Source: Deltaproteobacteria bacterium (GTDB lineage Bacteria; Myxococcota_A; Polyangia; Polyangiales; Houyiibacteriaceae). From it: DNA of 36,910 bases. The notes below the pieces were generated by a model. It searched no databases and was not told where the DNA came from. It saw only the letters and a list, made by a program, of their open reading frames with translations. Of this stretch, positions 1-36,910 are shown in pieces. Numbering within the stretch: the first letter of the stretch is position 1; each line of letters begins with the position of its first letter. The DNA is taken from assembly GCA_034670305.1 (NCBI GenBank), contig JAXMNT010000067.1:1-36910 (forward strand), written 5' to 3'. The position numbers were made by a program, and so were the translations under genes.

Positions 1-126
1 GTGCTCCCGACTCATCAGGTCTTCAGCCTGCTGTCGGATCGCGAAGAAGAACGCCGCCGCGACGTCGTGGTCCATCAAGCGCTCGCGGTTCTTCGAGAAC
101 GACGTCGCGTCGAACGCCGGCTCCAT
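1..126 (-). pseudogene. IS5/IS1182-type DDE transposase internal fragment, running off the left edge and lacking its N-terminus
   Basis: My translation of the minus strand from 126 is MEPAFDATSFSKNRERLMDHDVAAAFFFAIRQQAEDLMSREH. This matches the 'D.s.FSKNR.RL....A..FF..v..qA...L.S.EHF.VDGT' segment of IS5-type transposases. It abuts an IS-type end at 199-217. Confidence 0.8.
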
Positions 127-217
127 CCGCTGATCCGCGGGCAAGGGCAAAGGCAAGGGCAGGGGCAAGGGGCAGGCTGCGAGAACGCCCTGCGGGCGTT
201 CTTCAGCAACCTGCTAG
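127..217 (-). mobile_element. IS5-type element end (copy 1): CTAG target, terminal IR CAGGTTGCTGAAGAA, internal hairpin and (GCCCTT)n-like tract
   Basis: The 91 bp are the reverse complement of 36786-36876 with one mismatch. CTAG is at 214-217 and the IR at 199-213, next to the transposase fragment. Confidence 0.75.
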
Positions 218-602
218 ACGTGCACGTATTCGTGAGCGTCCTCGTACCCGTACCCGTTCAGCACACATCTTGGAGAGCATCGAGACCACCCGAACGAGGA
301 GCCCTCGCGGTGAGTCTGCTCGTTGAGCAACTCCATCACGCGCAGGGCGTCGAGGCGTGCGCCGAGCTCCATTGCGGAGCCGCGCGCCAGCCCCTCGAAC
401 CAGCGCTGGAACACGCCCGACTTCGACCATCGAGAGAAGCGCGCACGGGCCAAGCCGATGGCAGGTCCCTCAGGGTGCACCCACAGCTCGGCCGAGTTGA
501 AGAATGCTTGGATGGCGTCGGCGGTTGGAACCACAGCGACCAACAGAACTCACGTCTGTTCAACGATGGCGAGGACGAGGACGCACACGGGTACGTGCAC
601 GT
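218..602. repeat. 28-bp imperfect inverted repeats (218-245 / 575-602) followed by a GTGCAC/GTGTAC tandem tract to about 625
   Basis: ACGTGCACGTATTCGTGAGCGTCCTCGT versus ACGAGGACGCACACGGGTACGTGCACGT: 25 of 28 positions are complementary. Confidence 0.7.
330..563 (-). pseudogene. Degenerate, frameshifted IS5-family (DUF4096-type N-terminal domain) transposase remnant
   Basis: One frame gives NRREF...GCTLRDLPS (compare G.PWRDLP) and the adjacent frame gives RFSRWSKSGVFQRWFEGL (compare RF.RW.k.Gvw..if.aL). Boundaries are approximate. Confidence 0.55.
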
Positions 603-666
603 GCACGTGTACGTGTACGTGCACGAAGGCCGCGCGTACGGCCCTTTGAAGACACTGGCCGCTCAT

Positions 667-712
667 GAGGCGAGGGCAGAGGGCAGAGGGCAGAGGGCAG
701 GGGCAGAGGGGG
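667..712 (+). repeat. (GAGGGCA)n heptamer tandem repeat
   Basis: About five copies of GAGGGCA or close variants are directly visible. Confidence 0.85.
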
Positions 713-721
713 TTGAGCAGT

Positions 722-745
722 GAAGGGCGCCGCAAGGCGCCCTTC
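722..745 (-). terminator. Perfect 10-bp hairpin just downstream of the PARP stop (terminator or REP-like)
   Basis: GAAGGGCGCC-GCAA-GGCGCCCTTC, extendable by TGAGCA (714-719) / TGCTCA (747-752). There is no strong U-tract on the minus strand. Confidence 0.5.
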
Positions 746-749
746 TTGC

Positions 750-2231
750 TCAGCCCGTGAACTCGACGAGGTACTCGAGCTGCTGTTGCTCGGCGCGGTA
801 GATGACGAGCTCGTCGTCGTCGAAGTCGCTCGTGAGTCCCTTCTTCCGCCGCAGGCCGTGGCAGCTGTCGAAGCCCTTGGGCGGCGCGTCGAGGCCGTAG
901 GTGATCTTGCGGTACTCCTTCACCTTGCCGAGGGCGACGCGGGTGATGGCCATGAACCGCGTCTTCTTCTTGCCGGCGGACGTGTAGTAGAGCGGCGTGC
1001 ACGCGGCGTCGCCGAAGTAGATGCCGTTGCCGAGCCAGCCCGCGTCGGTGCGGTTGACGCCCATGCTCACGACGATCTTCGGCAGCAGGATCCCGCGCGA
1101 GAGAATGCCTACCCAGTTCTTGATGCGCGAGCCGTGGAACAACATCTTTTCGTTGCCCACCTTCTTGTCGAAGCGCTTGCGCTCTTCGGCGCGGGCGATT
1201 TCGAAGACGTTCTTCACCTTGATGTGCTTGGTCTTCACCTGGGACCCCTCGACGTAGTCCTTCCACTCCTTGAACTGCGTCGACTTGTGGTCGATGGGCT
1301 TCATGTCGCAGGTGAGCGCTTTGTACTTCTTGTCGATCTCGGGATCGAAGAGCACGGAGTCGCCAGCGTCGCCGTCGACCTGCAGCATGTCCTTCATGAG
1401 CTGCAGGGTCTCCATCTTCGCCTGGAACTCGGCGAGCGTGTCGATCACCGACTGCTGGGCGGCGCTGCGCGAGCGCCCGATGCGGTGCGGAATGAAGGTG
1501 TAGAACTCGCCGCTCAGATCGGTGAGGTCGTCGTGGAGTTTGGTCTTCTTGGCGCCGCTCGATTTCTCGTACGTCTTGAAGACCTTCCAGGCCTGCTCGA
1601 TGACCTTGTCGCCCTTTTCGACCTGTCCGATGGTGAGCACCCCGAGCGGTGTCTCGATTCCGTTCGCGGTGATCTTCGCCTGGACGGTCGTCGTGAGCGC
1701 GGTGGTCGCCTCGTCGTAGAGGTAGCTGACCAGATCCTGGATCGGCTTCGGGAGCGTCGACGGTTTCGGTGCGCTCTTCTTCTTGGGCGCCTTCTTCTTG
1801 CCCGACTTGCCCTCTTCGATCTTCTGGATCGTGGCGTCGTCGACGTGTCCACTCGAGGTGCCGCGCGCCTTGTGGGAGCCGATGGCCGAAGAAGCGAGGT
1901 CGACCTCCTTGTAGCCCTTCCGCTTCGAGGTCTTCTGGCTGTAGATGCTGTCGTAGTTGGCTTGGGCCTCACCGAGCGAGAGGTGGTAGCGCGACTCGCG
2001 GGTGCCGGCGTTGGGGTTCGACTCGAGGTCGTCGGTGCGGCCGTAGTGCGTGTACACGCGGTAGTCGTGGCTGCTCTTGCCCTTCGCCTTGTGCAGTTCG
2101 ATCGCGTAGTACTTGTTCCGGTTGGTCTTGATGTCGGTGACCTGCAGAACCGCCTTCTTCACGATCTCGAAGTCCGATGCGAACTTCGGTTCGCCCGCTG
2201 CGCCTTCTCTCCACGACTTAACCTTCGCCAT
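750..2231 (-). CDS. Poly(ADP-ribose) polymerase: WGR + PARP regulatory + PARP catalytic domains (493 aa)
   Basis: WGR-like NKYYAIELH...YTHYGRT...KTSKRKGY; PARP_reg TPLGVLT...LSGEFYTFIPH; catalytic LFHGS, GNGIYFG and DDELVIY (H-Y-E triad). The start ATG at 2231 is preceded by GGAGG. Confidence 0.93.
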   Translation of the reverse strand: MAKVKSWREGAAGEPKFASDFEIVKKAVLQVTDIKTNRNKYYAIELHKAKGKSSHDYRVYTHYGRTDDLESNPNAGTRESRYHLSLGEAQANYDSIYSQKTSKRKGYKEVDLASSAIGSHKARGTSSGHVDDATIQKIEEGKSGKKKAPKKKSAPKPSTLPKPIQDLVSYLYDEATTALTTTVQAKITANGIETPLGVLTIGQVEKGDKVIEQAWKVFKTYEKSSGAKKTKLHDDLTDLSGEFYTFIPHRIGRSRSAAQQSVIDTLAEFQAKMETLQLMKDMLQVDGDAGDSVLFDPEIDKKYKALTCDMKPIDHKSTQFKEWKDYVEGSQVKTKHIKVKNVFEIARAEERKRFDKKVGNEKMLFHGSRIKNWVGILSRGILLPKIVVSMGVNRTDAGWLGNGIYFGDAACTPLYYTSAGKKKTRFMAITRVALGKVKEYRKITYGLDAPPKGFDSCHGLRRKKGLTSDFDDDELVIYRAEQQQLEYLVEFTG

Positions 2232-2325
2232 CGGTGTCCTCCACGTGCCTGCGGCACATTGCTTCTGAGCGGAGACGCGGTTGCGACCGCGGCTCGAGCA
2301 CGTGGACGGTACTACGGCTGTCTGG

Positions 2326-3366
2326 TCAGTTGCTTCCCAACTCTTCGACACCGGCTGGGGAGCCGGCATCGTGCGCCGGCGCTTGTGGCGGGCCCTCCGG
2401 TCGCGGGTCGGCGCGGAAGGCTTCTGCGAGTCGCTGCAGTCCAGAAGCCACGTTGTCGCATTTCGTACGGAAGGCGTCGGCGTGGTCGGCGAAATCCACC
2501 GTGCTGCCGTCCAGGATCCGTTTTCCGGTCGCGTTGTAGAGCCACCATCCGGTGCTCGATCGGTAGAGGCGCGGAACAGGACGGCTCCCGCGTCCCTCGG
2601 CGTACGCCACGTGCGCCTCGACCTTGGCGGTCAGCAGATCGATCGTCTGCGCTCGGTCGAGCACCCATTCCCCGGACACGCGCTCGAGTTCCGTCCGGAG
2701 GAACAAGTAGTCGGCGACGATGCCCCTCGAGAGGTTCCACGCTGCCAGGTCGCTTCGCGACAGCGAGATCCTCATGTGGGTGTTGAACGCGTCCTGCGCG
2801 TTCGGTGGCACCCGCGCGCGCAACGCCTCTGCGACCGCGACGTGGTCTTCGAGCAGCGCCGCCACCGTCAGGTGCATGACGATCGAACGGGCGTGGGTGC
2901 CGAGGTCCTTCAGGCGGTCCAAGTCGCGCGACCACCGATCCGCCGCCTCGACCCAGCGTTGTTCGCGGGCGAGCCACACCACCGTCGCTTGGCTCGCGCG
3001 GAACAGTTCCAGGGTGGGGATGGGATTGCAGGGCTCGCCCGGCGCGCACCCTTCCACGAAGCGCGGCCGGGAGAGGACCGGGTCCGCGTGCGCCTGGCAG
3101 GTACGCTCGAACGCTTCGAGCTCGTCGGGCGCCAGGCGATCGAGGGATCCCCACAGGTCCTCCGGGTCCAGCTCGAGGTCGCGGCAGTCGTGGAGTGAGA
3201 TGGGCAGGAGTGCCCAGCCGTTCTCCGCCGCGCTCGGCAACTGCGGCAAGTCGGAGGGCGTCCACGGCGCGGGGCCCGCTTCACCGATGCGATGTAGACC
3301 GAGGTACCCGCCGACCAACAGCGCCAGCACCCCCACGCCCACCATGATCCATCTGATTCGCGTCAT
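2326..3366 (-). CDS. Hypothetical N-terminally membrane-anchored protein (346 aa)
   Basis: The start MTRIRWIMVGVGVLALLVGGYLGL is a TM/signal anchor and is preceded by GAGG. It has several Cys residues and no recognisable domain. Confidence 0.7.
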   Translation of the reverse strand: MTRIRWIMVGVGVLALLVGGYLGLHRIGEAGPAPWTPSDLPQLPSAAENGWALLPISLHDCRDLELDPEDLWGSLDRLAPDELEAFERTCQAHADPVLSRPRFVEGCAPGEPCNPIPTLELFRASQATVVWLAREQRWVEAADRWSRDLDRLKDLGTHARSIVMHLTVAALLEDHVAVAEALRARVPPNAQDAFNTHMRISLSRSDLAAWNLSRGIVADYLFLRTELERVSGEWVLDRAQTIDLLTAKVEAHVAYAEGRGSRPVPRLYRSSTGWWLYNATGKRILDGSTVDFADHADAFRTKCDNVASGLQRLAEAFRADPRPEGPPQAPAHDAGSPAGVEELGSN

Positions 3367-3575
3367 ACCTGCCTCGAGTGTCGTCGTTCTGGTCAGCAAA
3401 GCCCATGCCGGTTCTGCGGCGTCGATTCGCTCGACAAGTTGCACAGACGCCATGGTCGGGACCGACAGGCTGTCGACGGACTTCGGAAGCGCCAAGACAA
3501 CGGGTCCCACACACGGACACATGCGCAGTGCGGGGAGAGCGGCGCGCTGGCTCTGCAGATCCGCTATCATGCGGC

Positions 3576-4601
3576 GTGGCTTCTCGCGCGACCGTTGCTC
3601 TTCTCGCCTTTCTCCCTCTCGCAGGGTGCGCGGTGGATCGGACCGGCCTGAACCCTGCGCCGGAGGTCGACGCCGCCGGTGTCGATGCGCCGGGCGTGGA
3701 TGCGCCGGGCATGGATGCGCCGGGCATGGATGCGCCGGGAGTGGATGCGCCGGGCGTGGACGCGCCAGGGGTGGACGCGCCGGGGGTGGACGCGCCGGGG
3801 GTAGACGCGGGCACCGATGCGGGCACCGACGCCGGCACCGACGCCGGCACCGACGCGGGACCGATCGTCGACCCGTGTCCCGGACCGCCGATGGGCCCGC
3901 TCGACATCTGGTACGACGCGCAGGCGCCGACCGGCGTATACGGCGTCGTGCCGGCTGCGTTCGACACCTGGACCGACCGCGCCGGCACCAACCACGCCAC
4001 CTGCGTGAACACCAGGCTTGCGCCGAACGAGTTCGGCACCAACCGGCACGCCGTGATTCTCACCGGGAGCGATTCCGAGGCGAGCTACTGCCAGTTCGCG
4101 AACCCCGATCTCACCAACATGGTGATCGTCGCCGTGCTGGCGACCGACGACGGCCGCGACGCCGGCGGCTGGATTGCGAGCCCGGTCATCGTCGGCGGAG
4201 ACCGAGACGGCAACCACAACGACGCCGGGTTCGTGATGGCGGGGGGGCGACTCGGGTTCACCCGCCGCAACGTGGGACACGACGTCCGGGGTCCGAACCG
4301 CTACGCCGACAACGTGCTGCGTTCCTACTCGATGGTGCGCGGGGTGCGGTTCACGCCCGGTGGCCCCGTGTTCGAAGGGGAGGGCATCACGATCTTCGTG
4401 AACGACGGGTTCGAGGTCACTGGAACGACCACCTCGGGCCGGGTCGACCAGCCTGGCGAGTGGTACCTCGGGGCCCACGAAACGCTCCTCAACGGCCGCT
4501 TCTCAGCGCGCTACGCAGAGGTCCTGGTGTTCGACCGGATCTTGGACGGCGACGAGATCCTCGCGCTCAACACCCACCTCAGCTGTCGCCACGGCATCTG
4601 A
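3576..4601 (+). CDS. Lipoprotein with (V/M)DAPG and TDAG repeats and a C-terminal LamG/ConA-like beta domain (341 aa)
   Basis: Lipobox LAGC after a hydrophobic stretch. The C-terminus ITIFVNDG...WYLGA...FSARYAEVLVFDRILDGDEILALNTHL resembles LamG_3 endings. The GTG start is inferred. Confidence 0.75.
   Translation: MASRATVALLAFLPLAGCAVDRTGLNPAPEVDAAGVDAPGVDAPGMDAPGMDAPGVDAPGVDAPGVDAPGVDAPGVDAGTDAGTDAGTDAGTDAGPIVDPCPGPPMGPLDIWYDAQAPTGVYGVVPAAFDTWTDRAGTNHATCVNTRLAPNEFGTNRHAVILTGSDSEASYCQFANPDLTNMVIVAVLATDDGRDAGGWIASPVIVGGDRDGNHNDAGFVMAGGRLGFTRRNVGHDVRGPNRYADNVLRSYSMVRGVRFTPGGPVFEGEGITIFVNDGFEVTGTTTSGRVDQPGEWYLGAHETLLNGRFSARYAEVLVFDRILDGDEILALNTHLSCRHGI
3666..3860 (+). repeat. In-frame coding tandem repeats: 15 bp x9 (xDAPG) then 12 bp x5 (xDAG)
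   Basis: GTGGATGCGCCGGGC-type and ACCGACGCCGGC-type units, with variation mostly at synonymous positions. Confidence 0.9.
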
Positions 4602-4629
4602 GGCTTCGCTCCCATGTCGGCCGTGGTGG

Positions 4630-6249
4630 CTAGATCGCTGCCGTCACGATCGCTTCGGCTTCTTCCTGAATCGTTCGAAGGTGGGCTTCGCCCCGGAAGC
4701 TCTCCGCGTAGATCTTGTAGATGTCCTCGGTGCCACTCGGGCGCGCCGCGAACCAGCCGTGTTCGGTGGCGACCTTCAGGCCACCGATGGCTTCGCCGTT
4801 CCCGGACGCCCGGGTGAGTTTGGCGGTGATCGGATCGCCGGCCAGCGTCGTTGCTTTGACCTGCTCGGGTCCGAGCTTCTTCAGTGCGGCCTTTTGTTCG
4901 AGCGTGGCGGGGGCGTCGGTCCGTTCGTAGACCGGCGTGCCGAACTGCTCGGTCAGCTCGAGGTAGCGGTCGCCGAGATCCTTCTTCGTGGTCGCGGTGA
5001 TCTCGGCCGCGATCAGATCGAGCAGGATGCCGTCCTTGTCGGTGGTCCAAACGGCGCCGTCCTTGCGGAGGAAACTCGCGCCGGCGCTCTCTTCCCCGCC
5101 GAACCCGAATGAACCATCGAGCAGTCCGTCGACGAAGTGCTTGAATCCGACGGGGACCTCGCAGAGCTCGCGGCCAAGGGACTCGGCCACGCGGTCGATC
5201 ATCGAACTCGACACCAGCGTCTTGCCCACCTTCGCACCGGGCCATTCGCGGGTGCGAAAGAGGTGATCGATCGCCACCGAGAGAAAGTGGTTCGGGTTCA
5301 TCAGTCCGTGTTTCGGGGTGACGATCCCGTGGCGGTCGTAGTCGGTGTCGTTTCCGAACGCGATGTCGAATCGGTCGCGCAGTTTCACGAGCGATGCCAT
5401 CGCGTAGGGCGAGGAGCAGTCCATCCGGATCTTGCCGTCGCGGTCCAACGTCATGAACGCGAACCGCGGGTCCACCTGTTCGTTGACCACGGTGAGCTCG
5501 AGCTTCCACCGCTCGGCGATCGGACCCCAGTAGTCGATGCCGGAGCCACCCATCGGATCGACGCCGATGCGGAGACCGGCGCTCGAGATCGCCTCCATGT
5601 CGACCACCTCGCCGAGTGCCTCCACGTACGGCGTGACGAAGTCGTATTCGGTCACGAGGCTGGAAGTGCGGGTCTCTGAAGTGGATCCTCGACGGATCCC
5701 AGATGGATCCCGGAGGAGTTCGTTGGCGCGGGCTTCGATCTGCGCGGTGATCTCCCCACCGGCCGGTCCGCCGTGGGGCGGGTCGTACTTGAACCCGCCG
5801 TCCGAAGGCGGGTTGTGACTCGGCGTGATCACCACCCCGTCGGCGGTGCGATCGCTGGTGCGGTTGTGCCCGAGCACCGCGAACGAGACCGCGGGCGTCG
5901 GCGTGTAGCCCCGGGCACGCAGTACCTGTACGCCGTTCGCGACGAACACCTCGATCGCGGTCTGCTGGGCGGGGGTGCTCAAGGCGTGGGTGTCGATGCC
6001 GAGAAAGAGTGGCCCGGTGATGCCGACTGCGGCGCGGTGCTCGCACACCGCTTGGGTGATGGCGGCGATGTGCGCGTCGTTGAACGAGCGGGTGAACGAC
6101 GAGCCGCGGTGGCCGGACGTGCCGAACGAGACCCGGTGGGTGCGTTCGGAAGGGTCGGGCGCGTCGGTGTAGTACGCCGAGACGAGCGCGGGCACGTCGA
6201 CGAGGAACTCACGTGGTGCGATTTGGCCTGCGAGGGGATGGGTCGCCAT
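4630..6249 (-). CDS. pgm: Phosphoglucomutase (alpha-D-glucose-1,6-bisphosphate dependent)
   Basis: [10 protein letters not shown], catalytic TPSHNP, metal loop [21 protein letters not shown] and [16 protein letters not shown]. Confidence 0.97.
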
Positions 6250-6281
6250 GAGCGCGCTGTAGCACGCGGGCGGTGAGGCGC

Positions 6282-6311
6282 CGACGAAGCCGAAGCCGAA
6301 CCCGACGCCGA
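6282..6311 (+). repeat. Short (GCCGAA)n-type remnant between pgm and the kinase gene
   Basis: CGACGAAGCCGAAGCCGAACCCGACGCCGA has the same unit as the larger tracts at 10551, 12929 and 22419. Confidence 0.6.
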
Positions 6312-6330
6312 TGGCGGCGCTCGGCCGCCT

Positions 6331-7131
6331 CTACGGGAAGTCGACGGTTTGTAGGGCGGAGTCGAGGGCCATGGCGTTGCGGAAGCGGTCGCCGCGGCGT
6401 TTGGCGAGGGCCAGTTTCAGGACGGCGTCCACGGGGGGGCACTTGGTCACCGGCGGGATCTCGGCGGTGGCGTGCATGCGCACCCAGTGCTGTCGGCTCT
6501 CGCCGACGAAGGGGAGCCGCCCTTCGACGCACTCGAAGAGCACGATGCCGGCCGAGTACACGTCGCTGGCGGCGTCCGCTTCTTCTCCGAAGCAGAGCTC
6601 GGGCGGCATGTACGCGGGGGTGCCGAGCTGGGTGCCGCGCCCGGTCAGGATGGAATGTTCTCCCCAACGCGAGGCATCGAAGAACTTGGCGAGGCCGAAG
6701 TCGAGCAGCTTCAGGCCACGGCTCGTGACGAACACGTTCGCGGGTTTCACGTCTCGATGTACGACGCCGGCTTCGTGCACCGCGGCGAGTCCCGCCACGA
6801 GTTGGCGGGCGAGCGCGAGTCCTTCTTCCACACTCACGCCGCCTTCGAGGCACGTGCGCAGGGACATGCCGCGAAGCCGTTCCATCACGAGGTAGGGGGT
6901 GCCCTCGCTGACGCCGAAGTCGAGCACTCGGACGACGCTCGGATGCGTGATGCCATTGAGCGCGCGCGCTTCGCGTTCGAGCCGTCGCCGTTCGTCGTCG
7001 TCGAGGTCGGCCTCTTCGTGCAACAGCTTCACCGCCACGATGGAGCCGTTCTTGGACCGAGCCTCCCAGATGCTCGCCGAAGCGCCTTTGCCGAGTGGCT
7101 CGAGAAGCTCGTACTGATCCACGCGCTGCAC
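6331..7131 (-). CDS. Stand-alone Hanks-type Ser/Thr protein kinase (266 aa)
   Basis: LGKGAS, VAVK, HRDVKPAN, DFGLAK, GTPAYMPPE and SDVYSAG motifs; no extra domains. Confidence 0.93.
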   Translation of the reverse strand: MQRVDQYELLEPLGKGASASIWEARSKNGSIVAVKLLHEEADLDDDERRRLEREARALNGITHPSVVRVLDFGVSEGTPYLVMERLRGMSLRTCLEGGVSVEEGLALARQLVAGLAAVHEAGVVHRDVKPANVFVTSRGLKLLDFGLAKFFDASRWGEHSILTGRGTQLGTPAYMPPELCFGEEADAASDVYSAGIVLFECVEGRLPFVGESRQHWVRMHATAEIPPVTKCPPVDAVLKLALAKRRGDRFRNAMALDSALQTVDFP

Positions 7132-7235
7132 GGTCAGAGTCTAACCCAAGCACCACCGAGGGCGGTGGTGCATAGGGCCGCCAGTCTCGCAAGGCGAGCC
7201 AGGCCCGTAGCGCCAATAAGGAAGCCTTGCGCCCC

Positions 7236-8903
7236 ATGGCCCGACTCCACCAAACTCGCCCGGTGTCGGACGGACCACCTTCGGATCTCGTCGGCCGGAC
7301 GTTTGCGGAGCGCTACAAGGTGCTCGCACCGCTCGGCGCCGGTGGCATGGGGGCGGTCTACGAGGCCGAACATCTGACGCTCGGTCGGCGGGTGGCGCTC
7401 AAGGTGCTGCAACCGGAGGTCGCCGGTCTGGCCGAGTTCCGTCAGCGCTTCGAGCGCGAGGCCCGCGCGCTCTCCGGCCTCAACCATCCGAACATCGTCA
7501 CAGTGACCGACTTCGGGATCCACGAGGGCGTGCCGTTCCTGGTGATGGAGTTGATCGACGGGCACACATTGAAAGAGCTGCTGTCCGGAGAGCGGCTCTT
7601 GCGGGCCCGCGTGGTGGAACTCGCGCGGCAGTTGTTCCGCGGCGTCGCGCACGCCCATGCGGCGGGTCTCGTACACCGGGATCTCAAACCACAGAACGTG
7701 ATCGTTCAACGCCTCGACGACGGGAGCGACCACGTCTTCGTGCTCGACTTCGGCCTCGCGCGCGCCATCGAGGGCGACGCCACCGTGACGCAGTCGGGGC
7801 TCGTCGTGGGCACGCCCGCCTACATGTCGCCCGAACAAGCGACCGGCGGGCGGGCGGATGCGCGCAGCGATGTCTACGCCCTCGGGCTGCTGCTGTTCCA
7901 GATGTTGTCGGGGCGGCATCCTTTTCCGACCAAAGAACCCTCCGAGCTCTTGCGCGCGCATCTGCTCACACCGCCGCCGCCCTTGCACACCGTCACGGGC
8001 GAAGCGCCGGACGCGGAACTCGAACGTCTGGTGGCGACGGCGCTCGCGAAGGAGCCCTCCGACCGGTTCGCGGACGCGACGGCGTTGCTCGAGGCGCTGG
8101 AGGCGATCGCACCGCGCGCATCGCTCACGCCTGCCATCGTCTCTCCGGTCAGCGAAGAACTCGCCACCAAAGGCGCGACCCCGGCCGCGGTGACGCCGAC
8201 TCCGGCGCCGGCCGATCCCCGGTACGACCGACAAGAGGGTGTCGTGGTCGACGCGGTGGCCCCGAAGAGTCTGCCACCTCCGAAGAAGCCGCGTTCGTTC
8301 GCAAGACGCCGCGGGCCGTGGCTTGGCGGGCTCGTGGGTCTTGGCCTGCTGACCGCCGGCGCCATCGTCTTCGTGTCCGACGGCGACCGCGATGCGACGG
8401 CCGATCCCGGGGTCGATCAGACCGAGCCGGAGATGGCACCCGAGATCGTGCCGGCGGTGCCGGTGACGACGCCCGCGGAACCGGAGGTCGAAGAAGAACC
8501 GTGGCCACGCGCGCTCGCTGGGGTTCTGGCCAAGGTGGAGCGCGGCGTCGACCCCACCGACGGGGAGGTGCGCCGGGTGGGGCTCTACGGAAGGCGCAAC
8601 CCAGAGGATGCGCGCCCGCTCGTGTTGCTGGGACGCGTCTACATGGCGAAGCGCTGGTACAGCGAAGCGCTGCGCAAGTACCGGACCGCACTCGCCCGCC
8701 ATCCCGAAGTGGCGGCGGATGCCACGGTGCGCGCGCACATGCTCGAGCTGGTGTGCGTCGATGCCACCCACGGGCAAGCGGTGCAGGCGATCGTGGCGCA
8801 CTTCGGACCCGACTTGCGGCCCGACGTGGTGCGCGCGATCCAGTCGGAGACGGACGAGGACAACCGCGACCGGCTCACCCGATTGCTCGACCGCCTCGAA
8901 TAG
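7236..8903 (+). CDS. Membrane Ser/Thr protein kinase with a TM segment and C-terminal TPR-like region
   Basis: GAGGMGAVY, VALK, HRDLKPQN, DFGLAR, GTPAYMSPE; TM WLGGLVGLGLLTAGAIVFV; TPR-like ARPLVLLGRVYMAKRWYSEALRKYRTAL. The start may be 7236 or 7263. Confidence 0.92.
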   Translation: MARLHQTRPVSDGPPSDLVGRTFAERYKVLAPLGAGGMGAVYEAEHLTLGRRVALKVLQPEVAGLAEFRQRFEREARALSGLNHPNIVTVTDFGIHEGVPFLVMELIDGHTLKELLSGERLLRARVVELARQLFRGVAHAHAAGLVHRDLKPQNVIVQRLDDGSDHVFVLDFGLARAIEGDATVTQSGLVVGTPAYMSPEQATGGRADARSDVYALGLLLFQMLSGRHPFPTKEPSELLRAHLLTPPPPLHTVTGEAPDAELERLVATALAKEPSDRFADATALLEALEAIAPRASLTPAIVSPVSEELATKGATPAAVTPTPAPADPRYDRQEGVVVDAVAPKSLPPPKKPRSFARRRGPWLGGLVGLGLLTAGAIVFVSDGDRDATADPGVDQTEPEMAPEIVPAVPVTTPAEPEVEEEPWPRALAGVLAKVERGVDPTDGEVRRVGLYGRRNPEDARPLVLLGRVYMAKRWYSEALRKYRTALARHPEVAADATVRAHMLELVCVDATHGQAVQAIVAHFGPDLRPDVVRAIQSETDEDNRDRLTRLLDRLE

Positions 8904-8987
8904 GGCGTTGTAGGCCATTCGAGGGGTGGCAGGGGAAGCGGCCCGCATCGGCCGCGGAGGCGCGGGCGATTCAAACCGGTCGGCGCT

Positions 8988-10502
8988 CTAGCCGATCCAG
9001 GCGGGGGCCGGCAGGTGCGTGGACGTGGTTTCGGCCTCGCCCGCTTCGCCCACTTCTCCCATCAGCGTGCGTCGCAGCTGCTCGGCGGTCTCGACGGGCA
9101 CGTAGCCGAGCCGCAGCGTGGCGCCGCCGGTGACGACCAGCTGCAGATGCCGCACCTTCGCGAAGCGGTCGAAGGGCGTGGCGTAGAGCGTGACGCACTG
9201 CACGCGATCGAAGGGAACCCACGCGCGGTAGATGCCGAGGATGCCGAACCGCACCGCGAGGCAGCGCGCATCGGAGTCCACGAAGAACCCGAGTCGTCGG
9301 TGCGCGAGCAGGCCCGCGACGAGCGCCACCGTCGGCAACAGGGCGAGCACCGTGCCCGCGACGACCACCCGCCAACCGGCGTCCCCGCGAAGCAGCAGCG
9401 TGCCGGCCACCGCGCCCGCGAGCACCGTCGCGCGGAACGTCCAACGCCGCCACAGCGTGCCGGACGTGCGCGTATAGGGTGCGACTGGATCGACCCCCGG
9501 CACCACCAGCGGCACGATCGCTTCGGCGGCGGCGCGTGAGGTCGCGGGGATGAAAACGTCGACGCCGGTCTGCCGCGCCTTCGGGTCCAGCGCGCTGCCC
9601 GCGTTGTCGGCGCGCACCACGACCAGCCGCACCAGCCGGCGAAGCACCGACTGCTCGAGCCGGAGGATCTGCACGTAGCGTCGCGGCACCGCCTGCTCTT
9701 GCGTGGTGAGCAGTCCGTACTTTCGGCGGAACACCCCGTCGCGTTCGGTCAACGTGAAGCCCGCGAACTTCACCCACGTGAGCACGGCGCTGACGATCCA
9801 ACCGAGCGCCATGAACACGAAGACCGCGCCGGCGATGGCGACCACCGGACCCATGCGCGAGCCTTCCTGTTCGAGGTAGCGCAGCAGGACGATGAGCCCC
9901 TGCGCGCTTCGCTCGCGTCCGAACTCGGTCGCGGTGTTGAGCACGAGCAGCAGCGCCGCCACCACGAGCCCAGCCCGGTTGTTGGTGGCGCCGAGCAGCA
10001 GCAGTTCGAAGGGGCGGCTCCGGTGCAGCGGCGTTTCGTCGGCGACCGTCTCCGGCGCGCCCTTCTTTCCGAGCGCGGTGATGCGTTCGATCGCTTCGCG
10101 CAGGGTCTGCGCCTGGACAGGGGTGAGCGCATCGAGTTTCGCTTCGGCCCCGACGCTCGACGCGGTCTCTACCGAAACCGTCACCACACCGAGCACCCGG
10201 CGAAGCAGCGTGCGCGTCTGCGCGAGATCGTGGATGCGGTCGAGCTGGATGCGCCGCTCCCGCCGCACGAGCACCCCGCTCGTGATCTCCAGCGCTTCGT
10301 CGGTGAGTCGGTACCGAAAGCGAAGGTACTCGAGGATCGAGTACCCGATCGTGACCGCCGCGAGCGCCAGGTACAGCCCCGCCTCGACCGAACGCTGGTA
10401 CAGCATCACCGCGAGCAAGAGCCCGATCTGCGGCACCTGGTCCGAGATCCGGAGCACGATCGAGCGCGGATCCAACCGACCTTCGACAAGCACCTCCGCC
10501 AT
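8988..10502 (-). CDS. YdbT-like membrane protein with bacterial PH (bPH_2) domains (504 aa)
   Basis: [32 protein letters not shown]...[17 protein letters not shown], with two more such units separated by TM pairs. It lies downstream of a YdbS-like gene. Confidence 0.88.
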
Positions 10503-10513
10503 CGCCCGCGCCC

Positions 10514-11494
10514 CTAGGTCTTCCCCCACCGGTCCGCGAGCGGCGAGACGGGTTCGGTTTCGGCAGCGGTTTCGGCAGCGGTTTCGGCTTCGGTTTCGGC
10601 TTCGGCTTCGGTTTCGGTTTCGGCTTCGGCTTCGGCTTCGGCTTCGGGATCGGCTTCGGTTTCGGCTTCGGCTTCGGTTTCGGCTTCGGCTTCGGGATCG
10701 GCTTCGGTTTCGGCTTCGGCTTCGGTTTCGGCTTCGGTTTCGGCTTCGGCTTCGGCTTCGGGGTCGGTTTCGGCTTCGGCTTCGGCTTCGGCTTCGGAAT
10801 CGGGCGAGGGTACGCCAGCAGCATCGGGCAAGGGCAAGGGCACGGGCACGGCATCCGCCCCCGCATCGCGCACGGCCACCTCCGGCGCGCCCCATCGATC
10901 CTCGTCGGACAGCGGCGCCTGTTCCTCCGCACTCGGCAGCGCCCCCGCCCCCGCCGCAGCCTCGATCGGCTGCGCGGCTTCCGCCGGCTCCCCGTCGATG
11001 CCCGCCTGCGAGATCAGCCGCGCTCGAAGTGCCACCGCCACCTCATCCGCCAGCCCAGGAAGTTCAAAGGTCGCCGCGCGTCCGCCGGCGGTGAACACCT
11101 TGAGGTGCGCGAGCCCGAACCACCGCTCGATCGGCCCGCGCTCGACGTCGAGGTGCTGCATGCGCTGCACCGGAATCGACTTCTCGCGGTGAAACACGAT
11201 GCCCTGTTTGACGTGCAGCACTCCGTCCGCGAGCCGGTACCAAAACCGCCGGTACCGCATCCCGCTCGTGACGATGGTCCAGAGGCTGGTCACGAGCGCG
11301 AACAGGCCGACCGCTCCGATCAGCCCCCAGCTCAGCTCCGCGGATTCCTCCTCGCGCAGCCAGATGGGCACGAGCGATGCCACGGCGACGATGATCAGGA
11401 GCAGCACCCGCGGAAGCGCCGCCAGGCGCCAGTAGGTGACCACCCGGCGGTCGAGTTGCACGAAGTCGGGGTGCGGGAGGGGAGAAGGTTCCAA
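10514..11494 (-). CDS. YdbS-like membrane protein (bPH_2) with a long acidic repeat-derived C-terminal tail
   Basis: YRRFWYRL...[45 protein letters not shown] after two TM helices; tail of (EA/ET)n. The TTG start at 11494 is inferred. Confidence 0.85.
10551..10853 (-). repeat. Composite microsatellite: short (GCCCTT/GCCCGT)n then about 40 copies of GCCGAA/ACCGAA, read on the minus strand
   Basis: The plus strand shows (CGGCTT/CGGTTT)n at 10551-10803 and GGGCAAGGGCAAGGGCACGGGCAC at 10826-10849. Confidence 0.95.
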
Positions 11495-11584
11495 GTGGTC
11501 CGAACGTAGTAGAGTGCCTCGGGTACGGCGAGTCGAGCCCGACCGCCGATCCAACCACCGTTTCTTTCCTCGGAGTCCGTTCGA

Positions 11585-12376
<792 letters not shown>

Positions 12377-12445
12377 GGTTCGTTGCCCGCGTCAGGCGCG
12401 TGCGCGCCAGCGGACCAGCAGCTCGTCAAGGTTGACGACTCGACG

Positions 12446-12829
12446 TCAGCTCCGGGCGCGCGCGGCGACGAGCCCCATCGCCTTGTCGCTCCCGTGCGCG
12501 GTGACCTTGGCCACCCAGCTCAGCCGGTGGATGCCGCGTTCCCGCGCCCACACGTACGAGTCCCCGCGCGTGAACCAGAACGCGTAGTGGAGCTCCACCT
12601 GGCCGTGCTCGTCGTCCATCTCCGAGACCGAGTAACCAACCCCTTCGGTCCGGTCCGGCCGATTCGGTGCGCGGCCCTGCGAGGCGTGTTCGCGACCGGA
12701 CGGGAACACCAGCTCTACGTCGGATTCGGAGAGGTCCGGATCGAGGGCCCGAAAGAGCGGCAGGAGCGACGGCCCAATCTGCTCGAAGGCAGCGCCGACG
12801 ATGCGGTGACGGACCTGAATGGTGCGCAT
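12446..12829 (-). CDS. Hypothetical protein (127 aa)
   Basis: ATG at 12829 with TACACT 8 nt upstream and ordinary globular composition. The upstream in-frame extension is only repeat sequence. Confidence 0.6.
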   Translation of the reverse strand: MRTIQVRHRIVGAAFEQIGPSLLPLFRALDPDLSESDVELVFPSGREHASQGRAPNRPDRTEGVGYSVSEMDDEHGQVELHYAFWFTRGDSYVWARERGIHRLSWVAKVTAHGSDKAMGLVAARARS

Positions 12830-12865
12830 GGGGTGGAAGTGTAGAGCACAGGCCCGTGCCCGTTG

Positions 12866-13064
12866 GCCTTGCCCGTAGCCCTTCTTGCCCTTGCCCTTGC
12901 CCTTGCCCTTGCCCTTGCCCGTGCGGTTCGAAGCCGAAGCCGATCCCGAAGCCGAAGCCGAAGCCGAATCCGAAGCCGAAGCCGAAGCCGAAGCCGAATC
13001 CGATCCCGAAGCCGAAGCCGAAGCCGAATCCGATCCCGAAGCCGAAGCCGAATCCGAACGCCGA
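12866..13064 (+). repeat. Composite microsatellite: (GCCCTT)n at 12866-12920 then (GCCGAA/TCCGAT)n at 12929-13064
   Basis: Directly visible hexamer arrays with the same order of units as the 10551-10853 tract, but on the opposite strand. Confidence 0.95.
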
Positions 13065-13081
13065 CCCCCATCTGCCGGTCT

Positions 13082-13143
13082 GCGCCCCTTCTCGCGGAGG
13101 TTGGCTGGCCCGATGGATGGTCCAGCGTAGCTGTCGGCGGGGC
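13082..13143 (+). repeat. Conserved-core dispersed repeat, copy 1 (direct repeat of 22625-22685)
   Basis: GCGCCCCTTCTCG (13 nt identical) plus TGGCCCGATGGATGGTCCAGCGTAGC-N-GTCGGCGGGGC (37/38 identical to 22648-22685). Confidence 0.9.
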
Positions 13144-13235
13144 GGCGCCTCAAGGAGGCCTTCGGCCCGGCGCCTTCGCGCCGCTTCGCTGGCGCGCTTC
13201 GCGCTTGCTCGTCCTTGACCCGCCACCCCGCCGAC
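13133..13235 (+). other. Multibranch hairpin (REP-like or structured leader RNA) upstream of the four-helix-bundle gene
   Basis: GTCGGCGGGGCGGCG (13133-13147) pairs with CGCCACCCCGCCGAC (13221-13235), and TCAAGGA (13150-13156) pairs with TCCTTGA (13212-13218). The interior holds several CTTCG-capped hairpins. Confidence 0.65.
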
Positions 13236-13297
13236 CACTGGGGGCGCTGCGCGCCCTCGGGCGAGTTCACGCTCGGCGTACACAAGGCAGGTTCTCG

Positions 13298-13609
13298 ATG
13301 CTGGTATTCGACAAGTCGCTTCTCCTTCTCTCGCTTCTCGTCCGTGAGGTCTTGCCTCGCATTCGCGAGGCCTCGCTGAAGTCGCAGCTGCGGCGGGCCG
13401 CGCAGGCTGTTCCTCTACTGATTGCGGAGTCTCGGAGTGCGCGGGGTGCGAGGAACCCGGATGGGTTCTCGCGGGCGCTTGGCGAAGCGCGCGAGGTAAA
13501 GGCCGCCCTGCAGGTCGCGGCGGTCATGGGGTACGTCGAGGCGGGGGCGGACGTGTACGACCTCGCGGACCACGTCTGCGCGATGTTGTTCAAGCTGAGT
13601 CGGTCGTAG
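13298..13609 (+). CDS. Four-helix-bundle protein (23S rRNA IVP / Avd-like family, 103 aa)
   Basis: LKSQLRRAAQAVPLLIAES...FSRALGEAREVKAALQVA...DHVCAMLFKL matches the family pattern 'L.dQlrRAa.Sv.lNiAEG...f..A.GSa.Ev...L..a'. The SxxxNIAEG and GS positions are diverged. Confidence 0.82.
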   Translation: MLVFDKSLLLLSLLVREVLPRIREASLKSQLRRAAQAVPLLIAESRSARGARNPDGFSRALGEAREVKAALQVAAVMGYVEAGADVYDLADHVCAMLFKLSRS

Positions 13610-13721
13610 GCGACGTGGGCGGTGCGTCTCTGGACGCACCGCCCTATTCCCATCCCGTCGACGCTGGTTTCCGATTTTTGGGGATCCGTAGATCTCGTCG
13701 CGCGTATACCCTCGCCGACCC

Positions 13722-16274
13722 GTGGTTGATCCCGTCCGACTGCACCGCTTCGATGGCCTAGACCGCTACGCGGTGGTCTCCGTTGAACCGGCGAGCGATC
13801 CGTCTCAGCGCATGGTGCGGGTGGCGCGCGGACCGAGCTCCTCGAAGCTGACGGGCGGTTCGACCTTCGGACCCTATCCGGCGGCCGAGGTCCAGCAGCC
13901 GTTCGGGCTCGCGGTGCAGCAGCTGCTGGACGAAGGGTTCTCGAAGATCATTCCTGGTTGGGACTTGATCGCGCAGCTCGACTCCGGGGCCCCGTCCGAG
14001 CGGGCGCGCGCGGCGGTGCGCATCGGCTGGCGTCGACGCGACGACGTGGTGCCGAAGCTGCTCGCGTTGGCCGAGTCCGCGTTTGCCGCCAACCGCGGCG
14101 AGGTGTGTTCGTTCGTGGACGCCCTCGGCCTCATCGGCGACAAGCGCGCCATCGATCTCGCGCGCCGGATGGCCGAACGGAAGAACCTCTCCCGCCGCCG
14201 TTCGGGGGTGGAGGCGCTCCGCAACCTCGGCGACACCGAAGGGCTCGCGCTCGCGCGGCAGCGCGGATTCGACCGGCTGCCGCCGACCGTCAAGACGGTC
14301 ATGGCGGATCTCGACGAGACGAGCGAACAAAGCGCGCAGCTCAAGACGTTGCTCGACGCCGTGCGCGGCTGCGATGCGCGCCGGTTCGGGTTGATCGCCG
14401 ACGTGCTCTACGAAGCGGGCACACCCGTCACGGTCGCTGCCGCGCGCCGGGTACTGACCTTCAGCAAACTCGGCCGGCCGCACATCTGGCGCTACGCCAA
14501 GAGCGTGCTCCGTCGGGCGATGCTCCGCCGCGACGTGAAGACCTTCGGCTACATCGCACACGCGGTCGAACTCGAGAGCCGCGGCAACAAGGGCACCACC
14601 GCGTTGCTCAAGTCGGGACTCGACGGGCAGAAGAAACACCTCTCGGTCTTCCGGGTCGACACGCAGGAGTACGTCAAACGCGCGTGCTGGCGATTCCTCC
14701 GCGACCTCGCGGTTTGGGAACCTCAGAAGTACGCCCGCGCCTGCGCTGAAGTGCTCGTGCACTACACCACCCAGGACGTGCAGATGCCGAAGGGCTTCGT
14801 GCCCGCGACGGGCCGCGCGTACCTGCTCGGGCGCATCGTGCGCGGCAAGAGCAAGCGCATGAAGCTGCGCGGCACCATCTGGCGCTACCGCAACCACGCG
14901 TCGACCAAGCCGCCGCCGGCTGGCGTGCGCGAAGAGTCGTATCCGGAGCTCTGGGATGCGGGCCGCGAGGCGTATCTGCGGGTGCTCAGCGGCGCGAAGC
15001 TGCCCGAGGTGTTCGCCTTTGGTTTTCAGGGGCTGTTGCGGCACCCCGACATCCTCGAACACGCGACCACCAAGCAGCTCGTGCAGTTGCTCGAGACCGA
15101 TCCATCCATGACCGCGGGCACCCCGCTCGTCGATTTGGTCGTGAAGGAACTCGACCGCCGCTTCGACCCCGCGAAGCCTGATCTGAAGTTGCTCTTTCGT
15201 TTCGCCGCGAGTCCTTCGAGCAGCCGGCCCGAGGTGCGCAAGGTGCTGGTCGGCTGGATCGATCGCAGCGTTTCGTTCTGGTCGAAGGACGAACAGGCGG
15301 TGTTCTCGCTGCCGCTCGCGGTCGATGGTGCGGTGCGCGCTGCGGTTGTCGAAGCCCTCTCCAGAAGTTTCGAAGGGGACGCGGCGCTGCGGGCGGCGTA
15401 CGCGCCGGGCTTCCTCGCCATCCTCCAGAAGCCGGAAGCGACGCCCGGACAGTACGCGGCGTTCGCTGCGATCGCGCGCCGCTCGCTGCTCGCCGAACTC
15501 GGCGCGAAGCTCGACATGGACGCGCTGATGACCTGGCTCGACGAAGGTTCGTCGAGCGGCCGTTCGGTCGCGGGTGCGATCCTCGGCATTCGACCCGGCG
15601 CGCTGCAAGCGCTCGGCATGGAACGCATCGTCGCCATGGCGGACGACGAGATCGCCGCAGTGCGTGGCGCGGCGCACGCGCTCCTGCGCTCGGCGCTCGA
15701 TCAGCTGCGCGAGGATCCGTCGGTGCTCTTCGCGCTCGCGGAGTCGATCTGGGACGACACCCGCAAGGTGGTCTTCCAGCTGCTCACCGACGAGATCGAT
15801 CTCATCGCGCTCGGGCTGCCGGGGCTCATCGGGCTGTGCGACTCGAGCGATCCCGTGGTCGAAGCGCTGGGCCGCGAGCTGGTGGTGAAACACTTCGATG
15901 CGCTCGACGCCGAAGAGGTCCTCTACCGCCTGAGCGAACACCCGAGCCAGAAGATGCAGGCGTTCGCCCTCGGGCTCATCCGGGACCATCTGCGCCCGGG
16001 CTACATCCCGCTCGCGCGCCTCGAAGGGTTCTTCCGCGCGGTGCTCTTCGATGTGTCTCCGTCGCGTCCCATCAAAGACGGCGTGCTCGGCCTGCTCCTT
16101 CACCGGGGCCGGATCGAAGAACGGCAGGCGGAGTTCGCCGCGCAGATCCTCGGGGACCTGCTCCGCACCCACACCCAGTACGACTTCGACTACGTCGCGT
16201 CCGCGCTCGCCCAGCTCCAGACGCTCCATCCTTCCGTGTCCACCGACCTTCAGCTCAAGAAGGCCAGCGCATGA
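13722..16274 (+). CDS. Retron-associated HEAT/ARM-repeat protein with a divergent WGR-like N-terminus (850 aa)
   Basis: HEAT-like units (SERARAAVRIG, RRRSGVEALRNLGD, AVRGAAHALL, SIWDDTRKVVFQLL). The N-terminal beta-rich segment ends PFGLAVQQLLDEGFS, like the WGR C-terminal helix. Its stop overlaps the next start (ATGA). Confidence 0.8.
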   Translation: MVDPVRLHRFDGLDRYAVVSVEPASDPSQRMVRVARGPSSSKLTGGSTFGPYPAAEVQQPFGLAVQQLLDEGFSKIIPGWDLIAQLDSGAPSERARAAVRIGWRRRDDVVPKLLALAESAFAANRGEVCSFVDALGLIGDKRAIDLARRMAERKNLSRRRSGVEALRNLGDTEGLALARQRGFDRLPPTVKTVMADLDETSEQSAQLKTLLDAVRGCDARRFGLIADVLYEAGTPVTVAAARRVLTFSKLGRPHIWRYAKSVLRRAMLRRDVKTFGYIAHAVELESRGNKGTTALLKSGLDGQKKHLSVFRVDTQEYVKRACWRFLRDLAVWEPQKYARACAEVLVHYTTQDVQMPKGFVPATGRAYLLGRIVRGKSKRMKLRGTIWRYRNHASTKPPPAGVREESYPELWDAGREAYLRVLSGAKLPEVFAFGFQGLLRHPDILEHATTKQLVQLLETDPSMTAGTPLVDLVVKELDRRFDPAKPDLKLLFRFAASPSSSRPEVRKVLVGWIDRSVSFWSKDEQAVFSLPLAVDGAVRAAVVEALSRSFEGDAALRAAYAPGFLAILQKPEATPGQYAAFAAIARRSLLAELGAKLDMDALMTWLDEGSSSGRSVAGAILGIRPGALQALGMERIVAMADDEIAAVRGAAHALLRSALDQLREDPSVLFALAESIWDDTRKVVFQLLTDEIDLIALGLPGLIGLCDSSDPVVEALGRELVVKHFDALDAEEVLYRLSEHPSQKMQAFALGLIRDHLRPGYIPLARLEGFFRAVLFDVSPSRPIKDGVLGLLLHRGRIEERQAEFAAQILGDLLRTHTQYDFDYVASALAQLQTLHPSVSTDLQLKKASA

Positions 16275-17962
16275 AGGTCCAGTTCAAGTACGCCGGCAGC
16301 TCCGGCATCGTCAGCGATCTCTCGAAGTCGCGGGTCGCGTTCGCGACCAACATGCTGCGCGAGCCGAGCTACCTCGAAGCGCAGCTCGCCCGCCCCCTCA
16401 TCGCCCGCGAGGGACTGGCCGCCCTGCATGCGGTGGTGGTCAGCGACTTCAAGTACCGGCCCAAAGACCGGCTCGAGTTCCAGGCCTGGCTCGAAGAGCA
16501 GGACCGGAAGTTCCTCGCGTCGCTCGCGCTCAAGAGCGACGACATCCGCCAGCGGATCGAAGCCAAAGAAGCGCGCCTCGAGGAGCTGCGCGCGCTGCGG
16601 CGCCAGCGCCGCAAACCGTTCATCGACGCCCGCCGCAAATACTTCGAGTACGTCTACGAGAACCAGTACGAGCTCGACTACTTGCTCGACCCGGTCATCA
16701 CGATCCACCCGGACGAGATCGCGTTCGAAGCGTTCAGTCTGGACGAGTCGAGCTATGGGCGACTCGCGCTCAAGTACGATCTGTTCAAGAAGATCGACTC
16801 GTTCGAGTGCGGCACGACGAATGTCGACTTCTCCGCGCGCCTCGCCCAACACGTGGCGCGGCTCCGCAGTTACCGCGACACCCGCTTCGATGTCTCGCCG
16901 AGTGGGTTCACGATCGCGAGCGACGACGTCGCGCACAAAGAGAAGAAGATCGATCTGCCCGAGTCCTGGGTGAAGGGCTTTCACCAGGTCCAGAGCGTGA
17001 TGGCGATGAGCCTCGACCGGCTGCGTCTGGCGCCGATCGATCTGTTCAACCTCATCCGCCACGTGAAGCGCTACAAAGCGCGGACCTCGCCGCGCGCGCT
17101 TCGGTGGGAGCTCACGCCCGGGCAGCCGGCGTGTGTGGTCTTCGAACCCTGGGAGCACAAGATCCAGCTCTCCCCGACGGCGGTCTACGAAGGCCCGAAG
17201 CCGGTGAAGATCCGGACCTGGGGCCGGCGCCGGCTGCTGGTGCTCGAGCGGCTTCTGCACCGATGTGAGAAGGTCGATGTGTTCTTGGCCGGCCACGGCT
17301 TGCCCACCATCTACGTGTGCGACCTCGGCGACGCGACCTTCACGCTCGGCCTGAGCGGCTGGACCGACAACGACTGGACCGGCACGAGCCCGTTCTCGCT
17401 GCTCGAACAGAAGATGGACGTCGACGCGGACGCGCTCAGCACGACCTACCACGGCCTGCGCGAACCCCGGTACGCGACCGCACAGGCGCTCGCGGATCAG
17501 ACGGGCCTCGGGCTCGAGACCACCCGCAGCTCGCTCTCGCTGCTCTGTCAGGCGGGGCGCGCGATGTTCGACCTCGGCGGCGGCGTGTACCGCCACCGCG
17601 ATCTCTTTCACTTCCCCTTCGACGCGAAGAAGGAAGTGGTGAAGCTCAAGAAGCAGGCCGAGGACGACAACCCGAAGGCGAAAGAGGCGCGGAAGATCTT
17701 CGAAGCCGGCGACGCCCGCATCATCGCGCGGCGCCCGCTCATGGGTCAGGCCGACAAACCGGGCTTCAAGCTCAGCGGTTCGGTGCGCGGCAGCGAAGGT
17801 CGGATGCGTCCGCAGCTGCACGTCGCCGACGACGGCTCGATCATCAGCGCGAAGTGCACCTGCACGTACTACAAGAAGTTCAAGCTCACCAAAGGCCCGT
17901 GCGAACACGTACTGGCCCTCCGGCTCGCCCACATGGAACGGCTGGAAGGGGAGGGCGCATGA
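16271..17962 (+). CDS. Retron-associated SWIM zinc-finger protein (563 aa)
   Basis: C-terminal CTC-x12-CEH (AKCTCTYYKKFKLTKGPCEHVLAL); DPVITIHPDEIAFEAFSLDESSYGRL and GTTNVDFS blocks; possible HTH near AQALADQTGLGLETTRSSLSLL; ATGA coupling with the upstream gene. Confidence 0.88.
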   Translation: MKVQFKYAGSSGIVSDLSKSRVAFATNMLREPSYLEAQLARPLIAREGLAALHAVVVSDFKYRPKDRLEFQAWLEEQDRKFLASLALKSDDIRQRIEAKEARLEELRALRRQRRKPFIDARRKYFEYVYENQYELDYLLDPVITIHPDEIAFEAFSLDESSYGRLALKYDLFKKIDSFECGTTNVDFSARLAQHVARLRSYRDTRFDVSPSGFTIASDDVAHKEKKIDLPESWVKGFHQVQSVMAMSLDRLRLAPIDLFNLIRHVKRYKARTSPRALRWELTPGQPACVVFEPWEHKIQLSPTAVYEGPKPVKIRTWGRRRLLVLERLLHRCEKVDVFLAGHGLPTIYVCDLGDATFTLGLSGWTDNDWTGTSPFSLLEQKMDVDADALSTTYHGLREPRYATAQALADQTGLGLETTRSSLSLLCQAGRAMFDLGGGVYRHRDLFHFPFDAKKEVVKLKKQAEDDNPKAKEARKIFEAGDARIIARRPLMGQADKPGFKLSGSVRGSEGRMRPQLHVADDGSIISAKCTCTYYKKFKLTKGPCEHVLALRLAHMERLEGEGA

Positions 17963-18015
17963 TCCCTGTTCAGCAGCCCACTCGGAAGGAGGCGCGCACG
18001 ATCGAGTAGCGACCA

Positions 18016-18269
18016 GTTCGAAGGATCGGGAGGACGTGTCGGCGGGAGCCGTTTAGCAACCCGCGTGGCGTTACGCCGCGCATGCCCCATCGCACGTCAA
18101 CCGTCACGAGTCCGTTCGTCACCACGGGAGCAAGCGCCCCCAGGCCCATTGCTGGTTTGAGACCTCCGGTCTCCTGGGCCGGCGGGGGCGCCTGCTCCCA
18201 TTCAGTGGAACGGCCTCGTCGCAGAGAGAGCGTAGACAACTGTCGACACGTCCTCCGGATCCTTCGAAC
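18016..18269 (+). ncRNA. Retron msr-msd non-coding RNA
   Basis: a1/a2 inverted repeats at 18016-18043 and 18242-18269 (26/28 Watson-Crick, 1 G-U, 1 mismatch); msr stem-loop at 18063-18081; long msd hairpin at 18106-18219. It ends 22 nt before the RT start. Confidence 0.88.
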
Positions 18270-18291
18270 CCGCGCTCACGCGCAACACCCC

Positions 18292-19680
18292 ATGAGCGGC
18301 AAAGACGACAAGAAGAAGCTGTACGAAGAGATCGTCGCGAACACCGACGACGCGATGTTGCTCGACCGGATGACCGATCTCGGTTTCTGGAGCTACGGCG
18401 ACGACATCCCGGACGACCCGGCCGACGAAGCCAAGGAGTGGAACGAACTCGAGTACGAGATCGCGAAGCTTCGGAAGAAGTCCGCCGTCGTCGCCGATCC
18501 GCAGAAGGCGCTGGCGGCGGAGCGGGTCCGGCGCTGGAACGAGTCCAAGACCCGGCGCGCCAAAGCCAAGATCGAACGCGACATCGCCAAGAAGGAGCGC
18601 CGCCAGAAGTGGGAAGACTTCAAGGCGACGCGGCTCGTCACGGCGGGGCACCCCGAGGTGTCGGCCGGGCTCGAGCCGAACCCCAAAGACGCACCGAAGT
18701 GGCTGCCGGGGCTTCCGCAGATCGCCACGCCCGAAGCGCTCGCGACCGCGCTCGGTCTCACAATCGGCCGGCTGCGCTGGTTGACCTTTCACCGCAAGAC
18801 CGCGGCGCTCGTGCACTACCACCGCTTCGAGATCCCGAAGAAGACCGGCGCACCGCGGCTGATCAGCGCACCGAAGAAATCACTCAAACAGGCGCAAGGG
18901 TGGATCCTCCGAGAGATCCTCGAACGCGTGCCGACCGAAGCACCGGCGCACGGCTTCGTGAAGACCAAGAGCGTGAAGACGAACGCGTTGCCCCACGTGA
19001 AGCAGCGCGTGGTGTTGAACCTGGATCTCCAAGACTTCTTTCCCTCGCTCGGTTTTCGACGCGTGAAGGGCCTCTTCCACAAGGGGCTCGGTTATCCAGA
19101 GCCGGTCGCGGTCGTGCTCGCGCTGCTGTGCACCGAACCGCCGCGGGTCGAAGCCGAGCTCGACGGCAAAGTGTTTCACGTCGCGCTCGGCGACCGGGTG
19201 CTGCCCCAGGGCGCGCCCACGAGTCCTGCGATCACCAACCTCGTCTGCCGGCGGCTCGACCGGCGGCTCGGCGGTCTCGCGAAGTCGCTTGGGTTCGCGT
19301 ACACGCGCTACGCGGACGACCTGACCTTCAGCGGGGAACACCGCGGCAAGGTGGGGCGGCTCCTGAAGGCCGTGCGCGACATCGTGCCGGAGGAGGGGTT
19401 CAAGATCCGTGAAGACAAGACCCGCGTGATGCATCGAGGCCGGCGCCAGGAAGTCACCGGCGTCTCGGTGAACCACGCGGTGGCGGTGCCGCGGACCGAA
19501 CGCCGCTTGCTCAGGGCGATCCTCCGGAACGCGAAGAAGTCCGGCAGCCTCGCGTCGCAGAACCGCGCGCAGCACCCGAAGTTCCGGGAGCACCTGACCG
19601 GCCGCATCGCATGGGTCGCCATGGTCGAACCGCGGCACGCAGTGCCACTGCTCGAGATGCTCAAGACCATTCCGGACTAG
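18292..19680 (+). CDS. Retron reverse transcriptase with a Mx162-like N-terminal extension (462 aa)
   Basis: IPKKTGAPRLISAP, AHGF, region X NALPH, LDLQDFFPSL, LPQGAPTSPAITN, YTRYADDLTFS, region Y RQEVTGVSVN; about 140-aa charged helical N-terminal extension. The ATG at 18292 was chosen because the upstream in-frame part is the ncRNA. Confidence 0.95.
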   Translation: MSGKDDKKKLYEEIVANTDDAMLLDRMTDLGFWSYGDDIPDDPADEAKEWNELEYEIAKLRKKSAVVADPQKALAAERVRRWNESKTRRAKAKIERDIAKKERRQKWEDFKATRLVTAGHPEVSAGLEPNPKDAPKWLPGLPQIATPEALATALGLTIGRLRWLTFHRKTAALVHYHRFEIPKKTGAPRLISAPKKSLKQAQGWILREILERVPTEAPAHGFVKTKSVKTNALPHVKQRVVLNLDLQDFFPSLGFRRVKGLFHKGLGYPEPVAVVLALLCTEPPRVEAELDGKVFHVALGDRVLPQGAPTSPAITNLVCRRLDRRLGGLAKSLGFAYTRYADDLTFSGEHRGKVGRLLKAVRDIVPEEGFKIREDKTRVMHRGRRQEVTGVSVNHAVAVPRTERRLLRAILRNAKKSGSLASQNRAQHPKFREHLTGRIAWVAMVEPRHAVPLLEMLKTIPD

Positions 19681-20840
19681 TCCAACTTGGCGAGTCGTTC
19701 CTTCGCGGCTTTCCGAACGCCCGCGTCCTTGGCGCGCGACAGAAGCTCGAGCTTCTCCCGGAACGCGGGAAGGTCCGCGGGCTCCGGATCCGCGACTCGA
19801 CCGATTTCGTTTGCGACTCCCATGCGCACGTTCTTCTCCTCGGCCGCTGCGAAGCGGTGCAACAGCTCGAGCGCTTCGACGGCGCCCACATGCCGAAGCA
19901 TCGTGCGGAGCGCCGCCTGTCGGTGGCCTGGGTACGGTGACCCGAGCACTGCCTCGAGCGCCGTTCGAATCTCGTCGAACGGGAACACGCCCGCGGCGAC
20001 GGCGATCGCATGGTAGTTGGGTGCGTCCTTCTCGAGCTCCTCGCGCAGCCGAACGCGCACTCGATCCGGAAGGCCGGCTTTGGAGTTCAGACTGCTCATC
20101 CAACAGTACACGTCGATGCCGCGGTAGCGCAGTCCGGTCTGCCGGATCACCTCGTCGTAGAGCCAGTCGGGTGCCTTGCTCAGCTCGCGCAGTTGGGTGA
20201 CCGAGTTCACCCCCAGCAGCGCGGTGGGACAGACCTTCGCGATGCCCGCGTCGATGGTGTGACGCACGGGGAGATGCTTCACGTAGGGCAGCGACTCGTG
20301 GAAGCTGCGCAGCCAGAGCGTCAGCAGGGTGAGGAACGTGTCGGGCCACGGGTCGGTTGAGCGGACGCGTTTCACGTACTTCGGGATCTCTCGCGGGGCG
20401 AGCGTTCGACCCGACTTCACCGCCTCCGACCCCGCGTACGTGGCCAGGATCTGACTGTCCCAGACCATCTTCTTCTTGGGGATGCGCCGAATCTCGGCCG
20501 CCGCGAGCGCGCTGGCCGCCAAGTGACGGACCCGCTCGGCCCCGTCCTCGAGGAGCGTCTGAAACAACGGGCCGAGCAGCTTGGTCGGCAGCACGCCTGG
20601 GTGCCGTCCGTCGCCGACCTCCGCGCCGTCGGCTTCGTCCAGCCGGCCCACCACCGCGACCCGCACCGCTTCGTCCGGGTGCTCCGCCAAATGCGCGAGG
20701 ACGGCCACTTCGTCCTTCTTGTGCAGATCGAGCGCGCCCAGCGCCGCCACGGCTTCGCGCGTCGCGTCGTCGAGCAACGCGTCCAGCTGCGCCCGCACCG
20801 CGGCCATCCGTTCCCCGTAGTGCTTCTTCTGCTTCAACAT
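19677..20840 (-). CDS. HEAT-repeat-containing protein (387 aa)
   Basis: HPDEAVRVAVVGRL, GAERVRHLAASAL, EEKNVRMGVANEIG and KDAGVRKAAKERL. The start is 20840 or 20852. Its stop overlaps the RT stop in CTAG. Confidence 0.75.
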   Translation of the reverse strand: MLKQKKHYGERMAAVRAQLDALLDDATREAVAALGALDLHKKDEVAVLAHLAEHPDEAVRVAVVGRLDEADGAEVGDGRHPGVLPTKLLGPLFQTLLEDGAERVRHLAASALAAAEIRRIPKKKMVWDSQILATYAGSEAVKSGRTLAPREIPKYVKRVRSTDPWPDTFLTLLTLWLRSFHESLPYVKHLPVRHTIDAGIAKVCPTALLGVNSVTQLRELSKAPDWLYDEVIRQTGLRYRGIDVYCWMSSLNSKAGLPDRVRVRLREELEKDAPNYHAIAVAAGVFPFDEIRTALEAVLGSPYPGHRQAALRTMLRHVGAVEALELLHRFAAAEEKNVRMGVANEIGRVADPEPADLPAFREKLELLSRAKDAGVRKAAKERLAKLD

Positions 20841-21029
20841 CGTGGCGCCCATCGTACGTTTGTCGCCTGCCCCTGCCGCGAAAGTCCAGCGAGCTCTTGG
20901 CCGCCGCCGAGCTCCCTGGGCCGGCCATGTGGGCGGGGTGATCGCTCGGGACCGAAACGTGTTCTCGGCCGGGACGGGCGTGCGCTGACCGATTCGGCCC
21001 ACGAAATCCCGCGCCGCTGGGAAAGAGCC

Positions 21030-21038
21030 TGGTATTCT
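21030..21038 (+). promoter_or_regulatory. Extended -10 promoter element (TGGTATTCT) for a probably leaderless transcript
   Basis: TGn-TATTCT lies 7 nt before ATG 21046, with no SD. Confidence 0.55.
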
Positions 21039-21045
21039 CCGCGCC

Positions 21046-21633
21046 ATGGCGGTGTTTCGGCTGCGCTACGGCGCGCGCGAGGTCCATCTGCCGCTCGGCA
21101 AATTCACGATCGGCCGCGCGGCGGATTGTACGTTGCGGATTGACGATCAGTGGCTCTCCCGCCACCACGCGATCCTGCGCGTGGAGGTCGACAAGGTCGC
21201 CATTCGGGACGCCGGCTCGCGCAACGGGATCCTGATCAACGGCATCCCCATCCAGACCACCCGGTACCTGGTCGGGGGCGACCGCATCCGCCTCGGAAGC
21301 CATGAGCTGACGCTGCTGCGCGACGATGGTGTGGCGGCCCGCGCGTCGGACGAGACCCGGGACGACCTCCAGATGCTTCGCTCCGCGCCACCGCCCCAGC
21401 CGAACAACGGCGGTCCGCCGCCACCCGACGTGCTGAGCCCGCGCGAGCGAGAAGTGCTCGAGCTGCTTGCGGCCGGGCACACCCAGCGCGAGATCGCGGA
21501 GCGCATCGGGGTGGGCACGAAGTCGGTCGAGACGTACCGCTCCCGGGTGGCCGAGAAGCTCGGCATCAAGTCGCGGGCCGAGCTCGTGCGCTACGCGCTC
21601 CTGCACGGTCTGCTCCGCCCGCCAAAGACGTAG
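21046..21633 (+). CDS. FHA domain + LuxR-type HTH transcriptional regulator
   Basis: FHA motifs IGR, LSRHHA, DAGSRNG and GDRIRLG; LuxR LSPREREVLELLAAGHTQREIAERIGVGTKSVETYRSRVAEKLG. Confidence 0.93.
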   Translation: MAVFRLRYGAREVHLPLGKFTIGRAADCTLRIDDQWLSRHHAILRVEVDKVAIRDAGSRNGILINGIPIQTTRYLVGGDRIRLGSHELTLLRDDGVAARASDETRDDLQMLRSAPPPQPNNGGPPPPDVLSPREREVLELLAAGHTQREIAERIGVGTKSVETYRSRVAEKLGIKSRAELVRYALLHGLLRPPKT

Positions 21634-21681
21634 AGCGGGTTGTACGCAGCGCTGTCTGACCCCAGCTGAAGGGGACACGTC

Positions 21682-22416
21682 ATGCTCCCCGCCGGCTACA
21701 TCGTTCTCTCTGTCATGATCACAGTGATCCTCTGCGGCATCGCTTGGGTGGCGATCGGCAGGTCGACCGCCGATCCAGCCGCCGCGCGCAGGCGCCGCGG
21801 ACTGGTCGTGGGCGGTCTGCTGCTGTGGCATGCCTACATCGCCGCGATGGGCATGAGTGGGTTCCTGGCGGACTTCAGTCTGCCGCCGCGGTTCCCCCTT
21901 TTGCTGATCGCGCCCGCGTTCTTGTTCACCGCGGTGTTCGTCACGCGGCACCGCAACGCGGCATGGCTCGCGACGATCCCGGAGCACTGGCTGGTCTACT
22001 ACCAGAGCTTTCGCGTCGTCATCGAATCGCTCTTCGTGTTCACGGTCGCGCGCGGCCTCCTGCATCCAGAGGTGACGCTCGAGGGCTACAACTACGACAT
22101 CGTGTACGCCGCGCTCACACCGTTCGTCGCCTACCTCGTGTTCCAAAAGAAGGCGCTTCCGAGGGCTGTGGCCATCGCGTGGAACGTGGTCGGCTTGACG
22201 GTCATCGCGGTCATCATCGGGCTGTTCGTCACGACGATTTACGTGCCGAGCCTGTGGGGGGCGGAGGTCTCCCTCGCCCCGCTCGGGTTTGCTCGGTATC
22301 CCTATGTCCTCGTCGCAGGGCTGCTGATGCCGTCGGCCGTCTTCGTGCACGCGCTCTCGCTTGTGCAACTGACGCGGGCTGGGCGGGTGGCGAAGAGGGC
22401 GGCGGCGGTGCTCTAG
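21682..22416 (+). CDS. Integral membrane protein of unknown function (about 7 TM)
   Basis: Multiple hydrophobic helices and a conserved-looking WLVYYQSFRVVIE...GYNYDI block; GGGGA SD upstream. Confidence 0.82.
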   Translation: MLPAGYIVLSVMITVILCGIAWVAIGRSTADPAAARRRRGLVVGGLLLWHAYIAAMGMSGFLADFSLPPRFPLLLIAPAFLFTAVFVTRHRNAAWLATIPEHWLVYYQSFRVVIESLFVFTVARGLLHPEVTLEGYNYDIVYAALTPFVAYLVFQKKALPRAVAIAWNVVGLTVIAVIIGLFVTTIYVPSLWGAEVSLAPLGFARYPYVLVAGLLMPSAVFVHALSLVQLTRAGRVAKRAAAVL

Positions 22417-22418
22417 TC

Positions 22419-22603
22419 AGCCGATCCGGTGCTGACGCTGGTGCCGACGCTGATGCCGAAGCCGAAGCCGACGCTGAAGCTGACGCCGACGCCGACGCCG
22501 AAGCCGAGTCCGAATCCGAAGCCGACGCCGAGTCCGAAGCCGAAGCCGAAGCCGATTGCCGATTGCCGAAGCCGACGCCGATGCCGACGCCGATGCCGAA
22601 TCC
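22419..22603 (+). repeat. Degenerate (GCCGAA/GCCGAC/GCTGAC)n hexamer tract
   Basis: About 30 visible hexamer units starting just after the stop at 22416. Confidence 0.92.
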
Positions 22604-22624
22604 AATGCTCCGTCTTCTGACACC

Positions 22625-22685
22625 GCGCCCCTTCTCGTAGGGGCGGGTGGCCCGATGGATGGTCCAGCGTAGCGGTCGGCGGGGC
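22625..22685 (+). repeat. Conserved-core dispersed repeat, copy 2 (direct repeat of 13082-13143)
   Basis: Same sequence blocks as copy 1, also preceded by a (GCCGAA)n tract. It lacks the downstream multibranch hairpin. Confidence 0.9.
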
Positions 22686-22709
22686 CCCGTCCCTTCTTGG
22701 GCGCGCGGG

Positions 22710-24488
22710 CTACTGCCGGCGGAGGGCGTCGACCAGGGTGTTGAGTTGTTCGCGGATCCGGATGATGCGGTCGGGATCCTGTTCTTCGAGCGCGCTTCGG
22801 AACACCGCGATCGCGTGGCCGAGCTCTTCGCGCGGGGCGCCGGTGAGCTGGGTGTAGAGCGCGTCGGCGCGCGCCAACGTCGTCCGGTTCGGGAGCGTGT
22901 CGCGCGGGTGGAACTTGTACGCCTTCATCGCTTCGCGTGCTTTGGCGATGTCGTCTTTGCTCAGTTTGCCGGGCGCGCGTTCGATGACGAGGTGTTCGAC
23001 GCGGTCGCTGTCCACGAGCGACATCTCGACTTCGAGGATGCCGTTCAGATCGTAGGTGAACCGCACATCGATGGCCGCGGCGCCCGCGGACCCCGACGGC
23101 ATGTCTTTGACGACGTACTCGCCGAGGAAGGTGTTGTCTTTGCAGAGGCTGTGTTCGCCTTGGTAGATGGCGACGCGGATCTCTTTCTGCTGGTCGTTCA
23201 TGGTGAAGAACCGCTGCGACCGGCTCGCCGGGATCGTCGTGCCGCGTTCGAGCACGGGCGAGTAGAGCCCTTCGATCTGCTGGCGGCCCATCAAGGTGGC
23301 CGTCGCAATGCCCATCGAGAACGGCGCCACATCCGTGACGATCATGTCCTCGACCGCGACGTCCCCGCCCTTGAGCGCGGCCTGAACCGCGGCGCCCATG
23401 GCGACCGCTTCGTCCGCCGGCAGATCCCGCAGTGGCAGCCGTCCGAAGAGCTGCGCCGCCAGGTCGGTCACACACGGCATGCGGGTCGCGCCACCGACGA
23501 GCAGCACTTCTTGGATGTCCTTGGCCTCGAGCTGTGCGTCGCGAAGTGCGCGCAGCACCGGCGCGCGAAGCCGCTCGAGCAGCGAGCGCCAGATGCCTTC
23601 CGCTTCGTCGCGGGTGAACACCCGGTCGACGTCGATGGTCTTCTCGCCGAGCACGAGCCGCGGCACGACCAGGCGCGCTTCGGTCTCGTCGGTGAGGCGG
23701 CGTTTGGTGTCGTCGGCCGCGACGAGCAGACGGGTGTAGGCGCGCAGATCTTCTTCCGCGTCGAAGCCGTGCGCTTCTTTGAGCTCTTCGACGACCTTGT
23801 CCGCCAGCGCTTCGGCGAAGTCTTCGCCGCCGAGGCGGGCGTCGCCCGCGGTCGACTGGATCTCGATGACCCCTTCGATGATCTCGAGCACCGTGACGTC
23901 GAAGGTGCCGCCGCCGAGGTCGAGGACCACCGCCTGCATCTCCTTGTCCCGGTTGTGCAGCCCGTACGCCATCGCCGCCGCCGTCGGCTCGTTGATGATG
24001 CGTTCGACTTTGAGGCCAGCGATCGCGCCCGCGTCGCGGGTGGCCTGCCGCTGCAGATCGCCGAAGTACGCCGGCACCGTCACGACCGCTTCCGAGATCT
24101 TCACGCCGAGCGCGGCTTCCGCGTCGCGTTTGAGGGACTCGAGCACCAGCGCCGACAGCTCCTGGGGTCGAAGCTCTCGTCCCGCGATGGTGATCTTCTT
24201 GTCGGCGCCCATGTCGCGTTTGAAGAACACCGCGGTCTCTTCGGGATGGGTGACCAGCCGCGCGCGGGCCGCGGCGCCGACCAGGACTCGTCCGTCGTCG
24301 TCGAAGCTCACGGCACTCGGGGTCAGTAGTTCGCCGAGCGCGTTCGGAAGCACGAGCGGTTTGCCGCCCTGCATCACCGAGACGAGCGAGTAGGTCGTGC
24401 CGAGATCGATGCCCACGACCACGCCGACGCCCACCGGCGGGTCGGGGGTGTCAGGGTTCTTCTTGTGGAGTGGGATGACCGTCGACAT
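22710..24488 (-). CDS. hscC: Hsp70-family chaperone HscC
   Basis: GIDLGTTYS, TVPAYF, INEPTAAA, DLGGGTFD, LLVGGATRMP, and the HscC-type RFTYDLNGILEV and KFHPRD...NR C-terminus. It sits next to a DjlB-like J-protein gene. Confidence 0.88.
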   Translation of the reverse strand: MSTVIPLHKKNPDTPDPPVGVGVVVGIDLGTTYSLVSVMQGGKPLVLPNALGELLTPSAVSFDDDGRVLVGAAARARLVTHPEETAVFFKRDMGADKKITIAGRELRPQELSALVLESLKRDAEAALGVKISEAVVTVPAYFGDLQRQATRDAGAIAGLKVERIINEPTAAAMAYGLHNRDKEMQAVVLDLGGGTFDVTVLEIIEGVIEIQSTAGDARLGGEDFAEALADKVVEELKEAHGFDAEEDLRAYTRLLVAADDTKRRLTDETEARLVVPRLVLGEKTIDVDRVFTRDEAEGIWRSLLERLRAPVLRALRDAQLEAKDIQEVLLVGGATRMPCVTDLAAQLFGRLPLRDLPADEAVAMGAAVQAALKGGDVAVEDMIVTDVAPFSMGIATATLMGRQQIEGLYSPVLERGTTIPASRSQRFFTMNDQQKEIRVAIYQGEHSLCKDNTFLGEYVVKDMPSGSAGAAAIDVRFTYDLNGILEVEMSLVDSDRVEHLVIERAPGKLSKDDIAKAREAMKAYKFHPRDTLPNRTTLARADALYTQLTGAPREELGHAIAVFRSALEEQDPDRIIRIREQLNTLVDALRRQ

Positions 24489-26301
24489 CGAGCGTGCCTT
24501 CTTCGTTCAGGGTTGCAGGGTCCGATCCATCGTCCGGTTCCGCATCGGTCGGGCACCGCGCCTCGACGGTGCGGTGCAGGGCAATCTGATGACGGATCAT
24601 CAGGCTGCCGATCAGCGAGTTGTGGTTCGGTGCTTGGTTGTTGGGCGTCGTGTCCCGAGAGCGCTCCAAAACCGCACTCTCGAGTTCAGCGTCCGAGATC
24701 GCGGCGAGTGTACAGTCCTGCGCGAACAGCGCCTGCTGAAGGTTGTTGGCCAGACGGCACTCTGTCCCGCTCTGTTCCCAGAGGCAGATCCCGTTGACCG
24801 CGGACTGCACCGCGCGGTCGTCGGTGGCGCCACCGATGCCACCGAGCCCACCGATTCCGGACAGGTCGGGCACGCGGGCCGGTTGGTATTGGTAGGTCGG
24901 GATGTCGAAGCGAGGCGGTGGGCTCGAGCGGCCGCTTTGGATCACGAGGCGAAGCCCAATCACCACCAGCACCCCGGCGAGCCACGCGACCCAGGCCTTC
25001 GACTTCTTCGGTTGGGGCGGCACGATCGGTCCAGGCCAGTGATGCAGCGGCGCCTGGCCGCCGTTGAAGGCCGGCGGGAGGTTGGCGGGTGCCGGGGAGG
25101 ACCCCGCTTCCTGCAACGCGAACCGCAGGGCGCCATGAAGCGTGGGTGCGTACACCGAGAGCTTCTCGTCGACGCTCTTGCGGGACGCGGGCTGTTGCCG
25201 CAGCCAGCCGACGAGCTCGCCGTGCGCAAACGAAGGGTCGCCGTCCAAGATCGCCCGCGCGATGATCGTCAGAACCGGCACCGGGAACGTGTTCGGCAGC
25301 GCGTGCAGTTCTTTCGTCAGCGCGTAGGTCGCGCCGATCTGGGAACCACCGAGTTCGACCTCGCGGCCGCTCTCGGAGAGCCAGCTCTGCAGTCGGTCGA
25401 AGACTTCGCGCGCGGCATCGGGGAACCCGCCGCGGTACAAGCGCAGCACGAAGTCCACGGCCATGTGGATGGACGGCGCCCGCTCTTCGTTGCCTCGGCG
25501 CGCTTCTTCGATGCCCCGTCGGATGGACTCGGACGCGCCGGCTGCGTCGCCACGGCTGAGGAACGCGTTGGCAACCGTGAGCGCGTCGAGCGTGGTTCCG
25601 GCAGCCTGTCGCGCTTCGATGAGTTCGGCGGCCCCGAGCTCTTCGGGGTGCTGACGCAGCAACGGTTCGAGGAACCCCGGCAGACCGCGGGCGTGCGCGT
25701 CGCGAAGGGCCTGCGCGGCTTCCGGAATGCGCGAAGCGACGATGAGCGCCTCGTGCAACATCCAATACGCCTCCGGCTCGTCCGGCATCGCGGCCACCGC
25801 TTCGTGGCCAACCTGGACGCGCTGCGCATCGGTGGCGACCCGGCCCCGGTCGTAGAAAGTCTTCATGTCGACCGGCGCGAACGGGTCGAGGGGTGGCAGC
25901 TCGGGCGCGGGGCGTGGCGCAGGGGGCGGTGCGTCTTTCGGACCGTCGTCGAAGAGTTTGCCCTCGTGGCTGAGCTTCACTTGCTCGCCCCAGGATCGTT
26001 TCGGGGTCGACCAGCTCTTGGCGGGCTCGGCACCGAAGGGCGTCTTGGGTGCTTCTGGCGGTGGCCCCGCGTCGGGCCCGAGACCACCGCTCGCCGCCGC
26101 ATCTGCCGCGCGCTTGAGCGAGTCGATCTCCCACTGCGGCGCGGCCTTGATGACCTCGTACGCTTCACGGATCGCCTTGAACCCGTCCGGATCCGTCTCC
26201 GGCTTGTGGATCTTGAGCAGCTTCAAGTACGCGCGGCGGGCCTCCTTCGCAGGGGTGCCCGGCTCAACCTTCAGTCGCTCGTACGCTGCTCGCAGATCCA
26301 C
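24451..26301 (-). CDS. DjlB/DjlC-like J-domain co-chaperone with a TM segment and Cys-containing C-terminus
   Basis: N-terminal ARRAYLKLLKIHKPETDPDGFKAIREAYE (DjlB-type PETDP.GF); TM WVAWLAGVLVVIGLRLVI; overlaps the hscC start. Confidence 0.8.
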   Translation of the reverse strand: MDLRAAYERLKVEPGTPAKEARRAYLKLLKIHKPETDPDGFKAIREAYEVIKAAPQWEIDSLKRAADAAASGGLGPDAGPPPEAPKTPFGAEPAKSWSTPKRSWGEQVKLSHEGKLFDDGPKDAPPPAPRPAPELPPLDPFAPVDMKTFYDRGRVATDAQRVQVGHEAVAAMPDEPEAYWMLHEALIVASRIPEAAQALRDAHARGLPGFLEPLLRQHPEELGAAELIEARQAAGTTLDALTVANAFLSRGDAAGASESIRRGIEEARRGNEERAPSIHMAVDFVLRLYRGGFPDAAREVFDRLQSWLSESGREVELGGSQIGATYALTKELHALPNTFPVPVLTIIARAILDGDPSFAHGELVGWLRQQPASRKSVDEKLSVYAPTLHGALRFALQEAGSSPAPANLPPAFNGGQAPLHHWPGPIVPPQPKKSKAWVAWLAGVLVVIGLRLVIQSGRSSPPPRFDIPTYQYQPARVPDLSGIGGLGGIGGATDDRAVQSAVNGICLWEQSGTECRLANNLQQALFAQDCTLAAISDAELESAVLERSRDTTPNNQAPNHNSLIGSLMIRHQIALHRTVEARCPTDAEPDDGSDPATLNEEGTLDVDGHPTPQEEP

Positions 26302-26569
26302 GGTTCGACTACTTCAACACCCTCGAGGCCGACCGCAAGGTGCGGCGCCGCCCGGTGGCCATACGGTAGGCCGGGCACGATACTTCCTTTCTCCCGCACG
26401 ATCGAGGACCACCGAAGTCGAGGGCCACTCAACGTCTGGGTTCCAGGGGCCGGCAGGATCGGGCTCGATCCGCCCACCGCGACCTGTCGAACCTCGCGTC
26501 TCGAACGGAAGCGCGACGCCAACCGGTGCGGCTCGACCCAGCCGCTGGCAGCCCGTAAGCAGCGGCCTC

Positions 26570-27898
26570 GTGTGGATCCGTCCCGACGTGCCGTTCGCGC
26601 CCAAGCGGCTGCCCTTCTTCTACGGATGGGTGATCGTCGTCGTCGCAACGCTCGGCGTTCTGACGTCTCTGCCGGGACAGACGGTCGGCGTGAGCGTCTT
26701 CACCGACGCGCTGCTGGACGCCACCGGGCTCTCGCGGCTGGAGGTGTCGACCGCCTATCTGGTCGGTACGCTGACCAGCGGCTTCTTGCTTCCGCTCGGT
26801 GGGTCGCTCGTCGATCGCATCGGGGCCCGCGGCGCGGCGCTTCTGGCCTGCGCCGGGTTGGCGTCGACGCTGCTCTGGCTGGCCCACGTCGATGCGGTCG
26901 GCTTCGCGGTCGGGGCGACGCTCGGAAGCACGACGATGTTCGCGGTGCTCGCCGGCGCGTTCCTCTGCCTCCGGTTCAGCGGCCAGGGCATGCTCACGCT
27001 GGTCAGTCGCACGATGCTCGGCCGCTGGTTCGATCGGCGGCGCGGCATGGTGGCGGGCATCAGTGGGGTGGTGCTCGCGTTCGGGTTCGGCGGCGCGCCA
27101 GCGCTCTTCGACGCGTGGATCGAACGCGCCGAGTGGCGCGGTGCGTGGACCGAGATGGCGCTCGTCGTCGGTCTCGCGATGGGCAGCCTCGTGTTCCTCT
27201 TCTACCGCGACAACCCGGAACGCTGCGGGCTGCGCATGGACGGCGCTGCACCGCTCACCAGCGAAGAAGAGAAGGACGCGCCTCCGATCGAAGGGTTCAC
27301 TCGAGGCGAGGCGCTGCGGACGTTCGCGTTCTGGGCGGTGACGCTCGCGCTCGCGACCCAGGCGCTCGTCGTCACGGCGATCACCTTCCACATCGTCGAC
27401 ATCGGTGCGGACGTCGGCGGGCTGGACCGGGCGGAGGCGATCGCGATCTTCTTGCCGGTGGCGGCGCTCTCGACGGTCGTCGGCCTCGTCGGGGGGCCGC
27501 TCGCCGACCGCTTGCCGGTGAAGGTCTTGCTCGTGGCCATGATGGGCGGACAGGCGCTCTCCATCGTGGGCGTGGCGTACCTCGACGAGTGGTTCTGGCT
27601 GGCGGTGTTCGGGTTGGGACTCAGCGGAGGGCTCTTTCAGCCGATCGCGACGGTCGCGTACCCGCGCTTCTTCGGGCGCGCGCATCTTGGTGCGATCGCG
27701 GGCGCGGAGATGATGGTGTTGGTGATCGGGAGCGCGATCGGTCCCGTGGTGCTGGCCAGTTCCAAGGACGCGTTCGCCTCGTATGTACCCGCGCTGCACC
27801 TGTTCCTCGTGCTGCCGGCCTTGGCGATCGTGGCGGCGCTGGCGATGCGGCCCCCTCGCCCCATCCTCCCGGGCACGCCCAAGGGCCGTAAAGGCTGA
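26570..27898 (+). CDS. MFS transporter
   Basis: FFYGWVIV N-terminus, motif A GSLVDRIGAR and GPLADRLPVK, RWFDRRRG, YPRFFGRAHLGAI; about 12 TM. The start is uncertain (26570 or 26588). Confidence 0.9.
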   Translation: MWIRPDVPFAPKRLPFFYGWVIVVVATLGVLTSLPGQTVGVSVFTDALLDATGLSRLEVSTAYLVGTLTSGFLLPLGGSLVDRIGARGAALLACAGLASTLLWLAHVDAVGFAVGATLGSTTMFAVLAGAFLCLRFSGQGMLTLVSRTMLGRWFDRRRGMVAGISGVVLAFGFGGAPALFDAWIERAEWRGAWTEMALVVGLAMGSLVFLFYRDNPERCGLRMDGAAPLTSEEEKDAPPIEGFTRGEALRTFAFWAVTLALATQALVVTAITFHIVDIGADVGGLDRAEAIAIFLPVAALSTVVGLVGGPLADRLPVKVLLVAMMGGQALSIVGVAYLDEWFWLAVFGLGLSGGLFQPIATVAYPRFFGRAHLGAIAGAEMMVLVIGSAIGPVVLASSKDAFASYVPALHLFLVLPALAIVAALAMRPPRPILPGTPKGRKG

Positions 27899-28044
27899 GC
27901 CAGGCGCGGTGGAGCAAGTCCGCTTGGGGAACAGAGGCGGGTGTGAGAGCGTAGGACTCGAGTGCGGATGGGGGACGAACGCCGAGGTTTTCGGGGTTCA
28001 AGCGAATCCGGCCACCAGCTGCCGGCACCGTTCCCAAGGTGCGG

Positions 28045-28073
28045 GGAACTTTTGGGGTCGGAGACCGGTCGGA
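28045..28073 (+). promoter_or_regulatory. Putative ECF (sigmaE-type) promoter
   Basis: GGAACTT, then 16 nt, then GTCGGA, followed by SD GAGGAG (28083-28088) and ATG 28094. Confidence 0.55.
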
Positions 28074-28093
28074 CGACCGGCAGAGGAGCGACG

Positions 28094-31000
28094 ATGCGGA
28101 GCAGTGTGTGTGCCAGGGCGATTCGAACAACGCGTGGGCAGGGGGCGCTGTGGGCGCTCGTGTGTGTGCTGGCTGGGACCGTCGCGTGTGGCGGGGCCAC
28201 CGACGAACTCGTCATCTCCACCCGCGCGTCCGTGGAACCGGTGCGCGGTGCGAACCCGCGCGCTCGGCTGCAGGTCCAGGAGAACCTGGAGATCGCCGAC
28301 CTCGCGCGGCTGCGGCTCGACTCTGGTCCAGTGCTGCTCGTGCGCGGCGTGCACGCGAAGGTCGACGTCGACGACGTGCTCCACCTCGAGGTGGGCGATG
28401 GCGGCGCCGCCTTCCTCGAAGTGCTTCAGGGACAGGCGCTCGAACTGCAGGTCGGTGAACACCGGCTGAGCGTGCTCGACGCGTCGCTCTCGCTCGAGAA
28501 CGGCGCGGTGTACGTCGTGCGCGGAGAGCTCAGCCACCGACACGGCGAAGCGCGGCAGCGGGTGCAGGCCGGTGAGCGGCTCGACCTCGGCACGGACGAG
28601 GTCACGCCGCAGCGGCTCTGGCACGACTGGACCGGCGGCCTCGCGCAACCGGGGCCGGGTCTCTACGAGGACGCCGCCATCGGCACGCTCGAAGCACGCG
28701 TGCCGGACCAGACGGGGCAGGCCCGCTGGCCGCTCGTGATGCGGCGCCTCGACGTGAAGGCCACCGTGACCGAGGACCTGGCGGTCACCAACGTCGACCA
28801 GGTGTTCTTCAACCCCGCGAGCGAAGCGGTCGAGGGCTACTACCGGATCCGCGTGCCGGTCGGCGCGGTGCTCCAGCGTTTCGCGGTCGACCGCGATGGC
28901 CGGCTCGTCGACGGCTACGTGCGCGAGAAGGCGCAAGCGCAGCAGGCCTACCAGGCGCAGGTGTACCGAGGTTCGACGCTCGACCCGGCGTTGCTCGAGT
29001 GGGTGGCGCCGGGCGAGTACCGCGCGCGCATCTACCCGATCGCACCCGGCGCGGCGCGCCGCATCTCGATCCGCTACACCGAGTGGCTCAAGCGCGACTC
29101 GGCCGATGGGCCACGCCGCTACCGGTTCCCGATGGCCGGTGGTCCCGACGCTCCGATCATTCAGGAGCTCTCGTTCGAAGCCGATCTCACCGCCGCCCAC
29201 GCCGGTCAGGTGCGGGCCGGACGCGCGGCGACGATCGAAGGGGACATCGTGCGCATGCGCGAGTCGGACTTCCGCCCCCGCGTCGATCTCGAACTCGAGC
29301 TCTTCGACGCCGACGACCGCGCACCCGAGCTGCCGATCTGGCGGGCCGACCACGTGGCGCCGGTGCGGGATCCGCGCGCCGGGCAGATGCCGGACGAAGC
29401 CGAACTCGACTACCTCTACATCCCGGTGGTGCTGCCGGACGCGCTCTTCGAGTCCGCAACGACCGAGGGGCTCGACGTGGTCGTGGTGACGGACGTCTCG
29501 GCCGGCACCGAACGTTCGCAGCTGGAACTCGGCCGCTCGGTGGCCGAGTCGCTGGCGACCCACCTCGGGGCGGACGATCGCGTGGCGATCCTCGCGAGCG
29601 ACGTGGGGCTGCGCGCGCTCGCGGGCGACGGAGCGCTCGGGCCGGCGACACCGGAGCGGCTCGAAGGGTTGCTCGATGCCTTGGCCCGCGAGCCGGCCGG
29701 TGGTGCGACCGATCTGGGCGGCGCACTCTCAGAAGCGGCGGCGCTGCTGGACGGGAGCCGCAACGGCATCGTGGTCTACGTGGGCGACGGCGCCCCGACG
29801 GTCGGTGAATTGCGCGCCGAGGAGCTGCTCGAACGGGTGGCGCGTTTGCCCCGTCCACTGCGTGCGTACGCGGTCGGCATCGGCGAAGACGCGCATCTCG
29901 ACTTGCTGGATGCGGTCACGCGCGGCGGCGGTCTCGCGATCCGGGTCGAGACCCGCACCGCTGCCGCCGAAGCGGCCCTCCGAGTGCTTGGACACGCGCG
30001 CCGGCCGGCGGCGCAGCGGGTCACGGTGACAGTCGACGGGGCCGAGCAGGTGTTCCCGCGCACGCCGGTCGATGTCGTGCGCGGCGCGGTGCTCTCGGTG
30101 GTCGGCCGGGTCGAGGGCGACCTTCCGGCGACCATCACGGTGAACGGTTTGATCGGAGACCAGCCCTTCGAACAAGAGATCGCTGTGCGTCAGGCGGGCA
30201 TCGACGACAACGGAGACCTGCGACTTCGCTGGGCAGCCGAGCGCCTGCGCCAACTGCTCCTCTCAGGAGGCCAGCGCGAAGAGATCGCCGACCTCGGCGT
30301 GCGCTACGGACTCATCACGCCCTACACGAGCTTCTACGTGCCGTCCGCGGCGGAGATGGCATCGCTCGGCGAGGCGGCGCGGCCGCTCTACCGAGACCAG
30401 CGGGGTCGGGGACACGGGGTGACGGCGGTCGGTCTCATGCCGAGCCTGGCCGCGCTCGGCCTCGCCGGTTGCGGCCGGGGAGAACCCGACGCGTCGTCGG
30501 TCTCCGGTCCGATGGAAGCGATGGAAGAACCCTCGATGGACGAGATGGAGAACAACGACGAGGGAGGCGCGATGGGCGCGGCCTCGGCCAGCAAGACCCT
30601 GAACCGCTACGCGATCGAAGGCGCGGGAGCCGACATGGTCCCGAGCAGCCGAAGCGCGGTGCAACCCTCGGAGCCCTCTCCGGCACCTCCTGCGGTGGCG
30701 CCCCAAGCCGAGCCGGAGCCCGAGGTGGCGATGGCGCGTGAAGCGGCGCGGGGTTCTGGTGTCCTCGGCGTGGTCGGCGGCGGCGGCGGGCAGCCGGGAC
30801 AGGTCGGCGCCAACCAGCAGGGCCAACGTCTGAACAACGATCCGCTCTCCGGCCTCGACTTCGGAGACGCCGAAGAAGAAGCGCCGGAAGAGCTCCGTGC
30901 GGAAGTGACCGAGACCGAACGCAGCGGAGAGCTCGCCGATGCCTTCGCCGCCAACGTGGACACGACGACCGTGCCCACCGACGGCAACGGCTACGGACGG

Positions 31001-32608
31001 GGCGAGACCGGCGCGAGCGTCGATCCCTGGGGCGCGGAAGAGCAGACCGTCGAAGGCCCTCGGCGCATGCGAAGGGCACGTCCACGCACCACGACGGGCA
31101 TCGCGCGGATCGATGGTGGGCGTGGCAACCGCGGGGGCGACGCGGACCAGCCGGACAACGACGAATCGGGCAACGTGGACGTCACGGTGCGGGCGGGCGG
31201 ACACCGCATCGACGTGCACGTCGGTTCCACGCCGACCGCGCGACACACGGTGAGCCGGTGCAGCGACGCGTCGGATCAGATGCTCGACCAGCGCCGCGAT
31301 CTCTGGCGCGAACGACTCCAGAGCGCGAGCGGCATCAGCGGCTACGTGTCGGTGTTCCGCGACGCGCGCCGCCAGTGCGAGCTGCCTCAGTGGCGGGACC
31401 GGGTGGCGCTGCTCGGGCTGATGCTCTCGCGCGCCGGTTCGATCGCCCAGCAAGTGCAGCTGTGGCGGTACCTCGACGACGGCGGCGCCCGCCGCTGGGT
31501 GCGCGCCGCGATCTTGCGCCGGGTGCGCACCCCCGAGGACCTCCGACTCGCCCGCGCGACCTTCGGGGCCGCGGCCTACGACATGGATCTCGTCACCCAG
31601 GTGCTCGAGCGCGCCGGCGACGGGGCCGGGCGGGTGCGCGCGCTTCGCCAGCTGGTCCGCCAGATGCCGAGCAACCTCGACCTGCAGCTTTTGCTGCTCG
31701 AGATCCTCGAACGTTCGGGCCGCACGGCGGAAGCCAAACGCCTCGCCCGAGAACTGCGCGAGGACCCGATGACCGACGGCGGCATCCGGACCGCGATCGG
31801 CGAGATGTACCTGCGGCTCGAAGACGAAGCGGAAGCGCGCCGGGTGTTCGGCGAGATCGTGGAGTTCGCACCGACGGACGCGCTCGCCCGCCGGCGTCTC
31901 GGGGATCTCTTCCGCGCTCACGGCTGGTTCGAAGACGCGTATGTGCAGTACCGCACCCTCGCGGCCATCACCCCGGACGATCTGACCGTGTCGCTTCTGC
32001 TCGCGCAGGCCGCCGCCGGTGCCGGCCGGGTCGATGAAGCCTTGCGGCTCGAACAGAGCCTCGCGAGCAGCGCCGATCCCGGTGCCGCCGGCGGGCTCGG
32101 GCGCATCGCGATGCTCTGGTCGTCGGTGCGGTTCGCCGAACTTCGAAAAGCGGCGCGGGCCGAGAACGACACCGAACGCATCGAAGCGCTGGATTCACGC
32201 ATGCGGCGCAGCGGGGTGACCCGCAACGCCGGTGCGTTCCGCGCGACACTCGTGTGGTCGCATCCCGAAGCGGGCGTGTCGCTCTGGGCGGCCCACCCGG
32301 GACTCGGGCTCACCCGACCGACCGAACTCGCGCCCGAGTATGGGCTCGAAGCGTTCGACCTCTCCGAACAGGAAGCGGCGGCGTACCAGTTCGAGGTGCG
32401 GCGGGCCGACCGCTTCGCGCGACCGGGGAGCACGACCCACGCGGCTGGCGCGCGGCCGCTCACCCAGGTGCACGCCAAGCTGGTCTTCGTCTGGAACGAA
32501 GGTCAGGACGACGAACAGATCGAGATTCGAGAGCTCACCTTCGACGGGACGCAGACCAAGTTCGCGTACCGCGTCGAAGGCCGCACGCTCTCCGAGGTGA
32601 CCCAGTGA
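28094..32608 (+). CDS. Large lipoprotein: FecR-like + VIT + vWA + low-complexity linker + TPR (1504 aa)
   Basis: Signal ending TVAC; VIT (LDVKATVTEDLAVTNVDQVFFN...EGYYRIRVPVGAVLQRFAV...DPALLEW); vWA (VVVVTDVSAG, GGATDLGGAL, VYVGDG); TPRs near the C-terminus. Confidence 0.87.
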   Translation: MRSSVCARAIRTTRGQGALWALVCVLAGTVACGGATDELVISTRASVEPVRGANPRARLQVQENLEIADLARLRLDSGPVLLVRGVHAKVDVDDVLHLEVGDGGAAFLEVLQGQALELQVGEHRLSVLDASLSLENGAVYVVRGELSHRHGEARQRVQAGERLDLGTDEVTPQRLWHDWTGGLAQPGPGLYEDAAIGTLEARVPDQTGQARWPLVMRRLDVKATVTEDLAVTNVDQVFFNPASEAVEGYYRIRVPVGAVLQRFAVDRDGRLVDGYVREKAQAQQAYQAQVYRGSTLDPALLEWVAPGEYRARIYPIAPGAARRISIRYTEWLKRDSADGPRRYRFPMAGGPDAPIIQELSFEADLTAAHAGQVRAGRAATIEGDIVRMRESDFRPRVDLELELFDADDRAPELPIWRADHVAPVRDPRAGQMPDEAELDYLYIPVVLPDALFESATTEGLDVVVVTDVSAGTERSQLELGRSVAESLATHLGADDRVAILASDVGLRALAGDGALGPATPERLEGLLDALAREPAGGATDLGGALSEAAALLDGSRNGIVVYVGDGAPTVGELRAEELLERVARLPRPLRAYAVGIGEDAHLDLLDAVTRGGGLAIRVETRTAAAEAALRVLGHARRPAAQRVTVTVDGAEQVFPRTPVDVVRGAVLSVVGRVEGDLPATITVNGLIGDQPFEQEIAVRQAGIDDNGDLRLRWAAERLRQLLLSGGQREEIADLGVRYGLITPYTSFYVPSAAEMASLGEAARPLYRDQRGRGHGVTAVGLMPSLAALGLAGCGRGEPDASSVSGPMEAMEEPSMDEMENNDEGGAMGAASASKTLNRYAIEGAGADMVPSSRSAVQPSEPSPAPPAVAPQAEPEPEVAMAREAARGSGVLGVVGGGGGQPGQVGANQQGQRLNNDPLSGLDFGDAEEEAPEELRAEVTETERSGELADAFAANVDTTTVPTDGNGYGRGETGASVDPWGAEEQTVEGPRRMRRARPRTTTGIARIDGGRGNRGGDADQPDNDESGNVDVTVRAGGHRIDVHVGSTPTARHTVSRCSDASDQMLDQRRDLWRERLQSASGISGYVSVFRDARRQCELPQWRDRVALLGLMLSRAGSIAQQVQLWRYLDDGGARRWVRAAILRRVRTPEDLRLARATFGAAAYDMDLVTQVLERAGDGAGRVRALRQLVRQMPSNLDLQLLLLEILERSGRTAEAKRLARELREDPMTDGGIRTAIGEMYLRLEDEAEARRVFGEIVEFAPTDALARRRLGDLFRAHGWFEDAYVQYRTLAAITPDDLTVSLLLAQAAAGAGRVDEALRLEQSLASSADPGAAGGLGRIAMLWSSVRFAELRKAARAENDTERIEALDSRMRRSGVTRNAGAFRATLVWSHPEAGVSLWAAHPGLGLTRPTELAPEYGLEAFDLSEQEAAAYQFEVRRADRFARPGSTTHAAGARPLTQVHAKLVFVWNEGQDDEQIEIRELTFDGTQTKFAYRVEGRTLSEVTQ

Positions 32609-35600
32609 CACGGTTCTCAGTGAAACGGTTCTCCGCGAAGCGGTTGTCCGCGCAGCGGTTGTCCGCGCTCGTGCTCATGATGGCGGCCTGCGGGGGTTCG
32701 AACGAACCGCCGCCCGCGATGACGGTGGCCACCGCGGAACCGATCCGCGGGACCTACACGCTCGAGCGCGAAGAGTTCACCTGGCCGGTCGTCGGACCGA
32801 TGCGGGTGGAAGAGGGCGCCAGCGCCACGACCGCCGACGATGCGCGCGGCGCACTCCAGCTCGATTCGGGCGCGTGGGTGCTGCTCGACCGAGCGACGGT
32901 CGTGCATCCGTCGCTCGAGAAACTCACAGTCGACTCGGGCCGGGCATGGATCGACGCGCGCGATGGAGAGCTCGTGGTCGCGACCGGGCAGGGCGAACTG
33001 CGGGCCGTGAACGCGACGTTCGCGGTCTCCGCCACCGCCGACCGGACCGAGGTGTACTGCGCGTCGGGCGAGGTCGCCTACGTGGCGGGCACGCAAGGCG
33101 CGGATGCGCGGGTGGTCCAAGGCGAAGTGCTCGTGCTCGAAGGCGGCGAAGCATCCGTCGACGGCGCCGAACTCTGGGACGACTGGACCGGCGGACTCGC
33201 AGACCCCACCCCGCGGGTGGAAGCGCTGCCCTCGTACGTCGGCGTGCTCGCTGGCCGCGAACTCGAAGCCTACGGCCGCGCCCGGCGTCCACTGAGCCTG
33301 CGCGCCCACGAAGTGGACGTGGAGCTGCGCGGCGACTTCGCGATCACCGAAGTCGTACAGACCTACTTCAACGCGGAGAGCGCCGCCCTCGAAGCCGAAC
33401 ACCGGATGCGTTTGCCCGAAGGCGCCATCGTCAGCGGCTTCGCGATCGACCTCGGCCAAGGGTTCGTGCAGGCGCAGGTCGAGCCCCTCATCTCGTCCGG
33501 CTACCAGCTCTCCTGGGATCCGCGCAACGCCACCACCGGCCGCCTCTCGTACGACGGGCCCGGCCAGCTGCGTGCCCGCGTGCATCCGATCGCACCCGGC
33601 GCGACGGTGCGGATCCAAGTGCGCTACGCCCAGTGGCTGCACCGCGAACAGGACCGCCGAACCTACACCTACCCGATGCGCACCGAAGGTTCGGTGCCGC
33701 CGCTCGTGGGTGAACTGCGCATCAGCGTACACACCGGCGGCACCCACGCCGGCGCGTACCGGGCCGGCATGGGCGCGCGCCTGGACGGCAACGACGTGGT
33801 CTTGCGCAAGAGCGACTGGCGACCGACCTCCGACTTCAGCCTCGACCTGATGGACGACCCAGAAGTCGAGCGGCACACCGGCGCGCTCGCGTTCGTGGTG
33901 GAACCGCCCGGTGGCACCATGGTGGGCGGCGGAAACGTCGCGGCGGATGGCGGGGAGCGGTTCGTGCTCTTCGACGTTCCCACCACCGGCGTCGTGATCG
34001 GCGACGACGAATCCGACACCGAGCGGCCCGATCCGGGCCTCGACCTCGCGATCGTCGTCGACACTTCGGGCGGCACCGAACCCGAAGATCTCGAACTCGC
34101 CCGATCGGTGGTCGAAGGCGTCCTGCTGCAGTTGAGCGCGGACGACCGAGTCGCCCTTCGGGTGGGCGACGTCTCTCTCCGCGCGGCTGGCAGCGACGCC
34201 GAGCTCGCACCGATCTCGGTGCAGCGGCGCGACGCGCTGCTCGCGGCCCTCGGTGAAGCGCCGCTTGGTGGCGCGACCGATCTCGCCCGAATGCTCCGTG
34301 AAGCGGGCGAACTCGTCGCGGCCAAACCGCGGGGCGCGGTGCTCTACATCGGCGACGCCTCCCCGACGACGGGCGCACTCGACATGCGCGAGGTCCGGGC
34401 GAGCCTGGCGGCGCTTCAAGACGCACCGCGCTACTTCGGCCTCGCGACCGGAGAAGGTGCGAACGTCGCGCTGCTGCGCTCGCTCTTCGGAGACGGGTCC
34501 GCGCACGCGGTCGCCGAACGGACCGAAGCGACCCGCGCGATCCTGAGCGTGCTCGCGGACGCGGCTCGTCCGCTTCTGCGCAACGTCACCGTCGATCTCG
34601 GCGCCGGGGTGGAGCGCATCTTCCCGCGGCCTCCGATCGTCGTCCCGCAGCGCGCGCCGCTTCGAGTCGTCGGTCGGCTTGCGGGTGACCTGCCCGAAGA
34701 GGTCGTGCTGCGCGGCACCCTGGACGGCGAGTCCTTCGAGGTACGCCAAGCCGTGAAGCAAGAGCACATCGAAGACGATGGGGACATCCGCCGGCGCTGG
34801 GCCAGCGCGCGCCTGCAGGAACTGCTCTCGGGCGACGCCGGACGCGAAGCGCTCGTCGAACTCGGCGGCCGGTTCGGCGTGCTCACCCCGTGGACTTCGT
34901 GGGTCGCGTTTGGCGGCAAGGGCGGCGGCTACTGGCCGGTCGACGGCTTCGACGTGAACCCACTCGAGGTGGACTGGGCACTCGGCGGCGGGGGCCCCTC
35001 GGTCGTGCCGGTCACGATGCCGGCCGACAACTCCGGTTGGCGTCGTTGGCGGCAGCCGGCCGCCGAACCCGCCGCGGTCGCGGTGGAAGAGACGTGGCGA
35101 TCCCGCGTCAGCCAAGCGGACGAGACCGAGGCGATCACCAGCGACGGAGGGCTCGCGCAAGCCGCCACAGTCCGTGCGCTGCGAACGTCCGAACGCGGCC
35201 CGCGCTCCTGTTTCGAACGCCGGCTCCTGGTGCGTCCCGATCTCTCGGGTTCGGTCACGGTGTCGGTCGAGGTCGACCGCGACGGCAGCTTGAAAGACGC
35301 CGAGCTCCAAACCAGCACCCTCGGCGCGGCCGACGTCGACGCCTGCATCTTGACCGAGGTCCGCGGCGTCCGGTTCCCGGCGCTCGGCGGTACCGGCGGC
35401 TCCGTGCGGGTGAGTCACACGTTCCGGTTCGAGAGCGCCGGCCGAGGCCTCGGCGTACAGCGCAGCTGCAGCGACGCGTCGCGGCAGTCCCTCGAAGTGC
35501 GCCGCGGCTTGTGGCGTGAACGACTCGCATCGAACGCGGGCCCGCACGGTGCGCTCTCGGTGTGGCGCGACGCAGAGCGGTCCTGCGAACTGACCGGATG

Positions 35601-36789
35601 GCGCGCGCGACGCACGCTGCTCGATGCGATGTTGCGCAGCGTGCGCGGCATCTCGGCCGAGGTGCGGCTCTACCAGATGCTCGCGGGCAACCCGAGCGTC
35701 GCGGCCTACTTGCGGCGCGCGATCCTGCGCCACGTGCGCACGCCTCAAGACGTGCTCATCGTCCGCGCGGGCCTCGAGCTCGACGCGCCGGTCGACTGGA
35801 GCGTGTTCTCACGGCTCTGGAAACGAACGACCGATCCCGCCGGCCGCCTGAGGCTGGTGCGGGCGTGGCTCGAGGTCGCGCCGGAAGAACTCGACCTGCG
35901 CCTGCGTCTGCTCGCACTGTTGGAAGAGACCGAAGCGATGCCCGAAGCGCGCCGACTCGCCCGCGAGCTGCGCGCGGAACCGCTGGCGGATGCGCGCGTG
36001 CGGACCGCAGTCGGCGAGTTCTGGCTGCGGCAGGGCAACGAGAGCGAAGCCCGGCGGGTGTTCAGCGAGATCGTCGAACACGCGCCCTACGACCCCTGGG
36101 GTCGGCGCCGCCTCGGAGATCTGTACCGTGCACACGGCTGGTACGACGACGCGTACCGCGAGTACCGCTCGCTCGCCCGGCTCCAGCCGAACGAACCCGG
36201 CGTCTGGCTTCTGCTCGCACGCGCCGCGGCCGGCGCGGGCCGCATCGACGAAGCGCTTCGGCTCGAGCAACGGCTCAGCGAGAGCGTGGCGCCCGGACAC
36301 ATCGAAGGGGTGGCGGGCGTGGCCCGGCTTTGGAGCACGGTGCGGCTCATGAGCCTCGGCGAAGGCGCCGGCGCGGCGGAGCAGGCGCTCTTGCGGCAGC
36401 GTCGACGCAACGCGGGCATCCTCCGCGATCCACCCGCGCTCTTCGCGACCGTCACCTGGGCGCACCCCGACGATGGCCCCGAACTCTTCGTCAAGGGCAC
36501 CTGGGTACCGGAGGACGACGATTGGGCGCCGGCCGACCTGAGCGCGAAGTCGTTCGGGCTCAACGCGGTCCTGGTCGACGAACTCGACGACGCGCCGGTG
36601 CGTTTTCAGATCCGCCGAGAGGAGCTGGACGCGCTGCGCGATGTGCGGGCGACCCTGACTGTGGTGACCGATCTCGGCGGAGAAACGCCGGTCGTACACA
36701 CCGAAGAGATCGTGCTGACGCGCGAGGCGCGCATCCTGAGCTTCGAGCTGGCCGGGGGCACCCTGAGCGCGATCCCGAACCCGCCCTAG
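32605..36789 (+). CDS. Paralogous lipoprotein: FecR-like + VIT + vWA + AgmX/PglI (TonB-C-like) domain + TPR (1394 aa)
   Basis: GTGA overlap with the previous stop; signal ending MAAC; VIT and vWA motifs (IVVDTSGG, GGATDL, LYIGD); RSCFERRLLVRPDLSGSVTVSVEVDRDG...ACILTEVRGVRFP; TPRs. Confidence 0.87.
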   Translation: MTRFSVKRFSAKRLSAQRLSALVLMMAACGGSNEPPPAMTVATAEPIRGTYTLEREEFTWPVVGPMRVEEGASATTADDARGALQLDSGAWVLLDRATVVHPSLEKLTVDSGRAWIDARDGELVVATGQGELRAVNATFAVSATADRTEVYCASGEVAYVAGTQGADARVVQGEVLVLEGGEASVDGAELWDDWTGGLADPTPRVEALPSYVGVLAGRELEAYGRARRPLSLRAHEVDVELRGDFAITEVVQTYFNAESAALEAEHRMRLPEGAIVSGFAIDLGQGFVQAQVEPLISSGYQLSWDPRNATTGRLSYDGPGQLRARVHPIAPGATVRIQVRYAQWLHREQDRRTYTYPMRTEGSVPPLVGELRISVHTGGTHAGAYRAGMGARLDGNDVVLRKSDWRPTSDFSLDLMDDPEVERHTGALAFVVEPPGGTMVGGGNVAADGGERFVLFDVPTTGVVIGDDESDTERPDPGLDLAIVVDTSGGTEPEDLELARSVVEGVLLQLSADDRVALRVGDVSLRAAGSDAELAPISVQRRDALLAALGEAPLGGATDLARMLREAGELVAAKPRGAVLYIGDASPTTGALDMREVRASLAALQDAPRYFGLATGEGANVALLRSLFGDGSAHAVAERTEATRAILSVLADAARPLLRNVTVDLGAGVERIFPRPPIVVPQRAPLRVVGRLAGDLPEEVVLRGTLDGESFEVRQAVKQEHIEDDGDIRRRWASARLQELLSGDAGREALVELGGRFGVLTPWTSWVAFGGKGGGYWPVDGFDVNPLEVDWALGGGGPSVVPVTMPADNSGWRRWRQPAAEPAAVAVEETWRSRVSQADETEAITSDGGLAQAATVRALRTSERGPRSCFERRLLVRPDLSGSVTVSVEVDRDGSLKDAELQTSTLGAADVDACILTEVRGVRFPALGGTGGSVRVSHTFRFESAGRGLGVQRSCSDASRQSLEVRRGLWRERLASNAGPHGALSVWRDAERSCELTGWRARRTLLDAMLRSVRGISAEVRLYQMLAGNPSVAAYLRRAILRHVRTPQDVLIVRAGLELDAPVDWSVFSRLWKRTTDPAGRLRLVRAWLEVAPEELDLRLRLLALLEETEAMPEARRLARELRAEPLADARVRTAVGEFWLRQGNESEARRVFSEIVEHAPYDPWGRRRLGDLYRAHGWYDDAYREYRSLARLQPNEPGVWLLLARAAAGAGRIDEALRLEQRLSESVAPGHIEGVAGVARLWSTVRLMSLGEGAGAAEQALLRQRRRNAGILRDPPALFATVTWAHPDDGPELFVKGTWVPEDDDWAPADLSAKSFGLNAVLVDELDDAPVRFQIRREELDALRDVRATLTVVTDLGGETPVVHTEEIVLTREARILSFELAGGTLSAIPNPP
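32611..32670 (+). repeat. 15-bp x4 tandem repeat in the signal-peptide n-region (RFSVK RFSAK RLSAQ RLSAL)
   Basis: CGGTTCTCAGTGAAA CGGTTCTCCGCGAAG CGGTTGTCCGCGCAG CGGTTGTCCGCGCTC. Confidence 0.85.
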
Positions 36790-36876
36790 CAGGCTGCTGA
36801 AGAACGCCCGCAGGGCGTTCTCGCAGCCTGCCCCTTGCCCCTGCCCTTGCCTTTGCCCTTGCCCGCGGATCAGCGG
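36786..36876 (+). mobile_element. IS5-type element end (copy 2): CTAG target, IR CAGGCTGCTGAAGAA, hairpin and (GCCCTT)n-like tract
   Basis: Inverted copy of 127-217 (90/91 identical). CTAG at 36786-36789 supplies the TAG stop of the preceding gene. Confidence 0.75.
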
Positions 36877-36910
36877 TCAGATCGCTTGATCAGCGCGACG
36901 AGCATCGCGA
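36870..36910 (-). CDS. Probable C-terminus of a second four-helix-bundle (IVP/Avd-like) gene, truncated by the window edge
   Basis: The minus strand reads ...AMLVALIKRSDR*, resembling the family C-terminal helix and the end of the 13298-13609 protein (CAMLFKLSRS*). Only 12 codons are visible. Confidence 0.4.
   Translation of the reverse strand, partial: AMLVALIKRSDR

Follow-up and report, generated by a model that had tools for sequence, protein, structure and literature searches.

A type XIII retron in a deltaproteobacterial genome and its probable link to PARP and Macro genes

Studied retrons such as Ec86/Eco1, Ec78 PtuAB, Ec67, Eco8, and Ec83 consist of a reverse transcriptase (RT) and its msDNA accompanied by accessory proteins, and the RT-msDNA is expected to restrain an effector, following a guard logic. 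In these five systems the effector is a TOPRIM protein, an ATPase-nuclease, or a protein resembling nucleoside deoxyribosyltransferases; none of them is known to employ a PARP, a clamp-like fold, or HEAT and SWIM proteins as a pair. Type XIII retrons have already been described (Mestre et al. 2020), and include Retron-Mxa1/Mx162, Mxa2/Mx65, Sau1/Sa163, and Nex2/Ne144. As presented there, the type is defined by an RT clade, by a HEAT/ARM protein with a WGR-like start that precedes a SWIM protein, and by an ncRNA between the SWIM and RT genes. The SWIM protein carries a CxCx12CxH motif and an acidic motif, Dx7Dx4Ex30-32Dx37E, which was regarded as possibly transposase-derived. The words 'parp', 'macro', and 'adp-ribos' are absent from the main text of that paper and from a 2026 SPIRE survey. 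In the literature searched (supplements and author manuscripts were outside its scope), neither a PARP/Macro link nor a clamp fold was found for type XIII. Likewise, no experimental test of a defence role was found in that literature, nor any paper resolving the mechanism, which a preliminary description of the present DNA had given as unresolved.

The locus considered here lies in a contig of a Deltaproteobacteria bacterium (GCA_034670305.1 JAXMNT010000067.1:1-36910), and the whole stretch analysed, of 36,910 nucleotides, is referred to as the window. Judged by its sequence, the interval 13722-19680 is almost certainly an intact type XIII retron of the Mx162 family, which was discovered in myxobacteria, and is made up of a HEAT scaffold, a SWIM protein, an msr-msd RNA, and an RT (Table 1). 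All four parts are on one strand and at the expected positions, and the ATG of the SWIM gene overlaps the stop codon of the HEAT gene as ATGA (16271-16274); both the co-orientation and the coupling had been noted in the preliminary description. Its claim of a complete type XIII retron also holds, as PADLOC profiles assign the HEAT, SWIM, and RT proteins alike to this type (RT_XIII, 1.7e-155; WGR_XIII, 1.1e-97; SWIM_XIII and HEAT-ARM_XIII as in Table 1), with scores showing that the four-part arrangement exceeds chance. In its RT clade, SWIM motifs, ncRNA position, and HEAT protein, the locus is like type XIII as given in the main text of Mestre et al. (2020). It probably belongs to the Mx162 subclade, given that Myxococcaceae loci share its close group.

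Table 1. Coordinates of the retron, Macro, and PARP features in the window
Feature	Position	Strand	Details
PARP-type ADP-ribosyltransferase	750-2231	-	WGR, PARP regulatory, and catalytic domains; probable displaced cassette member
Macro-domain protein	11585-12376	+	263 aa; Pfam Macro 2.3e-07, Macro_2 4.4e-07
HEAT/ARM-repeat partner	13722-16274	+	GTG start, 850 aa; PADLOC HEAT-ARM_XIII 4.7e-87; degenerate WGR-like N-terminus, ~residues 1-75
SWIM partner	16271-17962	+	563 aa; PADLOC SWIM_XIII 1.4e-179; Pfam SWIM E 3.8e-04
Retron ncRNA (msr-msd)	18016-18269	+	inverted repeats, fold, covariation, profile
a1 arm	18016-18045	+	ncRNA
Branching G candidates	G18046, G18056	+	ncRNA
Conserved TTAGCAA motif	18053-18059	+	ncRNA
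msr hairpin	18063-18081	+	ncRNA
msDNA template	~18090-18239	+	inferred
Long msd hairpin	18106-18219	+	ncRNA
a2 arm	18240-18269	+	ncRNA
Retron RT	18292-19680	+	462 aa; charged N-terminal extension of ~140 aa; Pfam RVT_1 E 7.9e-21

The gap between the SWIM and RT genes (17963-18291, 329 nt) had been described as having the size and architecture of a retron ncRNA, and this reading is upheld. A 26-nt inverted repeat, 96% complementary (18016-18041 and 18244-18269, with a spacing of 202 nt), encloses a 36-nt imperfect hairpin (18106-18141 and 18184-18219). The gap RNA folds at -148.3 kcal/mol, compared with an average of -107.3 for shuffled sequences (z -7.84), and 0/200 shuffles are as stable. An RNAalifold consensus of 27 sequences contains 35 pairs, with compensatory changes in 27. 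Among the 80 fetched loci, of which 26 are close to the window and 54 belong to a more distant clade, an nhmmer core profile is found at 69, and its match in the window covers 18052-18221 (E 3.5e-27). Furthermore, for 55 of the 74 ncRNA copies, the flanking a1/a2 stems score above every one of 50 shuffles. The RT is thus adjacent to an ncRNA in which a1/a2 repeats enclose msr hairpins and a long msd hairpin, the arrangement that characterizes retrons; Rfam contains no family matching it.

The RT carries the motifs NALPH (231-235), YADD (340-343), and VTG (388-390), as had been anticipated. Its start is placed at 18292, even though the ORF is open from 18082, because the alignments of relatives begin near residue 5, counted from the Met at this position. 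By profile score, the top PADLOC matches are all retron RT profiles, in agreement with the earlier placement of the enzyme among retrons; RT_XIII is the best, at 516.6 bits vs. 388.6 for the next profile, RT_other (1.4e-116). The best solved relative is the retron Ec86 RT (8e-41), and the identity to the RTs of close loci is 49-56%.

In the SWIM protein, the CxCx12CxH zinc-finger motif is found at residues 529-546 and the acidic motif occurs in its exact form at residues 140-224, with D140, D148, E153, D186, and E224 being invariant in 44/44 sequences. The main text of Mestre et al. (2020) considers this motif transposase-like, whereas in the model obtained here the region has a DNA-clamp fold. 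In the AlphaFold2 model (pLDDT 80.6, pTM 0.72), the two-domain beta-alpha-beta arrangement of clamps is present. Foldseek matches listed from the PDB are all PCNA, sliding-clamp, or 9-1-1 structures (best E 5.8e-10, with TM on target mostly 0.6-0.76), and the named matches listed from BFVD are all PCNA, beta clamp, or processivity factor, so that two independent structure libraries concur on a clamp fold for the predicted model. By contrast, a transposase of RNase H-like fold finds no support in the structure matches: the motif is present, but no transposase or RNase H fold is among the matches listed from either library. Searches with Pfam, NCBIfam, and PDB profiles gave no nuclease match. 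In the layout suggested by the model, a PCNA-like DNA-clamp fold takes up approximately residues 34-57 and 140-365 and is interrupted by a helical insert (64-131); a winged helix (about 386-442) and then the SWIM zinc finger come after it. Within the clamp, helices are predicted to be basic and a strand region acidic, the mean net charge over 44 sequences being +4.7 for helix 255-278, +3.8 for helix 315-331, and -4.9 for strands 142-185. Nevertheless, a profile of the same 44 sequences finds no clamp among its matches to PDB sequences (best E 0.68), and consequently the protein is said to fold like a clamp rather than to be a member of the PCNA family. The five invariant acidic residues are not accounted for by this fold and could form a catalytic site.

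A true homologue of the SWIM protein (99.9% probability by hhalign, E 2.1e-31) is encoded in RT-less SWIM + DUF6493 pairs of Streptomyces linear plasmids. It keeps the acidic residues, and its gene is overlapped by that of a large partner. These pairs differ from the present locus in lacking an RT, in their reversed gene order, and in a SWIM protein without exactly the helical insert (about residues 60-130), an absence that favours the predicted clamp layout; between the 877-aa partner and the HEAT protein of the window, homology could not be detected. The E. coli yeh locus (YehF WGR, YehI DUF4132, YehQ SWIM) was ruled out by hhalign as a homologue of the pair, with probabilities of 0.8% for SWIM against YehQ, through the zinc-finger motif only, and 0.1% for HEAT against YehI.

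The HEAT protein had been labelled WGR-like/HEAT. The HEAT part of the label stands, with Pfam HEAT_2 at residues 82-167 (E 2.1e-07), while the WGR-like part is its weak point, since Pfam WGR is found in 0/49 members of the close family. PADLOC WGR_XIII spans residues 526-848 only, and a relative with a true WGR aligns, from about residue 50 on, through no more than the C-terminal half of that domain. The AlphaFold2 model (pLDDT 93) begins with four strands and a helix and is predicted to continue as a long solenoid; by fold it resembles generic HEAT solenoids, at a TM of about 0.2. In distant relatives, where Pfam finds WGR in 5/10 and BRCT in 1/10, the N-terminal module is predicted to be a true WGR domain and, in one of them, a BRCT domain. 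In general, the HEAT and SWIM partners both look like DNA- or protein-binding scaffolds, and the two-effector reading of the preliminary description is putative, as is a defence role.

The preliminary description required homologues of the two partners to be linked to RTs elsewhere, and this is the case. RTs accompany HEAT-SWIM in 60/80 loci, or 60/70 where the flank suffices to judge; all of these RTs share the strand of the pair, 56 following it (4 of them truncated where the contig ends) and 4 preceding it. In close loci, full-length HEAT relatives adjoin SWIM. Moreover, PARP and Macro genes are found upstream, in the same strand and order, in 18/26 close loci, and the order PARP-Macro-HEAT-SWIM-ncRNA-RT is seen in 18/20 close relatives with enough upstream sequence. 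The remaining close loci comprise two where PARP and Macro are absent despite at least 4.4 kb upstream (L003, L005), five without upstream sequence, and one with Macro truncated by a contig end (L015). By record title, the 18 loci with the full order span at least four phyla, with Myxococcota, Planctomycetota, Acidobacteriota, and a Lysobacterales genome. Comparison of gene order shows that, in the clade of the window, the retron appears as the downstream half of a six-part block. Outside it, with three reference loci, the only ORFs common to at least three other loci were an ADP-ribosylglycohydrolase beside the block, an ADP-ribosylglycohydrolase-type ORF running into NAD-ligase domains in L013, a second PARP-like gene (L002), and a Pfam-less ORF of L006 (8 loci). 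With so few ORFs shared, the common gene order is not plain synteny. The ADP-ribosylglycohydrolase adjoins the block in 12 close loci, being followed by NAD-dependent DNA ligase domains in 2; none was found in the window. The 54 loci of the distant clade have HEAT/WGR, SWIM, and RT only and lack Macro as well as any cassette-type PARP, so the retron there works without these two, and L004 and L026 keep PARP-Macro-HEAT-SWIM while RT and ncRNA are both absent, so this block can exist without a retron nearby.

In the window itself, the orthologous PARP is 55-63% identical to those directly upstream of Macro-HEAT-SWIM in the 18 loci, and the Macro protein is 51-72% identical to the product of the gene between PARP and HEAT, a range that also includes the L015 copy. 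The PARP gene is inverted and lies upstream, 9 kb from Macro and 11.5 kb from the HEAT gene; at this distance and on the other strand, co-regulation is not evident. Its ORF is open to 2369, with the conserved start, M47, at 2229-2231. Pfam recognizes PARP (2.3e-26), PARP_reg (2.5e-16), and WGR (3.7e-07), and the H-Y-E triad (H412, Y451, E520) is invariant in 14/14 aligned sequences. Among solved structures, the closest are the PARP4 catalytic domain (1.3e-44) and PARP2 from WGR to catalytic domain (residues 72-506, 3.4e-27). The Macro gene and the HEAT gene downstream of it are separated by 1.35 kb, a spacer that in relatives measures about 100-300 nt and here contains an insert with an unrelated four-helix-bundle gene. 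Relatives of the Macro protein align to residues 1-201, and its best solved relative is yeast 1njr (1.8e-08). These two genes bear on the earlier suggestion that, with no nuclease or NADase in either partner, the effector chemistry may be new. This is not supported as written, because the SWIM acidic motif had already been flagged as possibly transposase-derived in the main text of Mestre et al. (2020), and because the interval then described does not reach upstream as far as the conserved Macro and NAD-using PARP partners.

With its H-Y-E catalytic domain, WGR, and regulatory helical domain, the window PARP is like the eukaryotic clade-1 PARPs (PARP1/2/3) and PARP4. DNA breaks activate PARP1-3 through WGR, and DNA-dependent activation of the window PARP is assumed. 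It differs from the eukaryotic PARPs in its bacterial origin, in having neither zinc fingers nor BRCT, and in being encoded, in relatives, alongside a retron. According to Perina et al. (2014), H-Y-E is kept in most bacterial PARPs and one is described as active. The proximity of an ADP-ribose writer to a macrodomain possibly erasing its mark also recalls the toxin-antitoxin logic of DarT-DarG pairs. Nevertheless, the writer here belongs to the PARP family instead of DarT, Macro is a separate gene resembling yeast YMR087W, and the toxin role is putative.

A functional link of PARP and Macro to the retron in this clade is probable. The best explanation of the whole, a type XIII retron of a PARP/Macro-linked clade with msDNA-gated ADP-ribosylation, has about an even chance of being right, and its gating step, in which a clamp-like SWIM/HEAT complex holding msDNA gates NAD-dependent ADP-ribosylation, is put forward tentatively. 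From the msd of the ncRNA, the RT would make a hairpin msDNA, some 150-160 nt long and attached to the msr RNA through a branch, and the HEAT scaffold and the clamp-like SWIM protein would bind RT-msDNA. As long as msDNA is intact, the 2′,5′ branch would conceal its 5′ end, and the PARP, of WGR-HD-catalytic type, would be off. Phage or other damage that degrades, debranches, or modifies msDNA would turn PARP on through WGR-type sensing; it would then use NAD+ to ADP-ribosylate protein or nucleic-acid targets, with growth arrest (abortive infection) as a result. The Macro protein would reverse or read the ADP-ribose mark, limiting self-harm, and in other genomes the ADP-ribosylglycohydrolase may supplement it. 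Weighing against this explanation are the position of the window PARP outside the operon, the missing ADP-ribosylglycohydrolase, the retrons of the distant clade and of L003 and L005 that have neither PARP nor Macro, the L004 and L026 blocks without a retron, a clamp fold that is predicted and has no sequence match among solved clamps, the acidic residues that could be catalytic, and surroundings with neither a defence island nor a phage match.

Alternatively, the locus may be a chromosomal DNA-damage or DNA-end signalling module rather than an anti-phage system, with msDNA as a built-in DNA cofactor to PARP, Macro, the clamp-like protein, and a WGR/BRCT-type scaffold, joined in some genomes by ADP-ribosylglycohydrolase and NAD-dependent ligase. 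This is a fairly unlikely reading, but its domain vocabulary is that of break signalling and conservation is unusually strong, as SWIM is 49-60% identical across phyla and the ncRNA core is recovered by a sequence-only profile. In the main text of Mestre et al. (2020), type XIII correlates with host 16S at 0.78 and a non-defence role is raised. No phage match and no tRNA were found for the locus, plasmid matches among the 15 of 25 records listed are replicons of at least 490 kb, and no defence island surrounds it in the window, where 2/15 neighbours match PADLOC, both being generic Ser/Thr kinases. By contrast, the distribution is patchy, with at least 586 confirmed matches among 185,579 species genomes, and a near-identical architecture in unrelated phyla with otherwise unshared flanks fits a horizontally spread accessory system. 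RT and ncRNA losses, together with tandem ncRNA arrays, suggest rapid turnover. Also against it, all retrons of known function are, to our knowledge, defence systems.

The arrangement could also be a plain tripartite retron, as in Mestre et al. (2020), whose SWIM effector is a transposase-derived DEDE nuclease checked by RT-msDNA, with HEAT as adaptor and PARP and Macro as bystanders. The exact acidic motif, kept also in the RT-less Streptomyces relative, the distant clade that runs without PARP and Macro, and the position of the window PARP outside the operon all agree with this. However, the clamp matches listed from both structure libraries and the profile searches without a nuclease argue against such an effector, and chance neighbours would hardly keep one gene order (18/20) across at least four phyla, which makes this reading improbable. 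Finally, the displaced, inverted PARP and the insert before HEAT might indicate a decaying remnant, in which the rearrangement put the system out of action and left its other genes to drift. This is very improbable, as the six parts are full length, the five protein genes have no internal stop, the RT, SWIM, acidic, and H-Y-E motifs are intact, and the a1/a2 stem keeps its complementarity.

Under the preferred explanation, msDNA-gated ADP-ribosylation, the linkage to PARP and Macro suggests a chemistry that may be under the control of the long-unexplained Mx162 family. More broadly, and this is unlikely enough to be speculative, Mx162-type retrons, the founding retron family, could form the DNA-producing arm of a PARP signalling system in bacteria, with Macro and ADP-ribosylglycohydrolase as erasers, where msDNA would be the ligand shown to PARP by a PCNA-like clamp and a WGR/BRCT-type HEAT scaffold. 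If true, this would be the first retron with ADP-ribosylation as its output, and the system would parallel, in prokaryotes, the PARP-PCNA-BRCT break signalling of eukaryotes.

Four co-oriented parts, a HEAT gene, a SWIM gene, an ncRNA (msr-msd) and a reverse transcriptase (RT) gene, make up the locus at 13722-19680 (see table). PADLOC places the RT, SWIM and HEAT proteins in retron type XIII, with E-values of 1.7e-155 for RT_XIII, 1.4e-179 for SWIM_XIII and 4.7e-87 for HEAT-ARM_XIII; its WGR_XIII model also matches the HEAT protein (1.1e-97), confined to residues 526-848. The solved structures nearest to the RT are retron RTs, Ec86 being first (8e-41), and the RT gene is taken to begin at the Met at 18292 because alignments with relatives start at about the fifth residue counted from this Met, though the frame is open from 18082. 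The complete type XIII retron claimed in the preliminary description is therefore real and intact, and it is of a kind already known. What the locus adds to known type XIII is an apparent tie of its clade to ADP-ribosylation and the prediction of a clamp-like SWIM protein.

Features of the window, with coordinates on the forward strand
Feature	Position	Strand	Length	Remarks
PARP gene	ORF 750-2369; 750-2231 from conserved start M47	minus		WGR, PARP_reg and catalytic domains
Inverted hexamer tandem repeats	10501-10884 and 12917-13084			130-nt arms, up to 90% complementary
Macro gene	11585-12376			nearest solved structure yeast 1njr, 1.8e-08
Four-helix-bundle ORF	12863-13609
HEAT gene	from 13722		850 aa	GTG start; Pfam HEAT_2
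SWIM gene	ATG within 16271-16274		563 aa	ATG overlaps HEAT stop as ATGA; SWIM finger CxCx12CxH, residues 529-546
Gap between SWIM and RT genes			329 nt	holds the ncRNA
ncRNA arms	18016-18041 / 18244-18269		26 nt	96% complementary
ncRNA stem with G-U pairs	18016-18045 / 18240-18269
ncRNA core, profile match	18052-18221			E 3.5e-27
ncRNA short hairpin	18063-18081
ncRNA long imperfect hairpin	18106-18219
RT gene	18292-19680		462 aa	motifs NALPH, YADD, VTG; charged N-terminal extension of ~140 residues
HEAT_2 gene	19677-21047	minus		meets RT end to end; stops overlap, CTAG at 19677-19680
FHA-LuxR regulator	21046-21633
Hsp70-family gene, then ORF with weak DnaJ match	22710-26301	minus
Paralogous very large ORFs, VIT and TPR domains	27962-32608 and 32254-36789

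The linkage of these genes in other genomes was examined with a SWIM profile run against a species-genome collection, where at least 599 stretches matched and at least 586 were confirmed; 80 were kept as loci (L001-L080). An RT lies downstream of SWIM on the same strand in 56 of them (four of these cut by a contig end) and upstream, also on the same strand, in four more. Because an RT thus stands at 60 of the 80 fetched loci, the possibility raised in the preliminary description, that HEAT and SWIM homologues are not linked to RTs elsewhere, does not hold. Ten loci lack the RT although their flanks reach 5 kb or more upstream and 3 kb or more downstream: eight are cyanobacterial, and the other two, L004 and L026, come from Myxococcaceae. 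Another 10 are too short to judge. The ncRNA is still present in seven of the 10 RT-less loci; in cyanobacterial L034, L038, L040, L041, L043, L051 and L066 it lies beside SWIM with no RT in flanks of at least 5 kb upstream and at least 4.5 kb downstream, and the genes downstream in L040 are housekeeping ones such as PmbA/TldD and a methyltransferase. A Firmicutes version is found on a Clostridium butyricum chromid (L083); it consists of a gene of 978 aa, a homologue of SWIM and an RT, which overlap at their ends, and it has no SWIM-RT gap that could hold an ncRNA.

As judged from its sequence and its relatives, the gap between SWIM and RT has the architecture of a retron ncRNA. Its RNA fold has a z-score of -7.84, which none of 200 shuffles equals, and an RNAalifold consensus of 27 such regions, hand-picked from the loci with the clearest arms, contains 35 pairs, with compensatory changes in 27. 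By a sequence-only profile, the core is found in 69 of the 80 fetched loci; it was missed in L004, L010, L026, L029, L030, L052, L067, L073, L074, L076 and L080, four of which have less than 600 nt downstream of SWIM. The a1/a2 arm sequences vary between loci, and the stem that they form beats all 50 shuffles at 55 of 74 core copies, with a median score of 14 vs a control mean of 7.4. No Rfam family reaches its gathering score anywhere in the window, and none fits the gap, where only miRNA-like chance matches appear (E >= 0.63). The msDNA made from this RNA would be about 150-160 nt long. In six loci, at least two full ncRNA copies are present, several with distinct a1/a2 arms per copy; such tandem msr-msd arrays lie between SWIM and RT in L046 (8741-9694; period 256 nt, 3.8 copies, 75% matches), L001, L028, L034, L036 and L039.

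A fold resembling that of DNA clamps is predicted for the SWIM partner. Its AlphaFold2 model, built from 44 sequences (pLDDT 80.6, pTM 0.72), has at least 500 matches in the PDB at E <=0.001; among the matches listed, all are PCNA, sliding-clamp or 9-1-1 structures, the best E being 5.8e-10 and the TM on the target mostly 0.6-0.76. A library of viral predicted structures likewise returns PCNA, beta clamps and herpesvirus processivity factors, and no transposase or RNase H-fold protein is among the matches listed from either source. Judged by the order of secondary-structure elements, residues 34-57 and 140-365 seem to form the clamp-like fold, which a helical hairpin interrupts at 64-131; exactly this insert is missing from a homologue in Streptomyces (hhalign probability 99.9%). 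Mean charges over the 44 sequences are basic in the helix regions 255-278 (+4.7) and 315-331 (+3.8) and acidic in the strands 142-185 (-4.9), and the published motif keeps its five acidic residues (D140, D148, E153, D186, E224) in every one of the 44. By profile, SWIM matched nothing among the PDB sequences, solved clamps included; the resemblance is therefore a likeness of fold on a model, not family membership. NCBIfam has no family for either the SWIM or the HEAT protein, and the ESM Atlas contains no model of the SWIM protein, whose clamp region matches nothing there but clusters without a name, all below 0.9.

For the HEAT protein, the model (pLDDT 93) consists of four N-terminal strands and a helix followed by a solenoid, and the structures that it resembles in fold are generic HEAT scaffolds. 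A Pfam WGR domain is present in none of 49 close HEAT relatives vs five of 10 distant long ones, and the profile alignment of the HEAT protein with a WGR-bearing relative begins at residue 50 (profile column 53), within the WGR domain. One of the 10 distant relatives, P0237, carries a BRCT domain (1.8e-17) at the WGR site. DUF6493 was considered as a homologue and rejected.

The SWIM relatives fall into two groups. The close group (L001-L026, 26 loci) has SWIM proteins 49-60% identical to that of the window and full-length relatives of its HEAT protein, while the distant group (L027-L080, 54 loci) has SWIM proteins 36-42% identical and a longer partner of ~1030-1250 aa, which resembles the window HEAT protein only over residues ~520-850 of the latter. 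In the close group, PARP and Macro genes directly precede HEAT on one strand, giving the order PARP-Macro-HEAT-SWIM-ncRNA-RT. These genes are orthologues of window genes (PARP 55-63% identical, Macro 51-72%), and both are present in 18 of the 26 loci, whose titles name Myxococcota, Planctomycetota, Acidobacteriota and Lysobacterales. Among the other loci, Macro is cut at the contig end in L015, upstream sequence is at most 242 nt in L008, L010, L012, L020 and L023, and PARP and Macro are absent from L003 and L005 despite at least 4.4 kb upstream. The 54 distant loci all lack Macro.

Beyond the block, three reference loci have few ORFs that recur in at least three other loci; those that do comprise an ADP-ribosylglycohydrolase (ARH), the second PARP-like gene of L002 and an ORF of L006 without a Pfam family (eight loci). 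Twelve loci of the close group (L004, L006, L007, L009, L013, L017, L018, L019, L022, L024, L025 and L026) have the ARH next to the block; in L013 its frame continues into domains of an NAD-dependent DNA ligase, and L022 has such domains too. By gene order and conservation, the clade of the window retron is tied to a set of ADP-ribosylation writers and erasers. In L004 and L026, an upstream ARH and PARP-Macro-HEAT-SWIM occur without RT or ncRNA, and the block of L026 is followed by genes for a histidine kinase and a catalase. The second PARP-like type, with WGR and catalytic domains and without the regulatory domain, is found at L002:1-1473, upstream of the cassette PARP, and at L045:11150-12619, on the downstream side of a retron from the distant clade; these two copies share 68% identity.

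The PARP of the window was aligned with those of 13 loci, and H412, Y451 and E520 do not vary among them; L024 (a stop in the tblastn span) and L011, L016, L017 and L021 (partial matches) were left out. Among solved structures, the catalytic domain of PARP4 (1.3e-44) and the stretch of PARP2 from WGR to the catalytic domain (3.4e-27) come closest. The arrangement differs from that of the relatives. There, the spacers between PARP, Macro and HEAT measure from tens of bases to a few hundred. In the window, 1.35 kb separate Macro from HEAT, and an unrelated PK-repeat/four-helix-bundle gene lies in this interval; PARP, which is on the opposite strand, is 9 kb away from Macro, with a phosphoglucomutase gene, a bPH gene and two genes for Ser/Thr kinases in between. 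No ARH is present in the window. We take the window to hold a rearranged copy of the PARP-Macro block, and for this reason its PARP belongs only probably to the retron system. A search for repeats that might explain the inversion of PARP found coding hexamer repeats only. Inverted arrays of these flank Macro, at the start of the bPH gene and at that of the four-helix-bundle ORF, and read as Pro-Lys codons. Human PARP4 carries a VIT domain; the presence of two VIT ORFs in the same window as a PARP4-like PARP may be coincidence.

Two immediate neighbours, the four-helix-bundle gene and the HEAT_2 gene that converges on the RT, were weighed as possible members of the system and rejected, since neither occurs in any of the 80 loci. 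A defence island was also rejected, as PADLOC matches only two generic kinases among 15 neighbours. The G+C content per kb is high across the window (0.62-0.73) and lies at 0.64-0.69 in the locus, with no compositional break there; no tRNA is near the locus, and the phage collection gave no match. SWIM matches 25 plasmid records, the 15 listed being replicons of at least 490 kb. A scan of 13200-19900 returned no promoters and four terminators, vs 4.1 expected. The E. coli yeh locus (L081, K-12 2196474-2210944) has a similar theme, with WGR (YehF), DUF4132 (YehI), MoxR, VWA and SWIM (YehQ) genes; as a relative it was rejected, since it has no detectable homology to the retron partners.

Retrons were first found in myxobacteria in 1984, according to a review. 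Mestre 2020 defines type XIII and describes its acidic motif, winged helix and HEAT/WGR-like partner; the paper also reports that RT and HEAT proteins co-evolve, and a correlation of 0.78 with 16S. The terms 'parp', 'macro' and 'adp-ribos' do not occur in the main text of that paper or in the 2026 SPIRE survey. Perina 2014 describes 28 sporadic bacterial PARPs, seven with the regulatory domain and 27 keeping H-Y-E, and treats them as sporadic horizontal acquisitions; retrons are unmentioned in the passages covered. In the literature searched, which for retrons with PARP comprised the best 25 of 126 matches, we found no link of retrons to PARP or Macro or of SWIM to clamps, although the PARP link may have been noticed earlier in supplements or author manuscripts, and no explanation of the function of the myxobacterial type XIII family or of how its two partners act.

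If the PARP link were mere neighbourhood, the locus would be one more type XIII retron. With the conserved block taken as a true association, the tie to the ADP-ribosylation set and the predicted clamp fold together would give type XIII a testable mechanism, the mechanism itself being what we infer. The link to an intact PARP, Macro and often ARH would make the function directly accessible to experiment through NAD+ use, ADP-ribosylation and the catalytic triad. A clamp-like protein would join the known repertoire of retron partners, and the PARP link would give bacterial PARPs a concrete partner system.

Follow-up and report, generated by a model that had tools for sequence, protein, structure and literature searches.

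The msr-msd gene of a probable type XIII retron in a polyangial genome, with priming likely at G18056

Type XIII is, to our knowledge, the oldest known class of retron (Mx162, 1984–89). Mestre 2020 (PMC7736814) equates it with reverse transcriptase (RT) clade 10, defined by its own ncRNA structure and by the genes encoded with the RT, namely a SWIM zinc-finger protein (cluster 114) beside it and a HEAT/ARM plus WGR-like repeat protein ahead of the SWIM gene, and counts Mx162, Mx65, Sa163 and Ne144 among its members. The same source describes the type as largely vertically inherited and perhaps serving another cellular role, and reports a DEDE motif in its SWIM protein, a possible nuclease. An N-terminal extension is noted for RTs of this class by Simon 2019 (PMC6868368). 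Our literature search found no paper testing type XIII function or giving a structure for the SWIM and HEAT/ARM partners.

The window analysed here, meaning the whole stretch of 36,910 nt, contains these components on the plus strand in the order HEAT/ARM-WGR, SWIM, msr-msd, RT, with the following protein-coding genes:

13722..16274, plus strand: HEAT/ARM repeat and WGR-like accessory gene, an 850-aa ORF from the first GTG
16271..17962, plus strand: SWIM zinc-finger accessory gene (563 aa; PADLOC SWIM_XIII 3.2e-179; Pfam SWIM)
18292..19680, plus strand: retron reverse transcriptase (462 aa; PADLOC RT_XIII 1.7e-155; Pfam RVT_1 7.9e-21)

The product of the first gene matched PADLOC WGR_XIII (1.1e-97) and HEAT-ARM_XIII (4.7e-87) as well as Pfam HEAT_2, and its stop codon overlaps the start of the SWIM gene (ATGA). 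The SWIM_XIII match begins at residue 146 of the long ORF, the real start being the ATG at 16271. The ncRNA fills the gap that follows, its a1 arm beginning 53 nt after the end of the SWIM gene and its a2 arm ending 22 nt upstream of the RT start. The RT itself is of the retron clade, with NALPH (the NAxxH motif), VTG and YADD present in its translation and an N-terminal extension of about 140 aa. All testable defining features of a retron and of type XIII, including the SWIM gene of cluster 114 beside the RT and the HEAT/ARM plus WGR-like gene ahead of it, were found at the locus. We give a probability of roughly 0.8 to the reading of 18016–18269 as the msr-msd gene belonging to a complete type XIII retron and probably primed at G18056. 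The element is the non-coding RNA gene of an ordinary retron of the Mx162/Ne144 type; the msr-msd is real and well formed, and the locus is a further example of type XIII that adds no new principle by itself.

The genome harbors three complete type XIII retrons, all in the order HEAT/ARM, SWIM, msr-msd, RT. The second and third are as follows:

C23 (L088 3943–9258): second type XIII retron of the genome
C10 (L089 4219–13917), minus strand: third type XIII retron of the genome

The HEAT/ARM proteins of the three differ, at 850, 573 and 2014 aa, and match the PADLOC models PDLC02920/02973, 02922 and 02919, respectively. The profile built for the ncRNA family of the window gave no match to the ncRNAs of the C23 and C10 retrons, and in the C23 copy a GAGC-type G seemingly lies directly after a1. 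Downstream of the retron in the window, a 456-aa HEAT-repeat gene (19677–21047, minus strand; Pfam HEAT_2 1.6e-10) is convergent with the RT gene and ends at its end; it had no PADLOC match. Further on, an ORF at 22647–24329 (plus strand) matched Pfam NAD-GH (NAD-specific glutamate dehydrogenase) at 6.2e-56; such matches in GC-rich genomes are often the antisense frame of a real gene.

Within the ncRNA gene, the following elements can be assigned:

18016..18045, plus strand: a1, 5' arm of the terminal stem, pairing with 18240–18269
18051..18055, plus strand: 5' strand of an inner helix (P0), GTTTA, directly 5' of G18056 and pairing with 18233–37
18056, plus strand: most likely branching guanosine, within TTTAGCAA; G followed by C in all 49 copies
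18063..18081, plus strand: msr hairpin GCGTGGCG-TTA-CGCCGCGC, 8 pairs
18106..18219, plus strand: long msd hairpin, predicted template of the msDNA stem, with a conserved lower and a variable upper stem
18149..18158, plus strand: asymmetric loop (bulge) TTGCTGGTTT, below the apical hairpin
18159..18173, plus strand: apical hairpin GAGACC-TCC-GGTCTC, pairing checked by script
18231..18232, plus strand: C18231, putative first template base, and G18232, which faces the branching G
18233..18237, plus strand: 3' strand of P0, TAGAC, pairing with 18051–55
18240..18269, plus strand: a2, 3' arm of the terminal stem, pairing with 18016–18045

The predicted RNA fold of 18010–18275 (266 nt) has an energy of −148.3 kcal/mol, compared with −107.3 ± 5.2 kcal/mol for 200 dinucleotide shuffles, none of which folded as well (z −7.84). 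A repeat search likewise recovered 26-nt arms with 96% complementarity and, in addition, a 36-nt inverted repeat in the msd. Every pairing listed in a preliminary description of the stretch was confirmed by script at its coordinates. The msr hairpin (18063–70/18074–81) comprises seven Watson-Crick pairs and one U.G closed by the loop TTA; the msd helices 18106–10/18215–19, 18112–17/18208–13, 18143–48/18175–80 and 18159–64/18168–73 are perfect; and the helix 18126–41/18184–99 has A18133.C18192 as its sole mismatch. The terminal stem described at 18016–18043/18242–18269 also stood, with 26 Watson-Crick pairs and one G.U (18042/18243), plus a G.G mismatch (18028/18257) that had gone unmentioned. 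Its proposed extension by two pairs holds in the inward direction only (G18044.U18241 and G18045-C18240), 18014–15/18270–71 being unpaired. The full a1/a2, the terminal inverted repeats that pair in a retron transcript, thus spans 30 positions, with 27 Watson-Crick pairs, two G.U and the one G.G mismatch (29 paired). The P0 helix, 5 bp including one U.G, is part of the minimum free energy fold and had been missed.

Rfam gave no match at the gathering score in the whole window and, at E values up to 1, only three miRNA-precursor models on the msd hairpin, far below their thresholds and at chance level. A scan of 17700–18400 for promoters and terminators returned no sigma-70-like promoter and no intrinsic terminator; the empty promoter scan says little, as myxobacterial promoters may not fit the sigma-70 consensus.

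Compared with type XIII retrons as described by Mestre 2020 (PMC7736814), the locus has the same three protein families, an ncRNA directly upstream of an N-terminally extended RT and, within that ncRNA, a long a1/a2 together with an msr hairpin that is short and an msd hairpin that is long, a likeness judged by the text description. Nothing that defines the type differs, and this locus with its exact ncRNA sequence is not among the validated examples. Retron-Mxa1 (Mx162) and Retron-Sau1 (Sa163) of Myxococcaceae belong to the same type and also have a long a1/a2, a long-hairpin msDNA and an extended RT. Their priming motif, however, is CAGC as given by Simon 2019 (PMC6868368), whereas it is TAGC here, and Mx162 yields 162 nt of DNA from a 241-nt transcript as described, against a G-to-G distance of 176 nt and at most about 150 nt of predicted DNA at this locus. 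Assignment to the Mx162/Sa163 ncRNA subfamily (CAGC, a transcript of about 240 nt and 162–163 nt of DNA) was considered and rejected, given the TAGC motif and 176-nt span. Nor did the Myxococcaceae loci L006 and L048 give a match to the profile of the window's ncRNA family.

Retron-Nex2 (Ne144) from Nannocystis exedens, of the same type and from a myxobacterial branch outside Myxococcaceae, has an msDNA of 144 nt, which falls within the range predicted here, and the locus may be nearer to Ne144, a comparison judged by description only. Genomic msDNA-like repeats have been reported from N. exedens (cited in Simon 2019, PMC6868368), whereas the msd occurs once in the present 7.9-Mb genome, where a search for further copies found none beyond a 21-nt match. 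Outside the type, Retron-Eco1 (Ec86) shares the TAGC priming motif at the inner a1/a2 end with a G opposite, but it has an RT of another clade, another effector (type II-A), an 86-nt msDNA and an a1/a2 of about 12 bp, with no internal loop between main stem and priming G.

A search with the RT, limited to one genome per species, led to 80 loci that were fetched. The best were from Myxococcota and Polyangiales MAGs (65–68% identity) and others from Planctomycetota, Acidobacteriota, Cyanobacteria, Verrucomicrobiota and Proteobacteria. An inverted-repeat search upstream of 49 of these RT genes found, for most of them, a1/a2-like arms 218–285 nt apart and ending 2–80 nt before the RT gene. An nhmmer profile of the aligned core detected 49 msr-msd copies in the window and 44 of the 80 RT loci. 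Covariation was assessed on 26 aligned a1...a2 spans (MAFFT, alignment A2), leaving out the near-duplicates L037 and L033. RNAalifold recovered both the msr hairpin and the msd stem from these spans, and compensatory (both-side) changes were present in 32 of 42 msr/msd pairs. Paired cells made up 89.8% of 1088, compared with 35.8%–41.1% when partners were slid by 1–3 columns, and the covariation score was 0.540 versus 0.175 for shuffles; on none of the five measures did any of 500 shuffles come up to the alignment. The msr hairpin was paired in 98.6% of cells across the 26 sequences, with compensatory changes in three pairs; for the msd (helices 2–6), both-side changes were seen in 29 of 34 pairs, including all five pairs of the apical hairpin (helix 6). 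The family thus has the covariation-supported layout of a retron ncRNA, in which one to three short msr hairpins precede a long msd stem-loop.

The a1/a2 arms were out of register in A2 and were not predicted by RNAalifold, and were therefore examined by a duplex test in which every a1 side was paired with every a2 side of the 26 loci. Mean duplex energy was −51.5 kcal/mol for cognate arms versus −22.5 kcal/mol for non-cognate arms, and the cognate arm was the best partner in 25 of the 26 loci, the exception involving a close relative. Between loci, a1 has a median right-anchored identity of 0.30. The preliminary description had read the element as the msr-msd of a retron, in which a long a1/a2 encloses an msr hairpin and an extended msd hairpin, and had named absent covariation of the stems as a refutation. 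Gene context and covariation across homologues agree with this reading, and the stems thus passed the description's own refutation test.

Concerning the branching guanosine, that description fared differently. Its preferred G18048 is absent from the closest relatives, and the conserved guanosine is G18056, which it had listed as a third alternative (the G of TTAGC). In 49 of 49 copies this G is followed by C, preceded by a covarying helix and faced by C-G, giving the geometry [3–6 bp helix]-G-C ... C-G-[helix] with a G-to-G distance of 175–187 nt, mostly 176–180 nt (176 nt from G18056 to G18232 in the window). The C-G partner was located by looking for the 'CG' whose adjoining helix was best, which in part builds in its occurrence in 49 of 49 copies. 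Independent of that search, at least 27 of the 30 representatives agree on the base in each of the branch-G and C-G columns. Anchors for C-G were set by hand in L031/L033 and L005, and the window copies L081–L083 and L085 were left out of the geometry and wobble counts. The sequence at the priming site is mostly TTGCAA, with TTTAGCAA in the window's subgroup and GAGCAT and TCGCCA once each, and the helix equivalent to P0 changes in compensation (CCTT/AAGG, GTTTA/TAGAC or TAGAT, GTTTC/GAAAC, CGA/TCG). What is conserved is thus a G at the inner stem end facing an msd-side G, as at retron priming sites.

Copying in Ec86 begins at the C that immediately precedes the opposing G on its 5' side, and by this analogy C18231 is the putative first template base here. 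TAGC is the commonest retron priming motif, with the priming G in or immediately 3' of the inner stem end, according to Simon 2019 (PMC6868368), and 'two opposing G residues' are marked in the retron consensus (Mestre 2020 Figure 2 legend, PMC7736814). Because of the conserved G-C...C-G geometry, the TAGC motif and the opposing Gs, we place the branch at G18056, which, given a working retron, is very probably the priming residue as judged from sequence conservation. The main a1/a2 helix ends 10 nt before this G is reached, and the adjacency of G18056 to a stem depends on P0. The constancy of the spacing across phyla, despite a varying upper msd stem, suggests a length constraint on the msr-plus-msd unit.

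In established retron biochemistry, the RT primes on its own RNA, RNase H removes the template, and a short RNA-DNA overlap is left (Simon 2019, PMC6868368; Mestre 2020, PMC7736814). In the proposed mechanism, a1 (18016–45) and a2 (18240–69) form the 30-position stem, continued by a small internal loop and P0, at whose inner end G18056 faces G18232; this much, like the covariation, the gene context and the strand asymmetry of the msd described below, is shown by the sequences. By analogy, the RT encoded 22 nt downstream would recognize the conserved msr hairpin (18063–81), prime from the 2'-OH of G18056 and copy the RNA leftwards from C18231, with RNase H removing the template. Synthesis would stop within 18082–18105, before the msr hairpin, leaving a short overlap; G18056 priming, the first template base and this termination zone are all placed from retron biochemistry. 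The product would be a branched msDNA of about 127–150 nt, its body being the DNA version of the 18106–18219 hairpin, and, on the model of other retron types, the RNA-DNA hybrid with the RT may hold or inform the SWIM and HEAT/ARM proteins.

The size follows from the 126 nt that separate C18231 from the hairpin base at 18106, taken as a minimum, plus the usual short RNA-DNA overlap, with the end necessarily preceding the msr hairpin (18081). The predicted msDNA should therefore measure about 127–150 nt and start opposite C18231. The earlier estimate of 140–150 nt, which assumed a start some 8–10 nt further right, is thereby widened at its lower end. The annotation, with its likely priming G, putative first template base and map of constant and variable parts, supplies a construct that could be used directly to map msDNA and to test the accessory proteins.

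From single positions, the preliminary description had also proposed that the msd folds as DNA, setting its A.C mismatch against a G-U wobble on the RNA strand of a1/a2. Where the RNA has an A.C juxtaposition, the cDNA has a T.G wobble, and an excess of A.C is therefore expected if the DNA form is under selection. We therefore counted isolated non-Watson-Crick juxtapositions flanked by stacked Watson-Crick pairs in 30 representatives (<85% identity), using a stem search that scored G.U and A.C alike. Because the representatives are related, the p-values are approximate:

msd stems: A.C 25, G.U 7, binomial p 0.002
msr hairpin: A.C 2, G.U 34, binomial p 1.9e-08
a1/a2: A.C 29, G.U 37, binomial p 0.39, not significant

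The proposal thus held family-wide in the msd, but its counterpart, a G.U excess in a1/a2, was not significant; the stem search probably over-extends the a1/a2 arms. One or two conserved wobble pairs account for most of the G.U count in the msr. Consistent with the msd result, the cDNA-sense msd was more stable in 19 of 30 representatives (Wilcoxon p 0.013), and the antisense strand of the msr was more stable in only 3 of 30. For the msd of the window, DNA parameters gave −44.9 kcal/mol for the cDNA strand (z −5.6) and −36.7 kcal/mol for the sense strand (z −3.4).

All 20 sequencing runs containing the stretch are stored as assembled contigs, in which depth, molecule ends and msDNA copy number are unreadable; four were compared over 17800–18500, and uncovered parts of this interval in X13 and X14 were taken as no evidence either way. 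One RNA library holds a 179-nt contig that corresponds in its entirety to 18050–18228, with one difference (C18125T, in a loop) and no loose ends. An RNA library from another study holds a 152-nt contig (depth 19) that is identical to 18070–18221 over its whole length, again with no loose ends. Both lie wholly between a1 and a2, with left ends 20 nt apart and right ends 7 nt apart. Given these unequal ends, and given that RNA libraries may contain DNA, the contigs hint weakly at best at a discrete and abundant species with a1 and a2 as its bounds. In relatives, DNA contigs (X5 and X6) run through the region. Within 18016–18269, X6 has one substitution (A18082T) and X5 has none, with one inserted base after 18268, and differences are many in the flanks (17963–17980 and 18276–18288) and in the RT gene. 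The marine metagenome X5 also contains short contigs, at depths up to 883, that match 17859–17893 (35 nt, SWIM-finger coding) with 4–5 differences and loose ends, and these probably represent a conserved or repeated motif from other organisms.

Three other explanations were weighed against this evidence. The same retron could be primed at G18048 (in GAGC) or G18046, in which case msDNA would start opposite about 18238–18239. Simon 2019 (PMC6868368) reports GAGC as the motif at which Mx65 is primed, G18046 comes immediately after the final pair of the 30-position helix, and a second retron of the same genome (L086) appears to have a GAGC-type G right after its a1. Neither G is conserved, however, and in L001 and L013, the nearest relatives that share the msd, TTTAGCAA is kept with no GAGC upstream. 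Both Gs also sit in the 5-nt internal loop between main stem and P0 with A and A (18238–39) rather than a G opposite, and the G-C ... C-G geometry of all 49 copies is at the G18056 position, so we regard priming at either as unlikely.

Still less probable is that the conserved structure acts only as RNA, as a leader controlling RT translation or as a scaffold, with no msDNA made. No msDNA was seen in the data used here, RNA alone could account for the RNA-library contigs, and type XIII retrons are described as largely vertically inherited and perhaps domesticated (Mestre 2020, PMC7736814). Nonetheless, the RT keeps YADD, NAxxH and VTG, the msd surplus of A.C over G.U is sensible only if the complementary DNA strand folds, and the validated Mx162, Mx65, Sa163 and Ne144 all make msDNA according to Table 1 of Mestre 2020 (PMC7736814). 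That the element is a generic intergenic inverted repeat (REP-like, terminator or attenuator) unrelated to the RT can be given almost no weight. Its position in an intergenic gap after the SWIM gene would fit, but it is not repeated in the genome beyond the 21-nt match, it has no T-run terminator, and it covaries and co-occurs with RT_XIII homologues in distant phyla. A type XIII msr-msd primed at G18056 is the reading we prefer.

In the type XIII family defined by this ncRNA, constant and variable parts can be told apart. The priming motif, the msr hairpin, 18096–18128 (just before and within the lower msd 5' arm), 18197–18220 (lower 3' arm) and the C-G at 18231–32 are conserved, and the upper stem (18126–48/18175–99) and a1/a2 are variable yet paired. 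In the loop region, 27 of 30 representatives share G18154 and G18155, 23 share T18158 and 25 share G18159. The conservation of G18154 and G18155 indicates that the loop at 18149–58 is constrained. This agrees with the suggestion in the preliminary description that the loop is a sensed element, and its partner may be the RT, an accessory protein or a factor from a phage.

We tentatively raise, as a rather doubtful possibility, that msDNA in this type XIII branch is modular. The msr, lower msd stem, GG loop, apical hairpin and G-to-G spacing of about 177 nt would be its constant frame, although we consider this partition speculative too, and the freely varying, self-complementary upper stem would be a specificity cassette. 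That the SWIM and HEAT/ARM proteins, or else some phage factor, would read such a cassette is an equally conjectural part of the idea. If it were true, the loci L004, L002, L011 and L024, with two to four msr-msd genes per RT that would differ only in this cassette, would be natural multi-msDNA retrons and the single copy in the window the simplest form of such a system.

Tandem msr-msd arrays ahead of a single RT were seen in several of the fetched loci, with four copies in a Gemmataceae MAG (L004 3483–4502) and two copies each in L002 (5067–5691), L011 (5461–5901) and L024 (5455–5914); a literature search on msr-msd arrays returned only engineered retron arrays. In L004 the copies agree in msr, lower msd stem, GCTGCTGGGT loop and apical hairpin, and their upper stems are unrelated to each other but self-complementary. 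Between this array and its RT lies a 466-aa ORF (L004 4604–6004) with no PADLOC match, whose end overlaps the RT start and which may be either spurious, in GC-rich DNA, or an extra gene.
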